In this document: positions 1 to 64,000 of the stretch, piece after piece
Layout: each line of letters begins with the position of its first letter
Numbering within the stretch: the stretch's first letter is position 1
Program-made: the position numbers and the translations under genes
Assembly: GCA_012026655.1 (NCBI GenBank)
Contig: JAAILG010001424.1
Coordinates: 1-64,000 of the forward strand
Length of the DNA stretch: 64,000 bases
Direction: 5' to 3'
Source of the DNA: Hydrolagus affinis
Taxonomy: Eukaryota
Notes under the pieces: generated by a model
What the model was told of the DNA's origin: nothing
Database searches by the model: none
The model's input: the letters and a program-made list of their open reading frames with translations, nothing else

Positions 1-137
1 TAAAGCATATGAAATTTACGTTTCGCTGTTAAAAGTTGTTCTCTGAACGTTCAGCGAACGTTGACTGCGAACATTGGACGTTCGACCTCGAGCAGACGTT
101 CAGTCAACGTTTAGTTAACATTCAAATGCTAGCTGGG
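1..137. mobile_element. Right end of a non-autonomous DNA transposon (EnSpm/CACTA-like), truncated by the window edge
   Basis: Ends TGCTAGCTGGG (reverse CCCAGCTAGCA), preceded by many (A)ACGTT subterminal repeats; CpG-rich against AT background. Confidence 0.55.
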
Positions 138-339
138 TAGGCTTATGGTACGCAGTGTATCAGATGTTAAAGTATGCACTGCATTGCAATTTAATATAAT
201 AATTTAACAGTCAACGGTAACATAAAATAAACTATAGTGATTTAATTTTCTGAAAGTGTGTTAATGCCTGGGGAAGCAACATCAAAGAACCTTGCATAAA
301 GCATTTTATATAAGAATAACACTGTGGTTTGATATAATG

Positions 340-620
340 CCACATGATTGATTGCTCCTCACTTTTAGAGCTCACCTCAAGACTTACCTCTTTGACCACA
401 CATCTGTGGAATTTCATGCTTAGGTGGGATGTGTGGAACTCTGGTTTGGATACACTGAAGGCTGTTAATAGATTTTCAAATGTGTTCAGCACACATTCTG
501 TATATTTTCCTTCCCCACCCTCTTCAACTCCAATCCCAGATTAGGGTGCCCAGTCAGCTGTATGTAGCATTTTGAGTTGTCCATCTGACGTGAAAGGTGC
601 TATATGCATACAAACTGTAT
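340..620 (+). mobile_element. L2 LINE 3' fragment
   Basis: ctcaagacttacctctttgacc and 3' motif gacgtgaaaggtgctatatgcatacaa, shared with other L2 ends in the window. Confidence 0.55.
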
Positions 621-638
621 TATTATGTTTATATTCAC

Positions 639-738
639 CTCTGCCTTCTTATTTCTTCTTGAGTTTCTTTCTCATAAGCATGTCTGTCTCCCTGCAGGTT
701 TCGCTCTTTTAGCTGCAAAGCAGCTACTTCATTCTCAC
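639..738 (-). CDS. Coding exon 2 of a CCDC63/ODAD1(CCDC114)-like outer dynein arm docking coiled-coil gene
   Basis: TTGTGTTCTCAG| ... |GTGAAT, phase 1-2; (S)ENEVAALQLKERNLQGDRHAYEKETQEEIRRQ(R) resembles the ODAD1/CCDC63 N-terminal motif LQRQxRxMEGDRxAYxxESQExIRKQ. Confidence 0.75.
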
Positions 739-3145
739 CTGAGAACACAAAATTTCTTGAAATTCACAGCACGTACCATCCCTTGCAATGTACAGTATTT
801 TGGAAAATAAAATAAATAATGCTATATAATCCAAATTGGAAATGGGGAACGACAAAGTAAATGATCAGTTCAAGATGATAGCAAGATAAATAAACCGTTA
901 GAAAAATGAACCGAAAAAGAACACAAAGAATAATTAATTATTGTGCTGTATGGTGTCGTGGGACTGAGAGCAGATTCCATGTTTCGGATTCAGAGCATAA
1001 ATCTGCTCTCAATCATATAAACACTGTTGAGAAATAATGTATCATATCTGTGTAGGTTTATCTTGACTATCAGGTTCAAAAAATAAACAAACAGAAGAAA
1101 CTGTAAAGGAAGTAGAGAAGTGTTGACTTAGTATTAGTGCTTCTCCTATTACTAATGTAAGGAACCTGGATGTCCTGCTGGAGTGAAGAGACCTTTTCCT
1201 ATCTTCTGCTTCTATCTATTCTTTCTCCTCCACACTCACTCTATTTTTAACTTGTTGAGTATAAAACATTTTGTGTTGACTTTTAAACAACAACCTAAAT
1301 AATTCAGCACAAATTGCTCTGATAATTCAGATCCATTTGTTTTAGATTTACATCCAAATAGTTTCTCTGTCAATAAACAAATGTTTTTCTTAAAAAAAGG
1401 AGGGAATAGATTTAAAGTTAAAATAGTTAGCAGAAATGGTTAAAATAGGTCATTCACAGTCATATATTTTAAGATATTTTATTTCCATGCTGATTTTATC
1501 CAGTTGAAAGTAACATTGCAATATTAAATAGCTTTGTTGGAGTTTCTGTAATCTTGCCAGCAGTCTAAGTGTTAAAATATTCTCTTGCTGAGTGATGAAT
1601 GAGATTCAACGGTGTGGTTGTGTGTGAGTAAATCGTCATATCTGATCATCATTCTATTCCTCCAGTTTACTCTTTTCTCTCTGATGCTTTGAAGATAAAA
1701 CAAATTAGATTTTGTGTTGCCCAGCTACATTTTCCTGATTTCATTTTTATATAACAAATAGGCACCTTTAAAACATTGGTCAAAACTATCTATCAGCATC
1801 CACACAAAAGTTAAACTGTTTACCTTGAATAATCTATGAGCAACCCTACTTTCCATTAATCATCTTCCATTTTCCAATTTCATAGGTAACAGCCAAGAAG
1901 GGTTTTGACTAAGAAACATTTGGTAACTTGCTCTGCCGGTCCATTGGTCTCTTTTGCAAAGGTTGAGACTCAAATCACTACCCACCTTATTGTCCATTCA
2001 CACTTGAGCTAACATTCTTTGAACACTTGAAAACATTCATCCTAGGTACCTAACATCATTCAAGAATAAAAGGTCATCCATATGTCTCACATTACCACAT
2101 TGCTCTGGAAAACTCCACACTGAATACCCACAAAATTCCAAATCACAAAAAGAAGACATTAAAATTAATTTATCTCCCTTTTCACTCCTTTTTGTGGTGA
2201 TACTGCTGGCTACTCAGTCCCTGTAGCTTATAATTATGGTTTATAATTCCGGTGGAGCTAACAGTTTCTGGGACCCATAAAATCTAAACACAAGCTATAA
2301 ATTCATTGCTTTTGTGTGAAGCAGGCAAACTCACTCCCTGTATATGAGCCAGTTCATCGACCGAAAGAAAAAAGACCAACAGAAAATGGATACTGTAGTA
2401 ATGTTTTGGATGACCTAATGACCTACAAATTGGAGATTTTTTTTTAGTAAGTGAAGTTAAAATGTCAGGCTGGGTCATCAAGTTAGCACCAATGTCACTT
2501 CCTGCCTTGAATATGCACAGCATAACAGGAGGTATAAACATGTTTTACAGATATGCAGTGGTCGGCGGAACACCTATAGAATATCTTAGTAAAATCAGTA
2601 TCAAAAAGGGTGCTCACAGCATTCAACAGATTTCCTGTTGTTTGTACTATCCAGTTACTATGTTCACTTTGGACTAACAATTTTACACTTTGGCTATAGA
2701 TGCAGCAATCTCAGTTTTGCTCACCCTCATTAACCTGTTTGCTGCCATCCTGCTTTGCTGCTGATAACCCCATGGGAGATCTGGTTTCTAAAAACACAAT
2801 AGATTAAATGAGCAACATGATAGCATGATATTCTCAACAAACAGAAAAAACCCCCATTATTGCACCTGTATTCTTTGAAGTTGAACAAACAACCACCATA
2901 CAGATTTGAGCTGAAAGCATTAAATAATAAAAATAATAAATAATTAAATAATTATATAATCAAGTTCTCTGTTGGAAATTACTTGTTACAAAATAAACAA
3001 TCAAGTTCATCCACAGAATACAGTCAATTAACTTTCAATATATTTGGTGACGCACTGGAGATGTCTCAACAATTGTTAAGGCAATATATCAAATGCAATA
3101 ATAATAAATTATTGCAAGTTGTACACCTAAATCCAGGATTAAATC

Positions 3146-3231
3146 CATTTTTCAGCCATTGTAAAAGACTCCAAAGAACAAAAAATGTGTATTTTTTGTT
3201 CTTTGGAGTCTTTTACAATGGCTGAAAAATG
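3146..3231. repeat. Perfect inverted repeat (41-bp arms, 4-nt loop)
   Basis: 3146-3186 is the exact reverse complement of 3191-3231; loop GTGT. Confidence 0.95.
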
Positions 3232-3523
3232 TAATTTGAATAGATTCAGTAGGATTTGCAATCAGAAACAATAAATGCATTGTTGAAACCTTTAAGCTCA
3301 GCCATCATGTTAATCAAGTAAATTTGACTTCAATCCACTCTTTCTATAAGAAATGTATTTGAAATGTACCCATTGAATCATTTTCATTTGCATCCGAAAT
3401 GAACATTACCAACTCTCAAAATTATAGTCAACTTTATACTAACTTGGAATGAACAAATCTATGAAATTATAGACAATTTAAACAGTTCAGAAAAAATTTA
3501 TTGTTTTGAAATGTGTTACTCAC

Positions 3524-3566
3524 TCTGGCTTCCTTTAAGTTCCATTCCTTTCTTAGGTTTCACCAT
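3524..3566 (-). CDS. Putative first coding exon of the CCDC63/ODAD1-like gene (exon probably 3524-3588)
   Basis: ATG at 3566, MVKPKKGMELKGSQ, then A|GTGAGT donor (phase 1) joining in frame to exon 639-738; acceptor ATCTTCAG at 3589. Confidence 0.6.
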
Positions 3567-5498
3567 TCTGATGGAAGCATAACCTTTTCTGAAGATCGTA
3601 CTCCAAATGAAAAGGGTGATGGATGATGAAGGCTTTATTAGCAGAGAAATTAAATTGTGAGACTTTATATAATTTAGTATATAAGTAAGAAATAAAATTT
3701 GAATCTTGAGCAACTTCAGAATCCTATTACATGTACTTGTAAAACTTACAGTCTTCCAAACAGGGATTTCAGGTCTCCAATGAACTGGTTTGAAGACTAG
3801 TTGATAATTGTCTTTTTGTGCACAATAAAACAGCAATAATTTACTGGTTGTGAGAGTACTACTGATCCTGATTAAGAAGCTTAGAAACAAAATAATAATG
3901 TGTGCAAAATATTTACCTGCCAAGTAAGACACAAATTGAATAAGTAACAGGTCAGGTGTTATCAGTTACTATAGAAGTTACAGAGTAAGCAAAGTTCAAA
4001 CAGCGTTTCCAGGCATTCATTCCGTGGGAGAGACACAGAAGAAAAGGTTCATTAATCATAAACCCCTTCGATTACAACAAAGCAACCTCTTTTCTTAAAA
4101 CAGAGTACTGTATGTTTTTGTACAAAAAAAGGGAAAAAAAATTCCCATTCACAAAGAACAATATTAGTTAGTCTAATACTTGATGTTACACAGATTTCTA
4201 AAACAATTACAGGTATATGCCATATTCTCACTGGTATACCAGGATCATTAAAAAGTGTGTTTCTTGAGTTTCAAAAGCTCCCAAATTAAAAAGATTAAAA
4301 ATAGTTTCTTTCATTGCAAAACATATTACGAATGTTAGTAGTTGGTGACCACTAACTAACCACTAAACATTATGGTTAGTGATGTGGCAGTAATCTATAT
4401 GTGAGGAATAGTAGCAACTTAAACTGTTATACCTTTGGTTATGACCAACAGGAAGTCACAAGACTTTCATAATAGGGAACTCTTGACTATTAAAGCCACT
4501 TTAATCTATATGTTGTACAGATAGGAATTGTTTAAATCAGTCCAATATTGCAACTAAATTTTGTTCATGAAAAAATTATGCAATGATGCACTCCACAGTC
4601 ATACTTTTAAGGTTAAACCGTCTATATTTTCAGCCACTATATCAACCGATTCATCATTTATTGGTTATTCATTAACCATGGGTTAATACAGAATATGTTT
4701 TGTTACTATTAAGTGTAGGAATGTTTTAATTAAAGTGGACACATTAACGATAGTCTGGCAGTAGCCAAGATAACTTGTTTGACTCCCAACCAAAATATCG
4801 CAAGCTCTAGCATGTTAACAATTCATTAGTCAGTGTCATAATCTTAGATTGAGTTACATGCCTCTGTCAGCTATGGCATGAGGTCACACTGTATGCCAGC
4901 TTCACCTCTGAGTTTCCTTTCATTGTTGCTGAACCCATCAGTGATTGGTCTTTTCTCTGATAGAAAAGCTGAATGTTTTTATTAGATCACTGTTTGTTGT
5001 GGTCAGTCAGGTGTACTACTGTAATACAGCAGGATATCATATTTTTAATGAATGCCACAGCACCATTCAATCACATGATTTACTTACAATCGATAAGTCA
5101 CAGAGTAGATTTTCAGTTGTATATGGAATATTTCTAATATTGCTTGCATATGCACACATCATACCATTTTAACACTAGAATTGTATTCAATACTATATTT
5201 TATTGACAGTTGCTGTTACTATCTTGTCTTTTGGATGGATCTAGATTGACTTGCATGTCACATTTGCTTAACAATGTCTGGAAAAAGAACTGATGTCTTT
5301 CAAAAAAAACAAATGTTTTGAATCACAGCAATGCAGAATTCAACACATTGCGATTTCACAGCAAATCTTTACTTTGTCGAAACAGATATTGATTTCAAGG
5401 ACATGACACGAGAGAAAAAAAACAATATAGTAGATCTATCTTTAGTTTGGAAAGTCAATAGCCTCAGTTAACCCTGTTTCCTCTTGAATAATTAAATA

Positions 5499-6215
5499 CA
5501 GTAGAAGCCCGTTTATCTGTGATTCCATATAACCGGCATGCCAAAAAAAAAGTCCCCATTCGATAAACCGGAACTTATCCAGAACAATAGCAGTGGAGCA
5601 TTTGTAAATGCATAAATAACATAACAACAGAATACTGCATTGGCACTCACTGTCAAAACCACTCTCCCGCACACCCCCACCCCCGCTGGTAGAAGCTGCG
5701 CTTGAATCCATGATGCTGTGGTTGAGGTTTACAGTCCAGCGACTCCCCCCAAAATGGAGCACGCCAAGCGGGCAAAAAAAACGGAGCGCGTATGACTTTA
5801 AAGTCATACTAGCAGCAAGCCGATAACACTAGCCGATAACCCACATTGTCGCACAGGTGCAGTATTTCGGTTTGCCACTAGTAGAGTCTAGGGCTTCGGC
5901 TTGCAGCTAGTAAAGTCATGCGACTTAAAATCGTGCTGCCGCCTTTTTCACCCACCTGGCGGCCCCCATTTAACAAAAGGATTGCTGGACTGCAAACCCC
6001 AACCAGCAAAGATGAGAAGCGCAAGAGAGCAACCCCAACAACAAGCACCAACACAACATTCCGTCACTATCTGCCATCTGGTGTGTATGGTGTATGTTAA
6101 AAGAACTTTAATTTTTTTGGAGTGGGTTTTTGGCGTGAGCCACCCGAATATCCAGCAATTGCTTTAACCGGCATTGGCCAGGTCCCGTGGGTGCCGGATA
6201 AACGGGCTTCTATTG
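5499..6215. mobile_element. Tc1/mariner (pogo/Tigger-like) non-autonomous element, 717 bp
   Basis: TIRs CAGTAGAAGCCCGTTTATC / GATAAACGGGCTTCTATTG, TA on both sides (5497-98, 6216-17). Confidence 0.9.
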
Positions 6216-7261
6216 TAGTCATTTTATTTTGAGCAGGAGCTCCAACATTTAATCTTCAAAAAGAAAGTTCAACTGCAACTGAATTGTACTGAACACAAAC
6301 CCTTCCATTAACATGAGAGAAGCTAAGTTTACTTACTATTGTTTCTCATGCTCCAGAGTAAGGTGCCAAATGCTATAAGTCATTGGTAACTGCTGCTCTT
6401 GATACACAAGTACACCTAAAGCATGTCAGTTAAATGAACAATTCACCAAAATCAAGGTATTGTAAATATTTTAATTAGAAGAAGCCATTGGAGCTTTTGA
6501 AGGTAGTTTAAATGAGATTATGGTTACCTGTCTGGTGTAAGAGTGGATTTAGAAAATCTGAATATGAATGGAAAGAAAATATGAATGGAAAAATCAATAC
6601 AGAATCAGTATTATTCTCACGACTCATTCTCACTGATGCAATGTTTCTTCCTATTAGCCATCACATTTAGTTATATGTCCATCAATTTTCCTTCTATTCT
6701 TCCAGTTTTTCAGACCTTACCCTTGTGTAACTATTTAAATATGAACAATATGTACAGTAGCAAATTAAATAAACAATTTTCTTTGGTTCAGTTTGAATAT
6801 TTTACTGTTAAGTACAGGGGTTACATAAAGCCACTGGAAAACAGACTAAAACACATTTCAACTCACTGAAAAAGCAATGTTAAACAATCAATCAATCACT
6901 AAAATAATGAGTGAAATTTTAATTAATTGGAAATGTAATTCAAAGACAATTAATGCACGAAACACATTAACAAAAAGCTTTCACATGCCATATCTGGCCC
7001 TAGTTACTGTTAAGACAAAAACACTGGAAAACAATATAACAAATGTTACACTGAAAAAAAGTTAACGTATTTGGGAAACAAATAAACACAAAGAATGCTG
7101 AAAATAATAACACTCAGCACCAACACAGTCACTCATATTGAAAAGATCAAAATCTTGTTATTGTAAAACTGCAATTACATATATATATATGAGATTTTTG
7201 ACTTACCAAGCAGTAATTTTAGGATTTATAATTACAGATTTGATGTTTCATTTTCAATAAC

Positions 7262-7383
7262 CTAAATGACAATGAGATTAGGAAGTCCATACATTATGAA
7301 GTTAAAAGATGACTGAAAAATATTTGTATCTTCTAAAGTGTTGAGGCTGGGCTGGGCTGTAGGTTTAGCTGAAAGCTCCTTTT
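7262..7383 (-). CDS. CFAP46: CFAP46 terminal coding exon (window exon 54)
   Basis: TTTTTCAG| phase 1; ...SSFNFIMYGLPNLIVI-TAG, conserved YGLP C-terminal motif. Confidence 0.85.
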
Positions 7384-7575
7384 CTGAAAAACAAAGGATA
7401 TTCGGATATTAAAAAAATGCAACTAACAAACAAAAACTGAAATATCTCTTGAACAATCTTAATTGACTAATAATTGCATACCTTGGATTAAGATAATGCC
7501 CAAACCCACAGTAACTACATTAATAATAATTTACATTCATAATAGTGAGTCACAGAAAAAACCCTGTACATGTTT

Positions 7576-7836
7576 AATAATAATAATAATCCTATCATCC
7601 TAGATGTCTCAAAGTGCTTCACAGAATATACTGTGAAGTGAATTTGTGAGTGAAACGCAGCAGCCAATAGCGCACAGCAGTGTCCCACCAACAGCCATGG
7701 ATTGAAATGACCAATTTATTATAGGGTTTTTGGGGGACAGACTATTATTAGGCATGTGGAGTAAGAAAACTTGCCCAAGGTTTCGCCTTGACCTGCCTGG
7801 ATTCGAAACACGGGTCTCATGTTTGTACAGGACTCC
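7576..7836 (-). mobile_element. tRNA-derived SINE (family A), head partly deleted
   Basis: (TAA)n tail, shared body, B-box TTCGAATCC on minus strand. Confidence 0.85.
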
Positions 7837-8549
7837 ATATATGGAACCATGTAAATTGAAGCATTTGTTTGTAAGTGTTTGTAAAATAAGACCTCCATCA
7901 GCTTGTTTGCTTTATTTCTAAACATAATGGATTATTTAAGAAATATTGAAAATAAGTTATTTTAATAGGGAGAGGTATAAAATTGAGGACTCTCATATTG
8001 GATGCATATGTTCCAAGTGAACTAAGGAGTTCCTATGTTTAAGAACTTTCTTGCTATAGCTTAGTTTAAATACACAACTGGATTTGGAAAGTTTATAGAG
8101 GAGTTCAGAAGATGGGAACATTCAAATGTAGTATTTGAAACATGTGAGCCAAGACAAAACATCACAAAAGCTAACATATGTCACATTACATTTCTATGTG
8201 GCTTTTAAAAAAAAATTGGAAATGGTTCAATTCGAGTTAAATTTGGTTTGGTAGTGAGCCATATATAAACATTATGTTACTAAGCATATCAATTTCAATC
8301 TAAGCAGACACTAATAACCAGATCTTTACTTTTGCCAAATGAATCACAATGCAGTGACAACGTGCTTGAACTCATTTATATCACATTTCAAATCTTTTTG
8401 CTGTATAAGTGAATCATTAATCAAGCATAGTAATAATGTCAAAATATCAACATACCCAGGAAAAACAAATTAAACTGCCACTACAAAAAATGTAGAAACT
8501 CATTTTACATTCTTATAGAGAAAGGTACAGGTAGTGCTAATGGTTTACT

Positions 8550-8672
8550 TTAATTGGCTGCGTGTTTTGCCCACAAAATATACAGTTAATTCATTTTATA
8601 GTATATTCTGTGAAGCGCTTTGAGTTGCCTCAAAGACATGACAAGGTGCTATATCAAATGCAAGGATTATTA
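8550..8672 (+). mobile_element. SINE family A, 3' half
   Basis: ttggctgcgtgttttgcccac...gtgaagcgctttgag...caaatgcaaggattattat. Confidence 0.8.
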
Positions 8673-9165
8673 TGATATACAGTACTACACACAAAATCTG
8701 AATTAATCTTGTTTTTTTAATTTCAAGTTAGTCTAAATCCAGATTTTCTTGGCTTTAATATGTATTGGTATATTTTGGTACATTGTGCTAATTTTGCAAA
8801 GCATTTGCATTCATTTAAATCTAAATTTTATGTAATATGCTACTAAACCATGAAAAAAAACAAAAACTTAGCATTGAATGTCCCAATTCTCAACGGGACC
8901 ACCTGTCCTACTGCTACCTTATTCCCCGATAAAGCAACTTTAAGATTAAAGTTGTTCTAATACTGTACTTATAATACAAGAAGTCAATCTGAGCCACATG
9001 AGTGATTGAAGAAATCAATACTTGAAGACGTCTTCACCTCACTCACTAAAATGTAGATTTAGAAACATGCTTCTCTGAGATCTTCATTCACAGATGACTC
9101 GGCAGTAAGTTTTCTACTGTAAGTGCTACTTGAGCAGTCTTACCAAAATGGATACTATTACATAC

Positions 9166-9264
9166 CTAGAAGTAGCTCAGATGTTCTTCCATCATTATTT
9201 ATAACAGAATTCTTATCACTTGTAGATTCCTTTTCTGCTAGAATATTTTCAGGTTCTAAGATAT
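9166..9264 (-). CDS. CFAP46: CFAP46 exon 53 (low conservation, phase 1-1)
   Basis: TTTCTTGTAG| ILEPENILAEKESTSDKNSVINNDGRTSELLL |GTATGT; open frame, good splice sites. Confidence 0.6.
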
Positions 9265-9551
9265 CTACAAGAAACAAATTTCTGATTATGCTTACCTCAA
9301 TTATACTATACAGTAAAACTTGCATAAATCTTATCTTTATAAATTGTATAATTGCCTAAGTCATACATTCCCTGAATCCCATTCAGCTTCCTATCAAAAT
9401 CACTTAGATTTCTCTGCACTGGTTGTATTTATTACGACCTAATTCATAACGCTGCTGCCCTACTCTCCATTACTCACAATTTCCGGCTGCATTGAATTGT
9501 GGAAAATGGTGTCCTGACCCGTTGCCCCATGCATACTTACTGGCAGGATGC

Positions 9552-9916
9552 TAGGGTCCGGCGATATATCGATATATCAGTTATATCCGATATAATTTTC
9601 ATATTGATATTGGAATTTAAAATATATCGATATTGAAAAATTCGATATATCGAAGGAAAAAAAATCGATATATCGCAAATATCGATATACTGTGTCCGGC
9701 GATATATCGATATATTGGTATATATCGGTATAATGCGGACTTTTTCAACTTACCTTGTCGATATTCGAATGCGTGCGCATGTGCAAGACAAAAAAAAACA
9801 CGATATCGATCTATCAATATATATCGATATATCGGTATATATCAATATATCGGTATATGTCGATATGGGCAAACCGATATATCGGTATCGGAAAATTTCC
9901 ATATCGATGGACCCTA
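9552..9916. mobile_element. hAT-type MITE rich in CGATAT repeats, copy 1
   Basis: TIRs TAGGGTCCGGCGATAT / ATATCGATGGACCCTA; 8-bp TSD caggatgc/ccggatgc (7/8). Confidence 0.9.
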
Positions 9917-10426
9917 CCGGATGCCATTCAATCACGGGAAACACAGTCTTGATCCATTGACGCATGCGCAGAAGAATTACATTTTCTGAAATTCAATGCA
10001 ATTCGAATGCTTGCCGGTGAGTGTGCGTGTGGTGACAGGTCAAAACCCACTGAATCATGTGAAACATAGCATTTACTCATCGCTACATGCACACCTACTG
10101 GCTGCATTGAATTATGCATGCACAGTATAGATTATTGATTTTCGTTCACAAAATAGTCACTCCACTTTACATGATATCCTCCAAAGTGCTTTGACACGTT
10201 TCAACTATGTGTTATATCAAATTCAAGGATTGTTATTATAAATCAATTTGCCTGCAACTCAGATTTTGTCCACGTCATACTAAATATTACTGTCCAGACT
10301 GATATGACTTATGTGATATTTCTTATATTAATATAACAATAGTTATCACCCAACTAGTTATGTCTATAGCTTAATTTATAGAAACTCCATGCTCAAATTA
10401 TCAAAGAAAAATACCCCATATCAGCC

Positions 10427-10680
10427 TTAATGGCGGAGTCGGGCAATATTGTGGAGGTGAAGGAAGGCAGAGCGAGTCCTTGCTGCATCTGATATCCCCA
10501 AGTGTGAGCATGTAGATGTTAAAAAGTAGCGGGCCAAGGACGGAGCCCTGTGGGATGCTAGTGCGGGGGCTGGAAGAGAAGCCATTGGTGGCGACAAACT
10601 GGGGATAATGAGAAAGATAGGAGTCGAACCAGGTGAGTGCAGGTCTGTGGAGATTGAGCTGGGAGCAGCCTTCTGATTCA
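10427..10680 (-). mobile_element. L2 LINE ORF2 fragment
   Basis: Translates ...RTRSAFLHLHNIARLR, typical of L2 downstream of the RT domain. Confidence 0.65.
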
Positions 10681-10716
10681 CTGACACACGTGACAGTTTG
10701 ACAGCCAGAAACGAAC

Positions 10717-10806
10717 TGTCAACATCCTCAGTTCCTCTTCTGATAACATTTCTTGGTGCAGATTTGATGGTTTTGGTGTCTAGATGACCAGTTCCCGACA
10801 CCAGAT
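10717..10806 (-). CDS. CFAP46: CFAP46 exon 52 (low conservation; donor uncertain)
   Basis: TTTCTTGCAG| DLVSGTGHLDTKTIKSAPRNVIRRGTEDVD |GTTCGT, phase 1-1. Confidence 0.5.
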
Positions 10807-10899
10807 CTGCAAGAAATACATCTTACACATTGTGAAGAAAAATTCCTATGAATAAAAATGACGCGTTGCTTTCTGATTTGGCATATCTAACATCTCAGT

Positions 10900-11345
10900 A
10901 AGCCAGTCCAGAACCTTGGTGTCTTGTTCATCCCATGTGTGTTTCTACCTCAAATCTGTGCTATGACCTGCTCTGCCTTCCCCCACCTCTGGAACATTGC
11001 CGACCACCATCTGACAACACAGGCCGCAAAACTCTCATGCATGCATAAAATCCAGGCTTAACTATGCAAATTCCTTGCTTATCGGGCTCCCCAATTCCTC
11101 CATCCACAGGCTGCAGATCATCCAGAAATTACTCTGCTGCGCATGCTTTCCTGCCATAAACTGTGACAATATCAGCCCCATCCTTGCCTCCATGACCTCG
11201 CGACCCACTACCTCTACAACCACCCATGCTCTCCACCCTCCCCAATCCTGACTCCCAGCTTAGATCCAAAATACAGTTTATCCGGTGCCTTGGGACATCC
11301 TCCTGACATTAAAGGCCTAACAAATATAACTTTGATGTTGTTATT
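10900..11345 (+). mobile_element. L2 LINE 3' fragment
   Basis: Degenerate ORF2 end and 3' motif gtgccttgggacatcctcctgacattaaaggc...gttgttattgttg. Confidence 0.7.
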
Positions 11346-11833
11346 GTTGCATTAACTCCATGGACTGGCCATCCTAGTTATCTACCAGCCACCTGAACTG
11401 TTAGAAGTACTTGTACTGCCTCACCAGAAAACTGAAAATCTTGAGCATGATTTGAGAGGATCTAAGTTCAAATGATTTAACAAAGTGGTCCAACATTCTT
11501 TAATTTTAGCTATCCACTGCTTGACTGACCTTGAGTGCACGGATCCCATTGGCCTAATGAGTTGAATTCATAGTACCAGAATGCCCTCTTCCATTACAGA
11601 GATTTTCAATTTGGAAGAACCCATATGTAAATATGTGAAGGTCATTAATTTGGATCTTATCTTAGAACAGAAGGCATCATTGATTGCAATAATAGCTCTT
11701 CACCTCAACACTGGAGACTTACCCAAGTCATTCAATTGATACACTTCTGTAGGAAACAACTCACATCTGTCTGGATAGTCTGATTGCTACTCTATATTCT
11801 ATCGAGCACTCTTTCTAATATGGATGAAATTAC

Positions 11834-11953
11834 CTGAAAATTGATCATTCGGATTGGTAGTCTCTTCGGTGTTAGCTAAATGGATTTCTTCCTTTTTAGC
11901 TCTAATGAGTTTCAAGACTGTTTCACCAGTTGTTCTTCCACTCTCCAGCAAAT
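11834..11953 (-). CDS. CFAP46: CFAP46 exon 51
   Basis: CTTTTAG| NLLESGRTTGETVLKLIRAKKEE... |GTAATT, phase 1-1. Confidence 0.85.
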
Positions 11954-12219
11954 CTAAAAGAAACAATGGTCTACTTACTTCAAGTATATATACACTCTGA
12001 TTTAATAATTAATGCAATTATTTTAAGAAAAAAGTTCTAGCTTTAGTTAAGTTTAAATTTTTATTTCCTACTGCGTATAAACTAAAATGTACATCCGGAC
12101 AGGATTTTCCAGTTTTGATAATCTGTCCTTTGCTTCAAATAATTTTTTAGCTTTTCTATATTTCCTTTTTTTTGTATTCTTACTTTTTTGGAAGTTTAAA
12201 CTCTTAGAATTCAAAATCT

Positions 12220-12620
12220 TGTCCTCACTTTCAAGGTGCTCCATCACCTTGCCTCTCCTATCTCTCTGATTTGCTGACCCCCTATCAGCCTGTCCTTTCC
12301 CTCTGTTCTGCAGATTCCGGCCTACTCCATGTCTCCCACCTGACCCACCCTATAAATGGTGGCCAGGCTTTCAGTCTCATTGCCCCCATCGTTTAGATCT
12401 CCATTCCACAATCCCTTTACATTGCTGCCTCACCTCCTTCAAGACACAACTCAAGACCCTTCTTTTTGATCGTGCCTTCAACCGTCTACCTACCTCTCTG
12501 CCCTCCCTCATCTCAACCCTGTCCCCTCACTATGCATAAGTCCTATTCCCCAGCTATTCAGCACTTTGGGATGTCCTCGTGATATGAAAGGCACTTTACA
12601 AATGTAATTTTGTTGTTGTT
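12220..12620 (+). mobile_element. L2 LINE 3' fragment
   Basis: ORF2 end plus gcactttgggatgtcctcgtgatatgaaaggcac...(TTG)n tail. Confidence 0.8.
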
Positions 12621-12679
12621 TCACGATCTTCCACACCATCTATTTTGATGATGAAAACAACTAAACTGAAAACTTTACT

Positions 12680-12830
12680 AAAAACAGAAGATGCTGGGAA
12701 CACTGAGCAAGTGAGGCAGTATCTATGGAAAAGTTTCAGATTTCCAGCTTCTGCATTATTCTGCATTTTTGTCTATGGAGAGGAAAGTGAGTTAATGTTT
12801 CAGGTCAATGGTTTTTAGTCAGAACTGGGG
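12680..12830 (-). mobile_element. Penelope-like element remnant with degenerate hammerhead
   Basis: aaaacagaagatgctgggaacactgagc...gttaatgtttcaggtc...tcagaact, homologous to 14309-14474 and 43597-43697. Confidence 0.6.
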
Positions 12831-13287
12831 GATGTTAGAAGGGAGCAGCTTGTAAGGACAAACAGAGAAGGGAGCACGAAAAATTAGGTGGAGGATTGTA
12901 GATGATGAGATGTGTTGATGGTGCAAGACAAAAGGAGGCAATAGTGGCAGATTATAGAAAGAACCGATGTGTCTGAGACCCAGACGATGTGTGAATGTTT
13001 ATAGAAGAGGAGGGAGACAAGGTTGAGAGAAGATGAAAGTTGTATTTTTGGTCTTAAGTGGTTCAAATCAATCTTGAGGCCAAAAATCCTTTAACTTTGG
13101 AACTTCCTCCCTCTAGCTTGGGCTCAACCATTGTTAAGCGCTCTGAGATGCCGCATGGCGTTTAGGGCTTTATAAATACAAGTTGTTGTTGTTAAGGTAT
13201 CTAGGAAAATGGATGAGATGCTGTTCTTTGAGCTTGCATTATGCTTCATTGGAACAATGTAGGAGGTCAGAATTAAAGTGGCATCAG

Positions 13288-13590
13288 ACAACAACAATGT
13301 TGAGCGCCTTTCAAGTCGGGAGGTGCTGAACAGTCAGTAGATAGGACACAAGCATGGGGGTGGAGGGAGGGCAGGGTTGAGATGAGGGTAGAGGTAGGAT
13401 AATGGCAGAAGGCACAGTCGAAAAGGAGGGTCTTGAGTCCGGCCTTGAAGGAGGCAAGGGGAAGAGCACGTCGATCCAAAGCGTGGGTGCAGAGAGGCTG
13501 AAAGCCCGGCCGCTGATGGTAAGGTTGGTGGGGCGAGAGACATGGAGCAGGCTGGAGCCTACTGAATGGAGCAAGCAAACAGGTTTATAT
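13288..13590 (-). mobile_element. L2 LINE 3' fragment
   Basis: (CAA)n tail and ORF ...ISGRAFSLSAPTLW... Confidence 0.8.
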
Positions 13591-14075
13591 GAGGGAGGTG
13601 AGAGACCAAAAGCATTATAAACCCGAGGTATTCCAGGTGAGAGTAGAGGTGAGAGTATTGTTCAAGAAAAATCGGTCTTATGTTGAGTAAATCCAAAACA
13701 TGGAAAAATTTTAATCCTGACCATTATTCATTTGTTCCACTACTGTTAATTTGAAATATATAGAATATAAAAAGTTTAGGATGTAACTGTCTCACATATT
13801 TTCTGCATGTTCTTTACATTGTTCTATGAATAAATTTCAAATCCATTCTACACATAATCTGTACATTTTAAGAGACGTGTTCAGTATTACAGAACCATAA
13901 TTCTCCTGATATTTATGTTCTACTATTTTCACCCAGAATGATGCACTTAATTTGAATTTCCTTTTATAAGAGAAGGCTAACATGCATTTCTTTCTGAGAT
14001 CCAAAACTTTTTTGTTCCTCAGTAAGAAGGTCACCTCACTATAGTTATTATTTGAACATTGAAATACCTACTTAC

Positions 14076-14212
14076 TTGCTAATATCAGTGTTAACCTCAT
14101 GGCATTGTTTTCAAGTGTGCTGTTCCACTGGTTGGCCATAATGGAACGAACTCCAGTTAAGCTCAAGATCATTATTGTTTCCAATTGTTGCTCAATTGAC
14201 AACTCTAACTCA
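14076..14212 (-). CDS. CFAP46: CFAP46 exon 50
   Basis: ELELSIEQQLETIMILSLTGVRSIMANQWNSTLENNAMRL; phase 2-1; GTAAGT donor. Confidence 0.92.
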
Positions 14213-14308
14213 CTGAAAATCAAAAGAAATGAATAAGAAGTTTGTTATAGTGCCTCATCACATCTTCAAGATGTCTCAAAAGCGTTTCACAGAATATACT
14301 GCAATATA

Positions 14309-14474
14309 AAACAAAAACAGAAATCGCTGGGAACACTCAACAGGTCAGGCAGCATCTATGGAGAAAGGAAAAGTGAGTTAATGTATCAGGTCCACGACCC
14401 TTCATCAGAACTGAGTTCCCAGCGATTTCTGTTTTTGTTTCAGTTTCCAGCATCTGCATTATTTTGCATTTTTG
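14309..14474 (-). mobile_element. Penelope-like remnant with inverted terminal segment and hammerhead motif
   Basis: About 14309-14334 is inverted at about 14415-14440; flanked by 14-bp direct repeat tatactgcaatata. Confidence 0.7.
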
Positions 14475-14486
14475 TATACTGCAATA

Positions 14487-14828
14487 TAGGCTCCGGCGAT
14501 ATATCGATATATCGGTTATATCCGATATAATTTTCATATCGATATGCCGATATCGGAATTTAAAATATATCGATATATCGAAAAATTCGATTTGTAAAAA
14601 AAAAGATATATCGCAAATATCGGTATATCGTGTCCGGTGATATATCGATATATATCGGTATAATGTGGACTTTTTGAACTTACCTTGTCGATATCCGAAT
14701 GCGCGAGTACACCGGAATGCACGCGCATGCGCAGGACAAAAAAAAACGCGATATCGATATATCAGTATATATCGATATGGGCAAACCGATATATCGATAT
14801 CGGAAAATTTCGATATCGACGGAACCTA
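14487..14828. mobile_element. hAT-type CGATAT MITE, copy 2
   Basis: TIRs TAGGCTCCGGCGATAT / ATATCGACGGAACCTA; TSD ctgcaata/ctgcaatg. Confidence 0.9.
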
Positions 14829-15207
14829 CTGCAATGTAAATTGGTTGTACATTTAGTGGGTGAAATACGGCAGCGAATTACAGACAGTGGTGTCCCACAA
14901 ACAGTGAAATTAAATTCCTTTAATGAAAGAACAACATTAGCTATGAAAATGATTAAATATTTACTTAGTAAATAGTCTTATTTACTAGTGGACAGTGCAC
15001 AGGCTCTTGTTCTCTTTCAATACAAATGAGAATTCACAATATGCTTTTGATGGACATTTCCTAAGTACTTGGTGAGATTGGTACATATAAACATGAGTCA
15101 TTGCTCTATGCAAGGAATTGGTATATACCTCTGATAGTGGTCATAATGAAGTCCAGCAGACCTGAAGGCTCCTCCCTTCTGAGTCCCAAATATCATTTTT
15201 TAATTTA

Positions 15208-15560
15208 ACAACCACAACAAACTTACATTTCTATAGTGCCTTTCACTTCGGGAGTATATCCCAAGGCGCAGGACAGAAAGTACTCCGGATCTGAGCTGGG
15301 AGTAGGGATTGGGGAGGGTGGAGGGTAGGGGGGTGATGGAGGTTAATCGAAAGCATGGTCAAAGAGGAGGGCCTTGATGTGGGTCTTGAAGGAGGCAAGG
15401 GATGGAGCAAGGTGGAGGGACTGCAGGATGGAGTTCCAAAAGGTAGGCAGAATACCTGAAGACCTGCCTGACAATGGTGGTGTAGGGGGACGTGAAGTAG
15501 GCCAAGCGGAGGGAGCATGTCTGTATGAGGTGTAATAGGTACTGCCCACAAGCCCACGTG
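15208..15560 (-). mobile_element. L2 LINE 3' fragment
   Basis: (CAA) tail; ORF ...FWNSILQSLHLAPSLASFKTHIKALLFDHAF. Confidence 0.8.
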
Positions 15561-15655
15561 CCTCTATACAAGTTCAAATTCCATGTTCATGTCAAAAGTC
15601 TTTAGATGTTTGACAGGTTTATCCCACTAAAATGTTAAACTGCATCAGGAGTTAC

Positions 15656-15737
15656 CTTTTATCCACGTCCTCCATTGATTGCCGTAAGGTACTCTGACTG
15701 GTTTGAACTAGATCTAAAATAATTACTAACTGGCAAT
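15656..15737 (-). CDS. CFAP46: CFAP46 exon 49
   Basis: DCQLVIILDLVQTSQSTLRQSMEDVDK; phase 1-2. Confidence 0.9.
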
Positions 15738-17602
15738 CTGTATAGGGTAAAGCAAAAACATCATTACTTATAATTGCAAAATACTGTACTGCAGATGCTG
15801 GATTTACATAATTACTTATGATAGTTCACAATGAGTTCAGGATCTCCTCTCAGAAGCACTGAAGGTGACACATTGACCGAACAGTTACCCTTTAAGTCAC
15901 AAACCTACCAGCATTTATTCTTCAAGAATGTTTCAAATTAATAGTACTTTAATCATAAATGCAATTGATACAATGTGGTGCCTTATTACGTTGTCAAAAC
16001 ACATCAAAAAAGGGCTTCACAAGATATACTGTGAAGTGGACTGATTGCATTTTGTGGGTGAAACATGTTGATTCTTTTAGGCAATGAGCTACTTTGGGTG
16101 CAGGATTCTCACCTGTCCTGCTTAATTTATAAGGGCCAGTAACTAAGCCTCCATCATTGGAAGGCTGAGATTTTCTTCCAATAGCTAGCTGCATAGGCTT
16201 CATCTACGTTTATTACACTCCAAGCGTTTTCTGCCTGTTTCGCTCAGACAGTCCAGAGCATCATCTTGGTGTATATACGGCTGACAGATTTTAATATAAT
16301 TTTGTTGTTGATTTTCTTGTTGTTTTACATTCAATATGTTAGTTGTAATGGAGGAATTCCATTTTTTTCAAGCTCTTCTGGCGGTCACATTGGATGATTC
16401 TATACTTGGTTTGTTAATCACATGGTAAATTGGTGAGGAAAATTGACTGCTGGTTGGAACTCCTTCTCTAATAGCCCCTTCGTTTTTGTCATTTTGCCAG
16501 GCATGAAATCAAAAGAAGTTCTTTATAGCTGTTCTACTTCCTGAACATACTGAACAATCAGTGAAACAAAACTATTGATTTCTTTCACAAGAAAAATATA
16601 CTTTCTGTTTGGGAATTGCTCAGTACACATCCTCAAGCTGTAATTGTAGGAACTCACATGAGAGATCACACTGCCTGCTAGCTACATAACCTTTACTGCT
16701 TAAAATTATTCATTACAAAAATACATTTAGCAAACTTTACTGTGAATTTCAGTGCCATGTGAAATACGTTCAACATTACTACAGTCCTCTGGTTAGACAA
16801 ATGTATAATCCCTTAGTGTATTCCCAGGCTTCTTAATTCAAAGATATAAATACACAGAAAACTGACATTTCAGGGACACTGTGTATCTTTATAAATTGCT
16901 AAAGGGAACCTAAGATATTATCTGAAATGTGAACTATATAATATATAGCAAACAATGGCTGGTTTCACTTCCCCTCGCTGCTCTGCTACCTCCTTGGTAA
17001 TAAGAGTTTTCTAGCGATTCTAATGGTTTTGAAACTGCCCCCATCGTGCTCAACTTCAAAACAAAAACATCTCAAAACAAAAACTGTCTCATTTCTACAG
17101 TCATGTACAGTTACTACATGACTAGTAATGTTGAACATATTCATTGATTTTTGAACTATGCCTTTGGCCACTTTTCCTTATCCTTCAGCTGCCCCCCAAT
17201 CACCCAACACCAATGAATTCCCATTGTTCAACAGCTTGTTTTTGTTTACATATATAGGTTTCATCATTTTTAAATACAAAATGGTTGACAGGTCACCATA
17301 AATGTCACTTCCTGCACACTGCACAGCTGAGCAGTGCATAGAAAGTGATGCTTCCTATGGCACTTTTACAACAGAGACATCCACCATTCTTGTAGTCAAA
17401 AAGATCACTGAAGGGCAACTTATTTATATCCATGGCTGTCCAATATTTTATACAACTATTTGAAAATTGAACTTTAATAATACCTTCAGGTATTAATTAA
17501 ATTAAAGCAGAATTAAATATTTCAGAAAATATATCAATCTGATAATCACAATCATCATCAAAAAAGTAAATGTACAATCATTTGCAATATGAAAACTTAT
17601 AC

Positions 17603-17715
17603 CTTGAAGATTCATGCAAATTAACTTTGATGGCAACATATTTGCGAGAAAGCGTTCTGTCCCATAAAAGATAAATGCTTTGCAGCTGCTCAGCTGTTGT
17701 TCCCAATCTGCATGA
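17603..17715 (-). CDS. CFAP46: CFAP46 exon 48
   Basis: HADWEQQLSSCKAFIFYGTERFLANMLPSKLICMNLQ; phase 2-1. Confidence 0.92.
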
Positions 17716-18356
17716 CTGTGAAAGTAGAGAATAAATTCTTTACAATTTAAAAAAAAATCCCCCAAATGATTTGATGATAAATGATATTTGCTGCATCTTT
17801 ACTACTGAGTTACTACTGACAAGTATATTCACTGTATTTGTGGGCAAATAAAGCGCCAATTTGTACATATTGAGTTCCAACAGTAAAACAGCCTGAAGTA
17901 AATGACCAATCTATTTGAGTGAGTGTTAGCCAGGACACTAGGAAAAGCACCCTTCTTTTTTGAATAAAATATTTTTTTGCATTAACCCAAACAGTTAATT
18001 AGGACCTTGGTTTTAATGTCCGTTTTTTCAAACATACATCCAAATGCAAAAGTACAAATCTTTACTTGTCTTATAAATTCCTCTTCAGCAGCAATTTGTT
18101 TAATACACTTTTTAATCCAAGATTTTATTGATTTAAAACAAGTGTGATATTGTAACAACTATAAGGATTGGGTTTGAAAATGAATGCTTGAAACCACCTT
18201 CCTTACACATCGCAGACACATTGCCAATAACGAGCAGAATTAAGCTGCATCCTCTGAAGATGCAATTGAACAAGTCTTCAGGAAGTTTACCTTTACTATT
18301 TATATTTTGCCAAATTTTAAAATGTCCCCACCCCTCAAGGAAAACGACAATACAAC

Positions 18357-18459
18357 CTTGGTATGTGGTCACTGCCCATAATACCATGCCATTGACTTGT
18401 AAAGAGAGTCTGGTATTGTTCCTTCAATTCTGTCATTATTTTTATCGGGTTGAAGAATT
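18357..18459 (-). CDS. CFAP46: CFAP46 exon 47
   Basis: EFFNPIKIMTELKEQYQTLFTSQWHGIMGSDHIP; phase 1-2. Confidence 0.9.
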
Positions 18460-19046
18460 CTGAAAAATAAAAGATCATGAATTCAACTCAATTATTTACC
18501 CAACAGTAAAACAATGTTTGATTTTTAATTGTGCTTTTAATATTTAATTTGGAATTAATGTTAAAGTGATAAAGTTATTACATTTGAATAGCTTTACTAC
18601 TTTAATATGAATTTAATTAAATAAATGTCCTGAAAATGTGCAGAATTGATCTGCCCATCAAAGCACTTAGAATAACCCTAAAAATTATAAGCCTAGAGTA
18701 TTAATGCAATTAAAATGAATTAGTACTGATTAGTACGGATCATCAAAAGTCTGTACATTTCGAATATCTTTTATGAGTAATGATACACATTTGTTTTTGT
18801 TTGATAATGCGCCACTTGAGAAAAACAATTTCTATATTTCAGTTTCTAATCACTTTAACAGCAAATGTTATGAATAACATATCAGTTGAACCTAGTTTCA
18901 GTACCTTCAATCCCCAAAACTAATACAAGTTTAGTTAATAAATTTATACAATATAACTGAGAAACACAAATCTAACATGAAGGTCTAAAGATGTTTTTGA
19001 ACTTGACATATGCAAATAAAATGCAAAAATATCTTGATTTTCTTAC

Positions 19047-19082
19047 CCGAGTCTTTGGCTGTATCATAAGGTTCTACGATAT
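19047..19082 (-). CDS. CFAP46: CFAP46 exon 46 (36 nt)
   Basis: YIVEPYDTAKDS; phase 1-1; GTAAGA donor. Confidence 0.85.
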
Positions 19083-19655
19083 CTGACAAATTCAGTTAAG
19101 ATGTATATGGTGTGGTTAAGTTTTTAATATACAAACCAAACCTAAACTTATTGAGTGATGACCAACCACCAACAATGCCTTACCAGCCATGTCTCCTTGC
19201 AATCAAATTCTCTCTCCCAACATAAGAATATATTTCTGATAAGGTATTGATTTTACTGACTTCCAAAAAGGTGCTGAGCTGAATAGGCCTTCTGTGATTC
19301 AGGAACTACCTTCCAGTTTCCATCTACTACTTACTGGGGTTTTCAGATTGCAAATGCTGTTGCTATTCAACTAATTATACCATTTAAAATAATTATAATT
19401 AAGATCATCACAGGAAAGTAAATTGGTCAGATGCTTGAACTTTTAACATTTTAAGTCATGTAAATTTTGGGTGCACTTTTAGTTTATCCCAATAAATCAA
19501 ACAGGACAATTAAAATTTACAATTTACAGCCAGAGAGTTAAAACACAAATTCCAGGAATCTGAATATGGATTTAAGAAACATTCTCTTTTTGTCAATGGA
19601 AGATTGTTTTGAGGCAACTATTTAGTAACTTCAATTCCATACATTAGAAGGATAC
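19083..19655 (-). other. GT-AG U12-type (minor spliceosome) intron of CFAP46
   Basis: Donor GTATCCTTC; branch-like ATCTTAAC at 19095-19102, 13-14 nt before the AG; no pyrimidine tract. Confidence 0.8.
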
Positions 19656-19713
19656 ATTTGAATTTATTAGTATCTATTGGAAAGCAGCATGGTGGTACAA
19701 CACGATCAAGTGC
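19656..19713 (-). CDS. CFAP46: CFAP46 exon 45
   Basis: ALDRVVPPCCFPIDTNKFK; phase 0-1. Confidence 0.85.
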
Positions 19714-20709
19714 CTATAATTCAAACATACAGAAAAGGTTATATAGAGGAACAGTCAAAAATGATTCAAATAATGTTTTAGTAAACAACAACAAAATTAC
19801 ATTTGTATAGTGCCTTTCACATAACTCCAGGTACTGAGCTTTTCATTTACTTTTTAACTATTTTGTACAGTATCTTATAAATTAATTCACCAAAAAAATA
19901 TAGCCATTTTACTTTAAGGTATATCCTATGAAGTGCTTTGGGGCCTCCTCCTGATGTAAAAGGGCCGTATGCCAAAAGTAAGGATTATTTATTATTGAAA
20001 ATAACAATTAAGTGGGACAGGAAGACAATAGTTAATACTTACTGTATTATCAATAACAACTAATTGCATTCATATAGCGCCCTTTATGGGGGTAGCATTT
20101 TAGAGCGCTTAACAGTGGAAACCTTGACATAGAATCAGGGAGAGAGGAAAGTCTTCAGGTGTGATCTGAAGAAGGGGAAGGAGGAGGCATAGTGATTTGA
20201 GGAAGAGGGTTCCATAATTTCTGGACATAGTGGCTGAAAGCATAATCAACATCAGGATGACTTTCCTAAACTTCTGATATCCTGAACCAATCTTTGAACA
20301 AAGAAATCTTACAGCTTATTTCATCCCTGGTAGTTAACGAAGTGTACCTACTCAAGAGTCGGTAGAAGCCATTATTGAAGATACAGATTCTGTATTGGCC
20401 AGAACAGAGCATCTTTTTTCTTAATAAAAAGCTCAACATCAGCTGACACCACAGACTACAAGAGAACCCTGTTAAAACATGGACATTTGATAATCTGGAC
20501 ACTTTCATTTACACCTGAAAGTGAATGGGTAGAAGATAATATTCTTGCAACCATCATTGAGACATCCTGGATATGTTTTACATACCTAGTGACTTCACAG
20601 CTTTCGATTAAAAAAAAGTAACAAACTCTGTTTTGTGTATACAGAATCAAATGTCACAGAGATAGTTTCTTATTTCAGTATCCAGAACAAATAGGGAATG
20701 GTAGTTTAC

Positions 20710-20771
20710 CAATTTCTGTTTCTTCTTCTGTTTTTCTCTTGTTTTGGGGGATTTTTTCACCTCGACTTCTT
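20710..20771 (-). CDS. CFAP46: CFAP46 exon 44
   Basis: TCCTGCAG| EEVEVKKSPKTREKQKKKQKL |GTAAAC; phase 1-0. Confidence 0.8.
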
Positions 20772-22126
20772 CTGCAGGACAGAAACAATTGAAATCTTTA
20801 AGGGAAGAAAATGCCTAAAGAAATCCATAAGTATAAATCTGAAAGAAAGTGTAACACTCTGTTTTGCGGGGAATACATTACAATAAGATCTATGTGTTCT
20901 ATTATCTACTAGATTTTTAAAAATTACATTTTGTTCAGCCATTTCTCTCTTCAATATGTTTTCTCACATTCCACATAACATAATCTGTCTAACATAATCT
21001 CTGTAACTTCTATCCCTCATTGCTCCATTACAATGCCATTTCAACCTCATAACCTGCAATCATGGCTCAAAATTGATGCCAGGTTTGGTGTTTATTGCCC
21101 ATTTTTAGGCAGAAATTGGGTCCACACTGCAGGAAGTTACTCAGATCTGTACCTGATTTAGTATTTTCTGCTGCTAACCATTGCCCTCTTGTGTTGGTGA
21201 AATTCATAACATTTTAAACATTATGTGGTGAAGTCTACTAACTGTTTTAGACGTTTCGCTTTCCATCCAAATTTGTGCAATAATAATTCTTGCATTTGAT
21301 ACAGCACCTTATCACATCATTGAGATATCTCAAAGATTCACAAAATATACTGTAAAGTGAATTAACTGTCTATTTTGTGGGCGAAACTCAATAGCCAATC
21401 ACATACAGCAGTGTCCACAGGATTCTTTCCTTCAGTTATTAGATTTAATTGTACGGTTACAAAATAAAGAATGAACTCCTGTTGCTGTTTGTTTATTGAC
21501 TTCTAAGCCTCTTGTTTCATTCTTTTTGGATTTTTGGGTCAATTTATGTGCAAGTGCGTAGCTAAAACTTTTCTCTGTAAAATAATGATTAGAAAACATT
21601 TTTAATTTCAAATATACTTTACCTGGCAAATACAGATTGACCAATAGGTCATGATATCTACCCTATTATCTAAAATATCACAATTTGTTTAAAACTTATT
21701 AGAAATCGTAATGGTATCACAACTTTTTGGTCACCCTGTATAACAAGTACACTCCAGTTTAGATACCCAACAAGCACTAAATTGGAGGACATTAGGTCCT
21801 CCAATTTAAGTTATTAAAAAAGTAATAGCTTTTTCCTGTCATAGATTCTGAATCGATATTCCTATCCTCATAGAATTACATAGAATAGGATGGCACAAAC
21901 ATAGACCATACTGCCTATCTAAAAATGAAAGTTACCACATTTGTAACACATACAGAAATGTCACCAGTATAAGGAGTAAAATAATACAAAAATAATTTGA
22001 ATAAGAAAACAAAATGAATGTTAACAATAATCAATTATAATATCTAAGTACGTGTATAGCATAAATTACAAAGTCCAGTAATTGCAATTCAAATAATTAC
22101 AGATCAATTCATTGTTCTGAATACAT

Positions 22127-22570
22127 CAACAACAACAACAAAATAACATTTGTATAGCGCCTTTCATGTTGGGAGGATGTCCTAAGGCACTGGACAGTCA
22201 GTGTTTCAGACCCGAGATGGGATCGGGATCAGGGAGGGTGGAGGGATGGGAGGTGAGGAGGGGACCGATGGGACCGTCAAAGTGGAGGGTCTTAAGGCAG
22301 GATGAAGGAGACTAGGAACGGGGCATGTTGGGATTGCATGATAAAATTCCAGAGGTAGGGAGCAGTGTGGCTGAAGGCTTGCCTGCCTATGGTAGAGCGG
22401 ATGGGTAGGGGGACATGGTGCAGGCCAGAGCACAATGAGCGGAGGGAGTGAACAGGTTGTTAGGGAGTTTGGGGGTCACAGAGGTAAGGTGGGGTAAAAC
22501 CATGGAGGAATTTAAAGGTGAGGAACAGGATCTTGAATTGAATCCTCTGAATGATGGGGAGCCAATAGAG
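22127..22570 (-). mobile_element. L2 LINE 3' fragment
   Basis: (CAA)n tail, tagcgcctttcatgttgggaggatgtcc, ORF2 remnants. Confidence 0.8.
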
Positions 22571-22632
22571 ATTGTTCATCGTTTTCTTTAACTAAGAAGA
22601 AAGGTTAATCTATTTATTCATTTACTGATTAC

Positions 22633-22797
22633 CTGGCATAGCTCTGTGAAAACGATTGTATAGAAACTGCAACGAGAAGTCTCGTGACACAGAAGTAATT
22701 TCATTCGTTTGAAGAAACCTTAGTGTTTCTAATGGCAGCTCCAACAATAAATTGTCGGGTAACAGAATTATACATTCTCCTCCAGCTCCAGGGGTAT
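22633..22797 (-). CDS. CFAP46: CFAP46 exon 43
   Basis: DTPGAGGECIILLPDNLLLELPLETLRFLQTNEITSVSRDFSLQFLYNR; conserved SRDFSLQ motif; phase 1-1. Confidence 0.95.
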
Positions 22798-23020
22798 CTT
22801 TAGGAACATACAAGTTTGATTAAAAATGTCAGTTGTTATTTCACAATATTAAATGCAGCAACTCATACAGCACCCTTGCCCTGTCAAAATACAATCTGAT
22901 TGAATAATCAACAAAACATTCTACTTTGACTGGCACTAAAGGTTAAACTCACACATTAACCGTTATGATTGAAAAAAAGGTTCAAAGGGTCCAGGGGCAT
23001 GAAATACATTTTAAGTACTG

Positions 23021-23334
23021 TAATAATAATTATTCTTACATTTGATATACTGCTTTTCATGTCTTCGAGAAGCCTCAAAGCGCTTCACAGAATATACCGT
23101 AAAGTGAATTGATTGTATATATTTGTGGGCAAAATGTGGCAGCCAATCAGGCACAGAAGTATCCCACAAACGATCGTGGATTGAGTGACCAAATTATTAT
23201 TGTTTTTTTTCTTGAGTAATTATTATCAGGCTTGTGGAGTAAGGAAACTTGCCCAAGGTTTCACCCTATCAGGAATCGAACCCAGGTCTCTGTCTTGCAT
23301 GGCGAGTGCTCTAACCATTGAGCAATAGGACTCC
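23021..23334 (-). mobile_element. Full-length tRNA-derived SINE (family A)
   Basis: Head GGAGTCCTATTGCTCAATGGTTAGAGC with A and B boxes; (TAA)n tail. Confidence 0.9.
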
Positions 23335-23857
23335 ACATACTATAGTAGATAGTAATATAGTAAAATCTTCTAAACAATCAAAACAGTACACATTATGGTG
23401 TCTCCAAATAGGATAGAAAGCAGAAATAGCTGGGACATGCAAACAGATGAATATGTGCCCATTCAATTGTATAGATTTCTTGGGTGGAAGGTTGCAAACC
23501 ATTAACTATTAAGAACCAACACCCTCTTTAGTTATTGCAGAATGCTGAGGGTCCCTTATTGCTGCAAGATCTATTTTGGAATTGTTTAAAGTAGCAGAGC
23601 GAGTCTTCCTTTGAAATATTTATTTGTGTGAATGAAGTTGGCTTCAACCCAGTGCCCACCCCATCTTGTTCAACACTCCTGCCAGTGTTAACTGCAGAAT
23701 ATTTATGCAGATGCTGGGAATATGATTCCCCCTTATTTAAGTATCAGAGTCCTATATTATTCCCAGTCCATATTAGGGCGTGGTTATGGATCAGGTTTAC
23801 TTTACTGTAGCTTATTGAGATACACTCAATAACCTTAAGCTTATTAAGGATACAAAC

Positions 23858-23937
23858 CTTGAAGTGATTTTTCAGAAACTGATTTCATCTCTTTGTTTTT
23901 TGACCTTTTGGCTTTGTCAGTTTTGTATACTGATTGA
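23858..23937 (-). CDS. CFAP46: CFAP46 exon 42
   Basis: QSVYKTDKAKRSKNKEMKSVSEKSLQ; phase 2-1 bridges its neighbours. Confidence 0.8.
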
Positions 23938-24070
23938 CTGAAACATAAATAATTATTGCATAGAACAGTGTTAACTTGTATCCACCAGAAAAATAAATTC
24001 AATGTTCTATTGTAGCAACTGGAATTAGTAACTGATTTTATTTTAGATCTGCTACATTATAAACACTTAC

Positions 24071-24189
24071 CCAAAGATTGAAAAGTCAAACTGTGACAAA
24101 ACAGGCCTCAAATAAGCTTCCAAGGCTTCAGAAATGTTGTTGAAGTGTGCAAGAAGCATACTTTTATTGGTGACAGCATTTTCTGTATC
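24071..24189 (-). CDS. CFAP46: CFAP46 exon 41
   Basis: DTENAVTNKSMLLAHFNNISEALEAYLRPVLSQFDFSIF; phase 0-2. Confidence 0.85.
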
Positions 24190-25180
24190 CTTTTTCATTT
24201 AGAATGAATCAATTAGTCAAATTTATATTTCAAACCACATAAAGTTCAATTTCTAATAACATGCACACTTTGATAGTAAAGCACAAATAGTTTCACGAGT
24301 CATTCTTATAGAACAGTGCAGAAGATGCCTGCAGAAGATATTTGCAATGTAATAAATGATAAGCAAATAAACATCATAGAGACAAGGGATAGTTTCTTAA
24401 TTATAAAGTAGCACAAACAGAAAGAAATGCAGTTAAGTAGTAAATTAAAAACATAAGAAGGGAAAGAGCAGGGTCAAAAACGCAATTCATTACTGTTAAT
24501 CAATCAAGCTCAAATGTTGATAAATCAATGCAACATACCATGATGTAAAATGAAATGTTATTTCAACAAACCACAAAGAATTTTATTTTAAGTGCAAACA
24601 TTTCAATTGAATTTTGCAATATCATTTGTTCGAATCAGCTGATTACCAGTAAACCTATTACCGTGTTTAAGAGTACTGTACACAAATAATGCGGAGTTAC
24701 ACATACAATTGTGTAACGTGGAAACGTCCCTGTTTCTGGAATGGAATACAGATTCTCCCTCAGAGGAATGCATTAATAGGGATGCATTAATTAATAGAGG
24801 AATACATTAATTAGGGATGGACAGGCTCCCCTGAAAGGGCTCGGGATTTTCAGGTAAATGTGGTGCCAATTCTGCATAAAACCACTGCCTGTTTAAAAAT
24901 CTTTGTCTTGGATTAGACAGAAGAGTGGGATGCAGATGTTGGTTGGCTAGCATGGCTGTTATTCTTCACAGAAGATAGACTCTGGGTATTTGTCCGAGCT
25001 GTTACTAATTTTGTCATCAGGGGTTCTTGGAAACTATCCACAGGGGCACACGGAAAATTGCCCACGAACAACAATAATTTGAACAAATATAGTGCCCTTC
25101 ATGCACGGTAGCATCTCCAAGTTCTTAAAGCAGGGGCACTCAGAGCAGGGGTAGACATAGCCTGTCTTCCCCTGCTAATT

Positions 25181-25270
25181 AACAACAACAACAACAACAA
25201 ATTACATTTATAGAGCGCCTTTCACGTCGGGAGGACGTCCCAAAGCGCTGCACAGGGGGAGTGTGACCCG
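25181..25270 (-). mobile_element. L2 LINE extreme 3' end
   Basis: (AAC)7 tail plus gagcgcctttcacgtcgggaggacgtcccaaagcgctg. Confidence 0.8.
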
Positions 25271-25663
25271 AAATATTATACACAGGCACAAATGAATATT
25301 AATGATATGCATAACACATTCAACTACTGTATATGGATACCAATAAAGAACTATTTTAGGTGATTCCCTTAACAAATGTAATTCAAGGTGACTTTGGAAA
25401 ATCAGATGCGGTAACAGTTTGAAGGAAAAAAAAAGTAAAACCCGATAAGGTTGCTGGGCTACAAATGTAGTGTTATTACTCTATTTATAATAAAAGAAAA
25501 GGTAACATTAATGACAAATCTTTTGAAAAATTGTATGTATTTGTCAAATAAATGAATAGATAAATTATATATACATACACACACTTCTCGAAGATGTGAT
25601 GAGGCTCTATATCAAAATCAAGTATTATTATTATATAGAATATGTGATGGGGGTTTTGTTTTT

Positions 25664-26370
25664 ACAACAACAAACAAAATTACATTTATAGAGCGCCTTT
25701 CACNNNNNNNNNNNNNNNNNNNNNNNNNNNNNNNNNNNNNNNNNNNNNNNNNNNNNNNNNNNNNNNNNNNNNNNNNNNNNNNNNNNNNNNNNNNNNNNNN
25801 NNNGAGAGAGGGAGGTGAAGGGACTGTGGGATGGAGTTCCAGTGTGGGGGCAGAGAGGCTGAAAGACAGTTCAGGATCGAACAAGACGCCCAAATTCCTA
25901 ACTAGCTTAGAGAGGTGGAGAGTGCAGCCTTGGATGCTGATAGTGTCAGTACCTGAGGTGCAGAGGCGCTGATGTGAGCCAATCAGAAGGGCCTCAGTCT
26001 TGCGGACTTTCAGCTGGAGAATGTTGTTTTTTGTCCAGGACACAATGACAGACTGGCAGTCAGGACTCTGGAAGTCGTGGAGTTGAGGATGGAAGCGGAA
26101 AGGTAGAGTTGGGTGTCATCTGCATACATGTGGAAATTTACCCCATGTCTGCGGATGATGTCACCGAGGGGGAGCATGTAGAGTGTGAAGAGGAAAGAGG
26201 AGGGGATCAAGAACAGAGCCCTGAGGAATGCTGTACAAGACAGTGCAGGGGCTAGAGGAAAAGACGTTGGCGGATACAAAGTCTAGGCGGTGTGAAAGGT
26301 AAGACCGGAACCACTCAAAGACGGAGCCTTGAAAGTTGAAGTGAGAGGAGAGGTGGTGGAGGAGGATTAA
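25664..26370 (-). mobile_element. L2 LINE fragment with reverse transcriptase remnant (spans N gap)
   Basis: PQGSVL; [29 protein letters not shown]; VRNLGVLFDPELSF; frameshifted. Confidence 0.92.
25704..25803. other. Assembly gap (100 N)
   Basis: Run of N. Confidence 1.
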
Positions 26371-26947
26371 CAATGTTTTAACATATCTTCATAGGCTTAA
26401 TAGTTATAAACTTATAAACGTCATCCGTGTGTCATGGATTCATGGTAGAGGAAGCTGGTGCTACGTTTCAGTTGTTCACTTAAGATGTTCCGGTGCCTTG
26501 GGACCTCCTCCCGACGTGAAAGGTGCTCTATGAATGTAATTTTGTTGTTGTTTGTTGTTGTTTATGGAAAGTATATTCTAGTCATTAATTATTGACATGG
26601 AATTAGAAATAACAGTTGATGTAAATCACATCCATTCTAGCTCCTTGCTGGCATCTTTGTATGGTTCCCTTGAATGCAACTGTGAAGCAACTTTTTTGGA
26701 GGATGACATCTAAGGCTAAATAATTTAGAGCTATTCACATTGTTGTTCTGAAATTTTGCCACAGTTTTGCAAACCGCTCCATATGTTCACTCTGTATGTG
26801 TTCTCCAAAAAGGTGTTTGGGATTACAGTTAATACAATGAAAATAAATGAAGCACAAAACTGATAATCTTAACAAAAACATACAAGACCACCATATATAT
26901 ATAGATTATGTGGACCCTCACTCTGTCTTAGAACAAATATTTTGTAC

Positions 26948-27072
26948 CTTGTTGCATTTGAGAAAGTAATTCATTAGATTCTGCTTATGCTTGCGGAATC
27001 TTTGCAGCAGGTGTGAAAATACTGTAGGATCAACTGAAGCTCGCGCAATTTTAGCTTGGGTTAGACTTTGAC
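26948..27072 (-). CDS. CFAP46: CFAP46 exon 40
   Basis: QSLTQAKIARASVDPTVFSHLLQRFRKHKQNLMNYFLKCNK; phase 1-0. Confidence 0.9.
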
Positions 27073-27467
27073 CTGAAAAAAGTATAGAAATATTATTTTG
27101 TTAATAGACAATGATTTTATTAAATGAGAAAATACAGCTCAGCTGCATATAAAGGTCTGAAAACAACAACAAATTGCATTTAAACAGCACCTTTTGCTTC
27201 GGGAGGATGTCTCAAGGTGCTATAAATATGGGGTATCAGGAAAGTTCCCAAGTGTTCCTATGAATGGTTCCCAAGCATCCCAGTCACAATTCACTCACTC
27301 AATGATAGCTCCTTGGCCAATATAAGAATGATATTGGTACAGGTTATTATTCACCTATGAAGCTGAGCTTAACTTGGATCTTGAAGGGAGAATACATTCA
27401 AAATGTATTCAAATACAAAGTTACAATTACAAAATAAGCAAATAATTCAAAATATTAAATAGCTTAC

Positions 27468-27538
27468 TTCCTTGAGAGGCTTTGATTTTTTGTCCAGCAG
27501 ATTTTGGTTTTTCGAGAAGTGCTCCATATAAAAGGGTC
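27468..27538 (-). CDS. CFAP46: CFAP46 exon 39
   Basis: TLLYGALLEKPKSAGQKIKASQG; phase 2-1. Confidence 0.9.
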
Positions 27539-27616
27539 CTAGAGGAAGCTTACAATATTATATGTAACAATAATAGCAACAATAACTTACATTTATAAGG
27601 CGCCCCTCACATAAAA

Positions 27617-28015
27617 ACATGAGAATTAGGAGCAGGAGCAGGCCATTTGGCCCCTCGAGCCTACCCCGCCATTCAATAAGATCATGGCTGATATATTCTA
27701 ATTCCACCTACCCGCCTTATCCCCATATCCATTTATCCACAAGAAATCTATCAATCTCAGTCTTGAATATGTTCAAGGACTGAGCATCTACCCCTTTGGG
27801 GTAGAGAATTCCATAAATTCATTACCCTCTGAGTGAAGAAGTTTTTTCTCAATTCAGTGCGAAAGGGCTGACCCCTAATTTTAAGACTGTGAGCCCTGGT
27901 TATAGTTTCTCCAACCGGGGGAAAAAGTCTCCCACTATCTATTCTGTCGTGCCCCTTAATAATCTTATAGGTTTCTATAAGATCATCTCTCATTCTTCTA
28001 TATGCCAGAGAATAT
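27617..28015 (-). mobile_element. CR1 LINE 3' fragment nested in an L2-like 3' end (about 27570-28230)
   Basis: LYSLAYRRMRDDLIETYKIIKG...FFTQRVMNLWNSLP, CR1 ORF2 C-terminus plus 3' UTR. Confidence 0.9.
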
Positions 28016-28879
28016 AGGCCTAGATTGCAGGGCAGTGTTCCAAAGAGCTTGACGGTGGAGCATGAAGCCGAGCTGGGGAGAGGTCTTTGTTGGCCTCTTC
28101 GGGAAGGTCTTCCTGAAGAAGGGGTAGGAAGGGGCAAGGCGAAAGGCGAAAGGATAGAGGAAGAGTGTTCTAGAGTGGAAAGTGGTGGAAAGGGAGGGCA
28201 CAAGGGAGAGGCAGAAGGGGGAGTCTTCCTAAAACATCATTATTTTAACGTGTCACTCATCTCCATATTAATTCACTCCCCAAATTAAGACGACCTTCCC
28301 ATCATGTGGTTTATTTTAGGATAGAAGCAACTCAGATTTCAAATTGTTCAGTGTACATTAATGTGATTCCAGTCATGTGAATCTGTACTCAAGTTCAAAT
28401 TATTGGTGCTGTTGATTTTTATCTGTAAACTGATGCATGTCTGTTTGGGAAACAGAATATATTTTCTCATCCATCAGTGTCAACCTCTTCCAGGCAAATT
28501 ATGGACAAGTTAGATGGAGGGTAAATTGTTCACTGTGTGACTAACACTTTAGGAACATAAATGATCTACTTGACATTTGGTACATTTTGCAAAACTCTAT
28601 GCAGGTGCTTAATCACATATGTGTAAACCTCCCTTCAACGTGGAAATACTCCCATGTTAGGAAATATCCAAATAATAAAACTACAGTTTTAGAAATAATT
28701 TACCTTTCATATATTACAAGAATATCTGTAAAATGAAAAGAAGAATTTTGGCAAATTTTGAAAATAGACTGTAGCAGTGCACCCTACTGAAAATGTAAAT
28801 GGACACAATCAAGTATGAACAACTAAAAGATATGTGTTTGTGCATATAGAAAAATGCACAGAAAATATTACATTCAGAC

Positions 28880-28977
28880 CTGTCTTCAGAGTGCTGAAGA
28901 ATGATGATATTAAAGTTGGAAGGAAATTCGTTCAACAGACTGAAGTGCTGGGGATGAATTGAGATGTTTTCCCATGC
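28880..28977 (-). CDS. CFAP46: CFAP46 exon 38
   Basis: AWENISIHPQHFSLLNEFPSNFNIIILQHSED; phase 0-2. Confidence 0.92.
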
Positions 28978-29099
28978 CTGTAAAGTGAAGAATTAGGCTA
29001 TATTCAATATATACCTGTATGCATAACAAACAGGAAGTAACGTTAAAATGACAAGCTAATGTACCAGAAGTTGGTCATTTTAGTACAAAAAGCTATACA

Positions 29100-29950
29100 A
29101 GATATGGGCCAGCTGCCTGCACATGCAGTGAATGCAACAAATGCTGTTTCTACCTGTACCCAGTGCTGAAAGGTTTGGGTCTGGCAGAATTACCTTGCAA
29201 AGTCCCAGAGAGTTCCATCCCAGATCCCCCAAGTATTCACCGAGTGGACCGAGCGGCAAGTAGTTGAAACAGTTCAAAGGGGGGAAGAGAGCAGATCTGA
29301 TCGAGAGGTACTCTGCAACGACAGCCTATGTCTGGCAGAACGCCTCACCATTGGCCATGACCAATAACCATCAGGATATGGCCTGACTTTCAATAAAACA
29401 GGCCTACCCTCCACCTCAAGGCTATCATGCACGGTCCAGGTCAGGGACAGTCAGCACGCTACCCTCGGGCCGACTGCAGAGGAGAGGAGACCGTGGACCA
29501 ACTTTTCAGAGAGTGTTGGTTCACAAAAGTGGTTTACAAAAAGATGGAATGCATACTCTCACGGTTCTTCCCTTGGGACCCGCTGTCATAGCACTCAGTG
29601 ATGTACGGCCTCTTCCTGGGCACCCACAGTGCGCACGGATGTAGTGCACACTGGGGCGTTTCCCCGACTGTTTCAAAGTGAGTATCCCAAAAAGAATGTG
29701 CACAACCTCTCCACTAAGAGGAGAAGGATAGGGAGGGGGTACAAAACCTCATTTGTCACTGCACCCTGCAAAGGCGGGGAAGTCTTGGTTATTTCACCAA
29801 AGTGGAGTCTGCAGAGGCTATTTCTGGGAGTTGGGTCTGTTGTGTTCTGTCACGGGATAATAACATGTTGCGTCCCCTTTTCTGTAACAGATTTGATACT
29901 GTCTGAGACAAGCGTAATTATATACCAACAAATAAATATTTTAATTTAAA
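29100..29950 (+). mobile_element. Tx1/L1-clade LINE 3' fragment (decayed)
   Basis: VWQNASPLAMTNNHQDMA*L and YPRADCRGEETVDQLFRECWF (degenerate zf-RVT knuckle); AATAAA and A-rich end near 29931. Confidence 0.7.
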
Positions 29951-30316
29951 AATACAGTGAATGGAGACACATTGCAACTGCATTATAAACCCACCATAAA
30001 GAAGCACATCACTGAAGTTGTGCCCTCTATATCATGTAGAGTCACATTTCATATAGAGAGATCTCTACACAACAACATAATTAAATTTGTAAAGTGCCTT
30101 TCGGGTTGAGAGGACGTCCCACAGTACTGAATAGTTGGGGGTCATGATCCGAGCATGGGAGAAAACTACATTACTGAGCACTGGAGAACAATACTCTGAA
30201 TCACCCACCAGTCTGACATCATCTTTCTGACTTCTACCCTCCAGCAAATTCCTCATCCATGCCTGGAGACCAACAATATAGTTCATTTTTTAGAAATGCA
30301 TTTCCCTAATTCTTAC

Positions 30317-30481
30317 CCCAAAAGTTTCAAGTCTTTCATTCACTGTCTTGAGTAAAAGTTTATTCAATCGATCCTCACTTAGCTTCTGTTGAAGATTTGT
30401 TAATGCTGCAAGCTGGGAACTGCTGGTATTACATATTACTTTCTCCAGGACATTTTTCAACATCACTGTAGCTCTGCAACT
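30317..30481 (-). CDS. CFAP46: CFAP46 exon 37
   Basis: SCRATVMLKNVLEKVICNTSSSQLAALTNLQQKL...; phase 0-0. Confidence 0.93.
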
Positions 30482-30681
30482 CTGGAAAAGTTTTAAAAGA
30501 AAGTTTAGACATTTGATGATCTGAAAGCTGTTAGTGTAACCAGAAATGTACTTTTTTGTGAATTTTAAGTCTACAGATACATAAGCAGTGAAACTCTGAT
30601 AACTTGTCGCCCAGGTGAAATGACTCAACTGATTACTTATCAGAGTTGACTGATTATTGAAAGTACAGTATCTTCAAAGTA

Positions 30682-30948
30682 CAGGTATCCCCCACTTAAC
30701 GAAAGGGTTAGGGACTTCAAAATCCCTCGTTAAGCGAAAATTGCGTTAAGCGGGCTGGTGGGAGATGCCTACTGTATTTCCGTACATGAAAAAAATTGTT
30801 CCTAGTAATGCCTTGCGCTTAACCTAGTGTTAACATTTACAGTGTATCAGCGACGGCATAAGGTAGGTAGCACTGCTATTGAAGGCAGGGAGAGAGAGTT
30901 AAAGAGAAAGAGACAGAGAGAGAGAGACTGTGAGTGAGATTGTGACAG
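30682..30948. mobile_element. Tigger/pogo-like element left end with (GA)n, runs into gap
   Basis: TA|CAGGTATCCCCCACTTAACG with cgttaagcg subterminal repeats. Confidence 0.7.
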
Positions 30949-31226
30949 NNNNNNNNNNNNNNNNNNNNNNNNNNNNNNNNNNNNNNNNNNNNNNNNNNNN
31001 NNNNNNNNNNNNNNNNNNNNNNNNNNNNNNNNNNNNNNNNNNNNNNNNNNNNNNNNNNNNNNNNNNNNNNNNNNNNNNNNNNNNNNNNNNNNNNNNNNNN
31101 NNNNNNNNNNNNNNNNNNNNNNNNNNNNNNNNNNNNNNNNNNNNNNNNNNNNNNNNNNNNNNNNNNNNNNNNNNNNNNNNNNNNNNNNNNNNNNNNNNNN
31201 NNNNNNNNNNNNNNNNNNNNNNNNNN
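30949..31226. other. Assembly gap (278 N)
   Basis: Run of N. Confidence 1.
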
Positions 31227-31233
31227 AGAGAGA

Positions 31234-31341
31234 GATATATCAATATATCGGTATATATCGATATATCGGCGATATCGGTATATATCGATATGGGCAAACC
31301 GATGTATCAATATCAGAAAATTTCCATATCAACGGACCCTA
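31234..31341. mobile_element. hAT-type CGATAT MITE, copy 3 (right part only)
   Basis: Matches right ends of copies 1 and 2; ends ACGGACCCTA. Confidence 0.85.
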
Positions 31342-31635
31342 CTGTAAAGTGGATTGATACTATATGTAGAGGGCAAAATGCACCAGCCAATTGCACACAG
31401 CAATGTGTTATAAGCAGTCATGGATTGAATCTCAAATTAGAAATAAACACAGGAAAGAAAAAGTGATCAAAAGTTTGTTACAACATCGAAGAAAAAAAAC
31501 AGCTTTGCCTGAGCTATTTTGCTGATGAAATTTAATTAACAATTAAGAAGAAAATAGTGTATGTTTATTCATCCATTCTGTGGAACAAGTTCAAACTCCT
31601 TGTGACATGCATGAAGTTCTAATCAATCACCATAC

Positions 31636-31815
31636 CTGATAGAGTGCTAAATAATGCCCTGCTGAAACCGGATCAAACTGGCCGAAACATTCAACCATTT
31701 CAAGACTGGCTGCCTCTGTGCACTCAGTATATTTGTAGAGTAGTGCCCAGTTTATTGATTGCATCAGAATCTCATTCGCCTGAGCCAGGTACCTCTGAGA
31801 CAGGATTCTGTCATG
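31636..31815 (-). CDS. CFAP46: CFAP46 exon 36
   Basis: HDRILSQRYLAQANEILMQS...AASLEMVECFGQFDPVSAGHYLALYQ; phase 0-0. Confidence 0.95.
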
Positions 31816-31965
31816 CTTTAAATAAACAGAGAATAAGATGAGATGTAGAAACTTCCTAACTTACATTTGTTTGCATGAATAATACTAAACAGTAACCTTA
31901 CGAAACTATTCACAACAATTAATTAGATGTATCTGTAAAGTACAACTATATTGAAGTGCTAGTAC

Positions 31966-32073
31966 CTTCAATTGCTTGGCTTTTGCAACACATTTTGCCA
32001 TTTGCTGTGTGCTCACTGGTATATCATCATCGTTTTCTTCTGCTTCCAAACTTTTGTTGTCCATCACATCAAA
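31966..32073 (-). CDS. CFAP46: CFAP46 exon 35
   Basis: FDVMDNKSLEAEENDDDIPVSTQQMAKCVAKAKQLK; phase 0-0. Confidence 0.8.
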
Positions 32074-33727
32074 CTGAAAATGATTTACATTAATGATAAA
32101 TAGTTAGAGCCACCAATCTGTAATAACAATAATACTATAAATGATAAATATTAAGAGTATTTTATGGCATAGAGGAAATACACCCATATTTTCATCACAA
32201 ATGAGTGTACTGAACATGAGGTCTCCATTCTTGGTCCATCCAATTTGGCGATATATCTACAGGCATAGGAACCACTTGACATCCAATTTCAGTCTCTCTC
32301 TCTCTGCCTCTTCCATGATTTCAGGACAATTACTGTTCAGGGTGATTGCCTGTCAGACGTGGAATACTAACCCAAGGCTCTCCTGCTTGGCCTCCAATCA
32401 GCTGGCAATTCTCACGTGCAAATTTTTCTCCAGTCTTATGTAATGCTCAATTCAAATATCTTATTGATTCTTCACTATACCGTGCAACTTTATTTTCTAC
32501 CAAACTTCTGCAAGTGACTATATTTTCAGGTAATCAAAGTGTTAGTGGATGAGTTGAATTGCTTTAATGTACAATGGACAGGATCATTTGACTGTCGAAG
32601 ATGCTTTTGGGACTTTTGGCCATCAAAACTGTTCATCTATCATCCCCATTTCCACTGTTAGACTGACATTTCACAGCAGATTGATTTGGTCACCTGTACA
32701 ATGATAGGTATATGACAGGTATAATGCAACCACGTCACTTTTCAATCGATTTAACAAATCTGTTTAGTTTGATTTGAGCCAATGAAAATCACCTTTTAAA
32801 AAGTTATTTCCACATGCAACGTGTACAGTGAGTGGAAAAAGATAATTTTTTCAAGATAGAAATAAGTTGAAAATAGTTTTAAAAAATTGACATTGAAAGC
32901 TTTTGGCAGTTTTATAAATGTTTATTTTTTTGTTTGTGTTACTTGTAAGTGTGTACTCAATTTCAGAATTATTCACAAATATACCTTAATCAGTTTGTAT
33001 GTTTGTTCAATTAAACAAGCAAATGATCAGATTAAACAAAACTTTCTTCAATGCTTTCAAATTCTCTTATAACTTCCCATTTTAGATACTACACAAAATG
33101 AGAAAAATAGGAGCAACAATTTTGAAGAAATAGTTTTCCCCTTTTGTAAATCGATTTCTCTATCAATTTTTTTAAACCTTCCTTTCAGGTGTTAATTGGT
33201 AGATACGAGTCTAAGTTGAGAGAGTCCCCAGTTTCAGCCAGGACCATAGTTCAGCTAAGAGACACTCGAGAATCACAGATAGTTTCTTGTGCCCTCTAAT
33301 AAAAATAATCATATTATCTCAACGCCCGCCTTTAAAAGCTCAGATATGATCAGGAAATGGTCATGATGGGTATTGTGATGAAGAATCCCAATGAGTCTTA
33401 CATTAAAACTGAGAAATAATAAATCCATCACACCTTCAATTTAATTAAGTATAGTGTTTATATTTTCTGTATATGGCAGGAATTCTGAATTTGAACTTCT
33501 GCATCAATTCAAACACATGTTGAGCATAGTATCTAGCATTTTAGAGTCACATCAGTTGGATTTCTCAATACAAAATTGTTCTGTATTGCTTAGTTTAACT
33601 ATCCCTGTGCAGTTGATATTCTTTATAACAAAACACAAACAAATCTTAAAAGAGAATTTTTTTGGTACAGGAGTTTCAAACAATAAAGATATTTCCAAAT
33701 AGAAATGATTACATTTTAAGAGTTTAC

Positions 33728-33916
33728 CTTCATTTGTTGTACCCAAATGTGACCAAGATGAATCGGATCTAGCTGGACAGCCAACCACCGTAGACATTTT
33801 CCAGTGAGATAGAGACATTTTGTTTTTATTTCTGGTGAACCAGTCTTCAGACGACAACCAGTCTGCAGTTGTAACAGAGCATTTTGTCCCAATACCTTGG
33901 ATACTGTTACCCATTC
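33728..33916 (-). CDS. CFAP46: CFAP46 exon 34
   Basis: EWVTVSKVLGQNALLQL...KCLYLTGKCLRWLAVQLDPIH; phase 0-0. Confidence 0.93.
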
Positions 33917-34435
33917 CTGCATACAGACAGGAGCATAAATTACTGCAAAATACATTTTGGGTTACAATATTATCCCACCTTGGATCAGATCTTGTAATTT
34001 GCCAATTAGGGTTAGGAGCCACTCAAGACACAGAGTGATTTGACGCAGTGGCGCAGCATGGCAATTTTTTCTACATTAACATATTTCAAATAGCTGGGAA
34101 TACAAATGAATGGGGACCGGGCATTTTAGCAGATTTACCAGGTTGTCGTGTTAAAGACGCTGTATTTGAATAATTGTAAAACCATATAAAGTCAGCAACC
34201 AATTAATTTTATTACTACTGTGCCATGTCCTAAAATTTATATTTTTACTAATACATTAAAAAAAGAAAATTATTTCAATTTAGGTACTCAATTCAGATGA
34301 TATTCATAAGTTTAGTAGTGTTTAAACACTTAAGATAATGATTCACTTACATAATGCAGTATATATGTAACATTTACTGTATCAGTAATTTGCACAAAAT
34401 TCCCATAAGTATATGTTAAGTCCATTTTCAAGTAC

Positions 34436-34633
34436 CTCTTCTGTAGAGGTGTAGTCAGGAGTGGAACGGATGAATTCTTCAATGGTTCTCTGCATCAATT
34501 TCTTTTCTCGTTCTGCTTCAGCTTTCTTCTTCTCTTTAATAATTACCAACTGAAACATATCCAAAATCAACTCCGCAAAGATTATCTTGACACATGCCAG
34601 TTTCTCAGTTGCAGGCAAACATATAGTTGCAAC
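34436..34633 (-). CDS. CFAP46: CFAP46 exon 33
   Basis: VATICLPATEKLACVK...IEEFIRSTPDYTSTEE; phase 0-0. Confidence 0.93.
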
Positions 34634-34938
34634 CTAAAAATAAGTAACAGATAAACAATGTGAAGAAAAATAAAGCAATCTTTGTTTTTAAAAAAGATTT
34701 GTATCGAAATACTTGACATTTAGAATGTAAACAACATGTTTTAAAACCTGAACCCTGTACAGTTTTTTATATATGCTGAAATGTAATCAAACAGTCAAAT
34801 GTTCTACAAATGTGTATTTTCTGAGACATAGTACAAAAATTCTACTATTGTACTTTTGTTTCTACTTAATTTTCTATTGTACTTTAACTCATTTTCCTTC
34901 ATGGTCACTTAATGATACTTATTTAATCGTTGCCCATA

Positions 34939-35345
34939 CTACAACAAAATTACATTTTAGAGCGCCTTTCATGTTGGGAGGATGTCCCAAGGTGCTGAAC
35001 AGTCAGGGGTCAGCACCCAAGTATGGGGTGTGGGAGCAAGATTGAGATGATGGAGGAGAGGCAGGATGGCGACTGAAGGCACAGTCAAAGAGGAGGGTTC
35101 GTGAGACCAGTCTTGAAAGAGGTAGGGGAGAGAAGGGAGCAAGGCAAAGGGATTACAGGATGCAGTTCCAAAGCATAGGGGCAGAGAGGTTGAAAGCCTG
35201 GCCGGCGATGGTAGGGGTGGTCTGGCAGGAGTCATGGAGCAGGCTGAACAGAGGCAGCAGACGGGTTGATAGGGGGTCAGCAGATCAGAGAGGCAGGAGG
35301 CGCAACATCCTGGAGGCCCTTGAAAATGAGGACAAGGATCCACTG
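34939..35345 (-). mobile_element. L2 LINE 3' fragment
   Basis: acaacaaaattacattttagagcgcctttcatgttgggagg plus ORF2 remnants. Confidence 0.8.
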
Positions 35346-35802
35346 TTACCCACAGTGTAATTATCATTACTATCAAAAAAAAATACCAGGGTTTTCTAAA
35401 TGGCATGATTTCTAGTTGAATAACTTTTATCTGCCATTATTATAGATTTAGAATGGCATGATTATTTTCAATAAAAATCCTTGCATTTGATATCCTTGCA
35501 TAATCATAATCTACAGGATTATACTATTGGTTGTAGTTGTCCAGAAACATGACGGCCAATTTCCATACAACAATTTTCCACAAAAAGCCATGCATTGTAC
35601 ATTATAGTAGTGGATTAACAACAACACAACAAAATTGTCCTCAGGTCCTCACGTCAGGAGGATGTCCCAAAGCACTGAACCACAATCATTACCACAATGA
35701 TTGGGATTGATCGCTTGGGGGTTAAGGAGACAGTGTGAATACTTGGACAAGACAGCACCAAAATACAAATTAGCTGCAGCCCAATTTAAAAAAAAGTTTT
35801 AC

Positions 35803-35938
35803 GTAAGTAAGTGGTAACAAGATCATCAACTCCCTGAAGATGTCCTCTTCAATCAGAACAGCCTTTTCCATCATTCCATATGCAGCTAAGAGGTGACTGT
35901 GTTTCAGTTCCTCATCTTCACTGTAATTGGCAAGTGTT
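35803..35938 (-). CDS. CFAP46: CFAP46 exon 32
   Basis: TLANYSEDEELKHSHLLAAYGMMEKAVLIEEDIF...; phase 2-0. Confidence 0.88.
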
Positions 35939-36017
35939 CTTCAAAGGAAAAGGAGAAGGAAAGAGTTCGAATAATTCAGATACAAATATAGCTTAGGATC
36001 TAATTCCTAAACTTTAT

Positions 36018-36327
36018 TAATAATCCTTGCATTTGCATTTGATATAGCGCTTTTCACATCTTCTAGACATCTCAAAGTGCTTCACAGAATATATTGTAAA
36101 GTGAATTGACTGTATATTTGTTTGCGAAACGCAGCAGCCAATTGCGCCCAGCAGTGTCCCACAACAGTCGTGGATTGAAATGACCAATTTATTATAGTTT
36201 TTTTTGGAGGTATCATTATTAGGTATATGGAGTAAAGAAACTTTGTTTCGCCCTGACCTAACTGGATTCGAAACACAGGTCTCACTCTTATAAGGCATGT
36301 GCTCTAACCACTAAGCTACAGAACTCC
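36018..36327 (-). mobile_element. Full-length SINE (family A)
   Basis: tRNA-like head with A and B boxes, shared body and tail. Confidence 0.9.
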
Positions 36328-36546
36328 ACAAAGTGCTTTTGTTCTTTTTCACTACTTACCTCCCAGCAAAAACAAAAAACATGAGAATGCAATGCTCAGC
36401 AATTTTTTGTTTAATTACTATGTCTGTGTGAATGTGGACATTCTTAGAAAAGTGAAAGCTTTGAATGAGCATTTTTTCCTCTAATTTCCTTCATACCCTG
36501 TAATTTGGAAGAGCTGTATTATTCGGCTGGGGTCAAGTAGACATAC

Positions 36547-36729
36547 CTTCGTATTTCGACATATTCTATTATAACTCTGACTGCTTCATGTTTATATCCA
36601 CATTGAATTAAAGTTTGTGAAGCCTGGTTCAACTGGTCACAGGCTGAGATCAGGCTTTCTATATTCTGATCTCTATTTAAATGAAAGCCACTTAAACTTT
36701 TTATGACGTCTACTTCAATGAGGGTCAAC
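36547..36729 (-). CDS. CFAP46: CFAP46 exon 31
   Basis: LTLIEVDVIKS...ACDQLNQASQTLIQCGYKHEAV...; phase 2-2. Confidence 0.88.
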
Positions 36730-37841
36730 CTACAAAAAAAAAGTTTTGATCAGTAAACACAGTCATGTAGCAAACAAATAAAGGAAGCTAATTTGCTAGA
36801 GCAATTCTTATTGTCATGAAGAATGAGGTCCTGAATCCATTTAATTTCACACTGAAATCGCTTTGAAAAATCACCAATGATTTTATCAGTTAAAATTTTA
36901 AAGGGATTAAACCAATACAGATCCATTCATTTAAGCGAGGTCTCCTTGGAGATGAACTGTTTCCAAGGTGTCCTGTCAACAGAATGTTGGATTTGAGCCA
37001 GTCGTCTGTGGCGCTTTCGGTAGTCTGCCTCCTGAGCCAGACGGGTCCGCAGTATTCCAGAGCACTGTTTTGATGGCACAGCTCATTGGCAAGACCTGGA
37101 AGGCCAGACCAGTCACTGGGGAAAGAGAGTCATCCCACTCAGCCTGTTAACCCTGCAAGCCAAAGGCCTAAATGGGTAGGATGGGCCTAGCTGGACAAGC
37201 AGTAAGAAAGCTTGCCAGACAGCAATATCAATGGCAGGCTATGTGGCTATGTGGTTTCAGTATCCCAATGCACACTTTATTGTCCACAAGTCTTGTTTCT
37301 TGCCAACCTGTACCTAAAATTTCTGGAATTAGCTAAACAGAATGTATCCCTGCAGGGAGATATTGTGCATTCCATTCCAACAATCTATTTCTGCGATTTC
37401 TACATATAGTTGCAATGCTTGGAAATCTCAGTTCAGTTAGGATAGTCTTAAGCATGGTTTTCCACATGTGTCAGGCTCCTGGCTGACCCCCCGTAAATAA
37501 TTCACACCATTGCTTTGGATCCTGCCAAAATCCCTGAAAAAATCTTTTTCGAATGTCATCGGTATTTCCTGGGCCACCACAGAGAACCATTCTTAACAAT
37601 TTTCAGACTCAATTTCCACAGATTGAGCTAATAATATACCAACTCTAACAAGAGCTACATTGGCATATTATTACTGGTGGCTTTCCTATTGGTTCCTGTT
37701 TTGCTGCTAAATCTAGCAGTTATCTGGTAAATAGTGTGGAGGAAAACAACCCTGTATTCAGTAGAAGGTGCTAAAGTGGTTTCCCTCATCTCAGCATTTC
37801 TGTGCTGTAAATTTCTACAATTCTATGAATCTAACACTTAC

Positions 37842-37948
37842 CTTGCTTCCAATGAAGCAATCATGTATTTAAGAACTGGAATTCGATTGGGTTTTTCCTC
37901 CATAACATCCCGGAACATCACAATGCCCTTTTTCAAGAAATTACTCGC
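37842..37948 (-). CDS. CFAP46: CFAP46 exon 30
   Basis: ASNFLKKGIVMFRDVMEEKPNRIPVLKYMIASLEA; phase 0-2. Confidence 0.9.
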
Positions 37949-38063
37949 CTAGAAATATAATGGAGACAGTTATTAATGTAGAAAAACTGTTTGATTATCA
38001 TTTACAAGACAAATGGAATTGGTTCTATTGATAAACAGCATAATAATAATAAATACTGTATGA

Positions 38064-38292
38064 AATTGGCTGTCATGTTTTGCTCACAAATATACAGTCA
38101 ATTCATTTCATGATATATTCTGTGAAGCGCTTTGAGATGTCTAGAAGACATGAAAAGGTATATCAAATGCAAGGATTATTATTATAATCCTTATATTTGA
38201 TATAGCGCTTTCCACATCTTCTGGACATCTCAAAGCGCTTCAAATAATATACTGTACTCTAAAGTGAATTGATTGTATAATTGTAGGCAAAA
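38064..38292. mobile_element. Two SINE A 3' halves, tail-to-tail
   Basis: Plus copy ends gcaaggattattat, immediately followed by minus copy ataatccttatatttgatatagcg. Confidence 0.85.
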
Positions 38293-38476
38293 CAAACCAG
38301 TAGGTATATTGAAATAATCAAAAAGATGTGTATCAAAGGATCAAAGCAATCCATTCCGAAAGTTATTATTGATTTACCTTGAATCGGATCAGACATTCCT
38401 GGTGAATGCTAATCATTTTCTACTATCTACAAGTAAAAGTTACAGTCCAAGAGCTACCTTGACCTAGAGTTTATAT

Positions 38477-38784
38477 AATAATAGTAATCCTTGCATTTGA
38501 TATGGCGCATTTCATGTTTTCCAGACGTCTCAAAGAGCTTCACAGAATATACTGTAAAGTGATTTGACTGTATTTGTGGGCGAAACGCGGCTGCAATTGC
38601 ACACAGCAGGGTCCTACAAATAGTCATGGATTGAAATGATCAATTTTTTTTTTTTTTTGAGGGATTATCATTAGGAATGTGGATTAAGGAAACTTGCCCA
38701 AGGTTTCGCCCTGACCTGCCTGTATTTGAACACAGGTCTCACGCTTATAAGGCTAGTGCTGTAACCATTGAGCTTCAGGACTCC
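38477..38784 (-). mobile_element. Full-length SINE (family A)
   Basis: Head, body and tail as in other copies. Confidence 0.9.
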
Positions 38785-39127
38785 ACAAAGTGAAGATGTA
38801 AGAGTCTAGAACACATGAAAAGCACTATATCAAATGAGAGGATTATAAGTAATATTGTTATACATGAATGAGACTTCAGTATTGTCAGGTTTCAGGTAAA
38901 GAAAGGGAGGGAGGTGACGTGGTGAAGATGCAGAAAAACAACAGGCTTGGGTACCTAAAATTACTTTGCACCTACTCATGCTTTAGTTACATTAATTTAC
39001 ATACCTTAAGAAATCCTTAATTTCAAGTTAGGACTTGAAGCTCTTCAAAGTTCGTGACTATGTATGTAATGGAAGAACAGGGCAGCCAAATGCAGGCAGC
39101 CAAATGTGCACAGCAATATTCCACAAA

Positions 39128-39660
39128 TACAACAAAATTACATTCATAAAGCACCTTTCACGTCGGCTGAACAAGCGCTGGGGGATGGTAAATGAGGAAA
39201 ATTTTGAGAAAGAGATGAGAGGGGTGGCAGAGGGTTAGGTGTTCAAATGAAGGGAACGAACCAGAGGAGTAGAGGGATAGGGCAAGTAACGACCTGGAGA
39301 TGAGGGCCACTCCATTGCCACAGCGGTTGAGGCGTGGGGCATGGTGGGAGGTATAGCCAGTTGGTGTGGCCTCCGTGAGGGGGAAGGTGTCATCTGGGAT
39401 GATCCAGGTTTCTATCAGGGCCATGATATCAACATTTACTTTGAGGATGAGATCATTGACGGCTAGGATTTTGAGAGGACAGAGCGGGAGTTGCAGGGAG
39501 GGATGCATTTAGAGGGACGGCTTGCTTGCAACTGGAGCTGCATCTGAAATGTGCACACTAAGACGTGAGGCAGTGGATTAATGGGACATTGTCAGCTGTG
39601 GGCTGTGGTGGCTGTGGGTGGCACAGTGGGGTAGGGGGGTGGGGGGTGGGCAGGGCACTT
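39128..39660 (-). mobile_element. L2 LINE: 3' tail fused to an AP-endonuclease fragment
   Basis: IMALIETWIIPDD...GYTSHHAPRLNRCGNGVALI...SFEHL...IYHPP. Confidence 0.85.
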
Positions 39661-40273
39661 ATTGTGGTTAGCAGTGAGCAGCCTGCAGGAAAAGGATAAA
39701 AAAAAATTATAAAATGAACAACCAATTTTATTTGGGGAGAATTGTTAATCTGGATACCATAATAAACTATCTTAACTTTTGGAAGAATGCCTTTATAAGA
39801 TAGGATTCGCCTGAACAGACTTGATCCAAAAATTGGCACCTCTCCCCCACAACAGTGTATTGGAGTGTCAGCTTAAGCTATCTAAATTTCACATACTGAT
39901 TTGGGGTTTGAACCCACAGCCTACTAACTCAGAAGCGAGAGTTCTACCGACTATGCATTCGAATACACTCCAAACAAATCAGGGGAAAAGATGTTGGTGG
40001 CATTTAAATTTTTGGGACTTCCTTCAGGAACTATTAAACCAAGCCAGGGCAAGTGACAAAATAACTAGTGTTTAGGATGGAAAAATTATGGTTTCTTAAC
40101 AGATATTAAATCTGCTATTGAAACATCCCTTTTGGTACTACACCATTTGTGCGGATAAAGAAAAAATATTAATGATTAATAAACATCAAGATGTCCGAGG
40201 TTTCATTGAAGAAAGTCACTGTTCGTATAATAGGAATCATTATTTTCTTTATTATTCAGGTTTCGAATCTTAC

Positions 40274-40474
40274 CGATTCATGATAATCCTGGGATTTCTT
40301 TCCCAGAATAGTGTCTACCATGCAATTGATCATATTGTACCAGTGGTATTCATTTCCTCTGATTTTATAAACCTCTTCCAGGAGGTGTTGTGCTTGACTG
40401 AAGTTTAGTTCACAATTGGCCTGCACTGCCAAAAGGTACAAGCTTCTACCCTCAGCTTCTTTATTTCCTAGTTC
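40274..40474 (-). CDS. CFAP46: CFAP46 exon 29
   Basis: ELGNKEAEGRSLYLLAVQANCELNFSQAQHLLEE...; phase 0-0. Confidence 0.93.
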
Positions 40475-40840
40475 CTTTGTCAAAAAAAAGTATGAATAAT
40501 TAAACAATTTCATTGTGCAACTATAGAATGGTTAGATAAGGCATGAAAATAATTGGAAAGCTCAAAATATATGTCTATGTATTTAAAAACATAGGAAAAG
40601 ATAGAATGAGAAATTGTCATTAAGAGCATTAAGTTGCTCCTTCCCAAATCATATATCGCCTTTTCCATTCTATTTCCCAGGGAAACATTCTGCATAAATA
40701 CTCCTGATCTCCAAGTATGTAGCATCTACTATGAATAATCCAAACAATTGCATCTTAAAAGTTAAAACTTAGCAATGATTTATTTTATAGCTGAAATTGT
40801 TCTGAAGATTGCCAAATAGCTCAGCACCCAATATACTAAC

Positions 40841-40993
40841 CTTTGCAGCCTTGTGAGCTTCTGCTAACAGCAATCTTACAGGTTGGTAGAAACCAAGTTC
40901 CAGTAAAACTTCTGCTTTATCAATCCAAAGATCTATGGTAGAAACTTCGCTTAACTTTTTTCCCAATATCCCAGAGGTTTGAACATCCATATT
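40841..40993 (-). CDS. CFAP46: CFAP46 exon 28
   Basis: ...LWIDKAEVLLELGFYQPVRLLLAEAHKAAK; phase 0-0. Confidence 0.95.
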
Positions 40994-41506
40994 CTACAAC
41001 AATATTAAGAGACAATATTTCATTTGTAATACTCAATGGAAACTCAAAAAAAAATGTTTGTGCTCATCAAGGGAAAATACATTATTGCTGGGAAATGGAA
41101 CTTTACCCAATTATGGACATCCAGAGCCATTCACTCTATTCTGCCCCAAATCAAGTGCATTGATCAGAGGTCAAAGACAGGAATTGGGATAGCCCTAACA
41201 CAATTTTTCAATTCTACAATCGCCCTCATTTTGACTTTCCAAATGGGATATTCATTTTACAGATAATTTTATATTGTGAATCATATTCACTAATGTACTG
41301 GTGGATTGAGAATTCCAAACTCAATTTAAATTGGGCCATAACAGCCAACAATAGAAGAGATATTCATCCCATTGCCCCAGGGTGAAAAATGTATTAGACA
41401 TACAGTACTCACATTCACCAAGAACCTTACTCATAGATATCTTAAAACAATGCCAAGTTAGCACTTCACATATAGTAATTAAAACATTGTTTTAAAGTTG
41501 TCTCAC

Positions 41507-41621
41507 CATTTTCTCATTTGGTTTGGATTGATTGTCAGACAACCGTTCATGTAAATCTTCCATACTTTCTTCTGGAAATTCCGACTTTTCATCCTGTAAT
41601 TTAGCAATCTCTTGACGCACT
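41507..41621 (-). CDS. CFAP46: CFAP46 exon 27
   Basis: VRQEIAKLQDEKSEFPEESMEDL...; phase 2-0. Confidence 0.88.
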
Positions 41622-42181
41622 CTTGAAAAAAAATATTAACTTATTATGGTTACTGTTTGATTTCAGTTCAATAATCAGTCTTTTTTATGATCTGTAATGT
41701 TTTGTTTGAATGCATTCTTTAGAAAATTATTTCTGTAGACCACTCATATTGACTTCAAAATAATATTAATGAACCAGTTCTGTAATTGTTCCATACATGA
41801 GGAAATGATCAATTCAATGGGAATAATAAATAAAAAGAATCATTCACATATGTGAATACCATTGGATTTGCCATAGAGGCACTGAAACACTTCTGAAAAT
41901 CCCCAAATACTTGAGATAAGTCAATTTTTGACTACAAAATTCTATACTTACCAGAAAGAGTACAGAATTACTTTTATAATGGACATTTCGAATATACGAA
42001 TGTAATATGTTAAAGTAAATTCAATTCAATATTAAACCAGCTGTGAAAAGTACGCATTGTAGTTCATTTCCACTACTGTAACTTGATTTGTTCTGCTAGT
42101 TATATATATTTTTTCAGTTGGTCATATATTGGAAAAGTGATATGATCTATATGTACGTATTAAACACCAAAACCAGCATAC

Positions 42182-42280
42182 TTAGCTCGTTCCTCATCAT
42201 AGATAAACACTGTTCCGGGTACACTCCCATGGTACTCTGCAGCTGACATTACGTTCAGTTCTGTGCAGACTTTGGCAAGC
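42182..42280 (-). CDS. CFAP46: CFAP46 exon 26
   Basis: LAKVCTELNVMSAAEYHGSVPGTVFIYDEERA; phase 2-2. Confidence 0.92.
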
Positions 42281-42527
42281 CTATGGAAAGATTTTATTGA
42301 TGATATTTACAAAACTGAAATGTAAATATGAAAGACTTTGCAAACATTTTAAGGTAGTACAGTACAAGAGTACTGCTAATGAGAACAGACTTGAAAATAT
42401 TACTTTCCTTTATCATAAGGTCAAGTATTGTGCTATGGTTTCAAGAGAGACAAAGAGATTATGTACATAATACCATACTAAATTGAATGGCTGAGCACTG
42501 TGAGTTACCGGTAAATTATATATTTAC

Positions 42528-42676
42528 CTAAAATGGTATAGATCAGAAAGACTTATTTCATTCAACACTTCGCAGGCTATTACTTCTCCAAGTTGAAGGA
42601 CAGGCAGGGTTAAATGGGTGTATGACAACGCTTGCAGCTCATTAACCAGCAAATCAATGAAGAATAAACTGTATGT
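42528..42676 (-). CDS. CFAP46: CFAP46 exon 25
   Basis: TYSLFFIDLLVNELQALSYTHLTLPVLQLGEVIA...LSDLYHF; phase 0-2. Confidence 0.95.
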
Positions 42677-42922
42677 CTTTCAAACAGAAAAATAAATCAG
42701 TATTATTAAAGCTACAGTATATTCATAAACTGTATTATTTCCCAAAGTACGGTATTCCTTCCGAGAATATAAAACAAATTCCTCCACGACAGCAACAAAA
42801 TCACATTTGCATAGCGCCTTTCACATTAGGAGAGATATGGAGCAGTAATCAAATCTTAGACAGACCTCAAAGAGTTTTAAGTTTTGAAGAAAAATAAATA
42901 TTGAACCTAAAGAAAAACTTAC

Positions 42923-43087
42923 AGGTTTCAAAATATTACTTTTGTTGATAAGACTACAATCTGAGTAAGTATTAAAGATGACTCGAATTTCATCTGGGCA
43001 ATCATAGGTTGCCCATTCCTCAGAATTAGCAGGAATGGATTCAGCATTTTCTTTCCATTTTGGTCTCACTCGAACAGGAGAAATTAT
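42923..43087 (-). CDS. CFAP46: CFAP46 exon 24
   Basis: ...ESIPANSEEWATYDCPDEIRVIF...INKSNILKP; phase 0-0. Confidence 0.95.
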
Positions 43088-43139
43088 CTATCAAACAAAA
43101 ATAATTTGTAAGGATTCAAAGCAGAATAATAATATTTTA

Positions 43140-43530
43140 ACAATTCTTGCTTTCTATATCGAGCCTGATCATGTTAAAACATCCTAAAGCGTTTCACAGA
43201 TTTTTTCCAACGTATGGTGATTGTATTTGCAGGCATAAAGCAGGGCCAATTTGTGCACAGCAGGATCATACATATAAGTGAAGTGAATGACTAATGTTAT
43301 CTGGGGTAGCTGTTAGCCAGGACACCAGGAAGAACTCCCTTCCTTTTTCAAATAGTGTCGCAGTCTCTTTAATCTCCATTGAGATAGGCAAACAGGATCT
43401 TGGTCTCATTCGAAGGATGACAATGCAGCACTCGCCTCACCATTACACTTGAATGTCAGCTGAGACTATAAGATCAAAGTGAGACTTTACACATAATCTT
43501 CCGACTCAAAGGTGAGAGTGCGACCAACTG
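43140..43530 (-). mobile_element. Older DeuSINE-like tRNA SINE (family B)
   Basis: Head gttggtcgcactctcacctttgagtcggaag on minus strand; central block related to 48140-48505. Confidence 0.65.
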
Positions 43531-43596
43531 TTCCCAGTATTCTAGATATGCTATTACAAAACCATCCTTAAACGGTGTACAGGAATTCTTGCCTGC

Positions 43597-43697
43597 AAAA
43601 AAACAGAAATTGCTTGGAGCACTCAGCAGGTTAGGCAGCAATTATGGAAAAAGGAAAGTGAGTCAACGTTTCGAGTCCATGACCGTTCGTCAGAACT
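43597..43697 (-). mobile_element. Penelope-like terminal remnant
   Basis: aaaacagaaattgcttggagcactcagcaggttaggcagc...aacgtttcgagtc...cagaact. Confidence 0.65.
43661..43697 (-). ncRNA. Minimal type I hammerhead ribozyme motif
   Basis: AGUU-CUGACGA-ACGGUCAUGGACUC-GAAA-CG-UU-GACU: intact CUGANGA and GAAA core, stems I and II, palindromic AACGUU in place of stem III. Confidence 0.6.
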
Positions 43698-43760
43698 ATT
43701 TGTCTCCCTACTGCAGGAAGTGCCCAAACTCATTTTGGCATCATGCAAGCAATAATAATA

Positions 43761-44146
43761 ATGTAAAAGCTTCGTTATCCGGCACACTCGGGACCTGATC
43801 GTTGCTGGTTAATCAAATATGCCGGATATTCAAGAAATACACAAAAAATTAACTTATTTTAAACATACCATATTAATAATAGACAAAATAATAACAGAAT
43901 ATTAAATGGTTACTTAACAATAAAGCATTCCAGCATACTTGGTAAAATGATTGTTAAAATAAAAATTCCAGCGTTCGGCAAGTTTAATAAATGCGCGTGC
44001 ACATGCAATCGCAAAGTGAGCATACCGCAAGTGTCCCGGATGGCTCTGATATGAGATCCGGTTGCTGGAATGGTGAGTTGTATTGGGAGATACCGGTCAG
44101 TTGAGTGTTCCGGTTGGTTGGGTGCTGGATAACCAGGCTTTTACTA
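43761..44146. mobile_element. Tigger/pogo-like MITE inserted in a SINE (TAA)n tail
   Basis: TIRs GTAAAAGCTTCGTTATCCGGCAC / GTGCTGGATAACCAGGCTTTTAC; TA flanks. Confidence 0.8.
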
Positions 44147-44148
44147 TA

Positions 44149-44463
44149 ACACTTGCATTTGATATAGCGATTTTCACATCTTATTTCAAAGCGCTTCACA
44201 GAATATACTGTAAAGTGAATTGACTGTACATCTGGGTGAAATGCGGCAGCCAGTTGCGCACCGCAGTGTCCCACAAACAGTCATGGATTGAAATGACCGA
44301 TTTTTTTTATTATTGTGTATTATTTTTTGGACGGATTATTATTAGGCAGGTGTGTGTGTGGAGTAAGGAAACTTGCCCAAGGTTTCGCCCTGACCTGCCT
44401 GGATTCGAACACAGGTCTCACGCTTGTCAGGCGAATGCACTAACCACTGGGCTACACGAGCTC
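44149..44463 (-). mobile_element. Full-length SINE (family A)
   Basis: A box GTAGCCCAGTGGT, B box GTTCGAATCC on minus strand. Confidence 0.9.
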
Positions 44464-44629
44464 AGTACCAACCATACATGATCTTGGACACACAATAGAG
44501 CTTGAATCGGGTACCCAGCAATGTTGGAGAGAGAGAGAGATTAGAGTTGGAAAGAATACAAGAAAAGCTGTAAGAAAAAGATTAAGACTTTTTAAAAAAA
44601 ACTCTGGTGCCTCTAAATATATACATTAC

Positions 44630-44749
44630 CTCTTTTGCATCTTTTTTCTTTGACTTCTTTGGAAATTTACTAGCTGGTGGCAAATCAGGGGAAGGAGGAG
44701 CATTCTTCACTAGTTCTCTAAGAATTGATCCTGCTGTTGCCAATGCTGC
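44630..44749 (-). CDS. CFAP46: CFAP46 exon 23
   Basis: AALATAGSILRELVKNAPPSPDLPPASKFPKKSKKKDAKE; phase 0-0. Confidence 0.88.
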
Positions 44750-44964
44750 CTAAGGTTGTTATGGGGTAAAATAAACAAATAAAACTTAAGTGAAACGTCG
44801 TTTTAGTAAGTTTAAATTCAACTTCCAGCATGAAATCATTGTTATGGAGAGGGATGAATTCAATGGATTAAATTAATTTAAAAATACTCAAAAACTAAAA
44901 GTTCATAAAGTAAAAGATTAAAATCTGTCAATATATTCCAAAATATTAATGATTTAGTACTCAC

Positions 44965-45182
44965 CTGCCATATACACCTAACATAAGAATACGCCATTAA
45001 ACAGTGCTTTCTATGCTGGCTTGAAGCCCGGCTTGAAATTACAGCCATTAACGTGTGGATTTCAACAAGTGTCTGTAGTTGTCTTACATCTTGTAGATCT
45101 GCCAAGGACAAATTTGGATCGATATGCTCTACCCCAATCTGTGCCTGATGCTTCCCGGGAATTATTTCCTTTTCTGGGGCAA
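44965..45182 (-). CDS. CFAP46: CFAP46 exon 22
   Basis: ...SLADLQDVRQLQTLVEIHTLMAVIS...HCLMAYSYVRCIWQ; phase 1-0. Confidence 0.92.
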
Positions 45183-45429
45183 CTTTTCAGCATCAAGAAA
45201 AACAAATATTTTTAACGTAATTAAAGAGGTAAAGACATAAATTTCAGATAACATATCAAGTAGATAAAACCACTTAATTAAACAACAAAAACAATAACTT
45301 GTATTTATATAGTGCTCCTCACCTGGGATAATGTCTTGGAGCAATGTCCAGAAGCAGAGTTGGATCTCAAGCAAGTGAGAAGTGAGAGGTGATGACCACA
45401 GAAGAGATTGGTTTGCAAGTGACATATAA

Positions 45430-45920
45430 ACCACAAATTGCATTTCTATTGCATCTTTCACATCGGGGGGACGTTTCAAGGCGCTGGACAATCAAGGGTT
45501 TACACCTGAGCTGGGGTTCTGATTAGGAGGGTACGGGCCAAGTTGGCTGGGGAAGATGATCGAAAGCACAGTAACAAAGAAAGGTCCTTAAAACAGACCT
45601 TGAATGAGGCGAAGGAAGAGCGGGGTAGAAAGGTTGAATGAGAGCGAGTGAGCGGATTGCTAGGGTTTTAGAAGGTCATGGAAGTAGGCTAGTGCAAGAC
45701 TGTGAAGGAACTTAAAAGTGAGGGATGAGGTCTTGATTTTGAACCTCGAGGGGATGGGTGCCAGTGGAGCTGGGAAAGAATAGGGATAATAAGCCCATGG
45801 ATCCTACTGCGGAAAAGGATGTGGTGTGCAGCTTGTGGAGGTAAGAGAATTGGTGTAATCAACAAAATTACATTTGTTGAGTGCCTTTCAAGTCGGGAGG
45901 ACACTCCAAGGCACTAAACA
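45430..45920 (-). mobile_element. Decayed L2 3' fragments
   Basis: Two copies of the ctttcacatcgggaggac-like tail motif with ORF2 remnants. Confidence 0.65.
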
Positions 45921-46108
45921 ACCAATCCCAGAGGGGACGGGGTAGGGAGTTGCTGAAATTACGGGTGTAGAGGCTGAATGCATAACTACAAATATGGGGG
46001 AAGAGTCATGGGGTGATATAAATAGTACTATATATGCAGTACTGAAAACATTTAGTGTAATGTTTCCACCCCTTACTACTTATCTCTCCCCTATACTTAT
46101 CAACAGAC

Positions 46109-46210
46109 CTGTAGCTTCTGGTTCCGGATTCTTCTCTGGTTTCTGCTCTTCCAGTTTCTGTTTTTCTTGTGAATATTTGCCCTTTAATTTCTTTTTTTTC
46201 ACTTTAAAGT
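46109..46210 (-). CDS. CFAP46: CFAP46 exon 21 (donor 46108; alternative in-phase donor at 46096)
   Basis: DFKVKKKKLKGKYSQEKQKLEEQKPEKNPEPEAT; phase 1-1. Confidence 0.7.
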
Positions 46211-46736
46211 CTAGACAAAAATATTATTATTCTCAGTGCTATAAAAAGTCAATAAAAACCCCATAGTAATAGGAGATTTATTAAAAAAAATTATCTGTTT
46301 TGTTACATAATTTTTAACACTCGAAAGTTGGGGAGGATTTTATTTAAAGAAAAACTGAGGTAAATATATGCACATTTTATGTTAAAGATATGTTCCTGAC
46401 TATGGCAATTTAGCCCCAACACTGGGTGGTTTGGAGAAATGACAAAACCTCTTGTCCACACCCTTGTCACTGTCGGAATTGATTTCTCCAATACCTTGCT
46501 CATTATACATTCCCAAGCTAAAATCTTCACAAGCGGAATGATGATTTTAGTAAAATTAGAAGTCCTACATTCTGATCTATTGTGTTTTCAATGATCTGGT
46601 TATATGAAGTTTGCAACAAACTTCCCTTGAGTTGATGTCACAAAGCTCCATTCCAGTGATATCATATACTGGAGGGTGGTGGTGTGAGGTATGTACGTTC
46701 TGTTGAAAAATAGGAATCAAAATCCCTTCAGTTTAC

Positions 46737-46896
46737 CTTCTTCCACCTTGAGTTTCACACATAATTTCATGCTCAGCAGTAGATCCACTGCCCAGTCCAA
46801 GATGCAGAGAACATCATTTTGAGGGAAATCATTAGAATACAGCCATTCACCAAACTCAATAAGATGGTCAACCTTCTGCCAATTACTTTCTGGTTT
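46737..46896 (-). CDS. CFAP46: CFAP46 exon 20
   Basis: KPESNWQKVDHLIEFGEWLYSNDFP...LDWAVDLLLSM; phase 0-1. Confidence 0.95.
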
Positions 46897-47091
46897 CTGA
46901 GAGTCACCAATCAAAGAATAAGAAAAAAAAAAAAATACAAGTGAATACATTTTCAGATTTCAACCCCATATAGCTTAATTCGTAATGCAATTGAATTTAG
47001 TAAACAGTAGTTTAATTCAATTTTAAAGAGAGGAAGCAGCTTTTCAGGTAGTATATAGTTTATTTTGATGAAAAATAGATGTTCAACATAC

Positions 47092-47275
47092 CTCCAAAGC
47101 CTCTATTGATTTCTGATAGCAAGATATCTGCTCTGTTCTTTTTTTTGAGAAAATGACCACACGTCGCCACATAGAAGATAAATACTGTTCACTTTCATCT
47201 TTTAATTTCTGCAAATCCATGCTGATACTGCGACCAAGCCGTATATGAGCCATAATTCTATGCTTGAAAATCAAA
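47092..47275 (-). CDS. CFAP46: CFAP46 exon 19
   Basis: LIFKHRIMAHIRLGRSISMDLQKLKDESEQYLSSMWRRV...; phase 2-0. Confidence 0.95.
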
Positions 47276-47901
47276 CTTAAAAAAATAATAATTTTTTGTA
47301 GTATCTTAATGTTTAAATAACGGAAAGTTTCAAGCATATTTAGGACCATTGCTAACAATTCTTATTCTAATTATAGTCAACCCATTCTGCTCTTTAAGGA
47401 AATCAGAAGGGCTTCACCTGTGAGTTTGGAATAAGTAGCCTGGAGCATTAAGTTTGAGTGATAGTTTGAATGAAATAATACTTCCAACGGATGTAAAGCC
47501 AGTGAAGATTTGTCAATGCCTTACTTGCCAATTGGTGCAGAAGGTACAGTTGTAGATTCCTTGGAGATTGGGTCAGTTTCTAGGGGCAGAAGTGTAGATG
47601 TACTTACAGGATGAGCTTCAACTAAAATTAAACTGGTATAAATGTACTTGTGGAGAGAATTAGGGAACCAGACACAAACATTATTGTGCTCATGATGTTA
47701 TCTCATAATGCTGACATAGCTTTGATGGAATTGTGGCCTTAAGCAAGAATGGGATTCAAATATTTGGGATTCTGAAATTTTCAAACAATATAGAAAAAGC
47801 AAAAGGTAGGTGAGGAATTTATTCCTGATTAAGGAAATAATACCTGCATTGAAAAAGGGAAATAATCTCTGCATTTCAGACTCTTGATTTATTTCTACTT
47901 A

Positions 47902-48505
<604 letters not shown>

Positions 48506-48653
48506 TTTTATAGGGGAGAAAACAACTCTATCATTGTTAGTAATCGAGTACTGGTAGATTAGAACATGGTGCGTGACTTTAAGATCTATTTCTGTTTCAC
48601 ATTAATATAGTTTACTTTGAAAAAGTGCATAAAATCTGAAAATTTCCACTAAC

Positions 48654-48744
48654 AAAATATTGTTGGTTTTTGCACAACTTCAAACGCTAACTGTACAGCT
48701 GTTGATTGGGCATGTTGTTCATGTTGTTCTTCAGTTACATCCAC
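48654..48744 (-). CDS. CFAP46: CFAP46 exon 17
   Basis: CTACAG| VDVTEEQHEQHAQSTAVQLAFEVVQKPTIF |GTTAGT; phase 0-1 needed to bridge neighbours. Confidence 0.75.
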
Positions 48745-48954
48745 CTGTAGGACAAATTGAAACAGAAATTGTTAAAACAACAACAAAATTACATTTATAG
48801 AGTGCCTTTCATGTTGGTGGGACGTCCCTAGGCACCGAATAGTCAGGATTCAATATTCTGACATCTTGCTGGTTTTAGACTTTCGGAATGTTGCATAATG
48901 GAGGTTTACTGTATTGTGAAATTAGATGTTACAGAAATTCATCAGACACCTTAC

Positions 48955-49120
48955 CTTTCTATCCTTAGCATAGGTGGTGTGCATGGCACTTAAAAAGGAT
49001 CTAACAGGTTGTTCCAGTAGTTTTCTTTCCGTTGGAGATGCTATCATACTTAGACAGGAATTCCAAAAGTTTCTGGCTGCATTCATGACAAGTCTGGTAT
49101 TTCCAGCTTTTTCTCCATAG
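48955..49120 (-). CDS. CFAP46: CFAP46 exon 16
   Basis: YGEKAGNTRLVMNAARNFWNSCLSMIASPTERKLL...; phase 2-0. Confidence 0.95.
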
Positions 49121-49529
49121 CTCAAGTATAGAATAAACATAGTTAAATAATGTATTCATTTGTTTCCTTCATAACATCTACCATTATTTGTGGTTTCAGT
49201 TGAAAATAAATCACCAGATATACTTAAAAAGGTAAATTTACGTTTTTACAGCACCAAAATATCCTTTACTTTGAAGAATAATGCACCTAAATTATAATAC
49301 AGAGCCTGGGGCACTGTTCAAAGCTGACTGCACTATAATTGGTTTCCCTGTATTAAAATTTTTATTGACGCCATACATTTTATAATAATAATATTAATGC
49401 ATTTAGTCTGTAATTTACTTGCTCATCATGGTTTGGATATGGACTATGTAGCATATTACTAAAGCTTTGCTTACTTTCTGCAGAAGTAAAATTTTAGGGA
49501 AATTTTTTTTGGCAACAAGATAAAATTAC

Positions 49530-49661
49530 CGTGCACTCTGTTCAAATGCTTTAATTGCAGCCATGTGCATTTCCTTGCTTCCAAATGCTGTATCCATGCT
49601 ACTTAGCCCTTGTAAACAGGCAGCAACACTGAGCAATTCTTGTTCAACTTTGTGATTATAC
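49530..49661 (-). CDS. CFAP46: CFAP46 exon 15
   Basis: YNHKVEQELLSVAACLQGLSSM...AAIKAFEQSA; phase 2-2. Confidence 0.93.
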
Positions 49662-50092
49662 CTATAGAAATAGAAAGAAAATGAATTAATGAATCATAAA
49701 TTACTGAAAAGCTAGTTATTTTCATTTAACAAAAATGTTTCTTCACCATATAACTGTGATTCCTGAAAATCTGGCCTTTAAATGGAGGGTATGTCCATAA
49801 TACATACAGTCACACCATTTCAGGGGAATTTGAGGATTTTGACTCATTCAGTAGAGGGTTGCTAGCATTTAATCCAGCTGGAGGAAACTACACATCCAGT
49901 AGCAGCCAGTGGACGCACCAAATACCTGTTCATCTCATCAACCAGTGGAATTGCAGTAATATTTATGGCATGATCCAATTGAAGGCAAAGGCATGCTAAA
50001 TTGATGGAATATCACATGACCTCTGAAACCTTGGCAATGAGCAACATGACAAACATAAATATTTTGATATCATAAAATTACACTTTACTCAC

Positions 50093-50274
50093 TTTTCAAG
50101 TTTCTTGAAACCAGCAGTTTTCATAGTTACTCCATCCAGTTTAAATGCTTTCTGGCCACACTTACTTACTAATTCATAATTATGAGAAGTGTAAGCAATT
50201 TGCATCAAACGTGTTAATGCTTCTAGCTCCACCAGTTTATCTGTCCAGAGGCAGTTAAATATTAATTTATTAAT
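50093..50274 (-). CDS. CFAP46: CFAP46 exon 14
   Basis: INKLIFNCLWTDKLVELEALTRLMQIAY...; phase 0-2. Confidence 0.93.
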
Positions 50275-51019
50275 CTGAAAAATATAAACATGTTAATAAT
50301 AGTACAGAAAATGATTCTTGTAATCAAACTTTTAATTATTATACTTTAGTTTTTTTAAAGTAGACTTATAAAGAAATCCTCTTATATTGCAGATATATTT
50401 TAAATTGTGACCATCAAGCTTAGATTGTTATGATCAAGGCATTTTGTTTTCCAAATATGTATTTCTTGATGGAAGTTCTTGATTTCCTAATGAACCGGTA
50501 TCATTTTATCATCCCTTCCGTGCTTTTTTTTAAAAAACAAACGGCAATTTCAGATTTAATTGTCGGAACTCTCAATGTACAACTGAAAATAAAACCACAA
50601 TAAACTATTGCCAATAATTTTTTTACTGCATTGCACATAATAAATTTATAATTATAACACACATAATTCACCCATAAAATACAAAGTCAATCTAGTGACT
50701 GGTCAAAGGTCAAATAATAATCCTTGTGCTTCACAGGATATACTATAATCCAATTACAGTATATTATGTGAAGTGCAAGGATTATTATTATTTCAAATGC
50801 AATGATTATTATTGGTATAAGTAAAAATCATGCTTTACCAATTTTATCGTTCAGTATGTACAATGAAAACACGTTGCATTTATATAGCACTCATGAAGGG
50901 CACCATTTGGGGGAGCTGAACAGGAGTTTTATACAAGGAGATATTTACTGTATTCCAAAATACTGTACATTGATTTCCGATTTTTCTGTAATATATAAAG
51001 ATTGAATACATCTGCTTAC

Positions 51020-51124
51020 ATCTGAAATGTTGGGAACATTGAATTTCATTAGGTTCAAGTTGTTGCATGAGTACATTTCTAGAGGAACAAGAGCCTTTGC
51101 CATTGGATTTTGGCCTTTATTACG
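51020..51124 (-). CDS. CFAP46: CFAP46 exon 13
   Basis: RNKGQNPMAKALVPLEMYSCNNLNLMKFNVPNISD; phase 0-0. Confidence 0.92.
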
Positions 51125-51522
51125 CTGTTAAGGTAAGCAAACAAATGTTTAGGTTATGATTCACAGTACATAAATTACAGAAAAAAACTACCTACAATAG
51201 TTCATTATTTTGATTTACATGATGCTAAAAAGAAACGTTTTGTTAAATTCAAGTTTCTTTCTTGTCTGTATAACTTCATGCCATACAAGATGGTCTCTAC
51301 CAACAGGCAACTGTGAGAACCTGAAAAGGGAATACTGTAACTGGAAACACTTCACATGACTAAAGAAAATGGTTGATAATGACGTTGGACTGTAATTATA
51401 AAGATAGACAGTGAAATAAACTATTTTTCTGATTTGGAAGAAAACATAAACCAAAGGTCAACTAAAAGTCACAGCATTAAACAATGTCTTACATGCCCCA
51501 GAGTAGGGGAAGATTAGCTGAC

Positions 51523-51570
51523 CTGACTTTGGCGTGAAGCCCTTGGTTCAGAATCTTTGGAGGATTTTCC
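51523..51570 (-). CDS. CFAP46: CFAP46 exon 12 (48-nt candidate cassette exon)
   Basis: TATCTTGCAG| GKSSKDSEPRASRQSQ |GTCAGC; phase 0-0. Confidence 0.55.
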
Positions 51571-52479
51571 CTGCAAGATAAAATTTCAAATTTTGAGTGA
51601 GTTTTTTAATGCTTTTAACATACAATTTTCATAATCATCGTCCTTGCATAGAGCACCTTATCACATCTTCAGGACATCTCAAAGTGTTTCACAGATTATT
51701 CTGTAAAGTGAATCACTGTATATTTTGTGGGCAAAACACAGTAGATAATTGCACCCAGTACTGCATAGGATGTCCCATTATCCAATTTGTATCAGGAAAA
51801 TAAGTGAAAGTTGAGTGAATTAAGAATTCTTTTGAAATTTTCTAGTGTCTTCTTCCTCTCCTGAATCTTTTTTGCTTCGTGAGGTATTATTCTACAAATG
51901 GCAGTGCAAGTGGCTATTATTTATTTGTGAGTCATGATCAACTAAAATGAATATCCATATTGAAGCTTAACCTTACCCACTTTGGATCATCCCCAGGAGC
52001 ATAGAACTGGCTAACTCTTTAAACTCCTTAACTCAGCAATCTGAAATAAATTATAATGCCCCTAACTGATCCAACATAAAAAAAGACAATTCAGTCATCA
52101 GGGATTTAAGCCTGCAACCTTATATTCTGCATGGTCCCGTGCTGCACAAGGTGTGCCTTTATTTACATGGTGTCAGAGAATTAAACATGAAGGTTGAGTG
52201 AATTAAGAATTCTTTCAAGATAATTACTTAAAGGAGTAGCAATATTGAGGGTTCCTCTCATCACATATTTTGCATGTCTGTGGAAAACTGAAGCCTGCAC
52301 TTTATACATCTAATATTGTTCACAGACGGCATCTAAATCTAGAACAGTAGTTCTATAGGCAGTATTAATGCTGGAAAGGTGTGAATCAATTATTGAAAAT
52401 GTTAAAACAAATTGTTAATGTGAAATGTGAAAAGTAGCTGCCATGGTTAAGGTATTCACATATCCAAGAAACTAATTAT

Positions 52480-52760
52480 TTGGGGTAGATAATTACTTGA
52501 GGACATGTTTGCAGAGCTATAGGGAGAGAATTGGGAAGTGGGATTGGGATACTGCAGAGTGCAATTGGTTGTCGCGTTTCAACCACAAATATAGTCAATG
52601 TACAGTATATTCCGTGAAGTGCTCTAGAAGACGTGAAAAGTCTATATCAAATGCAAGGATTATTATTATTGTTGTATTACTATTGATTTGGATCGATCTT
52701 TTCAAAGACACAATGGGCAGAGCAGCCTCCTTCTGTGCTGTATAATTCTATGATTCTATG
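52480..52760 (+). mobile_element. CR1 3' end interrupted by a SINE A 3' half (about 52550-52670)
   Basis: CR1 tail gggcagagcagcctccttctgtgctgtataattctatgattctatga. Confidence 0.65.
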
Positions 52761-52860
52761 AAACAGAAATGAATAATACCAAGTATAATTAATGCATCAA
52801 CCAAATTAATCAGTCTTCAAAATACACGTCAAAAATGCACAAGTTTAAAAACTATCTTAC

Positions 52861-53010
52861 CTCATCTTCAATTCCCAGCTTTGATCCAACTTGCTGCTGA
52901 AGAAGCTGTTTTACTCTGACCCAAGTGATCAGAATATGATGTCGCACAGCAACGGGAACAATACCAGCGTGTTCAGCTCCGCTTGTGATAAGCAATGCAT
53001 ATTCACAGAC
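52861..53010 (-). CDS. CFAP46: CFAP46 exon 11
   Basis: VCEYALLITSG...VPVAVRHHILITWVRVKQLLQQQVGSKLGIEDE; phase 0-0. Confidence 0.95.
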
Positions 53011-53756
53011 CTGCAGTAAAAACACATTGTATTTGTTATAATGCGATTATTCTCAAATTATTTTAAAATATACAGAGACCAATGCCTTTATCAGTTTTAG
53101 AATTATGTGTCTAACAGAATAGTCACATTTTCAGTGAGAATCAACTAGATAGTGAAAAGGCATGCTCTTTAGGCTTATGTACAAAAGTGCCACAATATGT
53201 GATTATAAGTTATATGTTTTGCCTCTTATGATAAAATAAGTAAGGAATAATAAGCAAGGAATGTCACCAAACAGAAAGCAAACAGTATCACCTTGCAGTA
53301 GTATTGAACACCATTCATTCTTTAAATAATTAATTTTAGTAAACAGATATGAGCAAAAGCCTCAAGGAAGTCATACCACAACAATCATGCTATTCATAAA
53401 TCATTAACCTTCTAAATATTACACTATGCTGATGTTATAACACAACTTCATGAAGATAATATTATGCCAGATTACTGATATAAATAACTGTTTGCACTTG
53501 CAAATGGGTAAATTATGTCACTGCATTTTGGATGTTGGAATTGTAGCTAAGGAAAAACCTATATAAATTAAAATTCTGTTGTCCTCATTGTTACACTTGT
53601 AGATTACTGAAAGTTGTATGCTTGCTGTGATTCTGGTCAGTTGATTTTCTTCACGTTCATTTTTGTTCATTGTTCAATTGAGCACAATGTTTTAATCTGG
53701 GATAGTACCTCAAGATTAAAACTTTTGAGAAAAATATCTTGAATTAATTTCCATAC

Positions 53757-53973
53757 CTCCAATGCTTTATTCACATAAGGAATGCCTTCAGGTTCAACTG
53801 AAAGAATCTGTGGAGCACTTGGCTTTTCATTTCTCTTTACCAGTGATTTTTTCCCTTCTCCTGGAAGCTTATCGGATTCTTTTTTCTCAATTTTGCCAAC
53901 TGGGTTGGGGATCCAAGGTTGAATCAAGCCTTGAGCTAAGGCGTTACACAACATTACCAAAAGAATAGTCTCC
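53757..53973 (-). CDS. CFAP46: CFAP46 exon 10
   Basis: ETILLVMLCNALAQGLIQPWIP...VNKALE; phase 2-0. Confidence 0.95.
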
Positions 53974-54014
53974 CTACAAATGGAGCCGAAAAACATTTTT
54001 GTTATGTATGTTCA

Positions 54015-54770
54015 ACACCAGATTCTGTGACCCTATTACCCCCAACCTCGCCTGCCTCCACTGGCTCCCCATCTCCCAGAGGACAGAGTTCAAAATTTTC
54101 ATCCTCGCCTTCAAAGTGCTCCATGCCCTTGCTTCAGCCTGCTCTACGTCCCCCACCCAGCCTGCCCCACCATCGGCAGTCAGGCCTTCAAGCCTCACTG
54201 CCCCAATCCTTTGGAACTCCATCCCACAGTCGCTTCACCACATTCTTTCCCTTTCTTATTCTCTCCCTTTCCTCCTTCAAATCAAAATCAATCAATCCAT
54301 TTTGATTGATTTGATTTGATTGATTCCTCCTTCAAGGCATGTTTCAAGACCCTACTCTTCGACCATCACCCTCCTACCCTCCCTGCCCCAGACCCGTACT
54401 GAACCAATACCCTTCTCGGGTCCAAATCCTTGACAGTCCAGTCTTGGGACGTCCACCTGACAAGTAACTTTGGACCACTAGTTGTTTCTGATTACACAGA
54501 ACAGAATGTTGCTGCCACTTCATAGAATAAGGTAGCCAACTCTATATGAATTAGTAGTAATGAAGATGATGTCTGCCACAGTCTTTGGATTGAAACATTT
54601 ATAAAGGAAGATTGGCCTCTTCGATGGTCTCATCGTTCATCCCAAATCCCCTTCTTTCCCACCACTCTCCCCAATCCCAATCCCAGCTCAGGTCTGAAAC
54701 ACTAACTGTCCAGCGCCTTGGGACGTCCTCCCAATGTGAAAGGCGCTAGACAAATTTTATGTTGTTGTTG
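54015..54770 (+). mobile_element. L2 LINE 3' fragments (about 54015-54460 and 54640-54770)
   Basis: DPITPNLACLHWLPISQRTEFKIFILAFKVLH; gcgccttgggacgtcctcccaatgtgaaaggcgc...(TTG)n. Confidence 0.85.
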
Positions 54771-54966
54771 ATAGCACAAAAACAGTTAACAATTATTGAC
54801 TGAAATTCATAACTTTTTACTAGATTTGACAAATGTTATGAAACTTTTTTTTAAAAAAACTTAAAAAAAAGTTGTTACCTGCTGTGTAGAACTTTTAAAT
54901 AAATCAATGACATTTTAAAAGTAATTGAAAACCAAATGTCTTCATCATATGACGATTCAAACTTAC

Positions 54967-55179
54967 CCCAAATGCCCAGTTTGCTTTATTGCATCAAGTA
55001 AAGACTGGAAAGTATCGACAAGCTCTCTGTATCTCCCAGCAATTAAGAGATGATGATTATAATTCCAGAGATACATTGTTGCATTGCACACTATCAAAGG
55101 ATCTTTTAATTCCACTCCCAATTCTGAACCTCGCAAGAAATTCTTTGTAGCATACTGAGACAGAGAGTCTATCCATTCT
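54967..55179 (-). CDS. CFAP46: CFAP46 exon 9
   Basis: EWIDSLSQYATKNFLRGSELG...NATMYLWNYNHHLL...; phase 2-2. Confidence 0.95.
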
Positions 55180-55608
55180 CTTTAAATAAACACAGTAAGA
55201 GTTAAGGGCTGAACGTTACTGTTATTGTATTTTCTTATTGATCAAAATGTTGTACTTTTGTCCATATTTACAAAATTGAAATATCATAGTGATGTAAACT
55301 ACTAGTTCTTATTGGATAATGATTCTGTCATTTTCACTTGCACACAATTTAATTTGGAATGACAAACCAAGTTAAGTTTTCTCTCCATAAACCAAAGGCA
55401 CTAAGGCACCTTGGAGTACTTGAACTGAAATGTGCAGTGCTTTTACCCATTATACAATTGATAGGGGTATTCTTGGTTTACAAATCACTTTAAGTCTACA
55501 AAAATGCTCCACAGACATTGTTTTACATTACGTGCTGCATCATTTTCTACAAAATACATTAACAAGTTTTAAAATATGTAAAGAGAAATCAAACTAAGTT
55601 TGAAATAC

Positions 55609-55742
55609 CTGTATTGGATCCATTCTGGATTTCCTTCTGGATTTGGGGCTACATGTCCTTTATGGTGCTTACTTTTATCATTTGGTGGAATTGGATGATT
55701 GTTGAACTGAATATCTTCTCTGTTCAACAAGGCGATTGTAGC
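55609..55742 (-). CDS. CFAP46: CFAP46 exon 8
   Basis: ATIALLNREDIQFNNHPIPPNDKSKH...NPEWIQY; phase 0-2. Confidence 0.93.
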
Positions 55743-56050
55743 CTGAAATTATTAGAATACCACCAAGCTTTAAATTGAGGCAAAACAAATGTCAGCAATT
55801 GACAAATTAGTTCTAATATCAAAAACAATTACATTGAACATTTAGTGCAAACATACTTGAAAGTATTCCAAATAAATATATGAAATTAGTAGCAGTCAAG
55901 ATATGAGATCTTATTTCACAATTAGTACCACAATTCAGAATGTAAAATACAAATAATCAGAGAGCAAAGTTTAACACCATACTTGAAATAGATATTTTGA
56001 ATCTAAATATGGAATAAAAGCACTATAGGAATATGCGGGACGTGAAAAGA

Positions 56051-56412
56051 CAACAATTTAAACTTATAAAGCGCCTTTCACATCGGGAGGACGTCCCAAG
56101 GCGCTGCACAGGAGACGTGTGACCCGAGCTGGGAGGGGAGTGTTCGGGAAGGGGTGAAACACGTAGGGGAGGTCGAAAAATTCAGGGGGGAACAAAAGGC
56201 ACGGTCGAAGAGGAAAGTCTTCAAACCGGCTTTGAAAGAGGAAAAGGAAGAAACAAGGCGGAGGGATTGGGGGATGGAATTCCACAGGGTGGGAGTGGAG
56301 AAACTGAAGGCCCGGCCTCCAACGGTGGGGCGGTTCGGGCAGGGGGCTTGGAGCAGGCCAAGTCCTGCTGAACAGAGGGTCCGGGTGGGCTTATAGGGGG
56401 AGAGTAAATCTC
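56051..56412 (-). mobile_element. L2 LINE 3' fragment (CpG-retaining)
   Basis: aagcgcctttcacatcgggaggacgtcccaaggcgctg plus ORF2 end. Confidence 0.85.
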
Positions 56413-56924
56413 AGACCAGTCCAGCTGACCAGTTTGAACAAACCTAAACTTGATTTCTAATAAAAATGGTTATAATTAGAAATATCTATAAATAAGGATT
56501 ACAATTCTGTAAAGTGCCTAAATATTTTCTCATGTAAAAAAACAAGTTGGTTTTAAAGACTGATTATGGTAGTGGGTACTTTCACAATATTAAACTCCAA
56601 GAATTTGTTGTTTTGTAATAATCTCAACAGAGCTAATGGTTTTAGAACATCTATTGGAAGTGTTAATTACCATGATCAATGGAAATTAATGGTGAAAACG
56701 AGCTTCTGTTGACATCATTTATCCACCATTATCTTATGAAGTGATTGCTCACCGATCAACAATCTATTCCTCTAATCTTTCTGTTTTTAATTTATCAATC
56801 AGTTGTTATATTCATATGTCATACACACATATAAATATTGATAAAATTTTCAAAAACAGTTCCAAACTCCACTTCAATGCCACCATAGCCTAGTGGTAAA
56901 CTAAATAGATGTTGAACATCATAC

Positions 56925-57058
56925 CTCTCCATTGATGAAGCTCACATCGACAAAGAGTCGAAGCAAATCCCTTTCAGAAGCACAAGCTCTGTTTTGCTGA
57001 CGTGATGTTCCTGGAGAAAATTTAACAGCACAGGTGTCTTCTATTGTTTTTCCCTTTC
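56925..57058 (-). CDS. CFAP46: CFAP46 exon 7
   Basis: ...SERDLLRLFVDVSFINGE; phase 1-0; follows a 91-nt intron. Confidence 0.92.
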
Positions 57059-57149
57059 CTGCAAAAAAATCCATGTGTTAATTAAATACATTCTCTTATC
57101 CATTTTAAAAGACTTTCTTTAAAGAAATAACTTTTAGTTCTGTTCTCAC

Positions 57150-57277
57150 CTTTACTAGGATATGTCATTTTCCATCGGCCATCATCATATAATAAGCAAA
57201 ATCGGCAAGCTGCTCGAGATACATCCCAAATTTCTTCCTTACGTGCAACTTTAGCTAAGTCTGCCCAAAGTCTAACT
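57150..57277 (-). CDS. CFAP46: CFAP46 exon 6
   Basis: VRLWADLAKVARKEEIWDVSRAACRFCLLYDDGRW; highly conserved; phase 2-1. Confidence 0.97.
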
Positions 57278-57831
57278 CTGTGGATCAGGATATTTAGGTT
57301 CAATTAATTACAAACCAAGAGTTTGTCTTCAATTTACTACGAACAGAGTGCCAAAGCATAAATTTACATCAGGATTGCTCACATTTATTTTATCTGTACT
57401 GTAATAATAGATACAAATATGACAAATTACAGATGGATACTTTGTTGGTGTTTAATCTACAGTTTATTAACCTCCATTTTCAACCTCTCTATTCTTTCAT
57501 TTAAAAAAGCTTAACTACAATGAATGCTTATTTGTTACGAAACATAATTCTGCTACTGACAGGGAAATTGACTGAAAGATCACAGAGAGCTCTAAATGTT
57601 GCGTGAAATGAAACAAAGATACAATTTTACTTCAAAGATATTATTTATATATTAACTATACAGGAGAAATAACTATCCTCTTTTTGTATTGAAATGCCAC
57701 ACGTGATAATGCTGTCTTGTCTGGTTTACTTATTTTTCTAAGTTCTAATGCATTTTATTCTCACTCCATTGTGATTAGAAAGGAAAATAGATACAATAAT
57801 TTACTGTTAGTGTTACACAGCATTCCCCTAC

Positions 57832-57958
57832 CTCATTTTGTCATTCACAGTTCCAAGTCTGTCCAGATGTCCGCCAACTTTCTGAATACAATTAATGTGA
57901 TGTTGAGCTCTGGCAGCTAGTTGACCAATTAAACCAGAAGTATCTGGATTTATTGAAA
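57832..57958 (-). CDS. CFAP46: CFAP46 exon 5
   Basis: ...QLAARAQHHINCIQKVGGHLDRLGTVNDKM; phase 1-2. Confidence 0.93.
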
Positions 57959-58700
57959 CTGACAGACACATGGTACTAATTAGTTACAGATGCTGAAGAA
58001 ATAGCGATGTTAATTCTACTTCTACCAATAAAAATAAAATTAAGAGTGATTTAAACTGTAATAATAATAATCCTTGCAATAGATACCACACCCTGCGTGG
58101 AGGACACTATATCAATGTAAGTTGTTGTTGTTTGTGTACACGTGCAAGTTGTTGTTGTATGGCACCTTTCACATCAGGATATACTGTGAAGTGAAGTGTC
58201 TGGTTATTTGTTTTGTGAATTCTGCAGACAATTTGTGCACAACAATATCCCACAAACACCCATGAAGTGAATGACCAAGTTTATTTGAGGAATTTGGGGC
58301 CAAGAATTGGCAGAAATAAGCATCACAGACAGCCACATCAATGTTCTTAGCTACTTATAATTTAAGGGAATCCTTTCAATCCGTAATGAGTACTTTCCAA
58401 TTATCCAGTCAAATTACCTATTTAACGTAAATTAAGAATTATCTACTGACAAATTCAGATAGAAGGCTCCAAAATAGATTAAACCAAACCATATAGATTT
58501 TATTTTCTAACCCGAACAGACACAGATGGGCTCTGGGTATAGTGTCACATCCTCAGGACTATCCTGGAGTACCAGCTTCGACTATGCGTTCAAAGACCTA
58601 CAATAAGATTTGAACCCCCAAACTTCAGAGGTGAGAGTGCTACTAAATGAGCCAGGTTGACATCTAATGGAGGGAACTCCTGAAACAAAATGTAGTACTG

Positions 58701-59358
58701 CATAGCTGCCAACCTTTTTTAACAAAAAAAAGTACTCCTGAAAGCCAAAAACAGTATTTTATAGTAAAAAAAAGTATTTTCCCCAGAACCTACCGGTACT
58801 TAATGAAAAAATTACAACGTGAAAAGATGCCAAGTAAAATGGGACTTCAAAACCCCTTGTTAAGCAAAAATTGCATTAAGAGGGAGTTCCCGACTGTGTT
58901 TCCTTATATAAAAAAAATTGTTCCCAGGAATGCCTTGCACCTAGCCAAGCGCTAACATTTACAGTGTACCAGCGATGGCAGAAGTAGATAGCACTGCTAT
59001 TGAAGGCAGGGAGAGAGAGTTAAAGAGAAAGTGACTGAGACAGAGAGAGAGAGAGACTGTGAGTGAGATTGTGACAGCCAGAGACTCAAACAGAGAGAGA
59101 AAGAGACACAGAAAGAGAGAGATACAGAGAGGGACAGACAGAGAGAGGGAATGAGACACGGAAAGAGAGAGACAGAGAAAGAGACACAGAGAGAGAGAGA
59201 GACACACACACACACAGAGAGAGAGACTGAGAAAGAGAGACAGAGAGGAGAGACAGACAGACAGAGCATGGAATTTCCAAAATTGGGATTTTCCAAAAAA
59301 CGTATTTTACCAATTTATCATACTAAATACGGCAAAAACGTACCGGTTGGCAGCTCTG
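58701..59358. mobile_element. hAT-like non-autonomous element carrying a Tigger-like fragment and (GA)/(CA) microsatellite
   Basis: TIRs CATAGCTGCCAACC / GGTTGGCAGCTCTG; gtactg on both flanks. Confidence 0.75.
59008..59266 (+). repeat. Complex (GA)n/(CA)n microsatellite
   Basis: Seen directly. Confidence 0.95.
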
Positions 59359-59427
59359 GTACTGCTTTCACAGCCAAGAGTTTCTAGTTCTGGACAATAT
59401 ACTTGATAAAATTGAAGAATAATTTTA

Positions 59428-59556
<129 letters not shown>

Positions 59557-60031
59557 CTATGTCAAAAAATTTATAAATGGCTATTAGTTAACTTAAAAAT
59601 AAATACAGTATAACACTACTTATACCTAAAATGATAACAGCATAGCTTAAGTGTTTTTTTGGAACAAAATCACAAAACTATGCTTAGTTTTCATGTTTAG
59701 TAACCACATTTCTCTATTTCCCTAAACAATAGTTGATTTGAAATGTCAACTGTTATTTAAGGAAATAGGGAAATGTTGCTTGCAAGAAAAATGAAAAGCA
59801 TTGAAAATTGTAGCTGTTGAGATTGAGACTATAACAATATTTAAGGGGGAACTGAATACATCTTTCGAGAAGGAAAATATAAAAGCATACAGGGGAGAAC
59901 AGAAAACTGGAATTAGAATAATTAATTACAATTTATAATTTCTACCATTCTATACATAAAAACTGAATGAGTTTAAATGCTTTCAATGTAACAGAACCTT
60001 TCCATGGGACATAAAATGATTTGTCTTTTAC

Positions 60032-60260
60032 CCGTTCAATAATCTTAGCTGCCTTGTCCTCTGGGATTCCAGAAGTTTCATATAGCATTGAAGATATTTC
60101 CAAACGATGCAGTGCTATTTCAATATTTTCCTGGTATGGGCTTCCATTACCAAAATAATGCGCCTTTTTAAGATGCTCCATTGCAACATCTATCCGATCA
60201 TCCTCTTCCTCAATGTAAGCTACCTCCATATGAACTTGACATCGAAGCTGGATCAACAGA
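60032..60260 (-). CDS. CFAP46: CFAP46 exon 3
   Basis: LLIQLRCQVHMEVAYIEEEDDRIDVAMEHLKKA...EDKAAKIIER; phase 2-0. Confidence 0.97.
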
Positions 60261-60849
60261 CTAAACAACATTCAAAAGAGTAAATTAAATTTCTTTTCCA
60301 AATACTGTACAGTGTAACAGAATATTTCTCTAGAGTTTTCATACACCAAAAATTTAAGTTCAGAGCAAAATGTTAGGTTCTTCTGATTTTAAACATCACT
60401 CTATACCCACTTTAGTAAGTTGATACATTTAGAAAAAAAAGTTTAAACTATCTTTCAGATAAAATACTGCATTTTAAATTGCCAATTCCATACTTTAGCT
60501 CAATAAAGGCAGACGTTATCAACATCAATGTGACAGGGGGTAAAAGAGTAATATTTCATTCCATTGGAATATGTTTTTAACTTACAATAATATAATGGGA
60601 TGAGGAAGAGGATATCCCAATAGCATTTTATTCAAAACAATAAATTGCAGCATAGCTCTGTAATGTTGTACATATTGGATACTGAAGATTAATCAATGTA
60701 CTTATAAAGTAATATTATCAGTCTCAGATAACATCAAACTAAGAAAGTAAATTATGTTATAATGTCATCTGAACTGTAGGGTTAAATTTTACAATTAATG
60801 AATTTTGTACCTTACAAAATTCTCTTGCCAGAGGCAGAACTATAGGACG

Positions 60850-61136
60850 TAATAATAATAATCCTTGCATTTGATATAGCTCCTTATCACATCTTCTAGA
60901 CGACTCAAAGCGCTTCACAGAATATACTGTAAAATGAATTGATTGTATATTTTGTGGGCGAAATGCAGCAGCCAATTATGCACAGCAGTGGCCTGTAAAC
61001 AGTCGTGGATTGAAATGACTAATTCAATATTGTTTTTTTGGAAGGATTATTATCAGGCATTTGCTCTAACCTGCCGGGAATTGATCGCAGGTCTCTCGCT
61101 TGCAAGGCGAGTGCTCTAACTACTGAGCTACAGGGC
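60850..61136 (-). mobile_element. SINE (family A), internally deleted
   Basis: Head GTAGCTCAGTAGTTAGAGCACTCGCCTTGCAAGCGAGAG, tRNA-Ala(TGC)-like. Confidence 0.88.
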
Positions 61137-61431
61137 ATGTGTGTGTGTGGGTGGGGGGGGGTGGGGGGGGGTGGGGAGTGACTAGAAGCTTGGTTCCATT
61201 TAAAAAACAGTTTAATGGGAAGGCAAAAGGGTAGTGATTTGGTCTCTTCTGATGTGGTATCTGACTAAAATAGAAATCTCTCGCTGCATTGCTTTTTGGG
61301 GAATTGTAAAGCAATAGAATATCTAAACTGCATCTAATCCACATTATGTTAGAGACTGTTCAATGGTGATTTCAAATAAGCAAACAGTTATGTTGTACTA
61401 CAACTGTCCTTTTGCTTTAAACTTTAGTTAC

Positions 61432-61622
61432 CTGTCAATCTCATCCAAAATCTTTGCCACGTTGCTTAGTGATTTTTTCACATGTTTACGCAAACTAGGT
61501 TGAAGTAAAGGCAGACAAACATTCCATTGGGTCACACACACAACCTGAATAATATTAGGATCCCCCTCACGTATAGCATTTTGAAGAGCTTGGTCCAATC
61601 TCCTAATTGCTCCCAAGCTTTT
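61432..61622 (-). CDS. CFAP46: CFAP46 exon 2
   Basis: ...LDQALQNAIREGDPNIIQVVCVTQWNVCLPLLQPSLR...; phase 0-2. Confidence 0.97.
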
Positions 61623-62770
61623 CTGTGACAGAAAAACATAACACAAATAAAATAAAAGCAAAAATCACCATTAAGCATACAGGGTTAATTTGTTACCTAA
61701 TAACTGTATGGCTCTATATGGACATGAAAGAATTAAAGCTGCATTTTGTTTAAGACATTTATTTTTAAATCATTCTCTGTGCATAAAATGTCTAAATGAA
61801 AATTGCATTTAACTAAGAAAGCCTCATAAATGTAAACATATTAATGTAGTGATGTATTTAATATGGATCAAATTGAATGTACTTTAACATACTGGGGGCT
61901 ACATCACTGTCAATGAAAACATTTGTGAAACCAGGTTTATGAAGCATTTGAATACCAGTTAAAGGAATACTTGCTCATGTTAATTCAGTGTCCCACTTAA
62001 CAACAATAAAATACCACAATCCACAAGAGAGAATTGCAAATGCTGTAGACCCAGCTTCATAGATATCACAATTGAGAACATAACTTAATAAATATATTCT
62101 ATTGTAAAGACACAGGGATGGTTCCAAAGGATAATAATCAACAAATATCCACCCAATTATAATAAGAATTTTAAAAATGTGTCTATAATCCTATAAAATC
62201 TGTTTTAGTCATTCCAGGCTTGGGCTGTACCACAATTCCATTTGGGTTTGCAGAGTAGCAACATGTTCAATTGAGATTCCATAAAAGCAACAAAATGGAA
62301 TACTAATAATACCATCAGTATTGATAAAAAAAAGGTAAAAAATTATCCAGATTAACTAATGATACAAACTATCAGAAAATGAATTAGCTGATTTCAGTTG
62401 GGATGTTATATTTGGCCCCACTGTCTACTAACTCTCCTGTCAAAAGTACTGAATAATGGCCACTTGGTGAGGCCTGAAGAGTACACATGCAACCTCAAAT
62501 AACATACTTTCAGGAGAGAGGGCAAAAATGGCAGGTATTCAGAGGTGAGAGAAAATTGCAAAAAATGGAACATTGCAAGAGCTGACCAGTACTGTGTTGA
62601 AAAATCTGTACCCCCTCTGCATGATTACAGTATTTAAGAGAAAATGGATTAAAGTAGATAGAGAGTCAAGTAGAGTATAAATTCACGTAGGGTATGACTA
62701 TGGTCAAATTGCTTATTTGGGTGCTGTACAGTCTATGCAATTCTATACAGATTTTTAAGCTATACAGTAC

Positions 62771-62869
62771 CTCCACAAAACTCTTTGTATACTTTTCTGA
62801 CTTTATGCGAAGTCTCTGGATTTCTAGTTCACATGTTAAGCATTCAAGTTCAATAGCAGTTAGTGAATC
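62771..62869 (-). CDS. CFAP46: CFAP46 first complete exon in window (exon 1 of my numbering; gene continues past 64000)
   Basis: DSLTAIELECLTCELEIQRLRIKSEKYTKSFVE; phase 0-0. Confidence 0.92.
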
Positions 62870-64000
62870 CTGTAGAATAAAAATATGGTGAGAATTACAC
62901 AAAATTATAATTTAAAATTGTTTATTAGGAATGGAGAAAATCAGGAATTAGAAGAGATTATTCACCAATTTATGAAAACAAGGAAGAGGAGTAGTTCCAA
63001 AATGGATCCTGAAGCACTTCGCTTAATACTGCCACCCATTTTGCCTAACTCCCCAAACAATGATCCTCTGCCTTCTTCCCTTCAGTTAATTTTGAATCCA
63101 TTATCTTGCTCTTAATTTACTGTGACCTCAGTTTGTGAGAAAGATTTTCATGTGGTACTTTGTTAAATAACTTTTGGAAATCTAGATATACACATTAAAT
63201 TGCTTCACATTTTCAATGTGGGCAGGTCCCTCCTTAAAAAGTCTATTTGTTTGGTAAGATAAGAACTTTCTGAACCCATTCTGATTGTCATTTATTACAT
63301 TATTTTATACAACTAATTTTCTATTTCTTTCTGATGATTGAATCCATCACTTATGCAATTATTAATATCAGGCTAATATGACTTTCGTTGGCAGGTATGT
63401 TTCTGTCACCTTCAATCTTAATTAACTTCACGAAGATCCTTATAATTGAAAGAGCACAGACTTTCATTCCATCATTATTCACTAAATTAAACTCAATTCT
63501 GAAAGACAATGTTCTATCCTATTACAACAACCAGTAACCAAAATGGAAATATATTAAATACAAAAATAGAATACACAAGTAAACTATCTAGATTTTCTAT
63601 TTCCTCTTGACAAAAATAATGTTGCAAACAGAATGCCTCTATCACATACCAAAATTAGATGGAAAGGGATGGAAATACATAATTTTCTGGGCTGTTGACT
63701 TGGCAGAAAACAAATTAGTAAAGATAAAAAGACGCAATAAATTCTAGGCTCTTAATTCTCTTATACTTCTGATCTAGATCTACAGAGTAATTATCTCAGC
63801 ATACTCTTCACCATACCATATAATTAAAATGTTTAAAATAGAACTACATTATTACACATTGAATATGTTACTTATTTGGCTGTGTAACTACTGGTCAAAT
63901 GGTACAGAATTTGTATATGTTCATAGTACTTACTTTAATTTCATCTTTCTTAAATTCATTAATGCAACATGCTGCCACATCAGGATGCCTTACATCTAAT

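What the first reader, a model, noticed from the sequence alone, without database searches (positions are those of the whole stretch)
639..3588. Hidden CCDC63/ODAD1-like gene directly downstream of CFAP46
Seen: two minus-strand exons with canonical sites join in frame to MVKPKKGMELKGSQSENEVAALQLKERNLQGDRHAYEKETQEEIRRQR; exon 2 is absent from the ORF track. Knowledge: this resembles the N-terminus of ODAD1/CCDC114 and CCDC63 (outer dynein arm docking). As I recall, human CFAP46 is followed by NKX6-2, with CCDC63 and ODAD1 on other chromosomes. Inference: this may be an extra paralogue not at this locus in mammals, giving two tandem axonemal genes.
Basis: partly seen in the sequence, partly recalled or inferred. 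Interest (0 to 1): 0.7.

Follow-up and report, generated by a model that had tools for sequence, protein, structure and literature searches.

The report
Third vertebrate dynein-docking paralogue in fishes
Right behind CFAP46 lies an intact gene for a third relative of the two known cilium dynein-docking proteins ODAD1 and CCDC63, found from lampreys to lungfish, likely lost in land vertebrates, and carrying a unique 100-residue insert that is predicted to be a phosphorylation switch.

Summary
The gene goes on in contig C2137: 15 exons with canonical splice sites, 640 codons without a stop, 85% identical to a Callorhinchus milii protein that RefSeq labels 'CCDC63'. The same genome holds separate ODAD1 (C13197) and CCDC63 (C56817+C99471) genes. 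In trees without the insert, this gene forms a third clade (99.9/100): lamprey, chimaeras, shark, bichir, paddlefish, gar, bowfin, eel, catfish, coelacanth, lungfish. Forcing its cartilaginous-fish members into ODAD1 or CCDC63 is rejected (AU p<1e-40). It shares ten exon sizes with ODAD1 and adds an insert of about 100 residues, predicted disordered, with two conserved PKA-type motifs. It sits between CFAP46 and an opsin, probably VA opsin. A bichir model fuses it to CFAP46, and bird and lizard gene lists show nothing there. Likely an alternative DC2-type outer-arm docking subunit. Expression, axonemal role and tetrapod loss are not shown. Databases hold it as 'CCDC63-like'; I found no paper on it in 10 searches.

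The parts
3524..3566 (-). Coding exon 1 (ATG, 43 nt, phase 1 donor) of the third ODAD1/CCDC63-family paralogue
   Evidence: (86% to C. milii residues 1-14)
2725..2787 (-).
   Evidence: AG/GT sites; 67% to C. milii residues 15-38; present in P0001, P0009, P0011
639..738 (-). Coding exon 3 (100 nt, phase 1-2), first coiled-coil helix. The gene continues beyond the contig end in G000:C2137 (12 exons, 57270-35299, minus strand)
   Evidence: 91% to C. milii residues 39-72; same size and phases as the matching exon of the genome's ODAD1; one strong match in the genome; phase 2 fits the first C2137 exon
17607..62875 (-). CFAP46, upstream neighbour on the same strand (exons matched by alignment)
7261..7383 (-). 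Putative last coding exon of CFAP46 (tentative), about 3.7 kb before the paralogue's ATG
   Evidence: AG acceptor and short open frame seen; no database match

Best explanation
This is an intact third vertebrate member of the DC2/ODAD1/CCDC63 family, separate from this genome's ODAD1 and CCDC63, which likely works as an alternative outer-dynein-arm docking subunit whose 100-residue insert is predicted to be a PKA-phosphorylated linker. Shown: gene model, separate clade from lamprey to lungfish, ODAD1-type exon pattern, insert with conserved RRxS/T motifs, position behind CFAP46. Inferred: it arose by duplication of the ODAD1-type gene before lampreys and jawed vertebrates split. It would pair with ODAD3 (CCDC151) in a coiled coil whose N-terminal half lies on the doublet and whose C-terminal half grips the dynein tails. 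The insert lies roughly between these halves, so cAMP/PKA phosphorylation would tune outer-arm docking or beat in some cell type, such as sperm or a ciliated epithelium. It was likely lost in amniotes, perhaps in all tetrapods.
For: Gene: 15 exons, 14 introns all AG/GT, 640 codons without a stop, 85% identical over 643 columns to C. milii P0001. Three PF21773 loci in the genome. IQ-TREE on 43 rows x 526 columns, insert excluded: this clade 99.9/100 (12 rows), CCDC63 100/100 (8 rows), vertebrate ODAD1 86.6/78 (9 rows). Clade anchors: P0067 to PDB CCDC63 E=3.6e-225, P0104 to PDB ODAD1 E<1e-249; names. AU test: cartilaginous-fish members forced into CCDC63 p=1.7e-71, into ODAD1 p=3e-44; sister to ODAD1 not rejected (p=0.32); sister to CCDC63 p=0.017. 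Lamprey has both this gene (P0024) and ODAD1 (P0169); gar, coelacanth and the shark Heptranchias have both it and CCDC63. Ten exon sizes and phases equal the genome's ODAD1 (100, 190, 114, 68, 188, 83, 169, 164, 104, 91 nt), while the CCDC63 locus has fused or shifted exons. The spacing across the insert site is 30 aa at the median of 158 rows but 131-139 aa in 10 rows of this clade. An insert-only profile hits 16 of 190 stored proteins, all of this clade. PKA-type sites align at two columns in 9 of 10 and 10 of 10 insert-bearing rows; 2-5 sites per insert against 0.3-0.8 in shuffles. AlphaFold2 model of the lungfish orthologue: long helices, with residues about 317-395 mostly low-confidence coil. 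Complex of lungfish orthologue 30-316 with human ODAD3 60-330: weak support, score 0.46 against best control 0.00; runs agree in at least 92% of contacts, partner pLDDT at least 77. That mark was reached by 51 of 78 solved and 2 of 108 mismatched pairs, but at 0.60 or under by only 5 of 78 solved and by all 4 passing mismatches of 180; a like complex is solved, so it shows likeness only. Synteny: bichir model MBN3291260.1 fuses CFAP46 to this gene. Literature passages: CCDC63 replaces ODAD1 in sperm (PMC11779644); layout of the DC1/DC2 halves (PMC7817835); DC2 is phosphorylated in disordered segments, with cilium-specific sites (bioRxiv 2025.03.10.642390).
Against: No expression or localisation data here. 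The join of C1424 to C2137 is inferred (matching phase, unique halves, one C. milii protein spanning both); the contig ends do not overlap. Identity to ODAD1 and CCDC63 is low (24-31%), so the function may have drifted. The deep tree is unstable: CCDC63 falls among unnamed deep rows, 'all three vertebrate clades together' is rejected (p=0.0008), and the model was LG+F+G4 without a mixture, so date and order of duplication are open. The coelacanth model P0005 lacks the insert; a gar model lacks it too while the gar RefSeq model has it, so this may be an annotation artefact, but that is not shown. Motif enrichment is one inherited event counted many times, and RRxS is a short motif. The chimaera lineage has a long branch (0.29), and a candidate 16th exon opens with a stop after one codon. 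Against a related DNA run, 5 of 6 listed coding differences change the residue (the list was cut), which gives no sign of purifying selection at that short distance. Tetrapod absence is not proven: 50% clusters hide members (P0001-P0003 were themselves missing), and the word-index search missed known members.
Confidence: 0.62

Rival explanations
1. A real third paralogue that no longer sits in the axoneme but acts as a cytoplasmic or matrix assembly factor for outer arms, like Chlamydomonas ODA5/DCC3, the paralogue of DC2.
For: [quoted passage not shown] The clade has a long stem (0.52 changes per column) and a large insert that breaks an otherwise fixed 30-aa spacing.
Against: All coiled-coil segments, the conserved post-insert motif block and ODAD1's exon pattern are kept. 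Weak predicted pairing with ODAD3 (may be likeness only).
Confidence: 0.2
2. A real paralogue and docking subunit, but the insert is a neutral linker and the PKA-type motifs have no regulatory role.
For: The insert is predicted disordered and is basic; a gar and a coelacanth model omit it.
Against: It is about as conserved as the coiled-coil parts (C. milii against lungfish: 40% in the insert, 44% and 46% outside), and the motifs hold at two columns from lamprey to lungfish.
Confidence: 0.12
3. It is simply the CCDC63 (or ODAD1) orthologue, as the RefSeq label for C. milii says, or a decaying duplicate.
For: RefSeq names: 'CCDC63' in C. milii, 'CCDC63-like' in shark, paddlefish, bowfin and gar.
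Against: Separate ODAD1 and CCDC63 genes exist in the same genome and in C. milii. AU p=1.7e-71 and 3e-44. Open frame over 15 exons and orthologues across all fish groups sampled.
Confidence: 0.04

Closest known systems
[quoted passage not shown]
   Same: PF21773; best PDB hit of the C. milii orthologue (9cpc_1H, E=1.7e-35); ten equal exon sizes and phases; a sister relation is not rejected.
   Different: Only 24-28% identical to the genome's own ODAD1; separate clade; insert of about 100 aa with one extra intron and PKA-type motifs; one extra N-terminal exon; different locus; no tetrapod member seen.
CCDC63 (reserved symbol ODAD6), sperm paralogue of ODAD1
   Same: Same family (9fqr_Ix, E=2.2e-31); precedent for a tissue-specific swap of the DC2 subunit (PMC11779644).
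   Different: The genome's CCDC63 is another locus with a different exon pattern; membership rejected; no insert.
Chlamydomonas ODA5/DCC3 (assembly-factor paralogue of DC2)
   Same: An extra DC2-family paralogue in one genome (PMC8754002 passage).
   Different: An algal gene; no sequence comparison to ODA5 was made here, so orthology is neither shown nor expected.

Membership tests
DC2/ODAD1/CCDC63 family | ODAD1_CC domain (PF21773) over its curated cut-off | tested here: met
   C. milii orthologue 168.8 bits against a cut-off of 27; C2137 exons 45.2 and 30 bits
DC2/ODAD1/CCDC63 family | Long coiled-coil helices over both halves | tested here: met
   AlphaFold2 model of the lungfish orthologue: helices 33-86, 93-142, 152-272, 279-316, 426-528; pTM only 0.23
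DC2/ODAD1/CCDC63 family | Heterodimer with DC1/ODAD3 | tested here: inconclusive
   Weak support, 0.46 against best control 0.00, across species, like complex already solved
DC2/ODAD1/CCDC63 family | Sits on doublet microtubules and is needed for outer-arm docking | not testable with these tools
   Needs proteomics, cryo-ET or knockout
ODAD1 orthologues | Groups with mammalian, caecilian and lamprey ODAD1 | tested here: not met
   AU p=3e-44; C13197 holds that place
ODAD1 orthologues | ODAD1-type exon pattern | tested here: met
   Ten equal exon sizes and phases against the genome's ODAD1
CCDC63 orthologues | Groups with mammalian, coelacanth and gar CCDC63 | tested here: not met
   AU p=1.7e-71; C56817+C99471 holds that place
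CCDC63 orthologues | Sperm-specific expression | not testable with these tools
   No RNA data for this gene could be examined
ODAD3/CCDC151 (DC1) | Closer to ODAD3 than to DC2-type proteins | tested here: not met
   The full-length orthologue hits six PDB sequences at E<=0.01, all DC2-type, none ODAD3; the ODAD3 hit of the 33-aa exon was E=4.5

The most novel reading that the evidence does not exclude
Early vertebrates had three DC2-type docking subunits. The third carries a PKA-switchable linker at the hinge between its microtubule-bound and dynein-bound halves, giving fishes a cAMP-tunable outer-arm docking complex in some cilia or in sperm. It was lost from the CFAP46-VA opsin-NKX6-2 block on the way to land vertebrates.
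Probability: 0.3. Interest if true: 0.68.

Novelty: new variant of a known kind. Interest (0 to 1): 0.43.

Why it matters
The papers I read treat the vertebrate docking complex as having two interchangeable DC2 subunits: ODAD1 in epithelia and CCDC63 in sperm. One of them says it is unclear why such paralogue swaps exist (PMC11779644). A third, ancient subunit with a candidate regulatory insert gives a direct test of whether the docking complex is a site of cAMP control. It also corrects orthology: fish 'CCDC63' and 'CCDC63-like' labels mix two genes, which matters for fish models of ciliary dyskinesia and for sperm proteomics. It is an extra member of a well-studied family, not a new system.

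Tried and rejected
The 33-aa exon alone: no Pfam hit, PDB E=0.36. Six-frame comparison of the paralogue contigs was swamped by SINE matches. Best-hit classification against PDB misleads: single exons of both the ODAD1 and the CCDC63 locus hit CCDC63 first, so trees were used. RNA: no RNA holder listed. The one run, X1, looks like DNA of a close relative (about 1% different); no listed piece bridged the contig end. The selection test on X1 was too small and the list was cut. The 3' exons of CFAP46 at 11802-12008 and 7262-7381 found no database match; none of 11 window exon or ORF candidates hit Pfam. Atlas: the whole protein gave ODAD1_CC clusters only; the insert gave no hit at 0.9 or more. 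The last homologue search with the 11-row alignment gave 16 hits among 7,988 scored candidates, no tetrapod of this clade, but it also missed known members. Rows dropped: P0007 and P0071 from the 156-row tree; P0029 cut to its last 365 residues; the careful tree used 43 chosen rows, 15 of them unnamed. Supplements of PMC10445033 (table S11, bird gene order) could not be read, and bioRxiv supplements are closed; both may bear on the synteny and phosphorylation claims. Earlier scan findings: none.
Full report
Observation. The window is the first 64 kb of contig C1424 of a fragmented 1.11-Gb genome, so the gene runs off the left end. On its own the 33-aa exon is weak evidence: no Pfam hit, PDB E=0.36 to a docking-complex protein.

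The rest of the gene. A genome search with PF21773 (ODAD1_CC) gave 13 matches on four contigs, which make three loci: C13197, C56817 with the overlapping C99471, and C2137. C2137 carries minus-strand exons up to its right end and no 5' exons. One of its exons found a single homologue among 22 candidates: C. milii 'CCDC63', XP_007894505.2 (P0001, 85%). The joined model has 15 exons, all introns AG/GT, and 640 codons without a stop; it is 85% identical to P0001. Exon 3 has one strong match in the genome and its phase 2 fits the first C2137 exon. The contig ends do not overlap, so the join is inferred. A candidate 16th exon near C2137:33570 opens with a stop after one codon, where the shark protein goes on.

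Which gene it is. An exhaustive HMMER search of 1.84 billion cluster representatives gave 433 proteins at E<=1e-30, and the best 150 were listed. A FastTree of 156 rows (two dropped) showed three vertebrate clades. Names came, and the mammalian anchors from PDB. C13197 groups with C. milii, caecilian, lamprey and mammalian ODAD1. C56817 groups with C. milii, shark, gar, coelacanth and mammalian CCDC63. The window's gene groups with proteins of sea lamprey, lungfish, coelacanth, C. milii, Heptranchias, bichir, paddlefish, bowfin, gar, eels and a giant catfish. These are labelled 'CCDC63-like', 'CCDC114-like', 'ODA1-like', 'myosin heavy chain-like' or hypothetical. IQ-TREE on 43 rows x 526 columns, insert excluded, supports this clade at 99.9/100, CCDC63 at 100/100 and vertebrate ODAD1 at 86.6/78. 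AU tests reject placing the cartilaginous-fish members in CCDC63 (p=1.7e-71) or ODAD1 (p=3e-44). Sister to ODAD1 is not rejected (p=0.32), and sister to CCDC63 gives p=0.017. The deep branching is not trustworthy: CCDC63 falls among unnamed deep rows and monophyly of the three vertebrate clades is rejected (p=0.0008), under a model without a mixture. Exon structure is independent evidence: ten exon sizes and phases equal the genome's ODAD1, whereas its CCDC63 has fused or shifted exons (182=114+68, 158, 224, 75, 193 nt). Lamprey has both this gene and ODAD1, so the split predates the lamprey-jawed vertebrate divergence (inference).

What sets it apart. Where ODAD1 has one 135-nt exon, this gene has two (195 and 246 nt), adding about 100 residues. 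The spacing at this site is 30 aa at the median of 158 family rows and 131-139 aa in 10 rows of this clade. A profile of the insert hits 16 of 190 stored proteins, all in this clade, and nothing convincing in the Atlas. The insert is about as conserved as the rest of the protein. It carries basic-basic-x-S/T (PKA-type, consensus recalled) sites at two aligned columns in 9 of 10 and 10 of 10 insert-bearing rows, lamprey included; each insert has 2-5 sites against 0.3-0.8 in shuffles. The ODAD1, CCDC63 and invertebrate rows checked have 0-1 such sites in the whole protein (15 rows). These are related sequences, so this is one event, not ten. AlphaFold2 gives long helices with a low-confidence stretch at the insert. 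The coelacanth model lacks the insert; a gar model also omits it while the gar RefSeq model has it.

Neighbourhood. CFAP46 lies upstream on the same strand. A bichir gene model fuses CFAP46 to this gene and maps collinearly over the whole window, ending on exon 3, so the order is shared with bichir. Downstream on C2137 an opsin lies tail to tail (7tm_1; nearest PDB hits are visual opsins). I read it as VA opsin from recall and from synteny. In birds the order is CFAP46, OPNVA, NKX6-2, INPP5A (PMC10445033, passages; its supplement was unreadable). In the supplementary table of PMC11893379, CFAP46 and VA opsin have consecutive RefSeq numbers in tinamou and in Komodo dragon, which suggests no annotated gene between them (inference). 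That paper found no VA opsin in 202 mammals (passages). That human CFAP46 is followed by NKX6-2 is recalled. No tetrapod appears among the named members of the clade, but both protein searches hide or miss members, so loss is likely, not shown.

How it likely works. [quoted passage not shown] The distal CCDC63/CCDC151 coil rotates during the stroke, and CCDC63 replaces ODAD1 in sperm (PMC11779644, passages). DC2 is phosphorylated in disordered segments, partly in a cilium-specific way (bioRxiv 2025.03.10.642390, passages). The new paralogue keeps both halves and places its insert about midway. I infer an alternative DC2 subunit with a phosphorylatable linker. A fold of the lungfish N-terminal half with human ODAD3 gave weak support only: 0.46 against best control 0.00, runs agreeing in at least 92% of contacts, partner pLDDT at least 77. 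At 0.60 or under, that mark was reached by 5 of 78 solved complexes and by all 4 passing mismatches of 180, and a like complex is solved. Rivals: an ODA5-like assembly factor (PMC8754002, passages), or a docking subunit with a neutral insert. Against a related DNA run, 5 of 6 listed coding differences change the residue, mostly conservatively, and none of the listed indels falls in an exon. This is too little to show selection, and constraint may be relaxed in chimaeras.

Novelty. PMC8754002 (passages) lists ODAD1 and CCDC63 as the human DC2-type genes; PMC10139691 (passages) names only CCDC114 for zebrafish. Ten paper searches (open-access library only) showed no description of a third vertebrate paralogue. 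Gene-tree databases were not available and may already show the clade. Verdict: a real, ancient, mislabelled third paralogue with a distinctive insert; a new variant of a known kind, of moderate interest (0.43).

Noticed in passing
G000:C2137:11972-23847 (+) (L022, L015): Opsin gene tail to tail with the paralogue, with a long C-terminal exon; probably VA/VAL opsin by recall and synteny.
   Followed up: partly
P0029 (Polypterus MBN3291260.1): A public CFAP46 model is a fusion of CFAP46 with the N-terminal half of this paralogue; likely an annotation error, useful as synteny evidence.
   Followed up: yes
G000:C56817 and C99471 (L021, L007): The true CCDC63 orthologue is split over two overlapping short contigs and has fused or shifted exons relative to ODAD1.
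   Followed up: partly
G000:C13197:7004-6817 (L019): One intron of the genome's ODAD1 starts with a GC donor in my model.
   Followed up: no
G000:C2137:~33570 (L015): A candidate terminal exon has a stop after one codon where the shark orthologue has a 30-residue tail, suggesting a shortened C-terminus in chimaeras.
   Followed up: partly
window 3152-3304: A short inverted repeat reading alike on both strands, near-identical ORF ends; the related run X1 differs here (47 bases replaced). Probably a small mobile element.
   Followed up: no
window 9537-9992 and 14337-14877: Two copies of a low-complexity ATATCG-rich repeat element inside CFAP46 introns.
   Followed up: no
P0180 against P0013 (gar); P0005 (coelacanth): Some public models cut out exactly the insert, so domain-guided annotation may hide it.
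   Followed up: partly
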